Below are positions 1-64,000 of a stretch of DNA of 64,000 nt, one piece after another. This DNA comes from an uncultured virus (IMG/VR IMGVR_UViG_3300020578_000056). Its lineage: Duplodnaviria; Heunggongvirae; Uroviricota; Caudoviricetes. The notes beneath the pieces are model-generated. The model saw nothing but the letters and a program-made list of their open reading frames with translations. It did no database searches and was not told the origin of the DNA. A program made the position numbers and the translations under genes. Within the stretch, counting starts at the first letter, position 1; the number at the start of each line of letters is the position of its first letter. The DNA lies in the IMG/VR virus record IMGVR_UViG_3300020578_000056. One strand, written 5' to 3'.

Positions 1-1
1 A

Positions 2-196
2 ATGAGTGGAATCACCTACGGAGAATGGCGAAGCAGAATGTCGGCTCAAGTGGCCGACGAGGCACGGCAAGAGTATTACAGCACGGCTACCCAACACATT
101 CGGGAAGAAAACGCCAAGCTGAAATCCGAGCTTCTTGCTTTAAAACTTATTCTTGACAATAAGTTGCCTAGACCTGACAGTAGATTCAAACAATGA
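2..196 (+). CDS. hypothetical protein
   Basis: 64-aa ORF; stop overlaps next start (ATGA at 193-196). Confidence 0.6.
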   Translation: MSGITYGEWRSRMSAQVADEARQEYYSTATQHIREENAKLKSELLALKLILDNKLPRPDSRFKQ

Positions 197-333
197 AACC
201 TTCTCCAAGAGATTTGCCAGAAAACGATCCCCGCTGGGACACCATCCAGAGCATCGAACAAGACCACGCCAAAGAGGATTGGGCGAAGGAGCTTGAGGAT
301 ATGGACTGGCGGGACGAGCACCCCCTGCGATGA
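193..333 (+). CDS. small acidic hypothetical protein (46 aa, not in ORF track)
   Basis: MKPSPRDLPENDPRWDTIQ...HPLR*; ATGA overlaps at both ends. Confidence 0.6.
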   Translation: MKPSPRDLPENDPRWDTIQSIEQDHAKEDWAKELEDMDWRDEHPLR

Positions 334-575
334 GAACCTCCACCCATCGGATCTTCATCGACGGCAAGGAAGTCGACCGATCCAGCTTGTCCATCGACAA
401 CGTGGATACTCGGGACTACCCCGACTTCGCCGACGCTATGTTCGACGCCGCCACCTTCAAGGACGGCAAGCCCCTCACCGACGAACAGCTTGACGCCCTA
501 ACCTACCAGGAAGGGTGTCTGCTCAACGAGATGGCTCACGAACACTATGTCGGAAGGGATTATTGTGGGGACTAA
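330..575 (+). CDS. hypothetical phage protein
   Basis: 81-aa acidic ORF (VDTRDYPDFADA), coupled to upstream stop. Confidence 0.7.
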   Translation: MRTSTHRIFIDGKEVDRSSLSIDNVDTRDYPDFADAMFDAATFKDGKPLTDEQLDALTYQEGCLLNEMAHEHYVGRDYCGD

Positions 576-1200
576 GCTAGATCCTTACACCAAAGCCCTC
601 GTCGAAGAGTCGGCGGTTCCCATCCTAACCGAAAGGATCACCAGTCTTCAAAGCACCGTCCACAACCTTCAGTCTTTGATGTTCAAACTGGAAAGGGATT
701 TCCAGACCTATGCCAAAGCCACCCAAGCTTTGGCCGAACAGCTCAAGTCCGAAGTTCATATCCGTTCCAACTACCTTCCCGCCTTCACCAAAAACGGCAG
801 GAAGAAATACACCCGGTTTGTCGAAGCCGTCAAAGACCGATGGGGCGAGTGGAAACGGCAATACGAATCGGGCATGCGGATTTACCAGATTGCCAGAACT
901 TGGGGCGTCAACCACGAGAGTGTGCGTTACGCCTATTCCAAGAACTGGACGCCATCAGAAAGAAACCAAAAACAGAAAGGAAAACATGAAAGTATCAACC
1001 TTGGTGCCACGACCGACAACCGAACAGATCGACTTGTTCGGCGAGGCCACCAGCAAACGCAACAATGCCGAAAAAGTGCGGGAGTCCGTTCTCCCCATTC
1101 TCAAATTATCCTACGAAGAAACGGGCAACTGCGTCTTCGAAGGAAACCATTGGGTCATCAAAGCTTCCGACGGAAGACGGCGGGACTTGGATGTGCATAA
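547..1200 (+). CDS. coiled-coil plus HTH DNA-binding protein
   Basis: Coiled coil followed by HTH-like RIYQIARTWGVNHESVRYA; the 3' ~215 nt overlap the next gene, so the end is uncertain. Confidence 0.55.
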   Translation: MSEGIIVGTKLDPYTKALVEESAVPILTERITSLQSTVHNLQSLMFKLERDFQTYAKATQALAEQLKSEVHIRSNYLPAFTKNGRKKYTRFVEAVKDRWGEWKRQYESGMRIYQIARTWGVNHESVRYAYSKNWTPSERNQKQKGKHESINLGATTDNRTDRLVRRGHQQTQQCRKSAGVRSPHSQIILRRNGQLRLRRKPLGHQSFRRKTAGLGCA

Positions 1201-1315
1201 GCTCATCGAGGTTCTGGCGGAACTCGGGGTCAAGGAACCCGCAACCTTGGTTGAAGGATGCTACACCGAGCAGACCTTCGCCACCTTTAGGGCACAACCC
1301 ATCCCGACGCTTTGA
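986..1315 (+). CDS. hypothetical protein
   Basis: ATG at 986 preceded by GAAAGGAAAAC RBS; in frame with ORF 710..1315. Confidence 0.7.
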   Translation: MKVSTLVPRPTTEQIDLFGEATSKRNNAEKVRESVLPILKLSYEETGNCVFEGNHWVIKASDGRRRDLDVHKLIEVLAELGVKEPATLVEGCYTEQTFATFRAQPIPTL

Positions 1316-1488
1316 GCCTTCTCAACAAGAGCAAGTGCAAGGCCTTGGCATTGGAACTGGCCAGCAAGCGGGCACACAAATTCACCCGCGTCGCCCCCAG
1401 TTTCCTCGAGGTCATCGAGCGAAAGATCTCCGTCTGGATGCTCGATTACATCCACCAACTGCCCTCGAAAGGCAAGACCATCAAGTGA
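1312..1488 (+). CDS. putative histone-fold protein (58 aa, not in ORF track)
   Basis: MSLLNKSKCKALALELASKRAHKFTRVAPSFLEVIERKISVWMLDYIHQLPSKGKTIK*; TTGA and GTGA overlaps with both neighbours; RV and KTIK loop motifs. Confidence 0.7.
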   Translation: MSLLNKSKCKALALELASKRAHKFTRVAPSFLEVIERKISVWMLDYIHQLPSKGKTIK

Positions 1489-2219
1489 GCGAGTTGCTTA
1501 AGACCAGTCGAGGCAACGGCAAACTGCCCAAGACCACGCTGATCTTTAACCTTCCCGCTGGGCACACCTGCCCTTTTGCCAAGGAGTGTTTGTCAAAAGC
1601 CAACCCTCTGACCGGCAAAATTGTGGATGGGGCGCATTGTCGGTTCCGATGTTTTTCGGCATCGGCGGAAGCCCAACATAAGAATGCCCGCAACTCACGC
1701 TGGCACAACTTTAGGCTGCTCTTCCGCAAGACCACTTTGGAGATGGCCGACCTAATTTGTCGTTCGCTTCCCGAGAAAACCACCCTGGTTCGCATTCACG
1801 AGTCGGGTGACTTCTTCAACCAGAATTACTTTGACGCTTGGCTGGAAACGGCTGTCCGCAATCCGCACATCCGTTTTTACGCCTACACCAAAGCAATTCC
1901 TTTTTGGCTGGCTCGTCTTGACAAAATTCCGTCAAACTTGCGGTTGACCGCAAGCCTTGGCGGAACCCACGACGATCTGGCCGAGAAGCACAACCTCAAA
2001 ACCGCCTATGTGGCCTTCAGTGAATCGGAGGCAAACATCCGTGGCCTTGAAATCGACCACGATGACACCCTCGCCCACGGCGACAACGAGAAGTCCTTCG
2101 CCCTCCTTATCCACGGCACCCAGCCGAAAGGATCGGAGGCGGCCAAAGCCAAGGCGCTTCTCCGTAAAGCCACGGGATTCAAAGGCTACTCGGCAAAGAG
2201 AAAGCCGGTACACGTATGA
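1485..2219 (+). CDS. gp88-like phage protein (Cys-rich)
   Basis: GNGKL...FNLPAGHTCPFAKEC...CRFRCFSA, VRIHESGDFF, FYAYTK motifs; start reassigned to GTG 1485. Confidence 0.8.
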   Translation: MSELLKTSRGNGKLPKTTLIFNLPAGHTCPFAKECLSKANPLTGKIVDGAHCRFRCFSASAEAQHKNARNSRWHNFRLLFRKTTLEMADLICRSLPEKTTLVRIHESGDFFNQNYFDAWLETAVRNPHIRFYAYTKAIPFWLARLDKIPSNLRLTASLGGTHDDLAEKHNLKTAYVAFSESEANIRGLEIDHDDTLAHGDNEKSFALLIHGTQPKGSEAAKAKALLRKATGFKGYSAKRKPVHV

Positions 2220-3793
2220 GATACTTGTCGGTTTGTTCAGGCATCGAGGCGGCCTCCGTAGCCTGGGAGAAACTTGGCTGGACGCCAGTCGCCTTTTCAG
2301 AAATCGAACCCTTTCCGTCGGAGGTGCTCAAGCACCGCTGGCCGAGGGTTCCCAACCTAGGAGATATGACGAAGTATGAAGACTGGAAAATTGGAACAAT
2401 CGACCTTTTGGTCGGAGGCACACCTTGCCAAGCCTTCAGCGTGGCAGGCCTCAGGAAAGGATTGTCCGACCCCCGAGGCGGACTCTCCCTCACCTTCTGC
2501 AAAATCGCCGATCACTTCAACCCAAAGTGGATCCTCTGGGAAAACGTCCCAGGTGTCCTTTCTTCCAAGGACAACGGATTCGGATGCTTTCTGGGGGCGT
2601 TATCCGGCGAAGACGGTGAGTTACGACCGCCAGGGGGCAAGTGGGCAGACGCTGGTTGTGTGTATGGTCCCAAGAGGGCAATCGCTTGGCGATGCCTCGA
2701 TGCCCAATATTTCGGTGTGGCCCAACGACGCAAGCGTTGTTTCCTTGTCTCGTGTCCTCGAGACCAAGGAGATCCAACCAAGGTTCTATTTGAGTGGGAA
2801 GGCTTGCGCCGGGATTCTGCGCCGAGCCGAGGTTCGGGGAAAGAAGTTACCCCCGATGTTGCAGGATGCCTTAGAAGCGGCGGTGACGGTGGCGTCCCAA
2901 GCAGTCGAGGCGAGCACATAGTCGCAAACTATTGGACTGATCCCAATAGTCCTTGCGATACTTTGCTGGCTAGGGATTACAAGGGAATTGGCAACCAAGA
3001 CTTGACCACTGGCCGAACCTTGGTCAAGGCGGTTGTTCCTATCCACGACCAAGCCACCCGACACGCTGGCAAGCGTGGGGACAAGCAAGATGGCAAGGGA
3101 AACGGCCTTGGGATTGGCAAGGAAGGCGACCCCGCACCAACCCTTACCAAAGGTGACAAGCACGCCGTTCTTTATGAGAACCACCCAAATGACAGCCGTG
3201 TAACTGGACCCTTGGAGGTGGCTCCCAGCTGTGTGTCCCGATATGGGACAGGCGGTGGGAATCTCCCACTCGTTCACGAAGCGATTGCTTTTGAACCTGG
3301 CATTGCTCAAAGGGAAGGAAACGAAAGCCGTTTTGTAAAAGAAAAGTCCCCAACTTTGAGGAGTGATATGGGTGACAACCAAGTGGCGGTTGCTGTCGAT
3401 GTCTACAACCAATCCGTTGCTGGCGATCTTGCCCCCACCCTTACCCAAGCCGCTGGCGGAACCAACACCAGCAGACCCAAAGTGATGGCGGTTGACACCT
3501 ATAACCAATGCTTGCAGGAGAAAGCCGTGCCCATTCGTTCAACCGCTTCCGATATTTGTCATACTGGTGGCGTCATTGACGAGCGGGTTCGTTTTGCTGT
3601 AAGACGCTTAACACCAGTAGAATGCGAAAGATTGCAAGGCTTTGGGGACAATTATACCCAGATACCTTGGAGAAAGAAACCCGCCGACCAATGCCCTGAT
3701 GGTCCACGCTACAAAGCGCTTGGAAATTCAATGGCAGTTCCTTGTATGGAATGGATCGGCAAAAGAATTAAGGAGGAAACAATATGTGGATAG
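2216..3793 (+). CDS. DNA (cytosine-5)-methyltransferase with long variable region
   Basis: Motif I SVCSGIEA, IV GGTPCQAFS, VI WENVPG, VIII QRRKR, IX RRLTPVECERLQGF, X RYKALGNSMAV. Confidence 0.95.
   Translation: MRYLSVCSGIEAASVAWEKLGWTPVAFSEIEPFPSEVLKHRWPRVPNLGDMTKYEDWKIGTIDLLVGGTPCQAFSVAGLRKGLSDPRGGLSLTFCKIADHFNPKWILWENVPGVLSSKDNGFGCFLGALSGEDGELRPPGGKWADAGCVYGPKRAIAWRCLDAQYFGVAQRRKRCFLVSCPRDQGDPTKVLFEWEGLRRDSAPSRGSGKEVTPDVAGCLRSGGDGGVPSSRGEHIVANYWTDPNSPCDTLLARDYKGIGNQDLTTGRTLVKAVVPIHDQATRHAGKRGDKQDGKGNGLGIGKEGDPAPTLTKGDKHAVLYENHPNDSRVTGPLEVAPSCVSRYGTGGGNLPLVHEAIAFEPGIAQREGNESRFVKEKSPTLRSDMGDNQVAVAVDVYNQSVAGDLAPTLTQAAGGTNTSRPKVMAVDTYNQCLQEKAVPIRSTASDICHTGGVIDERVRFAVRRLTPVECERLQGFGDNYTQIPWRKKPADQCPDGPRYKALGNSMAVPCMEWIGKRIKEETICG
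2376..2921 (+). CDS. nested alternative-frame ORF resembling the M.EcoHK31I beta polypeptide
   Basis: 181-aa +1-frame ORF inside the MTase; C-terminal SLSRVLET...FYLSGKACAGILRRAEVRGKKLP. Confidence 0.55.
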   Translation: MKTGKLEQSTFWSEAHLAKPSAWQASGKDCPTPEADSPSPSAKSPITSTQSGSSGKTSQVSFLPRTTDSDAFWGRYPAKTVSYDRQGASGQTLVVCMVPRGQSLGDASMPNISVWPNDASVVSLSRVLETKEIQPRFYLSGKACAGILRRAEVRGKKLPPMLQDALEAAVTVASQAVEAST

Positions 3794-4164
3794 CATCAAA
3801 GTTTGGCTTTTATTCAATGGCCAACAAACCAGCGGAGCAATTCCCCGAATATGAATCTGTCATTCATGTCCGAGGCCGAGGGAAATCAGATATGGTTAGG
3901 TTGATCGAAACCTTACAAGACTTGAAGCTTAAGATTAAACCAGAGATATCATATCGTGAAGAGGTGGATTATAATTACAGAATTTTCGTTCACCCCTCAG
4001 ATCTTCCCAAGGTCTTGGCCAGACTTGGCACAAGCTTAAATTATTCTAGCTTTAAAGGTATGGTTTCAAAATCGCCCCACCAAAGACATAAGCTTTCCGC
4101 TTATTGCAGTTTTTGGCAGGATATGTTGAATGCGTTTGGAATCAATCCTTTGACCAAGCTGTGA
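3784..4164 (+). CDS. hypothetical phage protein
   Basis: AGGAGG RBS; MWIASKFGFYS...DYNYRIFV...LNYSSFK. Confidence 0.75.
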   Translation: MWIASKFGFYSMANKPAEQFPEYESVIHVRGRGKSDMVRLIETLQDLKLKIKPEISYREEVDYNYRIFVHPSDLPKVLARLGTSLNYSSFKGMVSKSPHQRHKLSAYCSFWQDMLNAFGINPLTKL

Positions 4165-4409
4165 AAAATGGGGATCTTAAGAATGAAACAGAAAGGCTCG
4201 CCTATTGGATGTGGGGGGCGGATGAACCAGCTATTTGCACCTGCAACCTTGGCCACAAGAATTGTGCAGTTGAGAAAGACGGAGTGTGTATGGACTGGCT
4301 TCAGATCCAGGTAGATCGGGAGTCTCCCATACGAGAAAAAACCGAAGCGATTCCTTTTGAGGATCTCTTCAAAGAAGGAGGTGATGGTTTATGCGAAGAC
4401 TTGTTTTGA
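4161..4409 (+). CDS. hypothetical Cys/His-containing protein
   Basis: GTGA overlap with upstream stop; CTCNLGHKNC. Confidence 0.55.
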   Translation: MKNGDLKNETERLAYWMWGADEPAICTCNLGHKNCAVEKDGVCMDWLQIQVDRESPIREKTEAIPFEDLFKEGGDGLCEDLF

Positions 4410-4714
4410 TGATAGCGTTGTTTGCCCAGCCTTTGGCAAAAGCTCAAGATGGAGTTTCCAACACCCTTAGGCTAGTGTCGATGGTTGGTGGACCCGCAGT
4501 AATATCAGCCAATCCAGTTTTGTTTAATTCAACAGGTAATCCTACTGGAATTTGGGGTAACCCAGATTTTGTCTTTTCCTTTACCAACCCAAGCGGTTTG
4601 TTTGGGAGCTTGGATTCTGTTTATAGCGTCAATAACGACTATGGTTTTGGCTTACGTGTCGATGCGTTCCAACCAGGCCTCGAACTTATCGAGGTGCCTT
4701 TCGAGGTCCCGTAA
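4391..4714 (+). CDS. secreted or periplasmic hypothetical protein
   Basis: GGAGG RBS; signal peptide MRRLVLMIALFAQPLAKA. Confidence 0.65.
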   Translation: MRRLVLMIALFAQPLAKAQDGVSNTLRLVSMVGGPAVISANPVLFNSTGNPTGIWGNPDFVFSFTNPSGLFGSLDSVYSVNNDYGFGLRVDAFQPGLELIEVPFEVP

Positions 4715-4833
4715 GCTAATTAAATCCATAGTTGCGGCTCTGGACATTAAAAGGATGTCGCAAATTTTGTCTGGAAGCATTCTCAACTCCGAGTCTTTGG
4801 GCAAACCATCCCAAAGCGGGCTATCGGGCGGAA

Positions 4834-5172
4834 TTAAGAATTCAGTTTCGCTCGCCTTTTTGCGCACGCTCCGCAACCTTGAAGTTTAGTTCCAAAGGTT
4901 TTATCTAAAGCTTTGGCAACAGGCTTGGCCAGCGTGTGGACAATGTCCCCCAACGAAGCGCCCCGACACTCTTCCTTGGGTAGCCTGTCGCAAATTTGAT
5001 CTTCAACCATTTGCCTAATAAAATTATCTATTGGCAACCCCCTGTTTATCCTAAGTTCCATAACATCTTGTATAAGCCCCTCAAATGAAGAACCTTGAAC
5101 CCAAGTTTTTAAATCGGGGTCTAAATACCGCCAGCCGCAAGCAGGTGTTTTTAGTTTGTCTTTAAGGGTCAT
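4834..5172 (-). CDS. hypothetical phage protein (C-terminal GCGACAKRR)
   Basis: 112-aa ORF with Cys cluster. Confidence 0.7.
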   Translation of the reverse strand: MTLKDKLKTPACGWRYLDPDLKTWVQGSSFEGLIQDVMELRINRGLPIDNFIRQMVEDQICDRLPKEECRGASLGDIVHTLAKPVAKALDKTFGTKLQGCGACAKRRAKLNS

Positions 5173-5184
5173 TACCCCCCTATC

Positions 5185-5212
5185 TTGACACGATTTCGTT
5201 CGGCATCAAGCT
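5185..5212 (+). promoter_or_regulatory. putative promoter TTGACA-N16-CAAGCT
   Basis: Perfect -35 box; -10 is weak and lies 6 nt before GTG 5219. Confidence 0.4.
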
Positions 5213-5218
5213 GAATAA

Positions 5219-5443
5219 GTGAAAGACGATGCTGGTTATAGTTTGCACGGAGAAAGCCCTGCAGCCGTAAAACTGCTTAAGATCTTTTTAGCGGCCAGCA
5301 TAATTGATAATGGTGGCCAGTTGGATATCTCAAAAAAGGCTTTGGCCGAACTCTCAGATAATGTCTCCAAGCACCGTGGTTTTCATTTGATGGCTTACCC
5401 TGGGGAAGACAATGGTATGGAGCTTACTCTCGAATGGTATTAA
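5219..5443 (+). CDS. hypothetical protein
   Basis: 74-aa ORF filling the gap between - strand genes. Confidence 0.6.
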   Translation: MKDDAGYSLHGESPAAVKLLKIFLAASIIDNGGQLDISKKALAELSDNVSKHRGFHLMAYPGEDNGMELTLEWY

Positions 5444-5580
5444 TGAAGCTTGTTTTTAAGCTTCTGATTCTAAGTCCCCTTTTGTTGTACCGTTTTGTTA
5501 TCTTACTAGTTGCGTATTTTCTGATGAGAAGTTTTCCAAAGGTATTTCTGTGGCTCCAAGCGAATTGTAAATTTTGCTGA
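5443..5580 (+). CDS. possible small membrane peptide (45 aa, not in ORF track)
   Basis: TAATG coupling; MKLVFKLLILSPLLLYRFVILLVAYFLMRSFPKVFLWLQANCKFC*; overlaps the 3' end of the antisense gene. Confidence 0.35.
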   Translation: MKLVFKLLILSPLLLYRFVILLVAYFLMRSFPKVFLWLQANCKFC

Positions 5581-5977
5581 CCCCAGAACTCCAATTTGCG
5601 TTTAAGTTTGTCGGATCATTCTCAGCCCCAAGAGGTGCGTAAACACGACCAAGTTTTTCAAAATCTCCTCCGACTTGGTCAATTCTTCTCCTTAAGTTTT
5701 TTGCAGAATACTCCAAACCGCTCTCTAAAGAATCAAATTTCTTAAGTTTAGTCCATTTCGTTTTGGGATCCATAATTCCAGCTGGGTTGTTGTAGTTTTG
5801 GATGGCATTGGATGTGCCATATCCAGTTTCGTGGGCAATGATGGCCGCAAATAAAGTGGGGTCGACCCCAGCATCCTCGGCAATTTGGGTGACTAACTGA
5901 GACTTTCCAGCCAAAACACCTTTCCCAAAGAGGGTGTCAAACTTGTTGGAAGCCCTAGATTTTTCTCCTAAGCCCAT
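5498..5977 (-). CDS. glucosaminidase / lysozyme-like peptidoglycan hydrolase
   Basis: AAIIAHETGYGTS (catalytic Glu), NNPAGI, YAP...W motifs. Confidence 0.8.
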   Translation of the reverse strand: MGLGEKSRASNKFDTLFGKGVLAGKSQLVTQIAEDAGVDPTLFAAIIAHETGYGTSNAIQNYNNPAGIMDPKTKWTKLKKFDSLESGLEYSAKNLRRRIDQVGGDFEKLGRVYAPLGAENDPTNLNANWSSGVSKIYNSLGATEIPLENFSSENTQLVR

Positions 5978-5980
5978 ATA

Positions 5981-6247
5981 TTAACAACTCCACAAAACCT
6001 TTCGTGACCAATAGTTTGCAGAAAGTTTCCCATCGCCACCCTTAATTCCTCCGCTTCTGGCGCAATAGCTTTTGCGTCTGGCTCGGCTTTTGTGCTGGCG
6101 GTAATCTTGCATAGAGCTATCCCCAAAATGAACTATTCTCTCTTTCCCATTGGCACAGGCCTTTACCATCTTCTTTTTGCCAGGGCGGGTGCTCTTGCGA
6201 GGTTGGTTGCAAGGCATCGAATCTTTGTTTACTCTTCCAAGTGGCAT
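5981..6247 (-). CDS. small basic viral protein (HFGD...RRKSYCAR...SANYWS type)
   Basis: Motif pattern recognised from small conserved dsDNA-virus proteins; function unknown. Confidence 0.7.
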   Translation of the reverse strand: MPLGRVNKDSMPCNQPRKSTRPGKKKMVKACANGKERIVHFGDSSMQDYRQHKSRARRKSYCARSGGIKGGDGKLSANYWSRKVLWSC

Positions 6248-6267
6248 AACTAATAGGAGGTTAAAGT

Positions 6268-6480
6268 ATGAATAAAAAAGGTCAAGAAACCATAAAACAT
6301 TACACAGATATGAACGATTTTAGCTGGAAAAGCATTCTTGTTATTCTGGTAGTGCCCCCAATTTCTTTTGCTTTGTGTTGCAGTCTTTTTATGTTTGTTT
6401 TTTATGTGGTGCCGGTTTCAATTTTGTGGGTGATCAAATATTTATTTTTGTTTCTCAAGCCAATTTCCAAAGTTTTGTAG
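6268..6480 (+). CDS. small membrane protein
   Basis: AGGAGG RBS; long hydrophobic segment; opposite strand to its neighbours. Confidence 0.6.
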   Translation: MNKKGQETIKHYTDMNDFSWKSILVILVVPPISFALCCSLFMFVFYVVPVSILWVIKYLFLFLKPISKVL

Positions 6481-9400
6481 TTTTTCAATTCTCGGGTCTT
6501 TGTTTTCCACCATTTTTTGAATCAGTTGTCCTTTTGCGTATTCTGTGGCCGCTGAAGTTGCCTTCTTAACAATTTCTTGAGCCACATAGGATTTTGAATT
6601 TCTAAGTTGCTCAATCATTTCGGGTTTGTTGAGGATTTCGTTAAGTTTGTTTCCCCTAGCAATTCTAAAATCGTAAAATTCTTGCTCTTCCATTGGAATC
6701 ATTCCAAGCAAGCGCTCCTTTCTTGCGGGAGAAGGAAACGCATTTTTAACCGCCAATACCTCAATCAAAGGATCTGCTTTAGAAAAGCTAAAAGTACGGC
6801 CAGTTGTTTTGATTGGGTTGCCAAGAAGGTCTTGATCTGGTTGCCCCAGAAATTGTCTTAGTGCTGGCGTATTTGCTATGAAGGCTCCGTCTGTAAGGGT
6901 TACCCTAGCTTTTTTCTCATCCAACTTTGTGTCCGCTCCCAAAACCTCCAAAATCCAAGGAATTCCTTTTTGATCAATATCTTTAAGGAAGTTTGGGATC
7001 GTCAAAGCGGAACCCATTCTTGCAAAAAAGGCTTTGGCTCGGCTTTCCGCTTGTTCTGGTTGGGAGCTATCCAGCATCCTAAAGAAATCTGAGAGACCCG
7101 CCAAAAAAACCATGTCAAAAGGGACGAGTAAAGCTTTGGTCAATGACGCATGGCCTGTCTCAAACAAAGCTCTTGAGCCGCTTTTTTTGTACTGCTGGTT
7201 GTCAAGAGTTTCACCAAGAATGGCAAGCGGAATCGCCATAGGGGTGGCTAAATAGCTAATATACGTATTTCCAACCTTAAAACTCCAAGGCTTCCAACCA
7301 ATTTTCATTAAGGCCTGTTTTTGCTGGGGTTCGCTTGGCCCGCCGCCATTAATTCTAAACCAAGACTTTTCGTAATCCCCATCCTCGTCAGTTCCAAGAG
7401 CCGAAAGCAAACCCGCCACACTTATAAACCCAAGCCCGACCAGTGCCCTAAATCGGATCATATCTTTTTCCACTTGGTCTACATCGGACCATTCTAGAGG
7501 ATCTTTTTTGAATGTGTTGGTAAGAGCTCGTTTTACGCTTAGTTTGGTTCCCTCAAGTCTCAATACTTTATCAAGGGCTCCCCCAAACCCATAATACCTT
7601 GCTAACCCATACCCAGTCATATCAATGGACATATTCCAGATATTCCCGACGATTCTTGTGAAAGGTATCACAAACCGAGTTTGGGGTGCCTTAGAGGCAA
7701 GAATGTTTAGGGCATTTACTACTGCCCCTAGAAACCCCTTTGGTTCTTGTTGGTACACATTGATCAAGGCTTTTGCAGAGGCTTGAGCAAGCACAGAGTT
7801 CATATCCGTTTCTCTAGGTAAACCCGATTCGGTTTTTCCTTGCCCAATAATTTGATCTAAAATTTCGTATGTTCTGAGACGATATTCTTTGGATCCTGGT
7901 TTGAAACCTTCCAAAGATGCTTGGCTTTCCGCACTCTTAAAGGAGTTTGTATCCCTTGCCACTGAGGCAAGAGCTCTGGCACTTAGCTCGGCCTCCCCAA
8001 GATTTGGGTTTTCTTCCTTTGCTTTTTTGTAGGCTCCAGAATAAAGATAAAATTCTTTGCTAACATTGTAAAACATACTATCCACAGCTGACATCAACCT
8101 TGTGACGGCAGTGCTCGGCATTCCTATCACATATTTAGCGGCTTTTTCCTTTCGGGTTTTGGCGTCTTTTTCCCACATAATTCTTGCCGAATTGGGGGTA
8201 CCCATTGATTCGGAAAGGGTAAGGTTCTCTGGTTTTGTCCAGGAATCCCCAGTGTAAGCAATGTTCATTGCGTCATCCCAACCTCTTGCAAGTCCGTTTA
8301 ATACGCCCTTAAGATATACTTTTGAATTTTTGTTTTTAATTGTCCCGATAGCGTATTCTGGAGCAATAATGAAAAAGAATTGAGATAAGTTTCCAAACAA
8401 ATTAGTAAGCTGAGTGTCTAGACCAGATAGAATTGACATATACCACCAAGACAAAGTGTAATCCCACAGATTCATTTGAAGCTTGTCGTACATCACTCGA
8501 ATCGCTTTTTGGTACCCCACATTTTTTTGGTAACCTTCCGGTTTAGTGTCGGCTTCCTGTACCAACTTGTAAATCGTTTCAGCAGTGGCTGGGTCGGTTA
8601 GACCTTCTTGTCTAGCAAACTCGGACCAAATGGAAGCGTTGGTCGGATCCAAGAGGCCATATGAAGAAAGATTTACCAATCGGGTCATAAACCTTTTTAG
8701 ATTAGGTTCCAACCTTCGATCCGCTTTTTTAGTTACAAGGTTGTCCAGAACCCTAGCGGCTTCTGCCTGGATAGTTTGCTCAATTTTTTTGGCAATTGAT
8801 TCTTGAAGTTTTTCAGCAATTGAAGGTTCGACTTCGACAACCTCAGAAGATTCCGCATCTCGGCTTAACCCCAATTCCCCGACAACCTCGCTTTCCTTTT
8901 TAAGCCCAAGAGTTCCCAAATTGGCTCGGTTCACAAACAATCCAGCCAAATCCTTGATGCTTCGATCAGCGTTGTCGGATCGATAGTACTCTTGGATCAT
9001 CTCTTTAATGTTAATCTCGTCGGCTTGCATCAGCCGTTTGATTTGGGGCAAAGTGAAAGGTTGTTCCAAGGCGGTTTTTAAATACTCCTCAAAAATAGGA
9101 GCCAGTTTTGGGTTAGCTTTAATTTCTGAGCGGATCGAGTCCTTGATTTGCACCCAAGCTTGAAGGGCTTTCGGCCATAAGGACAGAAGGTCAGACATTT
9201 TTTGGACGGTATCTTGCTGGCTTCGGATTTTGTTGAGAGTTTGGATTTCCTCTTGTGTTTTTGCTTGTTCCTCTTCTTGAGAAACTGATTTTAAGGTTGT
9301 GCCTTGTTCCTTAGCGGCATTTTGAATCACATTTTGGATCTTCCTAAGGGCGGCGCGCATTTCTTGGTTAATGCTCTTACCTTTCTTCAAATCTTCTGGA

Positions 9401-12400
9401 ATGCCCTCCCCTTTCCCCTTACCCTCCCCTTCCGTCTCCTCGGTCTTTTCTTGAGCCTGTAATTCTGAAGTAACCTTGTCTGTTAGGCCTTTACCCAAAG
9501 AGTCCGCAAACTGTTGCCACAAAGTCATAGTCTGTTTCTTGGCAATTCGTTTGGTGTTCTTTTGGGACAATTCCGTGGCTTTTTGGATAACCGAATCCAT
9601 TTCTTTTAGAATTTTGTCCAAGGCCTCGTTGGAAAGCGGTTTAAGTTTTTCGGTTACCAAACGGATAAAGTCGTCAAATTTTTCCCGAACAGCTTCGTTT
9701 CTTTTCCGCTCTTTCTTTAAGTAAAGAGCTTCCATCCCCTCGGGCCCAAGAAGAGTGATGAACTGATACTGGCGCAAAGCCCTTCCCGTATCGGAACTTT
9801 TCTGTAGAAACTCATCGATGAAGGATGCGGCCTTTACCGCCGCTTCTTCGTCGGTCTTGGACAAAGCCCGATACTCCCTCAACACCAGCAAACCAAGGGC
9901 TTCCTGTACCCCTGGGCGAACCCTCTCATCCCCATTGAGCACGGCGGCGGCACTGGATTCCAAGCCATTTTCCTTGAGATATCTTTCAGCCAGTGACATC
10001 ACCAGCTTGTCGGGCATCGGTTTGTAGTTTCTTTGGGTGACCAGATCCATCACCGATTTGGGGATTACCTTGTCCAGTTTGACCCCAAACCTACGAGGCT
10101 TTACTTCCGAGGTTCCCAGAATGTCGTTGAATGGCTGTTTACCCGTAGCCAAAAGAGATGGGGCTGTTCTTTGTTGAAGGATGAAGGTGTTGGGTTGGTT
10201 GAACAACTTTACTTTTGCAATGTTGTACCGATTAAGGCTGGTCGGGGAAGCCACTGCGTAGCTGGCCAAAGCGGATGGAGATTCGTAAGAGTATAAAGTT
10301 TCTCCTTGGTAGTTAAGTTTGTTCCTTCCCGTTTCGGCTTCGTAAGTTACTTGCCGTTCCAACCTTTGTGCCTTAATGGACTTTCTAAGAATTCCTGGAT
10401 CTTGAATTGAAGAAAACAAACCGCTGTTCATTGCGCTCTTGGCGGCATCCCGGCGAAATGCTAGGAAAGTCCAATCAGAGTTATTGTTGTAGTCAGCCAA
10501 GGCTTGACGAAAATCCCTTAAATATCCTGAGTTTTCAGGTTCCTTGGTTAATCCCTCAGCATGACGGGTAATATCGTTGTATCTTTTATATGTCCCAGAA
10601 GTCCTAGCGTCGGAAGGAGCCTCTTCCTTAGCCCACAAACCATCAAACCCAAGATCCACCAAGGCTTTTAAGGTTGAATAATTGTAAGTGGCTCCGATTT
10701 TTCTTCGAATGGTTTCTTCCTCTACACCCTGCTTTCTAAGCTCTCTCGCATCTGGAACCGTGTATTCAGATCTGGTTGGGTCGAAAGCGCCTTCATATAA
10801 ACGCCAATCGTAAAATCCGTTTTTAAAAGCATAGACTTCTTCATTTTTGGAAAAGATGGGGTGGTTTCTTTCTTTGAGAAGATTCAAAAGTTTTTCGACA
10901 TGCCCCTTGTTTCTTGGGTCAAAAGGGTTCGTGGCTTTAATGTAAAGTGGATAAACGACCTGTTCGGAGTATTCGTTGTCTGGGTTGTTGGCCAATGACC
11001 AGCCTTCCGCCCAAGCCCGATTCGGGGTAGTCCATAAACCTTTAAATCGATTTAAGCCAAACCTTCGAATGTAAGATGATGGTTTTTTTGTTTTTGAAAG
11101 TTCGGTGGCTTCGTCTTGGTATAAGTCGCTGTATTTTTGAAGGTAAGACCCAGTTCCGTGATACATCAAAAGAGGCTCACCCGCGGCGTCCAGAATCTTA
11201 CTGGTAGCTTTCCCTTTTGGGTTATTTTCCCAATCCCCAAACCAGGCCTTGAATAAGGGGGTTCGTTCCAAGCGGTACCTAAACTCCGATTTGGGAATCG
11301 CTTGACCCCGAAGGCCATACATTACGCTCGGTTTACCAGTAGCGAGATTAATTAGCTGGCCTTCGTTGTTTCGGGATATTTTTACAGAATCCATTTCGCT
11401 TCGGATTTGCTCAAAAAACTTTGTTACTTCGCCTTCGTTTGCCCCAGTGACTGGAGCCATTGTGTCGAGAATAGAAAGCTGATCAGTCATATACTGGAGC
11501 CGATTGCCCATATAAGTTTCGAGCCTTTTGGGCACGGCATTTAAAACTGCGTCTGCGTTGAGAACTAAATCAGATAATTGAGCAAGCAGTGTTGAATCGT
11601 CTAGATTTAAATATGGGTAATTTTTCTTTAAAACTGGCAAAGAATCGTAATAGAAAGGCTCGTTTCTCGGGGCTTCTTCAAATCCCTTGGTGTCAAATGT
11701 TCCACCGCTGTCCACACGATACACCGTATGGACGGTCTCCAAACCCTCCCCATCAGCGGTGGGAACTTCAGTGGTTCGGACAAGAACATTATCCCGATAA
11801 TTGACCCCGATAGAATCGTAGTTGAAGAGAAAGGCGTCGATTAGCAGTCCGTCGGCAAGTTGTTCGTAAACCTTTTGGATGTCGCTAGGCCTATCCTTGT
11901 ATTGCTGCTCAAACTCTTTGAGCGTAAGTCCGTCCTCAATAAACTCGGCAATCTTTGCCGGCTTTCCGTCTACCTCGATTAGTTTGGAATCCGCAACTGG
12001 GTAGCCAAGAACCCGATAAACATTTTCGGCGGCAACCTCGTTTTCAAACTGCTCCCTCGACTGGTCAGTCTTGACGATGTAGCGGTTTCCGTCGGCGTCC
12101 TCGTAAAGTCCCACGGGATGAGAGCCACCCTCCATATCCTTAACAAAAGCAAGATCTTCGATTCCGTCGGGAAGACGATAGGACTTGCCTAAGTCTTGCT
12201 TGGGCGTGGTGATAAACCCCCTTCTTGGCATTGCTGCGACTCCAATAAGTCCGCTTCCTTTCGGCTCGTAAAGAACCCTGCTTTTTGGCCTTCCCGCAAT
12301 TCCGGTTAGGTCGTGAATAAGTTTGACTCCATCCTCAATGGCTGTTTCAAATAAAGCATCCAATTGTTCTTTGTTTGGCTTTCCTTCAAAGTAAATGTTA

Positions 12401-15400
12401 AACCCATCTCCGATAACTCTCACCCAACCACGAGAAAGCATTTCCTCAACCAAGCCTTCTTGCCTCTCGTTTTTCTGAAACGGATCCAAAAGACCCCATT
12501 CTTGAAGAAATTTGTCTTTGGGTTCGTTTTCTTTTAGGTATTCCAAAACGGCTTCGGCGTGGTTGCCCATTCTTAATCCTTCAATCATTACATCTTCGTC
12601 GACATCAAGGGTAGTTGCATCTGGTTTTAACCAGGACGACCTGTCCGAGGGAACTGGCGCGGCTCCGAGGATATCACTTTGGCTCTCTTTCTTAAAAATA
12701 GTTTGTACAGACGAGGTGCTGTAAACTTGATCTTTTAGCTTTTGGTTTTTGTCGATATAGGACAAAGACCACCCCTCTAAGTTTTCCCAATCTTTTCGCC
12801 CAGATTCTGTTTTTAAATTCGGGCTTTTAATTTCCGTCACTTCATATCTTTGGGGGTCGTTTTCAAAAGTAAGTATGTCCCCAACTTTGGCAAAAGGTCG
12901 TCTTGTTGTGGCGGTTCTGACTCCATCTTGAATCAGCTTTAAGGTAGTGGTGCCCTTTGGGTATCGGCTTTTTAGGTCTTCTCTAACCGCCTCTGAGGGC
13001 ATAGAGTACCTCATTGGGATTTGAGCAGAAGGTTTTTGAATTGGGGCGGTTTTCGGTTTTTGCCCAAGCTCTTTCAGCTTCTCCTTGATGGCGGAAACAT
13101 ATTCTGATTTTTTCCAGGAGGGTCTGTACGAATAGGCCTCTTTGTATTTCCTAGTTTTTTCGTCAAAAATAGTATATTTGTGTTTAAAGGTTGGGACTTT
13201 AATTTTTAATTCTTCAGCGTATTCCTCCAAAAACTTTTTAGATTGATTATCTAAACCCGAAAGTTGATCCTCTTTGGCGAGATCAGTTGCCTTCTCTTGC
13301 GCTGTTTTTTCTTTTGGCTTGAACTCTTCAGGCTCAAAATAATTTGAAAAAACTCTTTCTTTTTTAGGGGGGTTGATCAAATCTCGGTTAAGCGTCCGAA
13401 GAAGCTTGGTGGTGGTAATGAGGTAGTTGGAATCTTTTTGGCTAGTCCCCACCACTCGGGCGGCAAGATTGGTCAAGGCTGTGATGATGTCGTCTACAAG
13501 GCGGGTCAACCAACGTTTGTCGCTATCATCCATTGCTGCCGCCAAATCTCTGGCATTTAAAACCGCTGACTCGGTTACTTTTCCTGTGGTCTCCTGTTCC
13601 ACCAGCATTCGGACAAATTCAAAATATTGAGTTTCTGGATCCCTAAAAGTGTCGCTTTCGCCGTTGCTGTACAACCGAGCAATATACCTCTTCAACCTTC
13701 GGTTTCTGTTGAGGAAACGACCGACCCGACGAGCTTCGTTTTTAAGGTGCTTGTCGAAGGTCAGACCAAGTTGACCAGCTTCTTTTTCTAGTTGCTTGAG
13801 GTGAACATTGTGGACGGTTTCGTGAGTGGCCACCGCCATATACCGCCATTGTTGCCACCTTTTGGCTCCCTCGGGTTTTCCAAATTTTTTCTCCAACAAC
13901 CTCTTTTGGCGGCTCAAAGCTTCGGGGTTCACGTAAATGGTTAGCCCCTGTCGATCCCCCCTTCGGACAAAAATTGGATTGTCCCCGCCATCCCCAAGTT
14001 TGACCTCGGCGTTTAAGCCAAGATCCCGCATCACATCCGTCAACTCTTGGACGGATTGCCGAACCGGTTTTGAAAACTCGTTTTGAGAAGTTAACCTTGG
14101 GTCGACTTTGAGCGTGGGAACAGTTTCCGCAACCTTTCGCTGCTCTTCGCCCACTTTGGATCCTCTTCGGCTAGGTCGTGGACGGTCTGCCACAGGCGCT
14201 TCTGGCTGGCTTTGGCTCTGATCAGTTCCGACAGGAGCGGTTGCCCCTGGTGGCTGTGCAGGGCTTGGTCCAGGTGGCTGCTGAATGCTAGGTTGTTTGC
14301 GAAGTCTTGCGCTTCGGGATCGTCTGGGAACAGGTTGGCCAGTTCCGGGCTGCTCGGTGATGGGTTCATTGGGTTGTCCTTTCTCTATGTTGGCGATTCT
14401 TTCTTCGACCAAGCTGTCCTCCAGAAGCCCTCCTTCAAGGGGTTCAAAGACTTCGGTCGAAAGTCTCTGTCTGTTTTGCGGGGTGGAACGCATTCCCGCA
14501 TCTACCAGCTTCTCGGCTAGATACTGGTTTTGCGTGGCGTTCCTACCCCGATCAGCCAGCGTCTGTTTTTCCTGCCGCTCCAAAGCCTCGGCGGCAAGCT
14601 TATCCGATCTAGCTTTGGCTTTTGTTCTAGCTTGCTCCCCCTCTGGGGTAAGAGCTACAGAAATTTGATCAGCGGTCACGCCATAGCCAGCCTTTTGTAG
14701 CTGGTCGGAAAGAGCTTGTCTGGCCTCAGTGGCCATTTTTGAAACAGCTTTGGCGTTAACTTTCTTTTTGTTTAAGTCCGTGAAGAACTTGGCCAAATCT
14801 TCGTAAGACCCAAGATTTTTTGTTTCTACTCCCGAGGGCGTTGCTGAACCCGTCAATTTGTTAACCATCCAGTCTAAGACGATTTTCTGGTCTGGCCCAA
14901 GGGCTTCCCTGGCGGGAGTATAGCCGTTGTCCTTAAGAACCTTGGTGGCGGGTGCTTCAGTGGCGTTGGTTTGTGCCCTAAACTGGCGTGTTTCTCCGGC
15001 AATTTTCTCCTCTTCGTCTACCTCAATCTGGGTCTTTGCCGGCTGATCAGAGGTTTCCAGTTGCTCCAAGATTGGAGAGCTTTTTAGAAAACTCTTTATT
15101 TCAGAGTTGTCTTTTGCGTCCATAGCGGCCTGTCTTGCCCAAGCCGCCAACTGAGGTCGAATAGTCTTTGATTCTAGTTCTTTGTCCCCGATCACTTTGT
15201 TTTTGTTTAAAAAGTTGGCAGAGCGGCGAAGCAAATCGTCAAAAATGTAATCTTCCACATTGGGGATATTCTTGAAGTTTTGAGCCACTTCTTCCGATAT
15301 TTTTCGGATTTCCCCAAAAGCGTTTTCTTTCCAGATTTGCTGTTCTTCGGTCAGTTGGCTGTCACGAATCGAATAAAGTTTTTTTCTTAGGTTGGCTTTC

Positions 15401-17541
15401 CGAATGGAGTCTCTGCGGGCATCGATATCTGGTGCGGGTGGTTCGCTGGGTTTTGCTGGGACTTGGCTAATATCTTTTTCCAGACCAGTCATTTTTCCAT
15501 ACTGCTCTTCAAGGGTCTTAAAATAGTCGTTCCTTTTCCACCCAGCTTTAGGCTCCACTCGTATTTCCTGCGGAACAACCTCGTTGACCTTCTTCAAAGC
15601 CGACTTTAGATATTTAATCTGATCTTTGTTCTTTTGAACTTCCTCCCATTTGGGCAGTTCTATCTTTTGCGAAACCTTTGTTTCTGGAATCTTGGTTTCT
15701 GCAACTTTGACTGTTTTCGCTGGCGAAACCTTGGCTGTCGGAACTTTAGGTGTTTCTGTCCTTAATGCAGGAGCGACTGCCTCTTGACCTTGTTGAGCAG
15801 TTTCGGGCTGCACGGGTGTTGCGGGTGCAACTGAAGGGACGGCTTGTGTTGCGGCGTTAACGACTTCTTGGACTTGGACTGGTTCAATTGCTGTTTGGAC
15901 TGGGCTTTCAACATTCGTCTCTCCTTCTTGTGTTTCAACTTGTGGCACTCCTTGAAATTCGAAGGCTTGGGTCTCCTCGTTCAGTTTCCAGGTGGACGGA
16001 AGGCTGAACCCAAACCTTTCGAGGTCGTCAGCCAGCACGGGCTTTCTTGCCCGAATATCTCCGTAAACCTTGGCGGCATCCAAAGTGTTCTGTCGATCCA
16101 TCACGGTTTCCGTAGAAATCGGTTCTGGAGCCGTTTCTTGTGACAAAATATCGTTTGCCTGTTGCGGGGTAAGTTTGTTGATTTGACTTTGGTCGTAGCC
16201 AAGATCCTTCAATTTTTGTTCCATTGCCCGAGTTATCATCAAGGGGATACTCACCCCTTGCCCAGTTCCTTCGGCTGTTTCGGTCTTTACTTCAACCTCT
16301 GGAATAATTTTCTCCGAAACTTCGTCCGCCATTTGTAAATCGTTTTCCAACTGTTCGTTTGCCGCGGCTTGCATAACGGCTTTGGCGGTTTCGGGCGCTC
16401 CCGCTTGGGACAATTCTGTAGCTCTGGCCAAAGTCCCATCTTTCTGGACTTTTTCGGCAAGATCCCTTGCCCTCATTTCGGTTACTGGATCGAGTTGTCG
16501 GTATTCGCCAAGGGCTTTGAGACCCTTGTTGTACATTTCGGAAGCCGTCCCAATCGCGGCTGCTCCAACCGCCGTAGGAGCTTCGATCACGCCTTCCAAC
16601 AACACCTCGTTGGGGTTCACCATCTTCCCTTCCGACCAAACCTGGCTTAAATATTCACCCCCCATTCCGCCACTGACTTCCAAGGGAAGGGATGTGGTAA
16701 GACTTTTTAGTCCGAACTTTGAGGAAATCCCCGCCGTAGCCGCGTCAATAACCGCCGGAGGAACACCTTTCTTTACCGCTTTGTCTTTGATTTCCCCCAT
16801 CATTTTCTCATCGGAAAATGCTTCCCCAACCGCACGAGGGTCTTGTAGATCAACACCTTTCTCGGAAAGGCTCTCTAAGATTGATCCAGAGTACTCCAAA
16901 AGACCGGAGTTAAGACCCGCAGAAGATGCCACGGCGGCGGTTGTTCCAGCAGGACCGGCCAATAGTCCACCCGCCACACCCGCACCTATAGTTGTTAGCA
17001 TCGAAGCTGGGATATTCTCCAAAATAAACTCGGCGATAGCCACGGAACCTTCCTCTTTGTCCTCCATAAATGTGTCGCCCATTTGTTTGGCGGCATTCCA
17101 AAGAGACCCAAAAACGCCAAGGTCTTTCCCTTCGTCGATGTAAGTCCCAAGTTTCCTTGCTGTGCTCGAACCTGGGCGGTTGGCTATCTCCTGATTAATC
17201 TCGGCAAGCTGGATTTTGGCCTCATTGTTTGGATCCAAGGCTCCCGAGGACATTCCCGCAACTAGGGCGGCTTGTTTGGTTCGAAGAAAGGATCTTTCAA
17301 AAGCATTTTGAAGCCGCTCTTCCTTCGTCTGGGAATCCAAAACGCTATCATAAATCTGATTCATATAGTCGTTTACATATTTGACATCCTCCTCAGATTT
17401 AACGGTTGGGCGGACACGCTCGATGGTTGCGTTGGACCAGTCTTTAAAAAGGTTTAACCTTTCCCCAATCGGAAGATTTAGAAACTCTGGATCTTCCGCA
17501 TACTCATTCCACGGAATGATCGGATCCTCTTGTGAGGTCAT
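6442..17541 (-). CDS. giant internal virion / ejection polyvalent protein (3699 aa)
   Basis: Last of three ejection-type genes; Gly/Ala hydrophobic N-region; sigma-like, HExxH, ASCH-like, kinase-like and ART-like modules; helical C-terminal region. Confidence 0.85.
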   Translation of the reverse strand: MTSQEDPIIPWNEYAEDPEFLNLPIGERLNLFKDWSNATIERVRPTVKSEEDVKYVNDYMNQIYDSVLDSQTKEERLQNAFERSFLRTKQAALVAGMSSGALDPNNEAKIQLAEINQEIANRPGSSTARKLGTYIDEGKDLGVFGSLWNAAKQMGDTFMEDKEEGSVAIAEFILENIPASMLTTIGAGVAGGLLAGPAGTTAAVASSAGLNSGLLEYSGSILESLSEKGVDLQDPRAVGEAFSDEKMMGEIKDKAVKKGVPPAVIDAATAGISSKFGLKSLTTSLPLEVSGGMGGEYLSQVWSEGKMVNPNEVLLEGVIEAPTAVGAAAIGTASEMYNKGLKALGEYRQLDPVTEMRARDLAEKVQKDGTLARATELSQAGAPETAKAVMQAAANEQLENDLQMADEVSEKIIPEVEVKTETAEGTGQGVSIPLMITRAMEQKLKDLGYDQSQINKLTPQQANDILSQETAPEPISTETVMDRQNTLDAAKVYGDIRARKPVLADDLERFGFSLPSTWKLNEETQAFEFQGVPQVETQEGETNVESPVQTAIEPVQVQEVVNAATQAVPSVAPATPVQPETAQQGQEAVAPALRTETPKVPTAKVSPAKTVKVAETKIPETKVSQKIELPKWEEVQKNKDQIKYLKSALKKVNEVVPQEIRVEPKAGWKRNDYFKTLEEQYGKMTGLEKDISQVPAKPSEPPAPDIDARRDSIRKANLRKKLYSIRDSQLTEEQQIWKENAFGEIRKISEEVAQNFKNIPNVEDYIFDDLLRRSANFLNKNKVIGDKELESKTIRPQLAAWARQAAMDAKDNSEIKSFLKSSPILEQLETSDQPAKTQIEVDEEEKIAGETRQFRAQTNATEAPATKVLKDNGYTPAREALGPDQKIVLDWMVNKLTGSATPSGVETKNLGSYEDLAKFFTDLNKKKVNAKAVSKMATEARQALSDQLQKAGYGVTADQISVALTPEGEQARTKAKARSDKLAAEALERQEKQTLADRGRNATQNQYLAEKLVDAGMRSTPQNRQRLSTEVFEPLEGGLLEDSLVEERIANIEKGQPNEPITEQPGTGQPVPRRSRSARLRKQPSIQQPPGPSPAQPPGATAPVGTDQSQSQPEAPVADRPRPSRRGSKVGEEQRKVAETVPTLKVDPRLTSQNEFSKPVRQSVQELTDVMRDLGLNAEVKLGDGGDNPIFVRRGDRQGLTIYVNPEALSRQKRLLEKKFGKPEGAKRWQQWRYMAVATHETVHNVHLKQLEKEAGQLGLTFDKHLKNEARRVGRFLNRNRRLKRYIARLYSNGESDTFRDPETQYFEFVRMLVEQETTGKVTESAVLNARDLAAAMDDSDKRWLTRLVDDIITALTNLAARVVGTSQKDSNYLITTTKLLRTLNRDLINPPKKERVFSNYFEPEEFKPKEKTAQEKATDLAKEDQLSGLDNQSKKFLEEYAEELKIKVPTFKHKYTIFDEKTRKYKEAYSYRPSWKKSEYVSAIKEKLKELGQKPKTAPIQKPSAQIPMRYSMPSEAVREDLKSRYPKGTTTLKLIQDGVRTATTRRPFAKVGDILTFENDPQRYEVTEIKSPNLKTESGRKDWENLEGWSLSYIDKNQKLKDQVYSTSSVQTIFKKESQSDILGAAPVPSDRSSWLKPDATTLDVDEDVMIEGLRMGNHAEAVLEYLKENEPKDKFLQEWGLLDPFQKNERQEGLVEEMLSRGWVRVIGDGFNIYFEGKPNKEQLDALFETAIEDGVKLIHDLTGIAGRPKSRVLYEPKGSGLIGVAAMPRRGFITTPKQDLGKSYRLPDGIEDLAFVKDMEGGSHPVGLYEDADGNRYIVKTDQSREQFENEVAAENVYRVLGYPVADSKLIEVDGKPAKIAEFIEDGLTLKEFEQQYKDRPSDIQKVYEQLADGLLIDAFLFNYDSIGVNYRDNVLVRTTEVPTADGEGLETVHTVYRVDSGGTFDTKGFEEAPRNEPFYYDSLPVLKKNYPYLNLDDSTLLAQLSDLVLNADAVLNAVPKRLETYMGNRLQYMTDQLSILDTMAPVTGANEGEVTKFFEQIRSEMDSVKISRNNEGQLINLATGKPSVMYGLRGQAIPKSEFRYRLERTPLFKAWFGDWENNPKGKATSKILDAAGEPLLMYHGTGSYLQKYSDLYQDEATELSKTKKPSSYIRRFGLNRFKGLWTTPNRAWAEGWSLANNPDNEYSEQVVYPLYIKATNPFDPRNKGHVEKLLNLLKERNHPIFSKNEEVYAFKNGFYDWRLYEGAFDPTRSEYTVPDARELRKQGVEEETIRRKIGATYNYSTLKALVDLGFDGLWAKEEAPSDARTSGTYKRYNDITRHAEGLTKEPENSGYLRDFRQALADYNNNSDWTFLAFRRDAAKSAMNSGLFSSIQDPGILRKSIKAQRLERQVTYEAETGRNKLNYQGETLYSYESPSALASYAVASPTSLNRYNIAKVKLFNQPNTFILQQRTAPSLLATGKQPFNDILGTSEVKPRRFGVKLDKVIPKSVMDLVTQRNYKPMPDKLVMSLAERYLKENGLESSAAAVLNGDERVRPGVQEALGLLVLREYRALSKTDEEAAVKAASFIDEFLQKSSDTGRALRQYQFITLLGPEGMEALYLKKERKRNEAVREKFDDFIRLVTEKLKPLSNEALDKILKEMDSVIQKATELSQKNTKRIAKKQTMTLWQQFADSLGKGLTDKVTSELQAQEKTEETEGEGKGKGEGIPEDLKKGKSINQEMRAALRKIQNVIQNAAKEQGTTLKSVSQEEEQAKTQEEIQTLNKIRSQQDTVQKMSDLLSLWPKALQAWVQIKDSIRSEIKANPKLAPIFEEYLKTALEQPFTLPQIKRLMQADEINIKEMIQEYYRSDNADRSIKDLAGLFVNRANLGTLGLKKESEVVGELGLSRDAESSEVVEVEPSIAEKLQESIAKKIEQTIQAEAARVLDNLVTKKADRRLEPNLKRFMTRLVNLSSYGLLDPTNASIWSEFARQEGLTDPATAETIYKLVQEADTKPEGYQKNVGYQKAIRVMYDKLQMNLWDYTLSWWYMSILSGLDTQLTNLFGNLSQFFFIIAPEYAIGTIKNKNSKVYLKGVLNGLARGWDDAMNIAYTGDSWTKPENLTLSESMGTPNSARIMWEKDAKTRKEKAAKYVIGMPSTAVTRLMSAVDSMFYNVSKEFYLYSGAYKKAKEENPNLGEAELSARALASVARDTNSFKSAESQASLEGFKPGSKEYRLRTYEILDQIIGQGKTESGLPRETDMNSVLAQASAKALINVYQQEPKGFLGAVVNALNILASKAPQTRFVIPFTRIVGNIWNMSIDMTGYGLARYYGFGGALDKVLRLEGTKLSVKRALTNTFKKDPLEWSDVDQVEKDMIRFRALVGLGFISVAGLLSALGTDEDGDYEKSWFRINGGGPSEPQQKQALMKIGWKPWSFKVGNTYISYLATPMAIPLAILGETLDNQQYKKSGSRALFETGHASLTKALLVPFDMVFLAGLSDFFRMLDSSQPEQAESRAKAFFARMGSALTIPNFLKDIDQKGIPWILEVLGADTKLDEKKARVTLTDGAFIANTPALRQFLGQPDQDLLGNPIKTTGRTFSFSKADPLIEVLAVKNAFPSPARKERLLGMIPMEEQEFYDFRIARGNKLNEILNKPEMIEQLRNSKSYVAQEIVKKATSAATEYAKGQLIQKMVENKDPRIEKLQNFGNWLEKQK

Positions 17542-17550
17542 ACCAATTAA

Positions 17551-18744
17551 CTAAGCACTTACAGGTCGGTAGATTGACGCTGGCAGGGTTGGGTTGATCG
17601 AGTTCGTTTTCCTTTGACTTGGCAATGTTGGGTATTTTGGCGGGGTAAATGCGGGTAGGATTGTCCTAACGGTCGGGGCATTGGTGGCTGGGGAAACTAC
17701 CACAGGTGATTCGGTTGTAGGGATTGTGTTTTGGACTTTTTGCTGGGTGCTTGTAGGAGCCTGGGGAGAGGCCTGTGGCTCGGTAGCCTCTTGCTCTGGT
17801 TCGGCGTCATCTTCAAAAATAGTCTGCTTTACTCCAGCCATTGCTTTTGCGGCTTTTAAATTTGCACTTGCAAGATCAAGCTCTTCTTTGGCTTGTCTTT
17901 TGGTGGAATCCGAGGCGGTGATGTTGTTAAGAGTGTCGTTATATAAGCGGGACGCAGCTTGATACTCTGCCACCGCCGATTTTAAGTTTTCAATCAAAAG
18001 ATTGCCCGAGATCTTCGCTTTGGTTTCGGTGAGTTTCGGGTCTCTGCTTGCAGATTCACGTAAAATGCCGTCGTTGTAGTCAATGACTAATTGTTCCTCT
18101 TCTGGGGTCAAGGGCTGTCTTCGAAGAATTTTTCTTCCAAGTGCCTTGGCTTTTAAAGAGGCTCCCGAACCATATCGTTCGCTGTTGTTGAGGTAGGGTG
18201 CTCCCGTCAACAACCTTTGACCTGTGGCACTTGCCTCTTTTAGCTCATCACTTGCCGCCAATAATTGATCCCGATAAGGCTGAAGTTGGATCAGAACTTT
18301 TGACTTTGCCCGTCTTCCCACATCTTCTGGCAATTTATCTAGTTCCGATAAGTCGGGTTGATAGTTAAGGACAGAGTTAGGGTCTCCGGCCAAACTTTGC
18401 AGGTCTCCTGTGATTTTTGTTATAATCGGAGCGGCGTATGAGTCGGCTTCAAAATCAATTCCCTGCCTACGCTGAACCTCCATATTCGAAGTCTGAACTC
18501 TTTCATTCAGCTTTTGTTGTTCTTCTTGAAGGCCGATTTGTCGGTATCTTAGGGAATAGTCCTGATCAAACTGGGATTGCTGAGCTTGAAACATTCTTTC
18601 CCGAAGGCTGAGCTCCTGCATCAGCCTCTTTTCTTGTTCTTCCGCCATCATTTGACGACGGCCGGTAAAATAGTTGCCTATTACCGAATTTCCAATCATC
18701 GTAAGCTGGTTCCCCGCCTGAAGTCCGTATTCTGCCGGTCCCAT
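17551..18744 (-). CDS. putative internal virion (ejection) protein
   Basis: Q/E-rich helical protein between pilot-like and giant genes. Confidence 0.65.
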   Translation of the reverse strand: MGPAEYGLQAGNQLTMIGNSVIGNYFTGRRQMMAEEQEKRLMQELSLRERMFQAQQSQFDQDYSLRYRQIGLQEEQQKLNERVQTSNMEVQRRQGIDFEADSYAAPIITKITGDLQSLAGDPNSVLNYQPDLSELDKLPEDVGRRAKSKVLIQLQPYRDQLLAASDELKEASATGQRLLTGAPYLNNSERYGSGASLKAKALGRKILRRQPLTPEEEQLVIDYNDGILRESASRDPKLTETKAKISGNLLIENLKSAVAEYQAASRLYNDTLNNITASDSTKRQAKEELDLASANLKAAKAMAGVKQTIFEDDAEPEQEATEPQASPQAPTSTQQKVQNTIPTTESPVVVSPATNAPTVRTILPAFTPPKYPTLPSQRKTNSINPTLPASIYRPVSA

Positions 18745-18749
18745 AATTT

Positions 18750-20687
18750 TTACCTAAAATATTGCGGGGTTGAGAAATCTAATCCGCTAACCGACCTTCC
18801 AAGCCAGTTATAAGTCATGTTGTTACCCATTGACGCAGCCGCCACGTTGTTTGCACCAAGCATACCAAACCCGCCTGTGGCAGTATTAAAACTACTAAGT
18901 AATGATGGGGCGGCGGTAGCCGGCATCATCATTCCTCCAAAATTGGCTAACATGCCCCCGGCTCCACCGAGAATGCTGCCCATCCCTTGTCCTTGAGCTC
19001 CCCCAAAAGAACCGCCCACCTGCCCACCCATAGACAAACCTAAACCAGCCCCCATCAAAGTCCCAACCCCAGGCGCAACAAGAGTTCCGACAAGCCCGCC
19101 AACCAAGGCTCCTCCCATACCTCCAAAAAGCGAGCCAAACGGGCTGCCACCATATTTTACCTCGTTTTCGTACCTGGCCTGAGCTGTCATGTTTGCCGCT
19201 TGTGCATTTGCCTCAGCTTGTCTGTTTTTGATGTTTAGGTTTGTCAGGGTTTCCGTTTGTCGGAAGCCAAGATTCGCCGACCGTGTCCGATTTTCAGTAT
19301 CAATGTTGGAAAGGTAAGCGGCATTTAATCCGGCAGTGTTAGCCAAAATTGCCTGATTTCTAAGCGCAAGATTGGACCTGTTTGCGGCGTTTAGCTGATC
19401 TGTTCGATACGCCGACTCCCTGTTGCCAGCGTCTAGATTGTACAAAAACTCCTGGTTGCGGAGCCCGGTGAACATTTCCCGCTCCTGATTTGTTAAGCCT
19501 AGGTCGAATAGTGTGGCCTGGTTATTGAGCCTTCCCTGTTCACGCCGCATCTCATTTTCCATGTCGTAGTTCGCCAAGGCCACTTGGCGGTCTGTCATGG
19601 ATTTGTCACGGAGCATTTGGTTATTGATGTCAAAATTGATAAGTTGGCGTTGAACAGCTTTTGCATCGTTTGAGCGACGCTCTTCGTTTGCTAGGCCAAT
19701 GTTGTAAAAGAGGCGTTTGTTTTCCAAATCAGTGTTGGCCATAATTTCCTGGTTGGCCAACTGGTTATTGTACATATTTCTCTGACGCTCGGTAAACGTC
19801 TTGTCTCGCTGCTCTTCTCGGGTAGCCCCAAGATTGTCTTCGTATTCCCGGTCTCTCCGATTTAAAATTTCTCGAGTTGAAAGGATTTGGTCTCCCACTC
19901 GCATGTTCCCACCACGCAGAGTGTCGGCCAACTGCCTATCTTGAAGGACTCTGGCATCGCCTTCTCGCATAAGGTCGGTTACGCTCCTTCCGAGATCTCG
20001 CATTGTAAGCGACTTTTGGGCTGAGGATGCCCCTTGCAGTCCGGTTGCGGCACCAGTAGCGGCTGCTTGTCTAAAAATGTCGGATAGAGCCTCTGAGCTA
20101 AACTGACCTTTTTGGAAAGCTTCGGTGTTTGCCATTCGCCTGCGGATGGAGTCCCGCAATCCGGGGGATGTTCTATCTAGGCTTTTTAAGACCTCTTCAT
20201 CGTCAAGACGATTAGCTTCCCCAGTGACGGCGGCTAGAGTACCGAGAACATCTTTTTGCCTACCAAACTCGTCTCCATAAACAGTTGAAACATCGTCCTT
20301 GGCGGATCGATCTAGCTTAAGATCTGGCTGCTCACCAAGTTTTTCAAGTTTTACTTGTTTAAGATCTGCAAGCTGGCGCAGTTGAAGATCGGGGAGTTGT
20401 TCAAGAGTCGACAGCCTTAGCTCTGGGAGACTGTCCAGCTTTTGCAACTGGGCTGCGGTCATACCCTTTTCCGTAAGCCTTTCGTAGACGGTGTTTTTTA
20501 ATTCACCTGGCCGTATTTTGTTAAGCTTTAGATCAAGGACTTCTTCCGGCTTTATTTCTTCAAAGACTAGGTCGAGAAGCTTTTCAGGATTAATCTTTTC
20601 AAAATCAATCGCCCCCAATTCCCCTGGGGTTAAAGTGGTGTATACGGGAGCCGAATACGTTGGGGATGATGGTTTTTTTCTAGGCAT
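18750..20687 (-). CDS. putative DNA ejection / pilot protein
   Basis: 11/22-residue Asn-anchored coiled-coil repeats; C-terminal glycine-zipper hydrophobic region. Confidence 0.7.
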   Translation of the reverse strand: MPRKKPSSPTYSAPVYTTLTPGELGAIDFEKINPEKLLDLVFEEIKPEEVLDLKLNKIRPGELKNTVYERLTEKGMTAAQLQKLDSLPELRLSTLEQLPDLQLRQLADLKQVKLEKLGEQPDLKLDRSAKDDVSTVYGDEFGRQKDVLGTLAAVTGEANRLDDEEVLKSLDRTSPGLRDSIRRRMANTEAFQKGQFSSEALSDIFRQAAATGAATGLQGASSAQKSLTMRDLGRSVTDLMREGDARVLQDRQLADTLRGGNMRVGDQILSTREILNRRDREYEDNLGATREEQRDKTFTERQRNMYNNQLANQEIMANTDLENKRLFYNIGLANEERRSNDAKAVQRQLINFDINNQMLRDKSMTDRQVALANYDMENEMRREQGRLNNQATLFDLGLTNQEREMFTGLRNQEFLYNLDAGNRESAYRTDQLNAANRSNLALRNQAILANTAGLNAAYLSNIDTENRTRSANLGFRQTETLTNLNIKNRQAEANAQAANMTAQARYENEVKYGGSPFGSLFGGMGGALVGGLVGTLVAPGVGTLMGAGLGLSMGGQVGGSFGGAQGQGMGSILGGAGGMLANFGGMMMPATAAPSLLSSFNTATGGFGMLGANNVAAASMGNNMTYNWLGRSVSGLDFSTPQYFR

Positions 20688-20691
20688 TTTC

Positions 20692-21006
20692 TTAAACGGC
20701 TAAAAGCTTTTTCCAAAAAGGCTTTGAGTGCCAAAACTCTTTGTCGTTATGTTTTGCCCTTTGATACGTAACAATTTCAATATCATCGTTTTCCGTAATA
20801 GCTTTTTTGATAAGTTCATTTCGGGTGGCTTTGTCATCCGCTGCAAAGAAGTCTATTCTCCAAACTCCTTTGTCAACCCGGGTAAGGCCGAGGGCGCCCT
20901 TGCACTCAAAATACACCTTTTCAGCTTCGGAATAAACCAACTCCACCTGTTCTGAGCCAAGAAAGGAAAGGCGTTTTTTGAGGAATTCAACCACGGGCTG
21001 GCTCAT
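20692..21006 (-). CDS. small protein preceding the ejection genes (possibly GNAT-like)
   Basis: 104-aa ORF with its own promoter; position analogous to T7 gp13. Confidence 0.55.
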   Translation of the reverse strand: MSQPVVEFLKKRLSFLGSEQVELVYSEAEKVYFECKGALGLTRVDKGVWRIDFFAADDKATRNELIKKAITENDDIEIVTYQRAKHNDKEFWHSKPFWKKLLAV

Positions 21007-21018
21007 CGGTATCTCTTC

Positions 21019-21046
21019 ATTTTATTTCTATAACTTTTTCTGTCAA
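21019..21046 (-). promoter_or_regulatory. promoter TTGACA-N16-TAAAAT
   Basis: Near-consensus boxes in the intergenic gap; -10 ends 12 nt before ATG 21006. Confidence 0.7.
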
Positions 21047-21057
21047 GATGTTAGCCT

Positions 21058-22950
21058 TTAGTAGGGCGTGTTAAGGATTTTGTATAAGTCGATGGGGTAC
21101 GAAAAAAGAACAATACCGTTAAATCGAACGGTGAGTACCCCAGAATCGATCTCGGCTTCTAGATTCCCCCCAGGCCGAATCGGTACAGTTGCTAATGCAA
21201 GATGAGCCCTAACCTGTCCCCTCCAGATTAAGGCAACATGCGAATTGTTTGGGTCAAATTCATTGTGGTAACTATCAATTTCTACGGCAAAGCTATTTGG
21301 GTTGCCATCTTGGTAACCGAGCCCACCGCCAAAACCAGCTAAAAATGGGGCCGATGAGAAAATAAGTGCAAACCCATCGGCCTCTGAATCTCCCCCTATT
21401 GTGTACGAAAAAGATACTTTAATCTTTCCGGTCAATGTTGGGGCAATAGCCCAAATTCCCCCACCGGAATCATATTTGTTTGAGGTAAGCCTCCAAACAT
21501 CAGGGCTCACCAAAGTCGCCTCACCTGAACGAAACCTTGGATCTAGCGGTACAGGCTTGCCATTTATCTTGAAATCATAGATTGTTTGAATCGATCTCAG
21601 GGAACCAGTGCTCGCAGTAACGCCAACATAAAAAAGATTGATCTCTTCTGGCTTTTCAAATTGCCGAGAGTCTCTCGCTGGCTGCCCGCCCGCACAAAAG
21701 CTTGAAGAGGCTGCCTGTACTTCAAGAGTACCATACGGGAATTGCAACACTTCCGCACGGCTAAAAATGGCCACCCAATTTCCAGTCGAACTAACCAACA
21801 CGGTTTTTGTGATTCCATTTATTGTCACAAGAACTTGAGTTGTGTTCCTAGCCAAACCTGAGATAACTAAGTCCCCCCTTCCGACCCAGTCACTCGGTCC
21901 TGGGCATGGCGTCAGCGACCCGCCGCAATGACCCTGCTCAGAGGAAGGTTTGTAACATTGGTAGCAACGCTCATCCAGATCGGGGTCTGGGGTAAACCAA
22001 GGCGGAAGCCCGCTGGAATAATAGGGTTCAACCCATTCGATAGAAATAATCTGCACGTACGGGTCTTGGCAAAAAACGCAAGAGCCATCATCCGTGTTTG
22101 CCAGAGGGTTATAATTTAAAGCTCCCGGTGTTGTGCAACCAAGTTTTACGCAAAACCCGTCAATGTTGGCCTCCGGATCGAAATTGGGAGCTTGGGGATC
22201 CCGACAACCCACAATCTGGCAAGAGCCATTGTTCTGGTTTGCGTTCGGATTAAAATTCACAGCTTTTGGGTTGGTGCAACCCGGGACAACCACCGGGCAG
22301 AATGGGTCTATTGTAATGGTGACTGAGCCGACTCCCGCATTGTTGATGGCGCACACTCGAATTTGAAACGGCTCAAAATCACAATCTAACCCCTGACCGC
22401 AGGGCGAAACCCCAAATAGTTGTCCTGTTTTTGGATCGAGGTTTATCCAGCTTGGCGGTGGAGGTAGCGGAGGGTTAGCTGTTGAGTTGCAAATTTCGTA
22501 CCTTACGACAGGACCTCCAGTTAAGATTGGGCTAAACCGAAAGATGCTTCCGCACTGCGGCAAAAGTAAGGAGGTTCCGCCATAGCCAAATGCGGGGGGT
22601 TGTAAAAATACGCACGAACCGTCGTCGTGCGTAGCCCGAATATTGTAGTTGAGAGCGGCACGGTTGGTGCATCCGTAAATCCTAGACCCGCAGGGAATGC
22701 AAACCGTTTCAAGAGGGTTGCCTCCAGGTTCGGCTGGGCAATTTAAAACGGTGGGGGCGGTAGCGTCTTGAGTGCATGCTGTGATAGCGTCTGGTTGCTC
22801 GACTCCGCAAGAGCTTGTCGAATCGACAGGATCTGACGCCAAAGACGAAACTGTGACAGTCCGAACAACGCTTGAGGAATTCCCGGACTCGTCGGTTGCC
22901 GTATAGGTAACCTCGTAAAGGCCATTTTCCAAAATCGTCACGTTGCTCAT
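21058..22950 (-). CDS. Cys-rich adhesin with GC-x-(D/N)...DDGSC repeats, Ig-like domain and C-terminal L-type lectin
   Basis: GCTNRAALNYNIRATHDDGSC-type repeats; WINLDPKTGQLFG; ADGFALIF, GGGLGY, SFAVEIDSYHNEFDP. Confidence 0.8.
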   Translation of the reverse strand: MSNVTILENGLYEVTYTATDESGNSSSVVRTVTVSSLASDPVDSTSSCGVEQPDAITACTQDATAPTVLNCPAEPGGNPLETVCIPCGSRIYGCTNRAALNYNIRATHDDGSCVFLQPPAFGYGGTSLLLPQCGSIFRFSPILTGGPVVRYEICNSTANPPLPPPPSWINLDPKTGQLFGVSPCGQGLDCDFEPFQIRVCAINNAGVGSVTITIDPFCPVVVPGCTNPKAVNFNPNANQNNGSCQIVGCRDPQAPNFDPEANIDGFCVKLGCTTPGALNYNPLANTDDGSCVFCQDPYVQIISIEWVEPYYSSGLPPWFTPDPDLDERCYQCYKPSSEQGHCGGSLTPCPGPSDWVGRGDLVISGLARNTTQVLVTINGITKTVLVSSTGNWVAIFSRAEVLQFPYGTLEVQAASSSFCAGGQPARDSRQFEKPEEINLFYVGVTASTGSLRSIQTIYDFKINGKPVPLDPRFRSGEATLVSPDVWRLTSNKYDSGGGIWAIAPTLTGKIKVSFSYTIGGDSEADGFALIFSSAPFLAGFGGGLGYQDGNPNSFAVEIDSYHNEFDPNNSHVALIWRGQVRAHLALATVPIRPGGNLEAEIDSGVLTVRFNGIVLFSYPIDLYKILNTPY

Positions 22951-25900
22951 TGGATTTTCTGGATTGTGACAGATACGGTTCTTGGCCCATCGATCAGGTC
23001 CACTGCTGTAGCTCCCTGTTCAATGTAAGGCTCCCCGGAAACCAGGGAAATAAGCGACGGCCCATTGAGGGTTAGCACGGGTGGTGTTGTGTCAGGCTGC
23101 ACCACAACAGTCCTTTGAATCTGGTTAGAGGGGTTACCAGAGGAATCCGTTGTCGAGTAAGTCAGCAAGTAGGAGCCAGCAACCAAATTGTTGACAACCC
23201 CAACACCAAGAACCGTCCTTGGTTCATCGTAATCGTCTTCGAAGCTGGCCCCCTGATCCGGGTAATTCCCTTTTCTTGGTATGGAAACAGAATCCTCCCC
23301 ATTTAAAGTAAGAACGGGTGGGGTAATGTCTACGACATTGACAACCCTCGTAACTGTTGATTTGTTGTTAGCATCGTCTTTTGCTTCGTATTCTAAAGAA
23401 TAAGAACCTTTTAAAGAAGTGTTTACCGAGCCTGTGATTGTCACCTCAACCTGGGTATCCTTGTTGTCGCTAACCAGATACCCAGGGTCTACCTCAGACC
23501 AATCCGAAAATACCGGAACTGCAAGAGGGTTGTCCCCCAAAAGAATAATAGTCGGGGGGATGGTATCCGGTGGCTCTACCACGATAACTTGACGGCTTAC
23601 CGGGTTTGCCGGATTCCCCGCTAAATCAGAAGTTGAATAGGCTCTTTGGTACGAACCTGGCGTGGCCATATCCACGACACCCGTTCCTTGAATTATCCTA
23701 GAGGCGTCGATATTGTCGGACACCAAAGCGCCTGGATCTGGATAGTTTGAACCTGGAGATGCAAACAGAACATGGGGGCTAGGCCCCAGCAGCGTAATCT
23801 CTGGCGCAATTCCATCCCTTACCGTGACCACCAAGGTTTTTGAAGTTGTGTAATTTAAAGGGTCTTTAGCGGTATAGATTACTTGGTATGTCCCGATTAC
23901 CGCAGAGTTAACCGACCCCTGCGTGGTTACCGTAATCTGCCAATTACTGAAAATCCCGTCCGGATCAGAAGTTGCGTATCCTGGGTTATACCACGAAGAA
24001 TTCTGCACAATACTTTGGGCTAAACCTCCGTTTATGCTTAAAGCGGGATTAGCTTTTGGAACGACATTAACGGTCCTTAAAGCAGTCCCGACATTTCCAC
24101 GCGGATCCTCTGATCGGTACGTAAGAAAATAGGTTCCCAGCACGTTTTTGTTGACTGACCCAATTGTCGTATTTATCAGCTCCCACTCATAGTGTTGAGA
24201 ATCTGTTGCGGAAAATCCAGGATCGTTCCAGGTTTGCCCGTGCTTTAGGTTAACAATTGCCTCGCCATTTCTTGTGACTACGGGTGGGGTGGTATCGTCT
24301 TGAACAATAACCGTTCTTACGGCTTGCCCGGTATTCCCGGAAAAGTCGGTTGCTGAATATGTAATTAAGTATATTCCAGGTGAGCTTTGGCCGAAAGGAT
24401 TGAAACCCGACGAATATTGTCGGTTTACTTGCCATTGGTCAAAAGTCTGGCAGTTATTGTCCAAAGCGGTTGCGTATTGCTCGCTGTAGTTCCCACGATA
24501 TGGAACATAAACCGTTGAGGGTCCGTTTAGAGTAACTACGGGAGGGGTTGTATCGGCGACTACTTGGATTGCTCTAGCAACCCTAGTGGTTAGGCCTCTC
24601 GAGTTTCTGGCTCCGTAGGTGATGTAATACGTGCCAATAGAAGACCCTATAAAATACGAGCAAAGATTTGAACAGGGAGCTTGATTGGGCGGGTTAAACC
24701 AGACTCCGCATGAGCCGTCTACACTTGAGTTAAAGCTTTGGCCGGGAGTGTAAGAAAAGGTATCGAGTAAGTCGGAAAACTGAACGCCAGGATTTAGGCA
24801 AGAAGCGTCAAACGAAAAGGTGTTTAGTTGCGAGACTGGAACTTGCAGAGGATTGGCTCCGAGTAAAGTGATGGTTGGGGGGACATTTGAGTCAGCTACG
24901 ACATTTACAGTTCTTGTCTTTTGAGTTGCCTGGTTTCCAGAGCTGTCCGTGTGCGAATAAGTTCTCGTGTAAGAACCAGCAACAGATGTGTTTACTGTTC
25001 CGGATCCTGTTATCGACTGCGTGGGGTCGCAGTTGTCTGTGACTATGGCTCCCGGGTCTGAATAGGTTGAGTTAAGAGCCACATTCTGGGGATTATTCCC
25101 GTTTAGGGTGATTACGGGGGGCGTGGTATCGGCAATCACATTGACGGTTCTGGTAATGGTTGCCGTGTTTTCTGAAAAATCTTCCGATGTGTACGTTATT
25201 GTGTAAGCCCCAGGTACACCTGAGTTCACTGACCCGGTTATGTCTAAGCTCGGGCTTGGGTCGACGTTGTCCGTGCTTGTGGCCCCCGGCTCAGAATAAC
25301 TTTCGCCACAAGTAAGATCTAACGGGTTATCCCCGTTTAGGGTAATTACGGGGGGCGTTTCGTCCTCAACCACATTGACGGTTCTTGTGGCGGTAGACTG
25401 ATTTGAGGACGCATCGGTGGCCGTATAAGTAATCGTGTATTCCCCAACAATATTCCCATCTACTTCCCCAGAAGTCGTCAAAGAAGGGTTTAAGTCTTGG
25501 TCGTCGGTTACGGTTGCTCCGGGGTCAACAAACGGAAGCGGATTTCCTTTGTAATATGTGAACGGGTTAGCGCCGAGCACGGTTATTACCGGAGGCGTTG
25601 TATCCGGCCCCGGGGCGGGGTTGTTTACGCTAAACCCTGGCGAAGTATAGGTGTCAAAACCTTCAGCAGAAATTGAGAAGGTTATTCCAGTTGCAACCCC
25701 ATAGACATACCCAGAAGTATTTGCGGCTGGTTTTAGACGAATTTCGAAATCAGCATAGTCATTGTTTGGAGAAGCAAGCGTAGCCGGAAAGTTAGACCAC
25801 TCACTTTGATTCCAAAATTTTACTTGAAGGCGCTGATTTTCTGTCGAAGAAAAAGATACCTGAATCGATGGATATATGGTGCAATTAGGGTCACAAATGT

Positions 25901-25979
25901 CAAAATATGTAGACCAGCCTGGAGAACTTGGCGTAAGTCCTACATTTTCAATCGAGGAGTGAACATAGAAGGAGGCCAT
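22947..25979 (-). CDS. Ig-like repeat protein (DUF5011/HYR-like)
   Basis: About ten DTTPPVITLNG...Y.ITY.ATD..GN...RTVNV units plus a terminal half unit. Confidence 0.9.
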   Translation of the reverse strand: MASFYVHSSIENVGLTPSSPGWSTYFDICDPNCTIYPSIQVSFSSTENQRLQVKFWNQSEWSNFPATLASPNNDYADFEIRLKPAANTSGYVYGVATGITFSISAEGFDTYTSPGFSVNNPAPGPDTTPPVITVLGANPFTYYKGNPLPFVDPGATVTDDQDLNPSLTTSGEVDGNIVGEYTITYTATDASSNQSTATRTVNVVEDETPPVITLNGDNPLDLTCGESYSEPGATSTDNVDPSPSLDITGSVNSGVPGAYTITYTSEDFSENTATITRTVNVIADTTPPVITLNGNNPQNVALNSTYSDPGAIVTDNCDPTQSITGSGTVNTSVAGSYTRTYSHTDSSGNQATQKTRTVNVVADSNVPPTITLLGANPLQVPVSQLNTFSFDASCLNPGVQFSDLLDTFSYTPGQSFNSSVDGSCGVWFNPPNQAPCSNLCSYFIGSSIGTYYITYGARNSRGLTTRVARAIQVVADTTPPVVTLNGPSTVYVPYRGNYSEQYATALDNNCQTFDQWQVNRQYSSGFNPFGQSSPGIYLITYSATDFSGNTGQAVRTVIVQDDTTPPVVTRNGEAIVNLKHGQTWNDPGFSATDSQHYEWELINTTIGSVNKNVLGTYFLTYRSEDPRGNVGTALRTVNVVPKANPALSINGGLAQSIVQNSSWYNPGYATSDPDGIFSNWQITVTTQGSVNSAVIGTYQVIYTAKDPLNYTTSKTLVVTVRDGIAPEITLLGPSPHVLFASPGSNYPDPGALVSDNIDASRIIQGTGVVDMATPGSYQRAYSTSDLAGNPANPVSRQVIVVEPPDTIPPTIILLGDNPLAVPVFSDWSEVDPGYLVSDNKDTQVEVTITGSVNTSLKGSYSLEYEAKDDANNKSTVTRVVNVVDITPPVLTLNGEDSVSIPRKGNYPDQGASFEDDYDEPRTVLGVGVVNNLVAGSYLLTYSTTDSSGNPSNQIQRTVVVQPDTTPPVLTLNGPSLISLVSGEPYIEQGATAVDLIDGPRTVSVTIQKIQ

Positions 25980-25993
25980 AACGGCTTACCTGC

Positions 25994-28975
25994 CTAAACC
26001 AAGCTCTGGATTTCGCTTAACGCAAAAGCATTGGCCTGAATTTTAAGATTGTACCTGTTGGGACCCTTGTTTTCTTCCAATTCCGATCTCAAAAGGCGTA
26101 TGGCGTTTTCCTCATGGTATTTGGCTTTGTCGGGAGCCGAAGCTTGGGCTTGAAACCCAAGAACCATTTCAAGAATTGCCGGGTAGTTGAGGATGTACAT
26201 TTTTTCAGAATCGGTTGTGTGCGGAAGAGCTTTTCTTTTATAGAGTATCCGAATACACTTTTCTTCTCCGGTGTTCCCACGAATAAAGTAGACCCTCACC
26301 CGCTTCCCTTCCGCAAAGGTTTCGCCACGGTCGATCAATGCCGGATCTTGGTTATTGCTTTCGGCGGTCGAATACCCAGGCCCATTTTCGTGATAGTCAT
26401 AGCTTCGGCCATACACGGGTATCGGACGACCGCCCGGAAGCGCAGCCGACAAAACCGTTTCAATGTTGAACGGGAGATAGATGTTTCCGTCTTCCGGCAT
26501 AGTAAGCTTAATTTCGTCCACCGTTCCCGGCCACTTTCCGCGCAAAATCAAAGTCTCTTCAGCCCTGTTTAACAGCCGACCGACTTCTTGATCCGACAAT
26601 CGCAATCCGTCTGGGAGGTCCAGAGCAAGCCTCGCCTTGAAAAAGCCAAAACTGTCCGGGCTGGCCGTATCTAGGGCGGTTGTGTAAAGGGTGTGTCTAT
26701 CTGACTCCAACTCGGTAATTAAACTTTTTTCTAGATACCCCTGAGCCTCTTTTTCCATCGCCAAAGCCATTTCAGCCTGTCCTCCGACCAAGCCGGCCAC
26801 AGAAAGAGCGGCAGCCTTGACCGCCTCATAGGAGCTTATCGGCAAAGATGCGGTATCGGGTGGGGTTGAGTTGATAGCGATTGAGCTAAGCGGTTTTTTA
26901 ACCCCAAGCCTTCCCGCCTTGATCAAAAAGTTGTAGTGTGTGACAAGTTTTTCTTGAGCCTTGAGAACCAAATCCGTGATTTCTTTGTCGGAGAGCTTTA
27001 GTCCATTGGGCAATTCAAGAGCCAGTCTTGCCTTGGCCCACCCGTAAGTACCCCACGTTGAGTTATCGAATAAGGTTTGATATTCAGAATGTCTCTTGGT
27101 TTCCAAATCCAAACTAACCTTTTCCTCAAGTTTTAAAAAGGCTTGATCTTCCAGCACCTTGGACGCCTCAATCTGGTTGCTGTTCAGCGAGGCAATTGAC
27201 AAATAAGCCAGCTTGATGGTCTCAAAATCTCTTAAAGGTTCTGGGGGAAGAGCCCCATCAATCACCACAATCGGAAGCGCAATGGCGCTGATGTTAGATT
27301 TGACCCCAAACCTTCCGGATCTGAGGAAAGTGTTGTATTTAAAAACGAGCTTCTCGACTGCTTTTTTGATTCCCTGCTCAAGTTCAAAGTTGGAAACCCG
27401 CAAACCGTCTTCAAGGTCCAAAGCCAGTCGAGCTTTAATTTGACCGTAAGAACCTTCAATCGAAGAACTTAAGGCGTTTCGGTAGTTTGAATGTCTTTTT
27501 GTCTCAAGATTTTGAAGCAATTGTTCTTCCATCTTAAGCTTTGCTCTTTCCTCATAAGCCGAGAACTGCTCAGCTCCGTCCGGGCTTTTCAAACTTATCT
27601 CGGCTAACACGGAAAACCTTACTGCGGAATAGTCAGTGATCGCAAGAGTTGCGGAAAGGGAGGCCACCGGGGAATAAGTAAGGTTTGTAATTTCGTCTTT
27701 GACCCCGTATCTCTGGCTTTTGATAAGGTTGTTGTATTGGAATATCAGCTTTTCCTGGGCCTTGTTGATCAACTCAACTAGCTCTTTTTCGGAAAGACTA
27801 AGACCCTGCGGTAAGTCCAGAGCAAGTTTGGCGACCATGTACCCAAGAGTGTTTCGGTTGTTTATGGCCCCATCCAAAGCCGCTTGATAATCCGTATGTC
27901 GCTTGTTTTCAACGTCAGTAGCAAGTTTTTGCTCAATTTCTTGCACTGCTTGTTTCCTAAAAGCCTCCGCAACATCTGGCTGACTTGCATTCATTGCCTG
28001 GATGGAGAGCGCCCCCAACTTTACGGTGGAATACTCCGTTATCGGAAGAGTTTGATCGTCGTTATAGGAAAACGAGTGGTTTAAAGACGGAAGACTTTCT
28101 TTGACGCCATAGCGCCCATTTCGGATCAAGAAGTTGTACTCGTCAACAAGGAGATCAAGGGCTTTGTTGACATAATCGGTAAGCTCCCCGTCATCAAGAC
28201 GAAGTCCATTCTTAAGGTCTAGAGCTAGTCTGGATCTTACGAACCCCATCGTTCCATACGGGTAGGAATTGATGGAACTTTGATAGTTTATTTTTCTTGC
28301 GGACTCCAAAGCGCTATCGGTTTTGGATGAAAGATGCTCCAAGGCTTTCAACTCAAGGGTTTTGGCCAAATCCATCTGGTTGTTCTCTTCTCTCCAAAGA
28401 GCCAGCATCATCAACTTCAAAGCGTCTAAGTCGTCAATCAGCAAGATATCGGAATCCAAAACAGCCGGCTTGAATTTAAGCTGACCGGTAATTTCAACAT
28501 GGGTTACATCTTTTTCAGCTAAAGGAACACCGGCAACTGGCGGAACTAGGACATACCTGTAGGGGTTAGCAGGGTCTGGAAATACCTGAAGAAGCCCGGC
28601 CGTTTCGTTGATAAACGCCTGGACTGTATTATTTTTTATGTACGGGTAAACCGTGCTTGAAGAAGCAACTTCTGCCGGGGTCGGCGTATACTCGGCGACT
28701 CTTGAAATGGATTGAAACCCGAAACCAATAAAGCTATCGGAACCTTCCTTTAAAGCGTCTCCTTGCGGGACTAAAAAGGATTTTTGCAAAACAGTTCCAA
28801 CTTGGGTTTGGGTTACTGCGCAGATTGCCTTTGCCATTACCCCCAACCAGGGGCGCACGGCGTATAGCCTTCTTTGGGCCTCGTTGATCCGATAGACGAC
28901 TCTGGAATCAGTCGAACAGACGCCATTATCAGCGTATTTCGCCAATAGAAGCCTAGCTTTGGCTAAGGTCGTCAT
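25994..28975 (-). CDS. head-tail adaptor (tail tubular A-like) with six tandem modules
   Basis: N-terminal RINEAQRRL; five further G..K(A/S)RLALDL..GL.LS..E units about 133 aa apart. Confidence 0.65.
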   Translation of the reverse strand: MTTLAKARLLLAKYADNGVCSTDSRVVYRINEAQRRLYAVRPWLGVMAKAICAVTQTQVGTVLQKSFLVPQGDALKEGSDSFIGFGFQSISRVAEYTPTPAEVASSSTVYPYIKNNTVQAFINETAGLLQVFPDPANPYRYVLVPPVAGVPLAEKDVTHVEITGQLKFKPAVLDSDILLIDDLDALKLMMLALWREENNQMDLAKTLELKALEHLSSKTDSALESARKINYQSSINSYPYGTMGFVRSRLALDLKNGLRLDDGELTDYVNKALDLLVDEYNFLIRNGRYGVKESLPSLNHSFSYNDDQTLPITEYSTVKLGALSIQAMNASQPDVAEAFRKQAVQEIEQKLATDVENKRHTDYQAALDGAINNRNTLGYMVAKLALDLPQGLSLSEKELVELINKAQEKLIFQYNNLIKSQRYGVKDEITNLTYSPVASLSATLAITDYSAVRFSVLAEISLKSPDGAEQFSAYEERAKLKMEEQLLQNLETKRHSNYRNALSSSIEGSYGQIKARLALDLEDGLRVSNFELEQGIKKAVEKLVFKYNTFLRSGRFGVKSNISAIALPIVVIDGALPPEPLRDFETIKLAYLSIASLNSNQIEASKVLEDQAFLKLEEKVSLDLETKRHSEYQTLFDNSTWGTYGWAKARLALELPNGLKLSDKEITDLVLKAQEKLVTHYNFLIKAGRLGVKKPLSSIAINSTPPDTASLPISSYEAVKAAALSVAGLVGGQAEMALAMEKEAQGYLEKSLITELESDRHTLYTTALDTASPDSFGFFKARLALDLPDGLRLSDQEVGRLLNRAEETLILRGKWPGTVDEIKLTMPEDGNIYLPFNIETVLSAALPGGRPIPVYGRSYDYHENGPGYSTAESNNQDPALIDRGETFAEGKRVRVYFIRGNTGEEKCIRILYKRKALPHTTDSEKMYILNYPAILEMVLGFQAQASAPDKAKYHEENAIRLLRSELEENKGPNRYNLKIQANAFALSEIQSLV

Positions 28976-29751
28976 CCCTGTAGCTGGATATAATTAACCC
29001 AAAGCGTAAAGCTACCGGCGGTGAAACCTGTGGAAGAACTTGGGCCTATCTCAATCCATAAGCGTGTTCCGTTTGTGTAGATATGGTCAGGAGGAACAGA
29101 GTCCTGTTTCTGAAGAAAACACTTAGAGGCAAAATCAGCATGGCCAGGCCAAAAGATTAGGGTTGGTTTTGTTGTATTGGTGGGATCCGGGTATAAATCA
29201 AAAGTGTTACCCAGTTGCACTCCGCTGGCGATTGTAAAACTGTTGTCGTTATAAAAAGGGTTTGTTTGGTTTTGCTCATCTGGGTTGGCCCTAACTTTCA
29301 AGGTAAAATCTGATACCCCTTTGGTTAATTTAGCATTTGTCCTTGCGGCAATCCATTGAATCATGGACCTTGGGGGCAATTCAACCAGATTTGTCGAACT
29401 TGTGCCGAGAAACGGAAAACAAAAACGTCCGCTTACCGCACCACCCAGGTCATTGATTAGGGTATGAGTAAAGGTACGAGTCAAAGTTTGAGAACCAACC
29501 TGAACCCAATTTTTCGCAGAAGTTCCGCCATAACTATAAAGAATTGGACTATTCAATACCTTTCGGTCAACCCAAAGCCTAGGGGAGGGCTCAAGAGGAT
29601 CGACAACGACGGGAGCATCGCCTAAAGATGTTGTGTACAACACTGCCTGATCTGACCCAGTGACAGAAAGGTGCTGACTAAAAACCTCAAGAAGTTGCTG
29701 CGGGGTTCCGTAGCAGGTGCCTGGGGGTAATTTTCCGGGTATTAAGGGCAT
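28972..29751 (-). CDS. putative tail protein
   Basis: Start reassigned to ATG 29751 (MPLIPGKLPPGTCY), directly after the upstream stop. Confidence 0.65.
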   Translation of the reverse strand: MPLIPGKLPPGTCYGTPQQLLEVFSQHLSVTGSDQAVLYTTSLGDAPVVVDPLEPSPRLWVDRKVLNSPILYSYGGTSAKNWVQVGSQTLTRTFTHTLINDLGGAVSGRFCFPFLGTSSTNLVELPPRSMIQWIAARTNAKLTKGVSDFTLKVRANPDEQNQTNPFYNDNSFTIASGVQLGNTFDLYPDPTNTTKPTLIFWPGHADFASKCFLQKQDSVPPDHIYTNGTRLWIEIGPSSSTGFTAGSFTLWVNYIQLQG

Positions 29752-29752
29752 A

Positions 29753-30682
29753 TTAAAGAATTGTTGTTGTTGGCATGGTCTCAAGTTGCTCTCCACGCAC
29801 AACGCCATTTCCTTCAATCGTATATTTATAAGACCCAAAAATAATTGCTGGCCGAGTGGCCCGTTTTCCATTTCCCTTACCAAGATCCCCGCCGGGGAAA
29901 CTTCCGCACCCGCCCTCAAGATAGGTGCCATCGGCTCCGCAACCATAGCCACCATGACCGTCTTTTGAGCCCCCAGGAATCCCGGCCCCGCCACCACCCT
30001 GGTAACCATGCTTTCTCTTCCGGTCCATAGTAATCCCGTGCCCCCCGGTGCCCCCGGAACCAATAATACCTTTGTTGATAATTCTTGTCGGCAACGTTTC
30101 GCTGCCATGCTCAATTAAAATGGCTGCCCCACCCGACTTAGAATATGCGGGGCACCAGTGACAATCGCAGCAGCCGCTACTGGTGCCATTCGCCCCACGT
30201 CCAGCAACTATCCCATTTGACGGGCTTCCCGTTGCGCTACCGGCAGAAACAGCAACAAGGTTTTTGTAACTCACCGGCCCAATCCTGATAACTAGGCCAA
30301 TAGTTGGGTGCCAAGATCCGGTTCTAAGAGAAAATGTAGTTAGGCTGTTGCTCCCGATATTCCCCTTGATCGTGAAGTCAAAAATGGTTTCTTGTGGCTC
30401 CCCATTAAAAAAAGCAAAGACATTAGGTTTTGCGTCTCGAGCTGCGGTTTTTAGGTTAATATTGAAAGAGTTTTTGTTATCTGCCCCAATTGTGATTTTC
30501 TGTCTTGGGACTTTCCCGTATAAATCAGATAGGGCAATAGTTGTTTGCGGAGTTGGTTTCCCCGCAAGCTCCCTAAAGTCTTCCGAATCAAAATTCTCCT
30601 GGGTTCCGGCTGGTTTGACATACACCGTGTTTACGTCGGCAACCGAAATTGTTCCGGAAAGTGGCATTTTTAAAAAACTCAT
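29753..30682 (-). CDS. Gly-rich fibre-tip adhesin (T-even gp38-like)
   Basis: GRGANG, INKGIIGSGGTGG, GGGGAG motifs; follows the fibre gene. Confidence 0.65.
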   Translation of the reverse strand: MSFLKMPLSGTISVADVNTVYVKPAGTQENFDSEDFRELAGKPTPQTTIALSDLYGKVPRQKITIGADNKNSFNINLKTAARDAKPNVFAFFNGEPQETIFDFTIKGNIGSNSLTTFSLRTGSWHPTIGLVIRIGPVSYKNLVAVSAGSATGSPSNGIVAGRGANGTSSGCCDCHWCPAYSKSGGAAILIEHGSETLPTRIINKGIIGSGGTGGHGITMDRKRKHGYQGGGGAGIPGGSKDGHGGYGCGADGTYLEGGCGSFPGGDLGKGNGKRATRPAIIFGSYKYTIEGNGVVRGEQLETMPTTTIL

Positions 30683-30683
30683 A

Positions 30684-32516
30684 CTAAACCTCTCTGGCTT
30701 TAAGAGCCTTGATTTCTTCTTTTAAGGAACAAATTTCCTTGGCCAAAGCCACACAGGCGGCCAAGGCGACATTCCCGTAAGCCACGGAAAGTTTCCCGTC
30801 GGAGCCCTCAAGAACACCCTCTGGGGTTACTTCTTTAAGGCTTTGCGCAGACACGCCAATTTGGGTGATTGGTGCGTCAACTCTGTCAAAAATGCCGGCT
30901 TTTACTTTTGAAAGCTTCTCAACAAACTCTTCAGTTAACCCCCGCCAGTTGGTTTTAAGAGTCTCATCTGAATACGCAGTGACATTACCCCTTGCCGTGA
31001 AATTCCCGGCAGTATCGGCTGTCCATCGAAATTTGCTCCCATCGGACCAACCCCCAAGCCTAAACACGTTATCGGAGTCCAAACCCAAATTGACAGCGTA
31101 AGCACCGTTACGATGGAAAGACATGACCGCCCCATTTGACCCGGTGTTGTAAATTTGAAATTTATGATTTGTTTCAGTCAAAACCCCGCCGGGCTTCCCT
31201 TGAAAGTAATTTAGGCCTGTCCAAGTGTAGCCTTCTGCCGTTGCCGATCCGTTAAGAGAACTCGCCACATCTGCGGTTCCGGCAAAGCGAGTAGCTGAAA
31301 TTGTGCCGGCGCTGAAGTCACCGCTGCCATTTCTAACAACAATAGTGTTTGCAACATTTGCGGAATTTGCGGTCGTAGCCGAATTAGCAACTTTCCCACC
31401 AGTCTTTAAAGTCTTTAGTCGATTGTCTTCTATCTCGGAGTCCGCAGCCAAATGACGGTTTTTGATGATCCCGTCGTTAAGACCAGCGTTTAAAATTGCG
31501 GGAGAGGTGCCATTAAAGGCAACGCCGCTGGAGCCATTAAGAACGCCACCTAGGCTGATCAACTGACCTGTGGTCAAGCTGGTTGCGCTGCCCTGCAAGG
31601 TACCCTTAAAGACAGCGGACTGGCCTTGAGGAGCTTCGTAAGTTGTGGCCATAAACTTATCGGTGGCCGTAATAAAAGCCGCGCTCAAGCTACCTTCCGG
31701 AGCGTTTAAAACTTTCCCAGCATCGAAGGTGAGATTGTTTTTAACTTGGACAGCCCCATTCAATGTGGTGGGTCCGACAACATCTAAAGACGTTGTAGCG
31801 TTAAGGGTGGTAAATCTTCCTGGAAATGCCGTTCCAGTAGTGTTAACGGCTCCGCGAATTTCTTTTCCAGACCCAGTTACAAACAAATTGCCATTTACGG
31901 TAACATCGTTTGAAAAAAGAGCTTTTCCATTGCTTTCGATTTTAACGTTCGTTTCACCACCAACAGTTAGGGGGCCAACCGAAACAGAAAGAGAAGTGCC
32001 CACATTAGCTGTGGTTTGGGCGTCCAGAGTAGTTACTTTAGCGGAATATCTTAATGTCTCGCCAAGCTTTGCGTTAACCCCAACATCCGTGCCTTTTCTT
32101 TGGGTCAGATTTCCGGTCAAAGTACCAGAGTCCGTATCCCCGGAACCCGGAGCCCTTAAAGTTATATTGTTGGCCTCAAAAGAACCCTGCCCGTCTCGGA
32201 TTACGAGAAGATTGCCAATCGAGGTATTGGTGGCGTTTTGCACCTTGTTGTAATGCTCTATGCTCATGGTGCCCGGGGTTTCCGGGCTCGATTCCCGAAT
32301 TCGAATAGTCCCCTCTTCCGCAATCCCGGTTGAGGGAGTAGTCTCTATGGGAAGAACAGCCTGAACCAACTTCACATAAATAGTTGGGACATCCATGTAG
32401 TCTTTCAAGTGCTCGAGGGACAATTGACGGGTGGTGCCTTGCAAGACGCAAGGCACTACCGTGGAATCGTTTGGGACTACGGAAGCAGGTAACTCGGTAA
32501 TTTTGACTTCAGCCAT
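30684..32516 (-). CDS. tail fibre with C-terminal peptidase S74 intramolecular chaperone
   Basis: MAEVKITELP N-terminus; TAYSDETLK cleavage motif, GVSAQSL, LSVAYGN, terminal coiled coil. Confidence 0.9.
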   Translation of the reverse strand: MAEVKITELPASVVPNDSTVVPCVLQGTTRQLSLEHLKDYMDVPTIYVKLVQAVLPIETTPSTGIAEEGTIRIRESSPETPGTMSIEHYNKVQNATNTSIGNLLVIRDGQGSFEANNITLRAPGSGDTDSGTLTGNLTQRKGTDVGVNAKLGETLRYSAKVTTLDAQTTANVGTSLSVSVGPLTVGGETNVKIESNGKALFSNDVTVNGNLFVTGSGKEIRGAVNTTGTAFPGRFTTLNATTSLDVVGPTTLNGAVQVKNNLTFDAGKVLNAPEGSLSAAFITATDKFMATTYEAPQGQSAVFKGTLQGSATSLTTGQLISLGGVLNGSSGVAFNGTSPAILNAGLNDGIIKNRHLAADSEIEDNRLKTLKTGGKVANSATTANSANVANTIVVRNGSGDFSAGTISATRFAGTADVASSLNGSATAEGYTWTGLNYFQGKPGGVLTETNHKFQIYNTGSNGAVMSFHRNGAYAVNLGLDSDNVFRLGGWSDGSKFRWTADTAGNFTARGNVTAYSDETLKTNWRGLTEEFVEKLSKVKAGIFDRVDAPITQIGVSAQSLKEVTPEGVLEGSDGKLSVAYGNVALAACVALAKEICSLKEEIKALKAREV

Positions 32517-32530
32517 AACCTATCCTTCCA

Positions 32531-32558
32531 TTTTTATATCTAGAACACTTTTAGTCAA
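32531..32558 (-). promoter_or_regulatory. putative promoter TTGACT-N16-TAAAAA
   Basis: Intergenic, upstream of fibre gene and GGAAGGA RBS. Confidence 0.5.
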
Positions 32559-32571
32559 GATATCGAAGCCC

Positions 32572-32991
32572 CTAGCCCTCAGAAACCAGGACTTCTGGAT
32601 CTGAAGACGTGCTTTGTTGCAGCTCAAGTTTCTGGCCATCCACCGGTTCTGGAGGGCTTCCAATGACAGTCCCCTTGTAGTCCACCGCCAAAATAAACCG
32701 ATTAGGAGCCCCAACCAATTCAAACCAATTTAAATCCTTGCAACCAAAAGGAGTACACTCCTTTTCCCATATCGCCTCTTTAATAGTTTTTGTAAGGTTT
32801 TTGAACGCCACGTTTTCAATAACAAGACTCCCCTTAAGAAGAGAATCCGTTTGGCCATTGACAAAATCGTAATTGGAAAGTGAGCCTCGGTCTGTCTTAA
32901 AAATCGGATTGATTGCGTAACTCACGTTGGGAAGAATGCCAATACCAGTGTTTTGTTGGTACCCGTTTTCAAGAATCCGATCAATGTTCAA
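32572..32991 (-). CDS. C-terminal continuation of YDG/MBG adhesin (in frame after TAG)
   Basis: In frame with 33010 ORF across one TAG; YAI...GSLSNYDFV...GSLVI resembles the C-half of an MBG domain. Confidence 0.55.
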   Translation of the reverse strand: MNIDRILENGYQQNTGIGILPNVSYAINPIFKTDRGSLSNYDFVNGQTDSLLKGSLVIENVAFKNLTKTIKEAIWEKECTPFGCKDLNWFELVGAPNRFILAVDYKGTVIGSPPEPVDGQKLELQQSTSSDPEVLVSEG

Positions 32992-33009
32992 AATTTCGTC
33001 ACCAAAAGA

Positions 33010-36000
33010 CTACCCGGTTGCAGGGTTTATCGGATTGTTTTGATTTTCAGGCACAAGCCCGGAAATAAAGAAATTATCAGGGCTTAAATTTAAGGCTTCT
33101 TGCGAAACCAGATCACCAAAGAATTTTGAAAAATCCTTGGGTTTTATTTTTAGGGTTCTTTTATATATTTGATAGGGCAGTCCCGGCCGCTCGGGCATAG
33201 CTAATTCATCTTCAGTCCCAGGAAGGTACTCAATTACATAGTTTGGGGTAGGCGGTAAAAGACCTTTTAGCCTAATTTGTTTTCCTGTTCCAAAATTAAA
33301 ATTTGTAAAATAGGCGTTTAGAACTCCAATAGGAGCTGTTTTTGGAAATACTTGGGTATCTGACTCAACTATTCCCGTGTATTCAAAACCATTGTTAATA
33401 ATAAAAGCAGTGTTTAAACCATCAAATATCTTGTCGTTCGAATGCAAACCGACAAAAGAAATGACTTTTTTATCGATTTGCCCCTCATAAAGGGGTTGAG
33501 TGAGATTATAGTTATCCTTACGACTACCTGCCAAGGTGAAGTTGGCAACCACACCTCTTGGGCCGGCATTTCGGCTTAAAAACCTGGCAGTTGAAAAAGA
33601 GCTTGGATCAACAGAAACAAAAGTTTCATCCCCGGCCAAAACCCCGCCAAGCGCAGGCGAACTTCCAGGAGTAATTCCAGCCCATTGAATTGAAAAAATA
33701 TCTGTTGTCCCGTCATAAACTTTTGTGACAGACGAAACATCCACAGACGACAAAACTGTAACTGTTTTTGGAGCCACAACTCCGGGTATTGAGCTCGGGC
33801 CGCTGACTGTGAAATTTGGATTAGTGGCTGAATAGGAAATTTGAATTTGGGAAGAAGGGACAAAAACACCGTTTCCAGAGGTGTAAGTCCCGACAACCCC
33901 AACGCCAGAAGTCACACCCGGAACTTCATTTTGAACCACATAAGCCAGCGAAGCAGTTGGCCAATTGGTCGAACCATAGTTTCTTGGCGGAACTGTGACC
34001 GAGGTAACAGTCAAAGGTCTGGGTTGAACGGAAAAAGGGAGCAAGACATACTCGGCGTTTTCGGCTGGGTCTGGTCGGTAATTACTGGTCGAACTCGACT
34101 CGTCCCACCCCGGGAAAAGAAGCCTTACCTTGTAAGAACCAACTATTTTGGCTTCCGGAGAGGCGACGCCTCCAAACTCAAACAGAAAACTTGTGGGAGT
34201 GGTCCCTAAAGGCGTTTCCGGCACATTGAAAGAAACAGTTGGATTTTGGTTTTTGTAGATTACGGATGTTCCGCCGGAAACTCCGTCTAAGACTAACCAG
34301 GAGGCGGCCTCGGCACCCCCAACCAGTTTTGGGGTTATGGTTATGGCTCCAGTTGCGAAACCGCCTTCTGGGTTGCTGACGATATAGTTCCCAAAATACG
34401 GACTAGTATTTTTAAAGCCTAACAAGGATACTTGGCAGGCCCGTAATCCGCGATTAGGGTTTGCTAGGGTTGCCGTAAAATTAAAATCTGCTTTTGTTGG
34501 GGAATCAGTACCGACTGCGCCAACAAGGGAAAACTGTACTTCCTGAGAAGCCTCGGTACTGCCATTATAGACTTTAGTTCCGGTTACGCCGGTTGAAGAT
34601 AAAACAAGAGGTGCTGCAACAACTGTTCCTAACGGCCCTGTAGGATCGGAACCGTCGTAAGATCCGACAAAAGACACAGAATAGTTTAATGAGTCTCCAC
34701 CAAAAAAAGCAATGTTGGACGTCGATGCTATACCAGAACCGACTGAAGATGAGGAATAAATTGGAGCAAGGGGGCCGTAGCAAATTGGCTCTGTTCGAAG
34801 CCTTGTATCCGCCCCGACAAGCCCAGAGACCAAGGGTATCCTTGGATTGTTCAGACCATTATAAACCTTAGAAGCGGTAAGGCTGAGCGAAAGAGAACGT
34901 TTGGCAATGGAAATATTGGCAGAAGCAGACCAACCGGTATTAATATTAAGCGTATAGTTTTTTGCCTGTCGACCGTTTAGGTTTGCGGAAACAACCGACC
35001 TATCAGAACCAAAGTCTTTGCTGCTTGCCAAAAGAGAAGAAACAAAGACTTCATCAGACCCTACAGCCCCAACCAGCGGAAGGGTCAAACCCGAAAATTC
35101 GGGAGTGCCGTCGTAAGTCTTCTGAAGATTTGGGTCAGTGGTTGAAAAAGAAAGTTCTTTAGGAGTTATAGTTAAGTAAGCTAACTGGTGGTCAGATAGA
35201 ACAGGTAAATAGGAAAGTTCGTCGGCGCCGGAAAGAAGAACTTCCGGAAAAGCATGGTGAGGATTACGGACGCTAGAACCGGTTTCAATTGGCTCGTCAC
35301 TAGGGTTTGAGTCAAAAGCGCTTAGTGCGTGATCGACAATCACAGAATCCCCAGCTTCAACCCCAGTGACGGAAAGGGTACCGTCGTAATCATACCAGGA
35401 AGAACCGTCGTACACCCGTGAAACATTGAAACTTGCGGTTGAAAGTTCTGGCCTAGTTACCAACAGGGCTTTTCTGTAAACCTGGGCAATGCTGGAAGAA
35501 AACCTTTCGGGAAAGAGGTATTTAGATAAGTTTTGTGGACTTCCGGAAAACGATAAAAACGAGTTAACCCCGTAATACAAATTAGGGAAGGTGTCGTTTG
35601 GGTTGGAAATAGGCTCGTTATCAGAAAGGCTAAAATAGCCAGAAAAGTTCTCTGGCGTTGAAGCTAAAGCTGAAACTGAAATTGAATCAGAACTCAAAAC
35701 TCCTGAAATTCTAAAGGAAGAAGTTGATATTCCGGTTGCCGGATAAATATTATCTGAGGAAGCGAAGACAGAAACGGCTCTTCTTTGGACAATATAGTCG
35801 GGTGCGTAAGCTATGGTATCTCCTGAATTTGGCGGGGCAATTGTGCTGTCTGAAAGGCCTAACACTGAACTTGACGAGACTAATGAGCCTCCTTGATTGA
35901 CGCTAATTAAAAAATCACCAGAAAAGGCGAATTTCAAAAACTGCGTTGGGTCGGAAACTTTACGAATGTTAAAACTTTGGGGGTCGTTCGGATCAACAAA

Positions 36001-37812
36001 GATCTCTGATGGAATTTGAATTGGGTCATAGTTTAAAGTGCTAAACGTTATTGGGTTTGTGGCGCTTGAGAAAGCAGTTACCACGCTGCCGGTAACAAGA
36101 CCATGGGGAATAGCCTGTCTTTCAGAGTCCAGAAAGTAAAACTCGGCGGGTTTATCCGGAATGGCCGCAAGAAAAGAATAACTTCCCGGGAAATTTGGGG
36201 CTGAGACGGATTCGTAAGATTGACCAGACGATTCGGTCCCTAGAAACTTTGTATAAATAGTCGGTTGAGTTTCGGCAAATCCCGAGACATTTTTTAATAT
36301 TGGAGACGGCGGGGAGTAAGAATAGCCAAGAGGCAACGGGGTAACCTTCTCAATCTCAATATATTTTTCAGCGCCGTAATAAACAGGGCTGGAAGTAGAT
36401 CCCGGAAGAATATTGTAAAAAGCAAGCTGTTGCCCGGCGGCAAAAGAGAGGCCTTGAACCGGGTCTGTAAATTCAGGCCAGCTTACCTTTACCGCAACAA
36501 TTCCCGGAGTTGAGGGTTGCACCAAAGACCAAGAATCAAGATCGAGAGATTGCGCTTGTACATTTGGAAGTGCCGAAGAGTCAAAATAAAAGGGTGAAAA
36601 GCTGTATTGCGGCGGATTTAGGGTAAAGCCGGTAAGAGTTACGGGATTGCTGTTTTCCGGCTCATAAACGAGATCAACGCCAACAACCGGATTGCTCGAG
36701 GTAGGAGTTACAAGATTTTTATGTTTTACAACAGCAACTACTGGAGCGGCAGAATTACGGCCTAAAACGGGTATGGTTTTTGAAGGTCCCGCAGAAGGTC
36801 CTTCCGTAGATACCGTTATATTGCCAGACAGGTTTTCGCCACGAGTTAAAGGATCTAGATAAACGTATACTAAAATCGTTTCTGAAAGGTTTTGACTGGT
36901 TGGCGTAACTAAAGTTGAACCTAAATCAGTGCCATCTGGGGAAAAGGAAACTCTAAAACCGGAAGGAGCTGAAATAGTAAAAGTAGCTGCGGTGCTGTGT
37001 TTTTTAAGAAACAGTCTAAAAGAAGTTGGAGAACAAACCCGGCCAACCACCCCCTCAAGAAAGCCCGGTTTGCCCATTCCCTCGGAGGATTGGCACTCAA
37101 AGTCTCTTCCAGTAAGACAAACAGACCCGGAGGCCAAAAGCTCTTTTGGCAATGCCCCATTTTGGGAATACACCTTCCAGGGGTAAGACTTCAAAGTTCC
37201 ACGATTTCTTGGAGTCCTAATAGACAGAAAAATTCCTTGATTAGGAGAGGTAGGTTTATTTGGGCCAGAAAGAGAAATGGAGGTAGACCAATTAGCTGCG
37301 TCAAGAGATATTTGCCAGTTTGCGGAACAAGTTAAAACTGGGCCTTCAGTTAAAAGGTCATAGTTATTGTAGGTTGCCATAATAGGAGAAAAGGTGTAAT
37401 AACTAAGCTCGGAAGTTCCGGAAGTGGACCCCGAATTAGCTGCACTTTGGTCATAAGAGACTGAAATTGAAGGATTCGTGTTTACACTAATTGAGTAATC
37501 AATTGAAAAGTCTTCAACTAAAAAATTTCCGCTTGGAAGGCTTGACTGGGTAGTGGCTTTTGCCCTTACGCTGACAAGGCCAAGACTAACTGCCGAAGCG
37601 GCCGGGAATGTCAACGGACCCCATACAGTGCCAGAATTGGGGACCCCAAGACAAAACTCAAGCGGGTGCAAAACGCCGCCAAGAACCACATCCGAGGAAA
37701 GAACAGAGCCCTCCGTGCTTACAACAAACGAAGCGTGGTCGCTCGGGTTTCCAGATGCACGGATGAGGTTAAAAACAAGTGGGAAAGTCCCACGGATATG
37801 AAAAAGGCTCAT
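33010..37812 (-). CDS. large YDG/MBG-repeat adhesin-like virion protein
   Basis: RVYDGS, KTYDGT, KVYNG, KVYDGT, KIFDG repeats with downstream NY motifs; ATG 37812 overlaps upstream stop. Confidence 0.85.
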   Translation of the reverse strand: MSLFHIRGTFPLVFNLIRASGNPSDHASFVVSTEGSVLSSDVVLGGVLHPLEFCLGVPNSGTVWGPLTFPAASAVSLGLVSVRAKATTQSSLPSGNFLVEDFSIDYSISVNTNPSISVSYDQSAANSGSTSGTSELSYYTFSPIMATYNNYDLLTEGPVLTCSANWQISLDAANWSTSISLSGPNKPTSPNQGIFLSIRTPRNRGTLKSYPWKVYSQNGALPKELLASGSVCLTGRDFECQSSEGMGKPGFLEGVVGRVCSPTSFRLFLKKHSTAATFTISAPSGFRVSFSPDGTDLGSTLVTPTSQNLSETILVYVYLDPLTRGENLSGNITVSTEGPSAGPSKTIPVLGRNSAAPVVAVVKHKNLVTPTSSNPVVGVDLVYEPENSNPVTLTGFTLNPPQYSFSPFYFDSSALPNVQAQSLDLDSWSLVQPSTPGIVAVKVSWPEFTDPVQGLSFAAGQQLAFYNILPGSTSSPVYYGAEKYIEIEKVTPLPLGYSYSPPSPILKNVSGFAETQPTIYTKFLGTESSGQSYESVSAPNFPGSYSFLAAIPDKPAEFYFLDSERQAIPHGLVTGSVVTAFSSATNPITFSTLNYDPIQIPSEIFVDPNDPQSFNIRKVSDPTQFLKFAFSGDFLISVNQGGSLVSSSSVLGLSDSTIAPPNSGDTIAYAPDYIVQRRAVSVFASSDNIYPATGISTSSFRISGVLSSDSISVSALASTPENFSGYFSLSDNEPISNPNDTFPNLYYGVNSFLSFSGSPQNLSKYLFPERFSSSIAQVYRKALLVTRPELSTASFNVSRVYDGSSWYDYDGTLSVTGVEAGDSVIVDHALSAFDSNPSDEPIETGSSVRNPHHAFPEVLLSGADELSYLPVLSDHQLAYLTITPKELSFSTTDPNLQKTYDGTPEFSGLTLPLVGAVGSDEVFVSSLLASSKDFGSDRSVVSANLNGRQAKNYTLNINTGWSASANISIAKRSLSLSLTASKVYNGLNNPRIPLVSGLVGADTRLRTEPICYGPLAPIYSSSSVGSGIASTSNIAFFGGDSLNYSVSFVGSYDGSDPTGPLGTVVAAPLVLSSTGVTGTKVYNGSTEASQEVQFSLVGAVGTDSPTKADFNFTATLANPNRGLRACQVSLLGFKNTSPYFGNYIVSNPEGGFATGAITITPKLVGGAEAASWLVLDGVSGGTSVIYKNQNPTVSFNVPETPLGTTPTSFLFEFGGVASPEAKIVGSYKVRLLFPGWDESSSTSNYRPDPAENAEYVLLPFSVQPRPLTVTSVTVPPRNYGSTNWPTASLAYVVQNEVPGVTSGVGVVGTYTSGNGVFVPSSQIQISYSATNPNFTVSGPSSIPGVVAPKTVTVLSSVDVSSVTKVYDGTTDIFSIQWAGITPGSSPALGGVLAGDETFVSVDPSSFSTARFLSRNAGPRGVVANFTLAGSRKDNYNLTQPLYEGQIDKKVISFVGLHSNDKIFDGLNTAFIINNGFEYTGIVESDTQVFPKTAPIGVLNAYFTNFNFGTGKQIRLKGLLPPTPNYVIEYLPGTEDELAMPERPGLPYQIYKRTLKIKPKDFSKFFGDLVSQEALNLSPDNFFISGLVPENQNNPINPATG

Positions 37813-40286
37813 GGACAATCAGCTCCTATTTGCTCAACCAGCGGATAGGCATACGCAAGAAACTTGTTCACTTTAACATACCCTTCCCATTTTAAACGGA
37901 ATTGAAACTCATGCCCATTCCGGAAGGGCCTTTTAGTCACAGCATCGCAGGCTTTGTCATCTGGAGGGTCTAATGGAGTTGGGATTCTAACCTGAGTCCG
38001 AAACTGAGGTTGAAGGTCTACGGGGGTTAAACTTGGGACAGAAACGCCCTCGTCTCCCTCAGACGTGTTTACGGGGTAAATAGAAAGCAACGGGTATTTC
38101 GTTAAAGTTGAAACAGTGAACAAATAAGGGCTCCACAAAGTTCCTTCCCCAGTTCGAACAACCCCGCCGCCACCATCAAAAACAAACCCGATTGACTGCA
38201 AGGCGGCCTTGACGGAAAGAACATTATTTGGGTTTGGGTCTGGGGTTTCGGCTGGCATATTAGAAAAAGAAAGAATTCCCGAAACCCGATTGTATTGAGA
38301 ACTCGTTGACCAAGGCCCATAACCAAGCCGAAGATAATTGACGTTAGTAACTGGAACAGAAATAATCTGCTTATAGAATGGATCTCCAGGTGGTTCAGCC
38401 TCTAGTGGGAACACGCTTATATTGGCGTTGATACAGCTTTTGTTGTCAGCGCATTCAAGAAAACCATGCCAGTCGACCCAACAGGGGTATTGATCAGGCC
38501 GATAATGAACTTGAAGTGTGCACCTCCCCTCAAGCTCTTGAATCCAAAGATCAGCTTTTGAAAGTTTTTTAAGTTCAAATTCTGACCGAAAAGGAAAAGA
38601 TTTGGTTTCGACAACCGAGATAATGTTAAGATTATCACCAGAACTAGTCACATCATATTTAAGATCCCGGGTTAATTCCCAAATGGTAGTGATGTTCTCC
38701 GTAAGCTCGGGTTTAAGATCCATTCGAAAAACAAAACACCTAGAATCTCTTCCAGGCCCGTTTGACAAAATTTGAAGAATATCACCGCAAAACCACAGAC
38801 CCTCCCACGAAGCTGTCTTGGTGCTGGCGTTCGGAATCAGGGACGCAAAATCAAATACCGCCATGCCTTGAAAGGTTACCGGTTTTGTTTTTGTGGTGTT
38901 TCTGATTGGCTCAAGTCCTCGGAGATCTTGCCTTGGAGAAGCGGTAACCAAAAGACGATTGTCGAAAAACGCGGAGCTGGTCTTATTTAGGTATAAGGGC
39001 GAATCTTTTTCCATAATCGTTCGTATTTCATTTGAGACTGGAACATAGCCATAGGAATTTAGGCTGTCTTTTCTGGCATTGGCGTAAGAGCGAATCCCAT
39101 CAAAAGCTCTCCAAAACACATCGGAATTAACATTTACAATCGATTTAGTGGAAGAGCATCCAATATCTGGAAAAAGAACTTTTTGAAACCCCGAAAGTTG
39201 TTTCCAAGTTTCCCGATTAGCTGACACCGCAAAGGTACAAGCTCCGTGCTCGCAAAAACAAATGAGGTCACCTTGGCCAGACGTGGTGTCACCTATGGCT
39301 TGAAAAGACAGACCGGTTATTTTGCCAAAAGAAGTAGGAACAGAAAATGATCCGCCTTCGTTTAAAAAGTTTATCTCGGTAAAGCGTAAACAGTCCAAAT
39401 CCCTTCCCGCAGTTATTTTCCTTACAACGCCTCCCCTCCCGCCAACCTTTACTTCTTTAGGAATATCAAAACCTTTGGGGGCATTTACCGGGACTTTGAC
39501 GACATAAGGCGCGCCAATTCCGTCATTATTTATGTCCGGATCGGAGCTATGGCCTTTGATATAAACGCTATCTCCGGTAAAAAAGCCGTGGGGTTCCTGG
39601 GTTGTAATTCTGGCGTTTAGATCTGAGGCTCCACCTTCCGAAGACTCTATTTTTTTCTCTTCTGAAGACCCGCCAAAAACCTTGTCGCCCGCCGCAATTT
39701 GAAAACCATCTTGTAAGGCCACAAAAAGACGACCATGATTGTAAGCCATTTGTCGGCCAATAGGTATGCTCGATAAAAAACCGGGAGAACCGGCTGGTCC
39801 AATTCCAGTTTGATAAAGATTGTTGCCGTCGTAGATCAAGGGGAGGTCAATCCCATTCTGGATCACTAAATATTTTTCGGCTTGGCAAAAATAGTGTTCA
39901 GCTAAAGGGTTATTTTTAAAATCAGAACTTACAAGACCGTCGTCTTGGAGTGGTAACAAACGATTGACAGAATACTGATCTAAAAAAATTACTAAAAAAT
40001 GTCCTCCAGAAACTGCCACAATTCTGTCATGGGAAGCTGTTCTAGTATTAAAATAAAGGGCGGCTCCTTGAAAATAATCATCCAAATAACTAAACCCATC
40101 GTTTAGGCCGTTTTTTAAAAGTAATTGACGAAACCCAGGTCGTGTAGTCGCCTTCCCGCCGCGAAAAGTAACATTCAACCCCAGCGCACAAGAAGAGGCC
40201 GGAAGCGAGCTGGCCGGAATAGCGCTATTCATCCCCCCTTCTAGGTCGATGAAGCCATCAGTCTGGACATTGGGGTCGTTTACCAC
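37809..40286 (-). CDS. tail nozzle / stabilisation protein (tail tubular B / P22 gp10-like)
   Basis: 825-aa beta-rich protein; DGF..L.GGMNS...NVTFRGG...RPG N-terminus; position in tail module. Confidence 0.7.
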   Translation of the reverse strand: MVNDPNVQTDGFIDLEGGMNSAIPASSLPASSCALGLNVTFRGGKATTRPGFRQLLLKNGLNDGFSYLDDYFQGAALYFNTRTASHDRIVAVSGGHFLVIFLDQYSVNRLLPLQDDGLVSSDFKNNPLAEHYFCQAEKYLVIQNGIDLPLIYDGNNLYQTGIGPAGSPGFLSSIPIGRQMAYNHGRLFVALQDGFQIAAGDKVFGGSSEEKKIESSEGGASDLNARITTQEPHGFFTGDSVYIKGHSSDPDINNDGIGAPYVVKVPVNAPKGFDIPKEVKVGGRGGVVRKITAGRDLDCLRFTEINFLNEGGSFSVPTSFGKITGLSFQAIGDTTSGQGDLICFCEHGACTFAVSANRETWKQLSGFQKVLFPDIGCSSTKSIVNVNSDVFWRAFDGIRSYANARKDSLNSYGYVPVSNEIRTIMEKDSPLYLNKTSSAFFDNRLLVTASPRQDLRGLEPIRNTTKTKPVTFQGMAVFDFASLIPNASTKTASWEGLWFCGDILQILSNGPGRDSRCFVFRMDLKPELTENITTIWELTRDLKYDVTSSGDNLNIISVVETKSFPFRSEFELKKLSKADLWIQELEGRCTLQVHYRPDQYPCWVDWHGFLECADNKSCINANISVFPLEAEPPGDPFYKQIISVPVTNVNYLRLGYGPWSTSSQYNRVSGILSFSNMPAETPDPNPNNVLSVKAALQSIGFVFDGGGGVVRTGEGTLWSPYLFTVSTLTKYPLLSIYPVNTSEGDEGVSVPSLTPVDLQPQFRTQVRIPTPLDPPDDKACDAVTKRPFRNGHEFQFRLKWEGYVKVNKFLAYAYPLVEQIGADCP

Positions 40287-40295
40287 AAAAAGATT

Positions 40296-40703
40296 TTACC
40301 CCTTCTTAGGATTTCGCAAGACATCCCAGTTGTCACGCCACTCGCAGTTTGGGGCGAAATAAACAGACATGGTCCGAGGGAGTCTCTCGGCCGGAACTAG
40401 AAAAATAGCGTTTAATTTGGTGTTGTAAAAAATAAAGACATCCACAATTCCCTTTCCGTAAATTTTTTTGGGGTTGTTTTGGTTAAACCCAGTTCCACGC
40501 AAGGCAAAAAATTTTAGCTTATTTCTGCGCTGTTGATCTTCAGTTCCATTGGTAGTCTTTATCTGAACTCGTTTAAGAATACCCTTATAATCCGTAATTA
40601 GATCGTAGCCATTGTCATAAATTGGGTGGCTGACCATAAACCCGTTCTCCATTAAAATTGAAGAAATTTTGGTTACCCCAATGGCTCCAAGTTGGAGGCT
40701 CAC
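40296..40703 (-). CDS. PD-(D/E)XK endonuclease (I-Ssp6803I-like)
   Basis: YDLITD...RVQIKT motif; GTGA overlap with lysin stop. Confidence 0.75.
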   Translation of the reverse strand: MSLQLGAIGVTKISSILMENGFMVSHPIYDNGYDLITDYKGILKRVQIKTTNGTEDQQRRNKLKFFALRGTGFNQNNPKKIYGKGIVDVFIFYNTKLNAIFLVPAERLPRTMSVYFAPNCEWRDNWDVLRNPKKG

Positions 40704-41230
40704 AACCAATCCTTTCCAAGGGCGTTGGTAGCCAAACGGCGTCTGCGGTAGACTCCATCCCCTTCCCGGCTTCCCCCGCCATTAGTGTTGCCCTCAATAG
40801 TCACGAGCCAATCCCCCTCATTCTTTTCCACAAGGCCGACGTGAGCCACCCGACCCATCGAATTGAACCAGATGCCAAAGACATCGGCTGGTTTGAGCGG
40901 GGTTCCCCTCCTTTGACGGTCCCAACTCGGGTTTTTGACAAATACCGGGCTCCAAGCCGAGCGAGGGTAGGGATTGAATAGCGTCGACCCAAAAGCCTTG
41001 TCACCGACCCAGACGATGAATGCCGCACACCACGGCGCTTTGGTGCCTTCAAGCTTTACCGATGCGAGGATCTCGTCCACCAGGGGCCCGTCGTTTCGAC
41101 CGGTGGCCTCCCGGATGCCGAGAGAATTGCGGGCCTGTTCGACGATGAGAAGCCTCTGCGCCTCAACTCTTGGGCCAGCCAGAGAGTGGGAAAGAAACGC
41201 AAGATAAAGCGCAACATAGGCTATTTGCAT
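40700..41230 (-). CDS. CHAP-family endolysin with N-terminal signal or anchor
   Basis: PWCAAF, HVGLV, TIEGNT motifs; hydrophobic N-terminus. Confidence 0.85.
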   Translation of the reverse strand: MQIAYVALYLAFLSHSLAGPRVEAQRLLIVEQARNSLGIREATGRNDGPLVDEILASVKLEGTKAPWCAAFIVWVGDKAFGSTLFNPYPRSAWSPVFVKNPSWDRQRRGTPLKPADVFGIWFNSMGRVAHVGLVEKNEGDWLVTIEGNTNGGGSREGDGVYRRRRLATNALGKDWL

Positions 41231-41562
41231 GAAAGGATTGCGGCGATGAGGAGGATCCCGAAAACAAGGACAAGGGCGTTAATCCGTGTCCGGGGGCAGG
41301 CTTCCTTCCAGTCATCCTTGAGGGTTCCCCTGTCGATGTAGCGATCCAGCAGTTTCCAATCCAACTGGAGGACGCTCCAGGCCAGAAAGGTGCAAAACAA
41401 AAACCGAACCGCCCCAAAAGCCAGCACATGTAGGCTCCCGAGGTCAACAACCCCAGCCGTAGTGTCAAAGCCTTGAAGGATTGGGCCGAGTAAAAAGAAA
41501 ATGATGATAGCGACTGATAGAGCCGCTAAACCTTGCAGATTAGATCTCAGCCATCTAATCAC
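41221..41562 (-). CDS. putative holin (three hydrophobic segments)
   Basis: Start reassigned to GTG 41562 (GTGA overlap); adjacent to lysin. Confidence 0.6.
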   Translation of the reverse strand: MIRWLRSNLQGLAALSVAIIIFFLLGPILQGFDTTAGVVDLGSLHVLAFGAVRFLFCTFLAWSVLQLDWKLLDRYIDRGTLKDDWKEACPRTRINALVLVFGILLIAAILSCK

Positions 41563-41945
41563 CACGGAATCCCCACAAACTTGCGGACAAGCCAGAGGAT
41601 CGGGCCACGGGCGGCGAAGAGAACAGCGACAATCAAAGCTCCTCGCCAGAACCAAAGTTCTTTGAGAGCTTTGCGTTGTTTTTCTTTCCAATACTTAGCC
41701 TGGGTTTCGGCCTCGTTGCGTTCCTTGACGGCTGACTCCAGTTGCTCGGTATTGGTAACACAAAGCTCCTTGGCGGCTTTAAGTTGTTTTTTAGCTTCGT
41801 CCAAGTGCTTGCGAGTGGCGGGGTCGGCGGATTTGTAGGCTTCGTCCAATCGGCTTTCCGCCACGGAAAAATCGGGAGACCCCTTGTATGAGGTCGTCGT
41901 GCATCCTGCCAAAAACAAACAGGCGATGATTAACGGAACGCCCAT
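41559..41945 (-). CDS. putative unimolecular spanin
   Basis: Lipobox FLAG-C, coiled coil, C-terminal TM segment. Confidence 0.6.
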   Translation of the reverse strand: MGVPLIIACLFLAGCTTTSYKGSPDFSVAESRLDEAYKSADPATRKHLDEAKKQLKAAKELCVTNTEQLESAVKERNEAETQAKYWKEKQRKALKELWFWRGALIVAVLFAARGPILWLVRKFVGIPW

Positions 41946-41981
41946 GTCTTATTTTGACAGATTTTTGTTCGAACACAAGCC

Positions 41982-42209
41982 TTAAGCGCTGAACTTTCCG
42001 TAGATCCATGACCAAACTAACGAAAGGCCAAAGCCAACGGCTCCCGCCCAACCAAAGGCAATGTTAAAGTGCTTTTCTACTTGGCGAAGCCGATTGTCGT
42101 GAGCCACAAGATGTTCGTCATGTCTTTTAAGCATGTCGACAACATGGTCGAGCTTTGCGTCAAGAGATGCGAGCTTTACGAGCAGTTCGTTTAGGTCTTT
42201 TTTGGCCAT
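41982..42209 (-). CDS. coiled-coil plus C-terminal TM protein (lysis cassette)
   Basis: 75 aa; hydrophobic C-terminus. Confidence 0.65.
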   Translation of the reverse strand: MAKKDLNELLVKLASLDAKLDHVVDMLKRHDEHLVAHDNRLRQVEKHFNIAFGWAGAVGFGLSLVWSWIYGKFSA

Positions 42210-42444
42210 ATACCTTGTCCAAGCGATCCAACCTTACCCGAAGGCGGTCACGAACGGCTTCTGGGTTTAACCTAAACCCGCAGACCCGATAGAGATCCTC
42301 TGCCAGAGCAAAGAATTCCCTAAAGTGGTCTGGGGTAAAGGCCCACTCGGGCTTGCGCTTTGTCTTACAAGGACTCAGCGCTAACTCGAGGTCAGCTATC
42401 GCCTGTTCGACAATAGCTGCGGTAAGATCAACCCATCCCCTCAC
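42160..42444 (-). CDS. hypothetical protein
   Basis: LTAAIVEQAIADL N-terminus; overlaps both neighbours. Confidence 0.55.
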   Translation of the reverse strand: MRGWVDLTAAIVEQAIADLELALSPCKTKRKPEWAFTPDHFREFFALAEDLYRVCGFRLNPEAVRDRLRVRLDRLDKVYGQKRPKRTARKARIS

Positions 42445-42706
42445 CAGAGGTGTTGATTCCGGACTCTACGGCATTTTCGAAAGTCGTGGCTTCCGTTTTA
42501 GGGGTGGCCACAGCTTCAAGATGCACTTCGTGTCCCTCAACTGCCTCAAGGATCATCTTCCCTTTGCGGTACTGAAACCGAGCGAGAGCTTCAAAGCTCT
42601 GTCCGGGTTCGGTGCCTTCGGGGGGAACAAATCCTGGAGGAACTGGGAATACAACATAGTCCTTGGGGGCTGGTTTCTGATCCTGTGCCAGAACAGTCGC
42701 TTCCAT
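42428..42706 (-). CDS. hypothetical protein downstream of capsid
   Basis: AAGGAG RBS; 92 aa. Confidence 0.7.
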   Translation of the reverse strand: MEATVLAQDQKPAPKDYVVFPVPPGFVPPEGTEPGQSFEALARFQYRKGKMILEAVEGHEVHLEAVATPKTEATTFENAVESGINTSGEGMG

Positions 42707-42729
42707 AAGTTGGCTCCTTAAATTGGCTT

Positions 42730-42756
42730 TCCCCGGAGGGTTTGAACCTCCGGGGA
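42730..42756 (-). terminator. strong hairpin after the capsid gene
   Basis: TCCCCGGAGG-N7-CCTCCGGGGA perfect 10-bp stem; no U-tract on the - strand, so possibly an mRNA stabiliser or partial terminator. Confidence 0.6.
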
Positions 42757-42780
42757 TCGCCGGTTAATTTCTGTTAGCGA

Positions 42781-44034
42781 TTAGGCAACAGCAATATTGG
42801 AGCGCTTGTGGCGGATCACGTAACCGTGATTCGGGAACACCGGCTTGCTGCCAGAGGCGAAGATCGCCCGGAAGAAGCCAACGGTGCCGTCCGGATTGTT
42901 GTCACGGTCAGCAATATTGCGCCAGCTGAACTCACCACGATAGTTCTGAGGGCTGAATTCCATCGCGCCAAAGCCGCCAAGGGGCTTCGGAACAAGCGAT
43001 GTGAACACAGTCGGGCAGAAGATAAGGGTATCTTCATACGCCGCCGTCAGGTAGTCGGGGTTGAGATCGTAGCGAACACCGCGCCGAGTCACGCCACTAG
43101 AAGTCACCTCACCGGTAACCGCAGTCCGAACATAAGGACGAACGCGGACCCAATTCGTGCCGTCATGGTTGTAACGAGGCAGGAACGGATCGATCAGGTG
43201 GAAGAAGTTCTTGTAAGTGCGCTGCACGCCCAAGGGGGCAAGCAGTTCATTTACGCGATCACTCCACCGGAAGTCGTCGCGGATCGAGGAGTTGGCCTTG
43301 ATGATGGCATCGCTGGCTTCGTGCGACATAATCGCAAGAAACACAGGAGCGCCATTCACGCGGCTATAAGCCTCGGCACCGGCTCCGTCACGAATTAGCG
43401 CCAGATAGATCCGATCAAGGATTCCCTGGGTCAACTCTAGGTTGTCGGCAGCAGTGGCAGACGGGGCGGCAAAAGAGCCGTTGGTTTGAACCGTGACGCC
43501 AAACTGGCTGGTGTTATCGACCTTGGCCGTCAGCTTGTTTTCAGCAACGCGGACGTATTCGTCGCGATACCGCTCGATCCAGACTTCACGGGTGGACTCC
43601 GTCAAAATCTGCATGATGTTGGAGAGCTGCTCCTTGCGCTTCAGGGGGAAGCGAAGGTCGTTCAACGAAACATCAGGAGAGTTGAGAGAGGTGTGTTTCA
43701 GACCGTAGGTCCGAAGGGTCTGACCGAACTCAATCGTCCCGCCCAGCGGGGCAATTGCGTTGCCGGAATCAGTCGCAGCGCCGTCGTTGGCCGTGCCGAC
43801 GATGGCGTTGCTGGCCAGATCCGACCAGTTGGTTTTCAGATCGCCGTTAGCCTTGTAAGGCAGGGAACGCTCGTAAACCATCAGGCTTACGGTGTCACCC
43901 ATCTCATCGGGCCAGGTGTCTTGTTTGACGAGTTTGAGCCAGGGGCTCGTGTCGACAGTCTTGCGGTAGATATCCGGGCCGATACGGCCGGACTCTTTAA
44001 CCAGCAGCTGCTCGACTTCATAAGTAGTAGCCAT
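42781..44034 (-). CDS. major capsid protein
   Basis: 417 aa downstream of portal and scaffold; GAAAGGA RBS, dedicated promoter, strongly biased codons, 3' hairpin. Confidence 0.85.
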   Translation of the reverse strand: MATTYEVEQLLVKESGRIGPDIYRKTVDTSPWLKLVKQDTWPDEMGDTVSLMVYERSLPYKANGDLKTNWSDLASNAIVGTANDGAATDSGNAIAPLGGTIEFGQTLRTYGLKHTSLNSPDVSLNDLRFPLKRKEQLSNIMQILTESTREVWIERYRDEYVRVAENKLTAKVDNTSQFGVTVQTNGSFAAPSATAADNLELTQGILDRIYLALIRDGAGAEAYSRVNGAPVFLAIMSHEASDAIIKANSSIRDDFRWSDRVNELLAPLGVQRTYKNFFHLIDPFLPRYNHDGTNWVRVRPYVRTAVTGEVTSSGVTRRGVRYDLNPDYLTAAYEDTLIFCPTVFTSLVPKPLGGFGAMEFSPQNYRGEFSWRNIADRDNNPDGTVGFFRAIFASGSKPVFPNHGYVIRHKRSNIAVA

Positions 44035-44215
44035 TGTTGAAGTATCCTTTCAAAAGTGAGTTTAGAAACTGTAAGCCCGGCGCCAAAAGGTGACGGCAGT
44101 TTCCGTGTTTGTTTCCCTGCCGGCATCGCAGAGCTTTTATTGCCCGAGCCATTTTGTCTTTTGACTAACGCGGTGTCGGCCCGCGGATACGACCATGCCA
44201 AGACTGATGGTTAGC
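44035..44215 (-). ncRNA. candidate structured 5' leader of capsid mRNA
   Basis: About 180-nt non-coding leader with several complementary segments. Confidence 0.4.
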
Positions 44216-44218
44216 CTT

Positions 44219-44245
44219 AGATTAAGACAGTTTGAAGTTTGTCAA
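44219..44245 (-). promoter_or_regulatory. promoter TTGACA-N15-TAATCT
   Basis: Perfect -35 box upstream of the capsid leader. Confidence 0.6.
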
Positions 44246-44316
44246 TACACTTAGGGAAGTCCGATTGCATCACCTGAATACAGCGGTCTTCGCGGCTCAC
44301 GGCTTGCTCGGCGGAT

Positions 44317-44904
44317 TTACGCTATCCTCAGAATTTTGTCTTGCAGATAAAAAACTGTTCCAGAAGGAATTTGAGACGAAGAAACAAGCGAAATTCCACC
44401 CAATATTTCAGTTGGTGATGAGAAGTTAGTCGCCCACGTCAGGTAGCTCGAATCATACGCAAAGCCCAAGGTGTAATTCGAGTCGCTAGGAGTCATCGAG
44501 TAGGGGCCAAGAGGACCAGTACTTGTCATAATATAATAGGAGCCGCTTGGGATTGTGAAGGCCGTATTCCCCTTCTGGGTTATGAACGTATTTCCTGTTG
44601 ACGGAGAGCTTGCATCAAGCGGGATTATCGCAGTAATTGAATCCGAACTCGCCCTAAAATTCGAAAAGGTAAGGCTTCCGTTATTGGCTATAGCTGTTAT
44701 CAATCCTAAGTTGTTCCTATCTCCGTTGTAAGCCACGGCTTGGAGCCTATTTGAAGTGGTTAGCTGTGTTAAAAATCTTGAACCTGTCCCAGTAAGGGTG
44801 GTTGTGAAAAATGCCTGAAAAAGAGTCCCTGTAACGGATGGCGTGATTAGCGCGGATACGGCAACCGACACCGGTGATGCTGGCATTTTCCGATATAATG
44901 GCAT
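44317..44904 (-). CDS. hypothetical Ser/Thr-rich virion protein
   Basis: GAGG RBS; 195 aa, beta-rich. Confidence 0.65.
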   Translation of the reverse strand: MPLYRKMPASPVSVAVSALITPSVTGTLFQAFFTTTLTGTGSRFLTQLTTSNRLQAVAYNGDRNNLGLITAIANNGSLTFSNFRASSDSITAIIPLDASSPSTGNTFITQKGNTAFTIPSGSYYIMTSTGPLGPYSMTPSDSNYTLGFAYDSSYLTWATNFSSPTEILGGISLVSSSQIPSGTVFYLQDKILRIA

Positions 44905-44920
44905 TACTCGTATACCTCTT

Positions 44921-46978
44921 TTAAGTAGTAATCTCTGTTACTTTAGCATTTCCGGCGGTGGCAAAAATCGCCATCACTCTTCCGGTATATTTTTCAATTT
45001 CCAGATAATCGCCACTAGCAAGCCTGACGGAATAATTTGTAGTGGAAGCCGTTCCGTCCCCATAAAGAACGTGAAGGGTCCCAGCGCCTTCGTTGAAAAT
45101 AGTCAAAAGCTTTCTGTTTACGTTTGCTGGCCTCAATTCAACTGAGTTGACGGATGAGAAGGTGATTACGGTAGACGGCCCGGTTGAGCCGCGATCTGAG
45201 GTTTGGGCGGTTCCGGTAACAGCAACAGGAAGTTCCCGAAGGGTACTATTAATGTCCACGATAGAATGAGTGAGAGTCCTGTGACCCGGAAAATTTGTAA
45301 AATTGTTAGGCTGTCCCTTGTATGGTGCGCGAACAGAAACATAGCGTATGCTCCATCCACCGCCACCACCGCCAGTTACACTTACTCTAATCCAGCGATT
45401 TTTGATGTTAGGGCCGGAGCCAGCTTGATGAAGAGACAAAACATATAGTCCGGTTGTGCCGCTTTGAAAACCTGCATTTGAAAAATTTAAAGCGTTTGTA
45501 CTAAAATTTTGGGTCGGCATTCTTTCTTGATATAGAACGTTCCCACTAGTAAGGTCGGTAAAGGGTGCAAAAGCGCTATTGGCGGACAATTGAAGATTGT
45601 GAGTATATCCGCCCCCGCCCCCATTAAGATAAATATAAACATAATCGGCATCTGCGCCGCAATCAAAAGCGGCGTGAGTACCTGTTCCGCTATACGCGAA
45701 CCAAGCGCTTTGATTTACTGTTCCCTCCGGAAGAGGAAGGGAAGTGGCGGAGATGGGTTGGGTGATGCCGGAGCCGTCCACCGGAACTCTGCCGCTAACT
45801 GCGTTTGGAAGTTTGACAGAAAGAAGTCTTTTGAAGAAAGAAAATAGGCTATGATTGCCGGTGTCGCTGGCTGCGCTCGTATCCGTATTTGTGCCAATGC
45901 TTGGAACAAGCTTTAATTTTTGAAAAATCCCCTTTCCAAGGGAAATTAGAGAGCTTCCGCTTGCCCCTGTATCAACCTGAACGTCAACAGCCGGAAAGTC
46001 GTGTGTGTTGCCAATGGCTGGATTTGTCGTTGGGATTGCGTCGGCTCTGACGACATAAACACTTGTAAATAGTCCACCCAAATCCCCGGGATTAAAATTG
46101 TTCAAGTTGGCTGGACTCACATAGGTTCCGTTAGTGGGAGCTGATATGTATTTTACGCATACATTTTCTTCGGCTGTGAAGAACCAAGCCCACTGCCCGG
46201 AACTTCTTTCTAGTTTTAGGAGTGGCGTAAATTCTTGAAAATCGACAGCGTTACAATGGCGGTAAACGACGTATAGGCCGTCTTCATTATATGCCCTCCG
46301 GGCATAGTCCAGCCTGTAAAACCCGTTAAAATTTGTGAAATTCGCCGGGAAGTTAGCTGCACGGATTAGGGAAATCCCCGCCTCAAACTCGCTTGCATTT
46401 CTTACCCCAATGCCAGCCTGTACATTTCCGGATAGCTCTGAGTCCGCCCAATTAAAAACACCACTCCTCACTTGTTCTGAAATATCAAGATCCGCAATTG
46501 AGCCAGCCGAAAGATCAACTGTGCCGCTGATGGGGAGAGGGTTGTTTGTTCCTACAATATTCGCCGCACCTCCGCTATTAAAGGCAAGGCCAACACCTCC
46601 ACTTAAGGTAACCCCGCCGGTTGCCCCAAGCATTCTTTCTGTACTGCCCTCGATTATTGCATTTTCACTTAAGCTCGCAGTGACGGAGCCGCTGATGGGC
46701 ATACCAGCATTTGCATCTTGTGATACTGGAATTACAGAGCCGCCGGGACTATCAAAATAAGCGGGAACAAAAACAGGAGTGCCGGAATCATATTGTTGAT
46801 CGGCTAATGTCGCCGTCACCGTGCCGGAAACAGCTAAAGGATCTCCAGAAGTGTTTTTAACCTCCAACTCGCCAACAACCAAAGTGTTGGTCTTATCCTC
46901 AATGTTCCCAAGCAAGGAAACAGCCTTGCGAAGACTTACTTCCGTGCTGTCGTTGGGCTGAGACTGAATATCCGCCAT
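44921..46978 (-). CDS. putative head fibre / decoration protein
   Basis: 685 aa between scaffold and capsid; PLAVSGTV/PISGTV fibre-like repeats; compact C-terminal beta domain. Confidence 0.6.
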   Translation of the reverse strand: MADIQSQPNDSTEVSLRKAVSLLGNIEDKTNTLVVGELEVKNTSGDPLAVSGTVTATLADQQYDSGTPVFVPAYFDSPGGSVIPVSQDANAGMPISGSVTASLSENAIIEGSTERMLGATGGVTLSGGVGLAFNSGGAANIVGTNNPLPISGTVDLSAGSIADLDISEQVRSGVFNWADSELSGNVQAGIGVRNASEFEAGISLIRAANFPANFTNFNGFYRLDYARRAYNEDGLYVVYRHCNAVDFQEFTPLLKLERSSGQWAWFFTAEENVCVKYISAPTNGTYVSPANLNNFNPGDLGGLFTSVYVVRADAIPTTNPAIGNTHDFPAVDVQVDTGASGSSLISLGKGIFQKLKLVPSIGTNTDTSAASDTGNHSLFSFFKRLLSVKLPNAVSGRVPVDGSGITQPISATSLPLPEGTVNQSAWFAYSGTGTHAAFDCGADADYVYIYLNGGGGGYTHNLQLSANSAFAPFTDLTSGNVLYQERMPTQNFSTNALNFSNAGFQSGTTGLYVLSLHQAGSGPNIKNRWIRVSVTGGGGGGWSIRYVSVRAPYKGQPNNFTNFPGHRTLTHSIVDINSTLRELPVAVTGTAQTSDRGSTGPSTVITFSSVNSVELRPANVNRKLLTIFNEGAGTLHVLYGDGTASTTNYSVRLASGDYLEIEKYTGRVMAIFATAGNAKVTEITT

Positions 46979-46982
46979 TTAC

Positions 46983-48266
46983 TTATCCGCCTTTCTCAAT
47001 GGCTTCCAAAAATCCAAGATTGGGGTCTCCGAGTTCCGTCTTTACTGGGGTTTGTCCAGACGCAACCGAAGGAGTGGCCTTGCGGTACTCTCCAAGACTG
47101 GCTTTCAAACTAGAAAGCTCCTTGTTAGTTTTTTGGACATAGTCGTTAAAAACCTGCACGACCAACGGTAAAGTTACCGCTTGAAATGTCAATGCAGCCC
47201 GGCGTCGATGATCCAATGGCTCGGCATCAAGACGCTCGGCCTCGGCTTTTAAGCCGTCCAGCATCTTATTCCACTGCTCGTTACCCTCCACTTTCTGAAC
47301 GAGCGGAAGCTCTTTTTCAAATAAGCCCCAAACTTCTGTGAAGGCGTTCTTGGCTTCGGCATCGTATTTGGCTCTTGCGGCCTTGGTTTCCATTTCCTCG
47401 GTACGGGAAATCTCCTCCAAGATCCGCTTGCTGTCTTTGGCCATCTCTTCCCGCTTGTTGCCCAGAAGGATAAGATCATCAATCTTGGTGCGAACAGTTA
47501 GGGCATCTACCGGATCCATACTGGAAGTGGCTTCACGAAGCATAGCTCGCCGCTTGGCTCCATCGGTCTCGTTCAAAGCCTCAAAGATGGCGGCGTCCCG
47601 CATCTCGTAAGCCTTGGCAATATCCGAGATTGCCTGACGAGCCTGTTTGGTGGGCTCTCCGATATTTACCTTATACTCCCGAGTCGCTTCCAAGCGGCCC
47701 AGACGAAGCTCGCCTTCCAGTTCTTCCCGCTCTGCCTGGAACTGCTCAAGCTTGGCTTGGAGTTCCTTTAACTGACCGTCATTTTCGACCAGTTCACCTT
47801 TTTGCTCTACAGCCTCGGTGCGGTCGGAGATTTTTGTCTCCATTTCCTTGAGGCGGGTTTTGGCCTCACGAAGTTCCTTGGTCAGCTTGGCAAAAGCCGT
47901 CTGAGCTGCGGGATTTAGGTTTTCTGGGGCCTTCTCGAGCGGCTCTTCGGTTTTGGCTTTATCGCCTGCGGGAACCTGCTCTTTGGCTTTGTCTTGCCCA
48001 AGAAGCTTCTCAAGCAACGAGGGTGGGGTAAGCGTGGGCTTGTCGGCTTCAGGAGCCTTGACTGGAGTTTCGGCAATCGGGGCTTTGGCGGGAGCTTCGG
48101 TCTTTTGAGCAGGAGCTTCCGGAGCCTTGGGGGGAGGAGTTGATTCAACCGCAGGTGTCGAGGGTGATGCCGAGCCATCAAGGGCTGCGGACAAAATATC
48201 CGACAGGGAGTTAAACGACTCCGTTGCCGGTTGTGTGTGGGTTAGCGTTTCGGTTGCCTGTTCCAT
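46983..48266 (-). CDS. capsid scaffolding protein
   Basis: Pro/Ala/Glu-rich N-terminus, long coiled coil; between portal and capsid. Confidence 0.7.
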   Translation of the reverse strand: MEQATETLTHTQPATESFNSLSDILSAALDGSASPSTPAVESTPPPKAPEAPAQKTEAPAKAPIAETPVKAPEADKPTLTPPSLLEKLLGQDKAKEQVPAGDKAKTEEPLEKAPENLNPAAQTAFAKLTKELREAKTRLKEMETKISDRTEAVEQKGELVENDGQLKELQAKLEQFQAEREELEGELRLGRLEATREYKVNIGEPTKQARQAISDIAKAYEMRDAAIFEALNETDGAKRRAMLREATSSMDPVDALTVRTKIDDLILLGNKREEMAKDSKRILEEISRTEEMETKAARAKYDAEAKNAFTEVWGLFEKELPLVQKVEGNEQWNKMLDGLKAEAERLDAEPLDHRRRAALTFQAVTLPLVVQVFNDYVQKTNKELSSLKASLGEYRKATPSVASGQTPVKTELGDPNLGFLEAIEKGG

Positions 48267-48269
48267 TGT

Positions 48270-48557
48270 TTACTCCTGCGGTTTTACTCCCTCCCAAGGC
48301 TCTGGAAGCTCCTGGGTTCTGATTTTAACCTCCTTTAATGCATGGATATTACGAATACAGTCGTAGTACCCTTCCCGTCGTGAATTGGTCAGAGCGTTAA
48401 ATTGAATCAAATCGACCCCATTTGGCGGGCGAGCCTCGGTGGGCAAAGCGATTTCCCTCAAAACCTCCAACCCGGCTTTTAAAGTGGCGTTGGTTTCAAA
48501 CAAATGCTTCCAATCAAGCTGCAAATCTTCCCGTTTAGCCCATTCTGCCAAATTCAT
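48270..48557 (-). CDS. small protein downstream of portal
   Basis: 95 aa, REGY motif; typical podovirus position. Confidence 0.7.
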   Translation of the reverse strand: MNLAEWAKREDLQLDWKHLFETNATLKAGLEVLREIALPTEARPPNGVDLIQFNALTNSRREGYYDCIRNIHALKEVKIRTQELPEPWEGVKPQE

Positions 48558-48569
48558 TGAGTCTTGACT

Positions 48570-50786
48570 TTATTTTGTTCTAACAGATCCAGCAAGCTTT
48601 TTCTCCCGAATCTTCTGAGCGGATTCAGCATCACGGATGGCCATCTTTTGCCGAGCATCAGCAACCTTGATTTGAGAATCAATCTGAGCCTGTTCCATCT
48701 TTAACCGAGACTCAATCTGTGCTTTTTGGATGGCCATAGCGGTTTGGGGGTCGATCCCACCGCCTTGCTGTTGTGCCGCTTGGGCTTCTGCTTGAGCTTG
48801 CATCAGCTGCTTCCCGACATTCTCGACGGCTTCCCGCATCAAATTGAGGATTTCGGAATACTGATTGACCTCGTTCTGCCGAGTCTTGTCTTGAGCAAGA
48901 GCTTGGACATGTTGAGTGCTGTGCGGAAGCTGAAGTTGTAGATACGCAAAGGCAAGTTGCGGATTGACTGCATTTTGCTGGAGAGCCTGCACAAATTGCG
49001 CGGCGTCTTCCAAATGGATCTTGGCATGTACGGCGTGGTTTTCCCCCGGATTGACGCTGACCCCTCGTCCGCTCTGCATAGCGTTGTTTTCAAGTTCCGC
49101 AATTTTGGCGTCAACGGGGATTCTCTCGATTTCGCCTTTGGGGATGTAGCGATCGACCTGGTCGTAGCCCACCCGGGCGGCCACGCGGTCACGAATAAGG
49201 TTCCTCTGACCCACCTCGTCAAACCGAGGCATAATCTGGAGAAACTCGTTAAACGCCTGGAGTCTGGCTCCGGGGCTACCGCCACCAATGGCTCGAACTG
49301 CACTAACATGATAAACCTTCTGCACGGCCTTCCAAGGAACCCCTCTGCGCTCCACTCGCCGACGAAACTCCAGGGCTTCCCTTCCACCGGGTTCGTCCAT
49401 CTGGTAATTGACGGTCGCCACACGACGGAACTGCTCGTTCAAAAGCTTTTGCCAGGGGATATAGTAAAGATTCAGCGAATTGGTGGAAAGAACCGACTGC
49501 TGGGCAAGCTGGGCGTTGACCTCGGTGGCGGTTCGGGCGTCGCCGTCGGGCATAATCTGACGGGCGGAGTAACCTCCCGTGTTGTTGGTGCGGGTGACTT
49601 CAAGATCGCGGATGATCGGAAGAACATTGCCGGCGAGATTGGGGAAAGCTTTGTCGATGACATTGATTCCAGGAGGAAGAATGGAAAGAGGGCCATTGTA
49701 GACCAAAGACATATTGCTGACATCCTCGCCGGTAGCCGGCTGAATCATCAGAGCCGAAGACAGCATTGCTCCGTCAACAACCTGGTTACGGAGCCGATTG
49801 GAAAGCTGGATAAAGGGAAAGAGCTTGTAACCTAGCCCACGAATGGAGTGTAGAAGGCCGTTGGTGCCGATCCCATAAGTGAAGAGAACAAAGGCTTGGT
49901 TGGTATCCGCAAATCGACTTGGCTTCTTGAACAAGAAATCGGACTCATCGCCTGTCCGTGTCCCAATGTAATGGGAAAGGGTTCCATCAAACTCCTTCAC
50001 GAAGTAGTGGACGGCTCGGACAACCTTGCTTCGGGAATGGGAATAAACCAGATCGTTGTTCTTCAACTCGGCTTGGAGATTTTCCCAGTCACGCTCGGTC
50101 GCCAGACCGGTCTCGGTCGCTTCCATAATGACCTTCTTGGTCACCTCCACATTCCAACCCAACTCGGCGGCAACTTTCGGATTCTCAATATATTTGTACA
50201 ACTCCCCAACTAAGAAGTTCCGCTCGATGGTTGCCACCTCGACCTTGGTGTCACAGGCGGGAGTTCCACGGGGAACCTTGAAATCCTTCAACCCACAAAC
50301 ATTCCACTTCCAATTGCGGGAATCTTCAAAAAAGGAAACTCCGACCCCGAAAGCAATAAACTGGTGGGCGAGCATTTGCTGCTTGTAATAAAACTCGTCC
50401 CACTGGGTCATCATTCGGTGGAACTCTTCAGAAATAATCTGCTCCCATTCAACCCTTTGAGCGGGGTCGCCTTCCGCTGTTTTCACATTCACAAGGCAAG
50501 GAACCGAATTGACCAAATCGGAGTAAGCCGACAAAGCAGATTCAAGGCTGGCCGCGGCTTCACCAAAGTTAAGATTAGCCCTGTACCCCTGCCCCAAAGA
50601 CTTTAACTGATTCGGAGAGTAGGGGGGTTCCCCATCAAGAACGGCCTGAATTTTCTGGCGATCTAGGGCGGAAGCATCATCCGCCTGACGCATCGAGAGA
50701 TAAATGGCGTGTGCGTCCTTGGCGGATTTGACCCGTTCCTGAGGTGGCTGACCCGAGGGAGTAATGTTGGCTAGCTCGATAGACAC
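48570..50786 (-). CDS. portal protein
   Basis: 738 aa after terminase; RTATEV motif; Q/A-rich C-terminal barrel region. Confidence 0.9.
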   Translation of the reverse strand: MSIELANITPSGQPPQERVKSAKDAHAIYLSMRQADDASALDRQKIQAVLDGEPPYSPNQLKSLGQGYRANLNFGEAAASLESALSAYSDLVNSVPCLVNVKTAEGDPAQRVEWEQIISEEFHRMMTQWDEFYYKQQMLAHQFIAFGVGVSFFEDSRNWKWNVCGLKDFKVPRGTPACDTKVEVATIERNFLVGELYKYIENPKVAAELGWNVEVTKKVIMEATETGLATERDWENLQAELKNNDLVYSHSRSKVVRAVHYFVKEFDGTLSHYIGTRTGDESDFLFKKPSRFADTNQAFVLFTYGIGTNGLLHSIRGLGYKLFPFIQLSNRLRNQVVDGAMLSSALMIQPATGEDVSNMSLVYNGPLSILPPGINVIDKAFPNLAGNVLPIIRDLEVTRTNNTGGYSARQIMPDGDARTATEVNAQLAQQSVLSTNSLNLYYIPWQKLLNEQFRRVATVNYQMDEPGGREALEFRRRVERRGVPWKAVQKVYHVSAVRAIGGGSPGARLQAFNEFLQIMPRFDEVGQRNLIRDRVAARVGYDQVDRYIPKGEIERIPVDAKIAELENNAMQSGRGVSVNPGENHAVHAKIHLEDAAQFVQALQQNAVNPQLAFAYLQLQLPHSTQHVQALAQDKTRQNEVNQYSEILNLMREAVENVGKQLMQAQAEAQAAQQQGGGIDPQTAMAIQKAQIESRLKMEQAQIDSQIKVADARQKMAIRDAESAQKIREKKLAGSVRTK

Positions 50787-50796
50787 GGTTTTTACT

Positions 50797-50823
50797 AGGT
50801 TAACAAAATTTTTGTTTCGTCAA
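50797..50823 (-). promoter_or_regulatory. putative promoter TTGACG-N15-TAACCT
   Basis: Overlaps the terminase stop; extended -10 TG present; 10 nt before portal GTG. Confidence 0.5.
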
Positions 50824-52541
50824 GTGGAAGCTAAAACTTGTCGATCCATATAAGAGGCAACGTCCATTTTCTTGGCGGTTTTCACCCAACCTTCCCCACG
50901 GGACACCGCCAACTTGGCTCCGGCATACGCTCCAAGACGGTATCGGCAGACATCCAGCAAAAGCAAAGCCGCATCCGCCAAATCGGGAGACTTTCCCATT
51001 CTGGCTTTCATGTCTTTCTTTGGCTCAACCACAAGTCGCCCGCCAGCCATCGTGCTGTACTTTCTGGAACAAAGCTCCCTAGCCAAATCGGGGCTGATAC
51101 CTCGGATTTGATTCGACCTTAAAAACTCAACGCCAACCCACCATAACTCGCTGACCTTGTTCCCAAACTTTTCATTGGCCTTGATGGGGGACATAGCACT
51201 GACGGGAAGCTGAGAAGGCTTCTCCCCAAACTTGACTCGATAAATCCGAGGCGACCAGAGCTCGCTTAAAATATCGCAAAAGGGGTCGCCGGCTCCCGTG
51301 GCATCAACCGCAAGATTTTCGGGTAAAACCCCTTCAGCTTGGCAAACTTCTCGGACCTGTCGGGCAATCTGAAAGTTTCTGGGTTCATTAGCCTTGCTAG
51401 CGTCTTCCCGAAGAATGTGAGCCTTTTCAAAAGCTACGGTTGGCATCCCCAAATCCGATTTTCCAAAGGACCCCACATAAAGAACGCAACGATCCCCACC
51501 ATTGGTAAAAGCGGGGTCAAGTCCGGCAACTTTGATGGGTTGTTTTTCCCACTTAGGCAAAGCCTCACCCTCAAACCTTCGGATTTCGGCTTCAGAATAA
51601 ATGTTTTGTTCTGCGCCCACGGGGGCTGGAAAAGAGCGGATAAACCGCCAGTAAGAAAGGCTGTTTTCACCTTGGTAATCTCGAGCTTCCCGAAGTTGCT
51701 TGGAGGTTAGGAGAAAGGGCCACTCATCGTCGGAGTCTAGATTGGGGGTTTTTTCGCCGTCTAAATGAATGCAGTACCCCCGGGAAGTTTCCCAGCCACC
51801 CAAATCACAATTGACGCTATTCCAGGTGTCCTTGGGGGTGATGAATTGGCCGAAGGGATCATAGGCCGAAGCAAAATTCCCAAGAGCGACACACTGGAAA
51901 AAAGGGTTGGAATCCAAATTGTGGATGGCCTCAAAAATAGCGGGACTGACATCGGTGGCCTCGTCTACCAAAAGAAACACCCTCTTGTTTTTAAGACCGA
52001 TCAACTTCTCGGTGGCTTCCTTCTCTTTGTCCTTGGCGGAAGGAATCAAAGTGATGCTGGATCGGTCGCTGCCAGCTTCATCCAAAATAACTTTTCCCAT
52101 AGAATCAACAATTCTTCCGGGAAGGCCGGGAACTTGCATATGCCGTTCACGAATGACCCCCCACATCCGTTTTCGAGCCTCACGAAGGCTGGTCGTGGTG
52201 CAGAGGACAAGGGTATTGAAGGGGTCGCAAAGCCAGTTAATCAAGCCCCACATACCGATGCAGTGGGTTTTGCTGGAGGATTTGGGTCCGGAGATTCCCA
52301 GATAATTCCATTTGCAGGCGGCCTCAAAAATGGTTTCAGCCCAAGGATTCCATTGAAACCCGTTTTTGTTCTTCTTTTTATCGTAAGGCCAAAGCATCTC
52401 CACGACTCTTCGGAAATGGCCATATTTCCCAATACCGCCAACATTGGAGCCAAAATTTTCCCGAAAGGCAATAAGCTCGATGGTTACATCGGTTGTGCCA
52501 ATTGGCCAAATCCGCCCGTATCTTTCAAAACCATCGGCCAT
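50820..52541 (-). CDS. terL: terminase large subunit
   Basis: Walker A GPKSSSKT, Walker B LLVDEA, nuclease GLDPA...GDRC, SPDLADA. Confidence 0.92.
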   Translation of the reverse strand: MADGFERYGRIWPIGTTDVTIELIAFRENFGSNVGGIGKYGHFRRVVEMLWPYDKKKNKNGFQWNPWAETIFEAACKWNYLGISGPKSSSKTHCIGMWGLINWLCDPFNTLVLCTTTSLREARKRMWGVIRERHMQVPGLPGRIVDSMGKVILDEAGSDRSSITLIPSAKDKEKEATEKLIGLKNKRVFLLVDEATDVSPAIFEAIHNLDSNPFFQCVALGNFASAYDPFGQFITPKDTWNSVNCDLGGWETSRGYCIHLDGEKTPNLDSDDEWPFLLTSKQLREARDYQGENSLSYWRFIRSFPAPVGAEQNIYSEAEIRRFEGEALPKWEKQPIKVAGLDPAFTNGGDRCVLYVGSFGKSDLGMPTVAFEKAHILREDASKANEPRNFQIARQVREVCQAEGVLPENLAVDATGAGDPFCDILSELWSPRIYRVKFGEKPSQLPVSAMSPIKANEKFGNKVSELWWVGVEFLRSNQIRGISPDLARELCSRKYSTMAGGRLVVEPKKDMKARMGKSPDLADAALLLLDVCRYRLGAYAGAKLAVSRGEGWVKTAKKMDVASYMDRQVLAST

Positions 52542-52555
52542 AACTCAATGGGAAG

Positions 52556-52583
52556 ATATTAAAATCGGTCAAGATTTGGTCAA
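52556..52583 (-). promoter_or_regulatory. promoter TTGACC-N16-TAATAT
   Basis: 14 nt before terminase ATG. Confidence 0.6.
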
Positions 52584-52803
52584 GATTTTTAGGCCTATTT
52601 TTACAAATACCTAATTTTCAATTACTTCTCAAAAATGCACATTGGGCTAACGACCCTAATCTGTAAGTCATTTTCTGCCAATATTTTGCGTTAACTTCTT
52701 CTGTTGCTGGAAATTACCCGTGCAAAGTGGGAAAAGCAATGTGCAACATTAAGCAACATTTTACCTTGACTTTGGTCAAGAATGTCAAGATATTCTGTCA
52801 AGA
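52567..52803. repeat. clustered GTCAAGA and GCAACATT repeats; candidate attP / operator region
   Basis: GTCAAGA at 52568, 52579, 52775, 52784, 52797; CTTGAC-N4-GTCAAG palindrome 52765-52780; GCAACATT at 52743 and 52753. Confidence 0.55.
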
Positions 52804-52813
52804 TTCTAAAACT

Positions 52814-54040
52814 ATGAAACCGATAGTAATTCAAAAAGGTTGGGCTCGAGTCAAAATTTACGAGTGTCCCCTTCGCCGGGGAGACCGTGAATACCTCACC
52901 TACATCATCGTCTGGCGGGTGGGTAAAAAGAGAATGAAGCGGGGTATGGCCTCGCTGGAACTCGCCAAACGGGAAGCCAAAGCCATCGCCGAACAACTGG
53001 CCGACGGACACGCCACCACCACGGAAATCACGCAAAAGGAACTGCAATACTTTCGGCATTGCGAAAACCTCCTCAACGGCGTCCCGCTGGACCGAGCCAT
53101 CAAAGTCTACATCGAGTCCAACCCAAAAGAGGTCAAACAAGTCCGAGTCAAGGAACTGGTCGAAGAATTTTTAAAACGAAACGACGCCGACCCCAACCTC
53201 TCCAAGGAGCAAAAGCGGACAATCCGCAGCCACTTGACCCGATTCTCCGAACGGATGAACCGTCCAGTTTCCGTCATCTCGCCTAGGGACATCGACGAAT
53301 ACCTAGACGACCCAACCTACGCCCCCCGCACCCGCCACAACCACCGGTCCTCCCTCATCGTGCTCTTCAACTATGCCCGAAGGAAGGGCTACCTTCTGGA
53401 AGACAAACGCCACGCCGCCGAAAAGTCTGAGGAGATCCGTTTCAAGCGTCCTGACGTGGAAATCTATTCTCCCGAACAAGCCGAAACGACGCTCCAACTG
53501 GCCGACCCCAAGCTTGTCCCCTTTATTGCGATTGGGTTATTTTCTGGTGTCCGCACCGCCGAGCTTTGCCGCCTTAACTGGGAGGACATCGACTGGATCG
53601 GCGGGAACATCCGTCTGGATCGAAACATCACGAAGACCAACCAATCTCGCCTTGTCCCCCTCCTCCCCAACCTCACGGAATGGCTTGCGCCCTACAAACA
53701 CAAGAAGGGTAACATTATGGCCTCGATGGGAACCAAGGAGCCAACTCGGTTCGTCAGCCCATGGCTCGCCAAATCGGAAAACCCCAAGCTCCCGGCCAAG
53801 TGGATCGACAACGGGATGCGTCACTCTTTTGCTTCCTACTATTTGGCGTACACGCAGGATGCCGCTCGGACGGCTCTGGCCTGTGGGCACTCGGTCAGCA
53901 TGTTGCTGGGGACTTACAAAACAGTCTCTCTTAACGGCGTATCGATAACCCAGGAGGTGGCGAAACGATACTTCGAGATTAGGCCTAAGGCCGTCGAAAA
54001 TGTCGTGCCATTACGTTATGCCCAGTCAAAGAAGTCCTAA
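52814..54040 (+). CDS. int: tyrosine recombinase / integrase
   Basis: GVRTAEL (R), TKT (K), NGMRHSF (N at the usual H position), GHS, TY(K) catalytic Tyr; start reassigned to ATG 52814. Confidence 0.92.
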   Translation: MKPIVIQKGWARVKIYECPLRRGDREYLTYIIVWRVGKKRMKRGMASLELAKREAKAIAEQLADGHATTTEITQKELQYFRHCENLLNGVPLDRAIKVYIESNPKEVKQVRVKELVEEFLKRNDADPNLSKEQKRTIRSHLTRFSERMNRPVSVISPRDIDEYLDDPTYAPRTRHNHRSSLIVLFNYARRKGYLLEDKRHAAEKSEEIRFKRPDVEIYSPEQAETTLQLADPKLVPFIAIGLFSGVRTAELCRLNWEDIDWIGGNIRLDRNITKTNQSRLVPLLPNLTEWLAPYKHKKGNIMASMGTKEPTRFVSPWLAKSENPKLPAKWIDNGMRHSFASYYLAYTQDAARTALACGHSVSMLLGTYKTVSLNGVSITQEVAKRYFEIRPKAVENVVPLRYAQSKKS

Positions 54041-54194
54041 CACAACTACTTCGACCTTCACGCTTCCCAAACACCTCTTAAAATGGGTGCAGGAACAGGC
54101 CAAGTCGCGGGGAGTATCAACTTCGGAATTCCTTAGAAATCTCCTTTTAAATAAGTGGGATCAGCAAAATAGCTCCAAAGGGACAAAGAAATAA
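54018..54194 (+). CDS. ribbon-helix-helix (CopG-like) regulator
   Basis: STFTLPKHLLKWVQEQAKSRGVSTSEFLRNLL. Confidence 0.75.
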   Translation: MPSQRSPNTTTSTFTLPKHLLKWVQEQAKSRGVSTSEFLRNLLLNKWDQQNSSKGTKK

Positions 54195-54295
54195 TTACTC
54201 AATACGCTTAAACGGCGTAATTACGGCGTAACTAGCCTAATATTAAGTATTTACGTAATTGATTGTAAAAGGTGCTAGGCATACCCTACGCACCT

Positions 54296-54472
54296 GTGAA
54301 AATCAAAAGGCGGTTTCATTCCGAGGACACTGAAAAGACAAATTTGGTGGTCCCAAAATCCATCAAGGATGATGCGCTAAAGGCGGCAAGAGCCGAAAGG
54401 CTTTCACTTTCGCAATGGGTAGTCCGAGCGATCTGCGAAAAACTTGAGGGGATGAAAAAAAATAACATGTAA
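54296..54472 (+). CDS. ribbon-helix-helix (Arc-like) regulator
   Basis: TNLVVPKSIKDDALKAARAERLSLSQWVVRAI. Confidence 0.75.
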   Translation: MKIKRRFHSEDTEKTNLVVPKSIKDDALKAARAERLSLSQWVVRAICEKLEGMKKNNM

Positions 54473-54522
54473 CGAAAAATAATACTTGTCACCGCTACGC
54501 TGACGCTTACACCTGTACCCCA

Positions 54523-54831
54523 ATGAGATTAACTTTCGAGACTAAGTCGGTTCGAATTTTCTCTCATCCCAGCGGACACCTCGGAGTTGAGCTTGAGCCA
54601 GTCGGTGAAGACGGTTGGCCGAAGGACATGCCGGGAGAAACGATCTACAACATTTCTCAACTCACCAAGCGTCTCGGAGTTTCCCGTCGCACGGTCTACA
54701 ATTTTCTAAAACGCCGCCACAATCCCCTGCCCCACTCAAAGGCCGGCGGACGTCCCAAGGTCACCGAGTCGGACATCGCCTCGTGGTTGTCCCGCGAAAA
54801 AATCAAGGGGGACAAGATCCGCATTCTATGA
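54523..54831 (+). CDS. excisionase-like HTH protein
   Basis: YNISQLTKRLGVSRRTVYNF...LPHSKAGG...SDIASWL. Confidence 0.75.
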   Translation: MRLTFETKSVRIFSHPSGHLGVELEPVGEDGWPKDMPGETIYNISQLTKRLGVSRRTVYNFLKRRHNPLPHSKAGGRPKVTESDIASWLSREKIKGDKIRIL

Positions 54832-54870
54832 ATTTTTTGAAAAAGGGGGCTGTCACTACGAAAGGAGCCA

Positions 54871-55329
54871 ATGACAGCTACAAAAGAAATCATCGCAATC
54901 GACCCAGGCAAATCGGGGGGGATTGCGTGGAAGTCGGCTTACGGAGCCAGAGCCATCCCAATGCCGGCAACCGAGACGGACATCTGCGCACAAATCAAAC
55001 AAATCTACTACCATCTCGACAAGCCGGCAGTCATCGTCGAGGAGGTCGGCGGGTACATCGGCAGACCGCAGCCGGGATCAGCCATGTTTACTTTTGGTCG
55101 AAATTTCGGTTTTTTGCTGGGGGTTTTGACCAGCCTCGGGGCAAGGATCGTTCTGGTTCGGCCTCAGAAATGGCAAGGCTACTTAAGTTGTGGGAAAAGC
55201 GAGGGGGACAGAACCAAGTGGAAAAACAAACTGAAGGCAAGGGCTCAAAATCTGTTTCCTGGGATCGACGTGACCTTGGCCACGGCTGACGCCCTCCTTC
55301 TTTTGGAATACGGAACAAAAACCGAATGA
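54871..55329 (+). CDS. RuvC-like Holliday junction resolvase
   Basis: IAIDPGKSGGIA, VEEV, SAMFTFG, PQKWQ, ADALL. Confidence 0.85.
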   Translation: MTATKEIIAIDPGKSGGIAWKSAYGARAIPMPATETDICAQIKQIYYHLDKPAVIVEEVGGYIGRPQPGSAMFTFGRNFGFLLGVLTSLGARIVLVRPQKWQGYLSCGKSEGDRTKWKNKLKARAQNLFPGIDVTLATADALLLLEYGTKTE

Positions 55330-56591
55330 AACTATACGACTGGCAACAACCCTCGGCGGATGCCCTTCTTGCTTCCTTGCGGGAACACCACGTTGCGGCT
55401 GATTGGAGTGACACGGGCACGGGCAAAACGCCCAAGGCCGTTTGGATCGCCAAGCAGCTGGACAAACCAGTCGCTATCATCTGCCCCAAGGCCGTAATCC
55501 CAGCGTGGAAAAAGTGGTGCCAAGAAGCTGGGATCGAACCCACATTTGTCCTCAATTACGAAAAGTTGAGGACGGGCTCGACTCCTTTCGGTGATTTTGT
55601 CAATGGGGCTTGGATCTGGTCGAAGCCAATTGTGTTTGACCAACTATTCATTTGGGACGAAGTCCACAAGTGTAAAGGACCAAACAGCCTTAATGGGAAA
55701 ATGCTGATCGCCTCCCGACCCTTCTATACTCTGATGCTCTCGGCGACTTTCGCTTCAAATCCCCTCGATATGAAGGCGACAGGGTTCCTTCTGGGCCTCC
55801 ACAAATACGCCGACTTCTGGCCTTGGTGTCTCCGCAATGGGGTAAAAAAAGCTCCTTGGGGAGCGATGTCCTACTTTGGTGGGAAAACCAAGCTGAAAGC
55901 CATTCACGAAGCAATGGCTCCCAAATCAAGCAGGATCAAGATTGCCGAACTAGGGGATGCCTTCCCAGACAACGAGGTCTACGCAGAAGCTTACGATTGC
56001 GGGGATGTCCAGGGTCTTTACGATGATCTGGAACAGAAATTGATCGAATTGGCCAACAGCAAGGCCACAGACAAGCCCCACCCAATGACGGAAATTCTTA
56101 GGGCTCGGCAAGAGTCCGAGCTTTTAAGGGTGCCTGTCTTAACAGACTTAGGCCAAGACTTATTGGAAGAGGGGCGGTCGGTGGTTATTTTTTGCAATTT
56201 TAGAAATTCTCTTGACTTGCTTTTGTACAACTTTAAAGAAGCTGCGATGATATGGGGAGGACAATCCGAGGATGAGAGAGAAGGGATGATTGCCGACTTC
56301 CAACACGACGCAAACCCCGTGATGCTCTGCCAAATTCAAAGCGGTGGCGTTGGAGTAAATCTACACGACACTTTGGGAGTCCGTCCCCGCAGTTCCCTGC
56401 TTTGCCCAACCTACTCGGCCATCGATTTAAAACAAGCCTTGGGCCGTATCCACCGAGCGGGTGCAAAATCCAAGGCCGTTCAAAGAATCATTTTTGCGGC
56501 CGATTCCATCGAGGAGCGAGTGATGAAGAAGGTCAAAGCCAAGCTCCACAACATCGAAACTCTCAACGACGGGGACATCGAAACCATATGA
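55326..56591 (+). CDS. SF2 (SNF2-like) helicase
   Basis: TGTGKT, WDEVH, LSAT, GGVGVNL, QALGRIHRAG. Confidence 0.92.
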   Translation: MKLYDWQQPSADALLASLREHHVAADWSDTGTGKTPKAVWIAKQLDKPVAIICPKAVIPAWKKWCQEAGIEPTFVLNYEKLRTGSTPFGDFVNGAWIWSKPIVFDQLFIWDEVHKCKGPNSLNGKMLIASRPFYTLMLSATFASNPLDMKATGFLLGLHKYADFWPWCLRNGVKKAPWGAMSYFGGKTKLKAIHEAMAPKSSRIKIAELGDAFPDNEVYAEAYDCGDVQGLYDDLEQKLIELANSKATDKPHPMTEILRARQESELLRVPVLTDLGQDLLEEGRSVVIFCNFRNSLDLLLYNFKEAAMIWGGQSEDEREGMIADFQHDANPVMLCQIQSGGVGVNLHDTLGVRPRSSLLCPTYSAIDLKQALGRIHRAGAKSKAVQRIIFAADSIEERVMKKVKAKLHNIETLNDGDIETI

Positions 56592-57685
56592 GCCTACATC
56601 ACGAGTTTTCACCTTCCCAACTGGCTTACCGGGAAGCTTGCCCCGGTTGGAAACCAGAAGAGGGCGAGCAATCCGTTCAAGCGGCTGAAGGAACGATGAT
56701 GCACAAAGCCTTGGAAACGGGAGATTGCAAAGGCCTAAACGAAGAACAGACACGATGCGTCGGTATGGTTAGCGATTTGTTTGCTTCGATGAAGGAAGAA
56801 TTGGACAAGCCCGACAGCAAGACAGAAGTCCATCAGGAGCTACGCCTTGAAATTATGGGGCTTACCTTCGGAACTGCGGATCTTGTCTTAATTAACGGGC
56901 AGTACGCAAAAATTGGGGACGCCAAGTTTGGATGGTCGGCGGTGGAAGATGCCGAAACAAACCTTCAAGGCTGGGCATACGCCATTGGCGTACTTGAGAA
57001 ATGGCCATCCGTTGACTACGTCGAGGTAGTTTTTGCCCAACCAAGACTCGATTCAGTAAGCCGTGCCCATTTCTACCGAAAAGCCGACGCAGAAAGAATG
57101 AAGCTTCGGATTGCTGCGGTAATTGCCAGAGCCAAGAACCACAAGCCGCAAGACCTTCGACCTAGCGAGTTCTCTTGTCTTTATTGCGGAGCAAAGGCCA
57201 CCTGCACTGCTCTCCACAAAAAAGCTTTGGTCATTTCCAGCAAATTTGTCGAACTTGCCCCGGACAAGGAGTTGCTCGACATCTACAACCCAGAGCAACT
57301 GGCTACTCCAGACCTTCGGAGCAAGGCCGAAATTCTTAGAAGGATCCTCGAGCCTTGGTGCGATAAGGTTCGAAAAGAAAATTTAAAGTTCATCCTTGAG
57401 ACTGGGGAGGAAATCCCCGGTTTTGAGGTCAAAACCAGAGCGGGAAGGAAAAGCGTGTCCGACCCGCAAATCACATGGGAACTGGTCAAAGACAGACTCA
57501 CTCCGGAAGAGTTTGCCGCCGTGACCGAAGTTTCCGTTGCCCAGCTTCTGAAGGCCTATTCCGACAAGGCACCGCGAGGTTCCAAGGAAAAAGCCAAACA
57601 GGAGATCGAAGACCGTTTGACCGATGCAGGGGTTCTGCAGGGGTCGGACGAGATTCGTTACCTACAAAGAAAGAAAGAAAAATAA
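56588..57685 (+). CDS. Cas4-like PD-(D/E)XK exonuclease (DUF2800-like)
   Basis: SPSQ...CPG, EGTMMH, FGTADL, IGDAKFG, QGWAY, CLYC...C. Confidence 0.85.
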   Translation: MSLHHEFSPSQLAYREACPGWKPEEGEQSVQAAEGTMMHKALETGDCKGLNEEQTRCVGMVSDLFASMKEELDKPDSKTEVHQELRLEIMGLTFGTADLVLINGQYAKIGDAKFGWSAVEDAETNLQGWAYAIGVLEKWPSVDYVEVVFAQPRLDSVSRAHFYRKADAERMKLRIAAVIARAKNHKPQDLRPSEFSCLYCGAKATCTALHKKALVISSKFVELAPDKELLDIYNPEQLATPDLRSKAEILRRILEPWCDKVRKENLKFILETGEEIPGFEVKTRAGRKSVSDPQITWELVKDRLTPEEFAAVTEVSVAQLLKAYSDKAPRGSKEKAKQEIEDRLTDAGVLQGSDEIRYLQRKKEK

Positions 57686-57688
57686 AAT

Positions 57689-58459
57689 ATGAAAACCTCC
57701 TTTGCAAAGCCTATTGCAAAAGCAAACCCGAAACCGCAACCCAAACCGGCAGTCGTCGTCAGCCAGGAAGCGGAAGACACTTCCGCAGAATTGGCTGTGG
57801 TTGAAAACAACCAGTCGCTGGCGGTCAGAAGCAATGTGGACGGACAGGTCCAGGGTGAATTCACCCAGAGGGATCTGACCATTCCAAAGATCAACCTAGT
57901 CAACAAGACTGGGGAGCTCTCCAATCAGTTCGCCCCAGGATCATTCCTCTACAACCGTGAGGTCGTGGTCGGGGACGGCAAAAAAGGTGCCCCCATCACG
58001 CTGACTCGTTTGGCGAAGTTCTACATTCAAGATGTCCCTTATGGTTCTGGGGAAATTCCCAAGAACTTTGTGAGCTTACGGGATGTGCGGGAAGCGGGTG
58101 GTGCTTTGGCGGGAGATATGGATGTCGAGGAAGGTACGGACACTTACTCCGAAGCCTTGACGGCGATTATCCTAATTAAATCCCCCAGCAAGGCTCACCC
58201 CTTGTTCCCCTACGAATTCGCTGGCGATTATTACGCCCTTGCCCAGTGGCTCTTGACCAAAAGCGCCTATCGGACGACGGGTCGTAAGCTGTTCACCGAT
58301 TCGCAAATCGCCCTTAGGGATGGGATCGACACGGCGGAATACGAACTGACCTCGACATTGAGAACCAATAGTCAGGGAAGTTGGTACATCCCCACGGTCA
58401 AACTGGCCACCCGGCACACCCCAGAGTTTGTCGAGTTTGTCCGGAACATCCGAAAGTAA
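57689..58459 (+). CDS. putative ssDNA-binding / annealing protein
   Basis: Follows exonuclease; DLTIPKINLV, N..GSWYIP motifs. Confidence 0.6.
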   Translation: MKTSFAKPIAKANPKPQPKPAVVVSQEAEDTSAELAVVENNQSLAVRSNVDGQVQGEFTQRDLTIPKINLVNKTGELSNQFAPGSFLYNREVVVGDGKKGAPITLTRLAKFYIQDVPYGSGEIPKNFVSLRDVREAGGALAGDMDVEEGTDTYSEALTAIILIKSPSKAHPLFPYEFAGDYYALAQWLLTKSAYRTTGRKLFTDSQIALRDGIDTAEYELTSTLRTNSQGSWYIPTVKLATRHTPEFVEFVRNIRK

Positions 58460-58463
58460 GACA

Positions 58464-58844
58464 ATGCAAGTTGCCAACAGCCATAGCGCGCAGGGAGACC
58501 CTGCGACGGCTTTTAAAGACAGAATACCTCCGGCCTCATCAACAGCTGTTGCGCAACTTGACGCTCCTTCTATCCAAGAGGTTGCGGAAACTGCCTGGAC
58601 CGTGATTCACCGAATTATGGAGAAAGGCAGCGAAAAAAGCACCTTTGGGCAGTGGTTCCACACCGACAGCCGCAGATACAACGCCGACCGATGCATCAAC
58701 CATCTGTGTCAGGCGATGATGCAGCTTGACGGAAACCGGCCCCCCAAAGACGGAAATAGCGAGGACGCCATCGACCATCTGGAGCGCGCGCTCGTCAGAG
58801 CCGCGTTTCTCCTTTTTAAAACCAAGAAAGGCAAAATTGAATGA
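58464..58844 (+). CDS. divergent dATP/dGTP diphosphohydrolase-like (DUF5664-like) protein
   Basis: MEKGSEK...W...INHL...D...E...HLERALVRAAFL. Confidence 0.5.
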   Translation: MQVANSHSAQGDPATAFKDRIPPASSTAVAQLDAPSIQEVAETAWTVIHRIMEKGSEKSTFGQWFHTDSRRYNADRCINHLCQAMMQLDGNRPPKDGNSEDAIDHLERALVRAAFLLFKTKKGKIE

Positions 58845-59128
58845 AACAACCAAAGAAGAAACCATCACGGATTGGGATCAAGGTGGGGATGGACAAAGCC
58901 ATCCTACCCTATGCTCGAAAAGCCAGAAACGATTTAGGAGTCATCGTGTTCAAGGGCAGCCGCCCTATCGACATGGTCGAGGTCGCCTTTGAAACCGACG
59001 ACATTACATTTGCAAAGGTGGCGGGGATAGGGGAAGACCTCATCAAAGACGACAAGCACAAGCTTTTTGGATACGCCATAACCCGCGCCTTGGAGGAAGT
59101 CATCGCCGAGGAGAAAAATAAAAAATGA
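58841..59128 (+). CDS. hypothetical protein
   Basis: ATGA-coupled ORF. Confidence 0.65.
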   Translation: MKQPKKKPSRIGIKVGMDKAILPYARKARNDLGVIVFKGSRPIDMVEVAFETDDITFAKVAGIGEDLIKDDKHKLFGYAITRALEEVIAEEKNKK

Positions 59129-59298
59129 TCGAAGGGCTGAGCATGAAGGCGTTTGTCTGGTTGGCGACACGCTGGTTTCCCCACCTCACCTTCTCAACCG
59201 ATCCAGAAACTGGGTCGGTCGTCACGATGGTCTTTTCCGCAAGGGAAGAAACCGTGGACAAGGTAATGTCGTGGATGGTGGAGCAAGACCTCCTATGA
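59125..59298 (+). CDS. hypothetical protein (57 aa, not in ORF track)
   Basis: MIEGLSMKAFVWLATRWFPH...EQDLL*; ATGA overlaps at both ends. Confidence 0.6.
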   Translation: MIEGLSMKAFVWLATRWFPHLTFSTDPETGSVVTMVFSAREETVDKVMSWMVEQDLL

Positions 59299-59552
59299 GC
59301 GAGAGGGAAATCAACCGACTCCGGGACTTCTACCACGGACTGACGGACGAACTGGAAAAGTGTCGGAAATACGTCTTTGACACCCAATCACGAATGGAGG
59401 GTTTGATCCACCTATGCCAGGACCACCTGACCATCTTGGCGGAACTGGAGCAAAGCAACGCAGACTTACGGAAGGAAAATCGAAACCTAAAGCAAAAAAT
59501 CAATGAAACCTTTAAGGAGGACGATCAATGCAAACATTTATCCTTGGTCTGA
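59295..59552 (+). CDS. coiled-coil hypothetical protein
   Basis: ATG 59295 coupled to upstream stop. Confidence 0.6.
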   Translation: MSEREINRLRDFYHGLTDELEKCRKYVFDTQSRMEGLIHLCQDHLTILAELEQSNADLRKENRNLKQKINETFKEDDQCKHLSLV

Positions 59553-59758
59553 TTCTGGGATGGATCGGCCACTACAGCTGGGTCTGGCTACGACACCGAA
59601 CCGTATTCCAAACCACCAGTTACACAACGAATTCAGGGAAGACATCCTACGTCTCGTACACCTGGCCGAAAAATCTGAGGCTTCCCATCAACAAGTGGAT
59701 CTTCAAAAAAGCCGAGGAGGTGTATGTCGGCAAAAAGCGGGGAGGGCGCAAAAAATGA
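59528..59758 (+). CDS. small membrane-anchored protein
   Basis: AAGGAGG RBS; N-terminal hydrophobic helix. Confidence 0.6.
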   Translation: MQTFILGLILGWIGHYSWVWLRHRTVFQTTSYTTNSGKTSYVSYTWPKNLRLPINKWIFKKAEEVYVGKKRGGRKK

Positions 59759-59870
59759 TGGAGGCGGTCAAATATGTACTTTTTGCGGCTGGATTTGTTT
59801 CGATGACGATGCTCGTGGTCTTTATTGCGTGTTTTGTGGCTTGGTTGTTTGAGAAATGGAGGAACGAAAA

Positions 59871-60092
59871 ATGACCCAACAACAGAAGGAAGAAGTCAAA
59901 ATCTGCAACGAGATCCGCATGGCGAGGCTGGAAAAAGCCATCGAAACCATTGAGGCCGAGAACTACGGCCTAAAACAACGGATCAAGGAGCTGGAACACG
60001 AAATAAGATTTGCCACCCCAACTTTTGCTCAGCCAGTTGAAGTGATTGGCGAATGGTACACCACAACCTCCAACAAAGAAAAGGATAGTTAA
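59871..60092 (+). CDS. coiled-coil hypothetical protein
   Basis: GGAGG RBS before ATG 59871 (MTQQQKEEV). Confidence 0.55.
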   Translation: MTQQQKEEVKICNEIRMARLEKAIETIEAENYGLKQRIKELEHEIRFATPTFAQPVEVIGEWYTTTSNKEKDS

Positions 60093-60095
60093 ACT

Positions 60096-60317
60096 ATGAG
60101 CGTAGATATCAGATTTAGGGTCACGGAAGACCAAGAAGAAAAAAATATCAAGATTGAGGGCTTTATCGACCGAGAAAAGGAAACCGATTCCGAACTCGCC
60201 GTGGGTAGAAAACTTTACCAGCAGATTATGTATGTCCTCGACAAGACCCTTCCCCCGGAAACCGACAAAAAGGAAGAAGGCGGTACCGAAGAGGAAAGCA
60301 AAATCATCGTCCCATAG
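60096..60317 (+). CDS. hypothetical protein
   Basis: 73-aa ORF directly before polymerase. Confidence 0.65.
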   Translation: MSVDIRFRVTEDQEEKNIKIEGFIDREKETDSELAVGRKLYQQIMYVLDKTLPPETDKKEEGGTEEESKIIVP

Positions 60318-60319
60318 TC

Positions 60320-62077
60320 ATGGTTGCGATTGATTTTGAGACGACATACTCAAGCGATGTCAACATAGACGCGCTTGGGCAATGGCGATATTTGCGTCAC
60401 CCGTCAACGGACATCTATATGGTGTCGGTTGTTGGGGAGGGCTTGGAGTATGTCGGGGACCCCAAAAACGCTCCGTGGGACAAAATCGACGGCCAGCACT
60501 GGGTCGCCCACAACTACTCCTTTGACGGCGCGGTGATGCAGGTTCTGCGGGAACGTGGAGTCACCCAAGCCAAGCCGTCCACCTTCACCTGCACCGCCAA
60601 TCTTAGCGTCTTTATAGGGGCTCCTAGAAGTCTCGGTAACGCCTCTAGGGAATTGCTTGGGGTCACCGTCGACAAAGACCCTAGGGCCTTCATGAAGGGC
60701 AAGACCTGGAACGATGTGGTGGCGTTAGGCAAATCCAAGGAGATCGAGGAGTACGCCCTCAATGATTCCCGTCACTGCCTGGATCTTGCCCAAACCTTCC
60801 TTCACCGCATGCCGGAAAACGAACAACGCTTGTCCCGGCAGACAATCGAAATGGGCTGGCGTGGCTTTGCGATCAACAGCGAGCTGGTGGACAAGGGTCT
60901 GAACACTTTGGATTGGGTAAGAATCAAGGCCAACGAAAGCCTCCCCTGGGCAACCGAAAATCACACCGGGGACGTCCTAAAGGTAAATGAACTTGCACGA
61001 GCCTGCCGAGAAGCTGGAATTCCAGTACCCCCATCAACTTCCGAAGACGACCCGGCATGTGTAAGATGGGAGGAGGAATTCGGTGGGAAATTCCCATGGG
61101 TGGCGGCGATGCGTGACTGGCGCAAGTCCAACATGCTGTTTGCAAAAATGAAAATTATGTCGGAGAGAAAGAGGGATGATGGGACGGTCCCCTTCGGTCT
61201 TAAGTATTTCGGGGCTCAAACTGGAAGATGGTCGGGGGAAGCCAAGTTCAATTTCCAAAATCTGCCCAAGGGTGAAATACACGGGGTCGATCTTAGGGCA
61301 TGTATTGTACCCAGACTGGGCAAGAAATTCATCATCTCCGATCTGGCTCAAATTGAGCCTAGGGTTCTGGCCTGGTTAGCTGGAGACGAGGATCTCCTTA
61401 ACGCGGTGCGTCATGGCTACGGAATTTACGAGGCATTTGCCGTTGCTTCGGGGATCTGGAAAGGCAATAAAGGTACACTCAAAAAGGGAGATCCAGAAAA
61501 ATACGCCCTAGCCAAAGCGCAGGTACTTGGCCTTGGGTACGGATGCGGCTCCAAGAAGTTCGTTCTGGTAGCTAAACTGATGGCTGGTCTTGACCTTGAT
61601 GAGTTAAGATCAAAAGAAATCGTCGACAGGTACCGGCGTAAAAACACCAAAGTGGTGTCGTTATGGAACCGTTTGGAAAGGACGTTCAGAGAGTCGCAGG
61701 GAGAAGACTGCCAGGTCGAACTCCCCTCTGGTCGCAGCCAGAAATACTTTGGGATTTCCAGCCAGATGGGAGCGCATGGCCGGCCGGACTGGCGGGCATC
61801 GGTCAACATGGGCGGGCCCAAGTTTCCGTTCTGGGGCGGAAAGCTTTGCGAAAATTTAGTCCAGGCAACGGCAAGAGATGTCTTTGGGGAATGTCTCCTG
61901 CGTCTTGAGGATGCCGGCCTGAACATTCTCGCCCACATTCACGACGAGGTGATTCTGGAAGTCGACCAAGATGTTTCAGTGGCTGACGTAAACCACCTAA
62001 TGGCGGTAACCCCAGACTGGCTCGAGGGTTGCCCCATTGAAGCAGAGAGCCAAGAAGCGGAGTGCTACAAAAAATGA
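60320..62077 (+). CDS. polA: DNA polymerase family A with 3'-5' exonuclease
   Basis: AIDFET, AHNYSFD, TGRWSG, QNLP, DLAQIEPRV, KAQVLGLGYG, ENLVQATARD, HIHDE. Confidence 0.95.
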   Translation: MVAIDFETTYSSDVNIDALGQWRYLRHPSTDIYMVSVVGEGLEYVGDPKNAPWDKIDGQHWVAHNYSFDGAVMQVLRERGVTQAKPSTFTCTANLSVFIGAPRSLGNASRELLGVTVDKDPRAFMKGKTWNDVVALGKSKEIEEYALNDSRHCLDLAQTFLHRMPENEQRLSRQTIEMGWRGFAINSELVDKGLNTLDWVRIKANESLPWATENHTGDVLKVNELARACREAGIPVPPSTSEDDPACVRWEEEFGGKFPWVAAMRDWRKSNMLFAKMKIMSERKRDDGTVPFGLKYFGAQTGRWSGEAKFNFQNLPKGEIHGVDLRACIVPRLGKKFIISDLAQIEPRVLAWLAGDEDLLNAVRHGYGIYEAFAVASGIWKGNKGTLKKGDPEKYALAKAQVLGLGYGCGSKKFVLVAKLMAGLDLDELRSKEIVDRYRRKNTKVVSLWNRLERTFRESQGEDCQVELPSGRSQKYFGISSQMGAHGRPDWRASVNMGGPKFPFWGGKLCENLVQATARDVFGECLLRLEDAGLNILAHIHDEVILEVDQDVSVADVNHLMAVTPDWLEGCPIEAESQEAECYKK

Positions 62078-62730
62078 ATCAAAAAGAACAAGAACAAAAC
62101 AACACACGGCAGATTCTGCCGCTATTCGCCTGTCCGGTTTATCTTGCGGAGCTAGGGGAACCAGCTCAAAAGACTTTAGATTTCTGCAAAAATTCGGAAT
62201 ACGAAAGATACGACGCCGACAATGGGTGGGTTTCGAAAAGCAAATATGTTCTTGAAGCCGAGCCACTATCAGAGGCGAGAGCCGTCATCTTGCGGGAACT
62301 CAACACGTTTCTCTACGAAATTCTTGCCCTTGAAAAAGACAAGACCTTTTACATTGCGAACTCGTGGATTCAGAAAATAAGCACAGGGGATTGGACACAT
62401 GCCCACGCGCACGGAAACTCCATAATCTCCGGTGTGTATTACACAACTGTATATGAAGACAGCGGAGACTTTTACTTTGAAAAATCTTTCGATAAATGGA
62501 ATCTGTTCCCCACCTTTCTAACCTTTCAGTTTGCGTCAAAGAACCTGCTGAACTGCTCAAATTGGGGAATCCGACCCAAAAACGGGACATTGGTGCTCTT
62601 CCCTTCACACACGAGCCACTACGCAGAAATCAACAAAAACAAAAATGACCGATACTGCATTGCTTTTAACACCTATGTAAGGGGGGTTTTCGGGGATCGC
62701 GGCGGGGTTAGCGACTTGGTCATCAGATGA
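62074..62730 (+). CDS. 2OG-Fe(II) oxygenase (TIGR02466-like)
   Basis: HAHGNSIISGVYY, LVLFPSHTSH, RYCIAFN. Confidence 0.9.
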   Translation: MNQKEQEQNNTRQILPLFACPVYLAELGEPAQKTLDFCKNSEYERYDADNGWVSKSKYVLEAEPLSEARAVILRELNTFLYEILALEKDKTFYIANSWIQKISTGDWTHAHAHGNSIISGVYYTTVYEDSGDFYFEKSFDKWNLFPTFLTFQFASKNLLNCSNWGIRPKNGTLVLFPSHTSHYAEINKNKNDRYCIAFNTYVRGVFGDRGGVSDLVIR

Positions 62731-62921
62731 AACCTAGGCCTCATTTCAACCCGACGTTTGGAAGATGGAAAACCGCACCGTATGGGAGACCCCGGAATGA
62801 AAGAACCGCAATGGAAAAAATGTCTGAAGTGTGGAAAGCGGTGTTCCGCCGACTCTCTTCTCTGCGACCTCTGCGACAAAAACCCCACAAAACTAAAAAA
62901 GCTAAGAGCCAAAAGGAGTAA
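62727..62921 (+). CDS. small basic hypothetical protein
   Basis: ATGA-coupled 64-aa ORF. Confidence 0.45.
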   Translation: MKPRPHFNPTFGRWKTAPYGRPRNERTAMEKMSEVWKAVFRRLSSLRPLRQKPHKTKKAKSQKE

Positions 62922-62924
62922 GAA

Positions 62925-63203
62925 ATGAAATTATTATCAGATAACTTTGAAGGACACACCCGCGAACTCAAGGTCTACAATGGCAGGGTCAAGGTGTACG
63001 TGGACGGGATTGTGATGTTCACGTTTAACCAAATCGATTTTAAAGGGTGGTACGCGTACAAGGACGACCATTCCCTATACGGAATCGACATCTACTTGGT
63101 CGAAAGCAGCGGTGGCTCGGGCGGCTCAACCACCATGGAGATCTACTTTAAGACCAAGGAAAATTGGCTAGGGGTTCTGGAGCTTCTGGACAAATACCTT
63201 TGA
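62925..63203 (+). CDS. hypothetical protein
   Basis: AAGGAG RBS; 92 aa. Confidence 0.7.
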   Translation: MKLLSDNFEGHTRELKVYNGRVKVYVDGIVMFTFNQIDFKGWYAYKDDHSLYGIDIYLVESSGGSGGSTTMEIYFKTKENWLGVLELLDKYL

Positions 63204-63221
63204 CCCGACCGAAAGGACGAT

Positions 63222-64000
63222 GTGAAAACGACGCTATTCAAAATACCCAACCTCAGATCCCGAACGGTGGAGGCCATCCTCCCGTGGGAAATGAAAGTCA
63301 GCATCCCGTCATTTGGAGCCAAGGAAGACTTCCGACGCTGGTGCGAATCAGACACAACCGACTCCGTCTTTGTTTCGGCGTTTGAGGGGGTCAACCCCCA
63401 TGTCCGAGTCAGCAAAAACAACGGCCCCTACAAAATGCACGGGCTGATCGTCGATTACGACACAACGGGCTTAACCAACGAGCAAATCGTGGAGGGTCTG
63501 ACCAGAAGCAAGCCGGGCTTTAAGCCGATGTACGCCCACAAGACTTTCAGCGCAGGAGCAAGGGTGATCTGGATGTTCGAGGAGCCTGTCTTTGTGTTTC
63601 AGGGGGTGCTCAAGGAGTTTATGGGGCTGTTGCTTAAGGAAACCAAGGCCAACTCCATTTTTCCGGGAATGGACTCCGTCGTCCACAAACCCGACCAATA
63701 TTACGCCTGGTTCCCCGAGGTGGTGAAGTTTGCCGACCAACCCATCCGTTTGGAAGCCGTCCACTCCATCCTTTCGGAAGCCGTTCATCGGGCAAAAAAA
63801 TACAATGGCGAGGGAGCGGTTGAGGTTCCCCTAGACAGGGTCTTCCAAAAGGTTCAGGAGATGTATCCGGGTCGGTGGACGGGTGCGTTTGAAGAAGGGA
63901 TGCGGGGACCGCTTTTCTGGATTGACGACAACATTGACCGACTTGGCGCGCAGGTCACCAAGACTGGGATGATTTCATATTCCACCAGAAGTCCAAAAGG
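63222..64000 (+). CDS. primase-polymerase (AEP-like), runs off the window end
   Basis: GAAAGGA RBS plus GTG; translated by hand: GLIVDYD (DxD) and HKTFSAGARVIWMF; antisense ORFs in the track are shadows. Confidence 0.7.
   Translation, partial: MKTTLFKIPNLRSRTVEAILPWEMKVSIPSFGAKEDFRRWCESDTTDSVFVSAFEGVNPHVRVSKNNGPYKMHGLIVDYDTTGLTNEQIVEGLTRSKPGFKPMYAHKTFSAGARVIWMFEEPVFVFQGVLKEFMGLLLKETKANSIFPGMDSVVHKPDQYYAWFPEVVKFADQPIRLEAVHSILSEAVHRAKKYNGEGAVEVPLDRVFQKVQEMYPGRWTGAFEEGMRGPLFWIDDNIDRLGAQVTKTGMISYSTRSPK

Follow-up and report, generated by a model that had tools for sequence, protein, structure and literature searches.

A candidate ECF sigma-like module inside a giant, probably virion-packaged protein of an uncultured phage

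A segment of the giant protein encoded in the window (the whole 64,000-nt stretch of viral DNA analyzed here) may be a sigma-like module of the ECF type, strongly diverged, that would dock on the host RNA polymerase (RNAP) at entry, a reading to which we assign a probability of roughly 45%. The segment spans residues ~727–954, and its predicted structure contains a sigma-2-like helical bundle, a disordered acidic linker of ~40–50 residues and a sigma-4-like helix-turn-helix (HTH), with sigma-3 absent. The sigma-like architecture holds at the level of the fold, since it was predicted in two AF2 models and sigma chains dominate the matches in three structure libraries. To this extent the original prediction of an ECF sigma-like module is supported; membership in the sigma-70 family would go further, and neither Pfam nor NCBIfam gave a sigma or HTH profile match. 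The features that define the module are as follows.

6442..17541, minus strand: giant ORF P0001, 3,699 aa (ORF list and translation)
14461..15831, minus strand: conserved block, the "bead" that holds the module, residues 571–1027 (composition scan and invariant columns in 11 full-length homologues)
15079..15363, minus strand: domain 1, predicted sigma-2-like helical bundle, residues ~727–821, model residues 16–110 (AF2, VIA-align, hhalign)
14959..15078, minus strand: predicted disordered acidic linker, residues ~822–861, model residues 111–150 (pLDDT, net charge)
14680..14958, minus strand: domain 2, predicted sigma-4-like HTH, residues ~862–954, model residues 151–243 (VIA-align, hhalign)

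Five peptides had been quoted in a given order as the basis for the module, and all of them were recovered in that order from a single minus-strand frame of the giant ORF (14698–15309, residues 745–948 of 3,699). The plus-strand frame over the same stretch contains many stops. The translated frame places the peptides as follows.

15280–15309, minus strand: IRKISEEVAQ, residues 745–754
15112–15150, minus strand: LAAWARQAAMDAK, residues 798–810
14884–14913, minus strand: AREALGPDQK, residues 877–886
14782–14811, minus strand: GSYEDLAKFF, residues 911–920
14698–14748, minus strand: AVSKMATEARQALSDQL, residues 932–948

The two AF2 models of the module, which were computed from input alignments of 9 and 12 sequences, agree on helical domains at model residues 1–110 and 151–257 (block pLDDT ~77–90) separated by a linker with a pLDDT of 34–43. 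A loop of ~15 residues is inserted ahead of the domain 2 HTH. The alignments behind the models are shallow (Neff 2.6), so that learned patterns of sigma-like folds could have shaped the models. When Foldseek was run against the PDB, 39 of 48 and 45 of 49 among the matches listed were sigma chains or, by title, chains of sigma-holoenzyme or initiation complexes, and the alignments were 204–279 columns long, so that both domains are covered in order. Against viral models, the best two rows were phage sigma factors (E 0.041, probability 0.98; E 0.043, probability 0.84) and 11 of 50 among the matches listed were named sigma, which makes phage-encoded sigmas the nearest viral structural neighbours of the module. 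The Foldseek E-values were 0.04–0.16 at best.

The VIA-align search of a library of 48,161 chains returned sigma factors in 26 of the best 50 rows for each of the two models. The top row for both was the N-terminal, sigma-2 fragment of SigR on domain 1 (Z 7.0, rmsd 2.9, 76 of 78 residues; Z 7.8, rmsd 3.4, 77 of 78 in the other model), and the SigE N-terminal domain, SigC, RpoS and sigma-70 region 2 also matched this domain. Domain 2 matched SigR region 4 (Z 6.5, rmsd 2.3, 64 of 65 residues; Z 6.2, rmsd 2.0, 63 of 65 in the other model) and SigE region 4 bound to −35 DNA (Z 6.4–6.6, 69 of 69 residues). Entire ECF sigmas, namely SigL (6dv9_F), SigH (5zx2_F) and AlgU (8z6g_B), align from model residues 11–18 to 238–244, and in these alignments sigma-2, linker and sigma-4 follow one another in this order within one chain. 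All Z-scores from VIA-align are below 8, a range that the tool calls common for helical proteins; the sigma signal of the predicted fold is clear by rank and modest by score.

Alternatively, the module could be unrelated to sigma and consist of two generic small helical bundles, in a linker-rich part of a giant structural or ejection protein, that resemble sigma-2 and sigma-4 by chance and act as spacers or packing elements. We consider this improbable. The scores do lie in the grey zone throughout (Z < 8, Foldseek E at least 0.04, hhalign probability at most 7.5%), and for domain 1 unrelated helical proteins tie with sigma-2 to within 1 Z unit (DUF1048, Z 6.6–7.1; cytomegalovirus IE1, Z 6.1–6.9). 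Chance resemblance does not sit well with the share of sigma factors in the best VIA-align rows of both models and among the Foldseek matches listed, or with the finding that each domain retrieves its cognate sigma domain near end to end and in the correct order.

Sequence profiles were searched for the same relationship. Even with the threshold relaxed to E ≤ 10, Pfam and NCBIfam gave no sigma or HTH match, either to the module or to any of the 12 family members. The Pfam scan of the 12 members matched 26 families, with no sigma among the 25 listed, and at the curated cut-offs neither Sigma70_r2 (PF04542) nor Sigma70_r4/r4_2 (PF04545, PF08281) matched the module. PF08281 matched in 0 of 5 related phage records, compared with 14 of 14 control genomes. 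The A1 module profile retrieved no sigma from the PDB sequences, its best row being a thioredoxin reductase at chance level (E 0.024). The original prediction was to be dropped if a sigma or HTH profile match and a sigma2/sigma4-like fold were both missing; the profile match is missing, while the fold is present in both models.

Profile-profile comparison by hhalign gave P 0.031 (probability 1.6%) for the whole module against ECF sigma, P 0.0046 (7.5%) for domain 1 against the ECF sigma-2 profile, and P 0.017 (2.7%) for domain 2 against the ECF sigma-4 profile over 33 columns that cover the SYxELA...V...L HTH. In this register, all five motifs fall as expected for an ECF sigma. The crossed domain/profile pairs scored worse than the cognate ones (P 0.57 and 0.41), which argues against a chance resemblance. 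The internal scan of 66 windows of the giant protein argues in the same direction, as the module windows rank 1–2 against sigma-2 and 3–4 against sigma-4; residues 1376–1540 outscore domain 2 in the latter comparison. Shuffled blocks equalled the observed hhalign score in 2 of 60 trials for domain 1 and in 10 of 60 for domain 2, and the protein atlas gave no usable match to the whole module or to domain 2 alone; the domain 2 shuffles and the atlas result favor chance. At the level of motifs, the module appears similar to sigma only weakly beyond chance.

The conserved residues of regions 2.2 and 2.3 are partly changed. In the hhalign register, the module retains D48 of region 2.2, and the glutamine shared by all 14 ECF sigmas in this region (RpoE Q51) is a phenylalanine in the window sequence. 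The position of the invariant W73 in region 2.3 is occupied by W in three, F in three and Y in one of seven second-clade sequences, and in the first clade by Q, I or P. The combination of the region-2.2 motif (D..Q E) and the region-2.3 tryptophan, positions with a core-binding role in ECF sigmas, is accordingly not found in the module. A complex prediction of domain 1 with beta-prime residues 230–340 of E. coli, a stand-in host, scored 0.01–0.02, a value that speaks neither for binding nor against it.

The missing glutamine would fit a sigma-like fold that makes no contact with RNAP and instead works as a sigma-mimic or HTH adaptor for another partner, an alternative that we regard as possible though rather unlikely. 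One candidate partner is the phage's own DNA, for which the module could serve as pilot or end-binding domain; another is a host protein whose usual partners are sigma domains. PhyR, in which a sigma-like domain inside a larger protein binds the anti-sigma NepR, is a precedent. The fold evidence from both models and all three libraries applies equally to such an adaptor, and sigma-4-like HTHs unrelated to the polymerase also match domain 2 (UPF0122, Z 5.3–5.5; the LuxR-type VpsT and EsrB, Z 5.1–5.2). In addition, the module is built into a chain of 3,699 aa, which sets it apart from free sigma factors, and PMC5512222 reports a variety of DNA-binding domains (HTH, HEH and histone-fold) in polyvalent proteins. 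On the other hand, two sigma domains, their order and the acidic linker are retained across two clades at 25% identity, which exceeds what a lone HTH would need.

The reading as a polymerase-docking ECF-type module can be set against the ECF (group 4) sigmas themselves (E. coli RpoE, S. coelicolor SigR, M. tuberculosis SigH and SigL). In its predicted structure the module likewise has a sigma-2-like and a sigma-4-like domain without sigma-3 and an acidic linker, motifs of the GDxxAF, (E/D)D... and SYxE(I/L)A types and a recognition helix that contains V follow in the same order, and its predicted folds cover the solved ECF domains almost fully. Across all 12 family members the linker has a net charge of −3 to −7, compared with −1 to −7 in the 14 ECF sigmas, and the acidic linker followed by a mildly basic domain 2 is the charge pattern of those 14. 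In contrast, the ECF sigmas are free proteins of ~190 aa and the module is residues 727–954 of a much longer one, its linker has ~40–50 residues compared with 22–34 in the 14 ECF sigmas, and it differs further in the extra ~15-residue loop before the HTH, in the replaced region-2.2 Q and in having no Sigma70_r2/r4 match in Pfam.

Sixteen giant homologues are 58–100% identical across residues 700–980. In a second clade the identity is ~25–27%, and 20 columns of the 12-sequence alignment are invariant. The carriers in the second clade are P0020, P0021, loci L004–L007, which have the entire module, and L008, which has it from the middle of domain 1 onward. A phmmer search of 1.84 billion representatives gave five matches: three long proteins (1,891–3,583 aa) aligned along the module, a protein of 4,059 aa with 14 short matching stretches (the best at query residues 107–166), and a 225-aa fragment. 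Scoring of 8,000 candidates revealed no free-standing relative of 100–455 aa at E ≤ 10, and no prophage copies were found in 185,579 species genomes. Neither the module nor the terminase has a DNA or protein match in 50,697 GenBank phage records, and the module is an entry point into an uncultured phage lineage without relatives among them.

The protein around the module has the following further features.

13810..13824, minus strand: HExxH motif HETVH in a conserved segment, residues 1240–1244 (regex scan)
10888..11190, minus strand: match to ART-PolyVal, the ADP-ribosyltransferase of polyvalent proteins, residues 2118–2218 (PF18760)
6532..8481, minus strand: C-terminal anchor region, residues 3021–3670 (protein similarity and hydropathy scan)

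By composition, conserved blocks of the giant protein are separated by low-complexity linkers, and those on either side of block 571–1027 are rich in P/Q/S/T/E/G (residues 507–570 and 1028–1136). The PF18760 match to the giant protein (E 1.1e-5, 26.6 bits) is below the Pfam cut-off of 31.2; of the 11 aligned homologues, 10 also match the family (best E 1.2e-7), which is a precomputed annotation on 14 of 16 giant homologues. In the HETVH segment, for which a metalloprotease role is possible, E1241, V1243 and H1244 are invariant in 11 homologues. Very large and multi-domain, with ART-PolyVal present, the giant protein is by sequence a polyvalent protein. As in the polyvalent proteins of Iyer et al. 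2017 (PMC5512222), its domains lie like beads on a string, with ART-PolyVal among them, and its gene belongs to a structural block.

The giant gene is the final big gene of a co-directional structural block that starts at the terminase. The C-terminal anchor region has hydrophobic segments at residues 3361–3384 and 3465–3483, and residues 3021–3670 match residues 589–1113 of a 1,121-aa protein of the podovirus MW202801 (23% identity, E 1e-22). The gene for this podovirus protein lies immediately ahead of the endolysin, and the protein itself is without the module (A2 profile score −1.0). The position at the end of the structural block and the podovirus match give indirect support for packaging of the giant protein in the virion and its ejection together with the DNA, which we consider probable. 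A search of PHROGs with the giant protein gave 0 families, and its whole-protein profile gave a single row against the PDB sequences (E 0.52). An N4-like virion RNA polymerase was considered as its identity and rejected, as PHROG, Pfam and motif searches gave no sign of one.

Taken as a docking module, the segment would be a single bead between low-complexity linkers of this polyvalent protein and would be co-ejected with the DNA. In the mechanism that we consider most likely, once in the cytoplasm, with the giant protein intact or cleaved, it would dock on the host core RNAP in the fashion of a sigma factor. Domain 1 would contact the beta-prime clamp helices and domain 2 the beta flap, and the acidic linker would lie in the cleft. 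The phage would then take immediate control of host transcription ahead of any phage gene expression, either by recruiting the polymerase to the incoming genome or by competing against the host sigma. The Alt-like ADP-ribosyltransferase in the same protein fits such polymerase-directed cargo. A stronger version, in which the particle contains a working sigma factor and the ejected module, still within the giant protein or released from it by cleavage, binds the host core and steers it to early promoters of the phage at the end of the DNA that enters, seems to us quite doubtful.

Known phages seize host transcription with a sigma made after entry, or with an injected polymerase or polymerase-modifying enzyme. 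T4 gp55 with gp33 is a split sigma, and these proteins and the group 2 sigmas of jumbo phages are products of separate genes expressed in the cell, whereas the module is part of a probable virion protein. Phage proteins with sigma-type domains, such as the group 2 jumbo-phage sigmas, are described in PMC7824862 as recruiting the catalytic core of the host. For polyvalent proteins in general, the main text of PMC5512222 proposes injection with the DNA and action on host systems, including RNAP through ART and GNAT domains, and it names the N4 virion RNA polymerase and T4 Alt as packaged proteins that act on transcription upon DNA entry. The virion RNA polymerase of crAss-like phages is likewise described as a large packaged protein that acts on transcription at entry. 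These systems deliver a polymerase or a polymerase-modifying enzyme, whereas the cargo of the giant protein would be a subunit that docks on the host polymerase or gives it specificity. The main text of PMC5512222 contains the word "sigma" 0 times, so a sigma-like bead appears to be absent from the domains described there.

If the module docks as proposed, the pairing of a sigma-type module with an ejected giant protein would be new, with a docking or specificity subunit at hand from the first second of infection, and a transcription bead would be added to the domain catalogue of polyvalent proteins. A working packaged sigma, if true, would be a third route of virion-delivered takeover beside packaged polymerases (N4, crAss-like, phiKZ-like) and modifying enzymes (T4 Alt).

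The transcription context in the window was also analyzed. The Pfam scan of the 48 window ORFs gave no RNAP and no sigma gene, and in ORFs of >300 aa DxDGD did not occur in a polymerase context and DFDxD-type motifs were absent, apart from one unlikely DVDED; both scans agree with the original observation that no separate sigma or RNAP gene was seen in the window. Rfam and tRNA scans of the window gave nothing. Upstream of the plus-strand genes, footprinting against two relatives revealed no promoter-like block in common. The sole enriched intergenic word, TCTTGAC (21 copies compared with 8.4 expected), resembles the −35 element of a sigma-70 promoter, or else half of an operator site, and does not look like an ECF-type promoter. 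These promoter-motif results carry no weight for or against a dedicated sigma. Several candidate promoters of the sigma-70 type (TTGACA-N16/17-TAxAAT) are present, suggesting that the phage may need no sigma of its own.

The original prediction had described an ECF sigma-factor-like module at 14690-15330 by five motif strings. The plus-strand frame of this interval is full of stops; on the minus strand all five strings are present, in the claimed order and within one ORF, so the observation is confirmed. The two features are as follows.

6442-17541, minus strand: giant ORF encoding a 3,699-aa protein (the giant protein), which encloses the five motifs
14698-15309, minus strand: the five motifs, at residues 745-754, 798-810, 877-886, 911-920 and 932-948

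AlphaFold2 models of the module were built from 9- and 12-sequence alignments, both shallow, and the two concur (mean pLDDT 70.9 and 71.1). Helical domains are predicted at model residues 1-110 and 151-257 (block pLDDT about 77-90; model residue 1 is residue 712 of the giant protein), with a segment of pLDDT below 50 between them (102/111-150). The five motifs lie on helices 21-42, 51-69 and 80-100 of domain 1 and on helices 172-186, 202-213 and 219-239 of domain 2. Foldseek against the PDB returned zero matches at E ≤ 0.001 (best E 0.16 and 0.13); among the matches listed, judged by title, 39 of 48 and 45 of 49 are sigma chains or chains of sigma holoenzymes or initiation complexes, the remainder being 9a7s, unclear in each, and eight and three unrelated entries. 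Against viral models, the best two matches are phage sigma factors (E 0.041, probability 0.98; E 0.043, probability 0.84), and 11 of the 50 matches listed are named sigma. VIA-align, an aligner independent of Foldseek, was run against a library of 48,161 chains and gave the sigma-2 domain of SigR as the best match of both models (Z 7.0, rmsd 2.9, 76 of 78; Z 7.8, rmsd 3.4, 77 of 78). Region 4 of SigR (Z 6.5 and 6.2, covering 64 and 63 of 65) and region 4 of SigE on -35 DNA (Z 6.4 and 6.6, 69/69) were matched as well, whole SigL, SigH and AlgU align over both domains, and sigma factors make up 26 of the best 50 of the 48,161 chains for each model. All Z scores are below 8 and no individual score is decisive; we read the fold as sigma-like because both domains match cognate sigma domains nearly end to end, in the right order and with strong sigma enrichment, jointly. 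Non-sigma chains tie for domain 1 (DUF1048, Z 6.6-7.1; cytomegalovirus IE1, Z 6.1-6.9), and domain 2 is also matched by sigma-4-like HTHs of non-sigma families; set against the joint evidence, generic helical bundles unrelated to sigma are an improbable explanation.

The sequence comparisons suggest at most a weak sigma signal, though its register is right. None of the 12 family members matches a sigma or HTH profile at E ≤ 10, the module profile found no sigma among PDB sequences, and PF08281 matched none of five related phage records (positive controls, 14/14 genomes). As a reference, we aligned 14 ECF sigmas: E. coli RpoE, three RpoE orthologues and ten plasmid-borne ECF sigmas (24-31% identity) picked across a spread of 901 records. 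The whole module aligned to this set by hhalign with P 0.031 and a probability of 1.6%, placing GDQxxF on GDxxAF, (E/D)D-YIFDDLL on (A)EDVVQEAFI, and the W/A/D helix on WLxxIAxNxxxD. Cognate pairs gave P 0.0046 (domain 1 and sigma-2, 75 columns) and P 0.017 (domain 2 and sigma-4, 33 columns over the HTH), against 0.57 and 0.41 for crossed pairs. Seven-column block shuffles equalled the observed score in 2/60 cases for domain 1 and 10/60 for domain 2, and reversed profiles scored 9-11 against the observed 20.7 and 16.7, respectively. As an internal control, 66 windows of 110 residues were scanned along the giant protein. Windows of the module rank 1-2 of 66 with sigma-2 (scores 18.0 and 17.4; mean 11.6, sd 2.6) and 3-4 of 66 with sigma-4 (16.3 and 16.1; mean 11.0, sd 2.4). 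A short unrelated motif at residues about 1376-1540 (about 12922-13416, minus strand), in the LEEYAEELKIKVP region, has a sigma-4 HTH score of 18.4-18.9 over 20 columns, above that of domain 2; this stretch may form a DNA-binding bead of its own, either a helix-hairpin or an HTH. RpoE Q51, invariant in the 14 ECF sigmas, aligns with F in the window sequence, and the W73 position holds an aromatic residue in the second clade only. The linker carries a charge of -3 to -7 in 12/12 members, compared with -1 to -7 in the 14 ECF sigmas, and domain 2 is mildly basic. The predicted succession of sigma regions 2 and 4 is partly supported by the predicted folds, their order and the weak register, but not by the region-2.2 motif or by Pfam and NCBIfam, where the module and its halves gave no sigma or HTH match at E ≤ 10; of the two checks proposed, for such a profile or for a sigma2/sigma4 fold, only the fold searches favour sigma. 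The module resembles ECF sigmas in its predicted fold and proposed mode of action but fails two of the features tested for membership, matching no curated Pfam profile and not keeping the region-2.2 motif, and is not classed as a member of the family.

Homologues of residues 700-980 comprise 16 giant proteins of 2,718-4,279 aa with 58-100% identity (2,614 candidates). A phmmer search over 1.84 billion representatives gave five proteins, two of which belong to a second clade and are matched along the module, at 25-26% identity (BLASTP). Eight viral-contig loci carry the module (of 224 pattern matches), and the search for free-standing relatives of 100-455 aa gave none. The 12-sequence alignment has 20 invariant columns; in domain 2 these include the D-W of the first helix and, within the helix-turn-helix, Y, L-A, K and V. 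At one locus (bases 1-9680 of viral record G004, which has a completeness rating of 100%), the giant gene is truncated by the contig start, so that all that remains of the module at the edge is the last part of domain 1, the linker and the sigma-4-like half; circular permutation of the record, or a cut within the giant gene, is the probable cause.

The sole family match of the giant protein is ART-PolyVal (PF18760; residues 2118-2218, E 1.1e-5), at 26.6 bits below the Pfam cut-off of 31.2; it was detected in 10 of 11 aligned homologues and precomputed on 14 of 16. The module lies in a conserved block (571-1027) flanked by P/Q/S/T/E/G-rich stretches (507-570 and 1028-1136). The C-terminal 650 residues (3021-3670) match, with 23% identity and E 1e-22, the C-terminal half of a protein of podovirus MW202801; this 1,121-aa protein, encoded directly before the endolysin, lacks the module. 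An HExxH motif (residues 1240-1244; 13810-13824, minus strand), in a segment invariant across 11 homologues and with no Pfam match, is possibly a metalloprotease bead able to process the giant protein. By its architecture of a conserved C-terminal anchor and a string of cargo domains, the giant protein is a polyvalent protein, matching the class as described by Iyer et al. 2017 (PMC5512222). Gene context, domains and the anchor suggest that it is packaged and ejected.

Our preferred reading, with a probability of roughly 0.45, is that a strongly diverged ECF-type sigma-like module is one bead of this ejected polyvalent protein and docks on host core RNA polymerase upon entry, which could recruit the polymerase to phage DNA or block host sigma. 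The same sigma-like fold might instead bind something else, either DNA or, in the manner of PhyR, a protein that recognises sigma; this is a tenable but less likely explanation. The giant protein also carries the Alt-like ADP-ribosyltransferase, which fits a cargo aimed at the polymerase, by analogy with T4 Alt, described in PMC5512222 and PMC7824862 as a packaged polymerase-modifying enzyme. The word 'sigma' has 0 occurrences in the main text of PMC5512222, which defines the class, and the portions surveyed of the literature on polyvalent proteins, ejection proteins and virion-packaged RNA polymerase yielded no report of a virion-packaged sigma factor. The original prediction saw no separate sigma or RNA polymerase gene in the window, and the searches agree: Pfam found none among its 48 ORFs, and neither a DxDGD nor a DFDxD site of polymerase type emerged from motif scans.

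The window is phage DNA. Its minus strand carries one co-directional block that starts with the terminase-like gene, continues with tail-fibre-like, Ig-repeat and lysozyme/CHAP-type proteins and closes with the giant gene plus a gene for a glucosaminidase. The plus strand encodes a C5 DNA methylase, helicase, exonuclease, family A DNA polymerase, 2OG oxygenase and an integrase.

50820-52541, minus strand: terminase-like gene, start of the co-directional block
52727-54037, plus strand: tyrosine integrase (Phage_integrase, tyrosine recombinase family, E 5e-9)

The lineage may be temperate; 185,579 species genomes yielded no prophage copy of the module. The integrase ORF overlaps an alternative minus-strand ORF (52691-53140). 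The lineage is uncultured, and none of 50,697 GenBank phage records matches the module, the terminase or a 5.5-kb stretch of DNA. A 1,010-aa protein (22947-25979, minus strand) has nine Bact_surface_Ig-like repeats (E 3e-129), whose coding repeats constitute DNA repeat families D1 and D2 (23057-25362); together with the adjoining 630-aa protein with a lectin-like domain, it probably forms host-binding appendages. A 1,602-aa protein (33010-37818, minus strand) matches the YDG domain twice (E 3e-33) and hits no further family. Non-coding 44035-44316, upstream of a 417-aa gene (42781-44034, minus strand), is 84-89% identical to related record G005, compared with about 68% for the coding DNA beside it; this stretch is a candidate structured leader or small RNA, with no Rfam match at gathering score.

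No phage-specific bipartite promoter motif was found in the window; sigma-70-type promoter candidates occur within the structural block (e.g. 21048 and 32560, minus strand). The word TCTTGAC has 21 copies against 8.4 +/- 3.0 expected (0/100 shuffles reach 21) and is likewise enriched in two related phage records. Tandem copies sit between the terminase and integrase genes (52568-52585 and 52775-52803, minus strand), with others at 151, 5183, 21042, 32554 and 42159, and several form TTGAC-N8/9-GTCAA palindromes. TCTTGAC resembles an operator or a -35 element from the regulatory region of a temperate phage.
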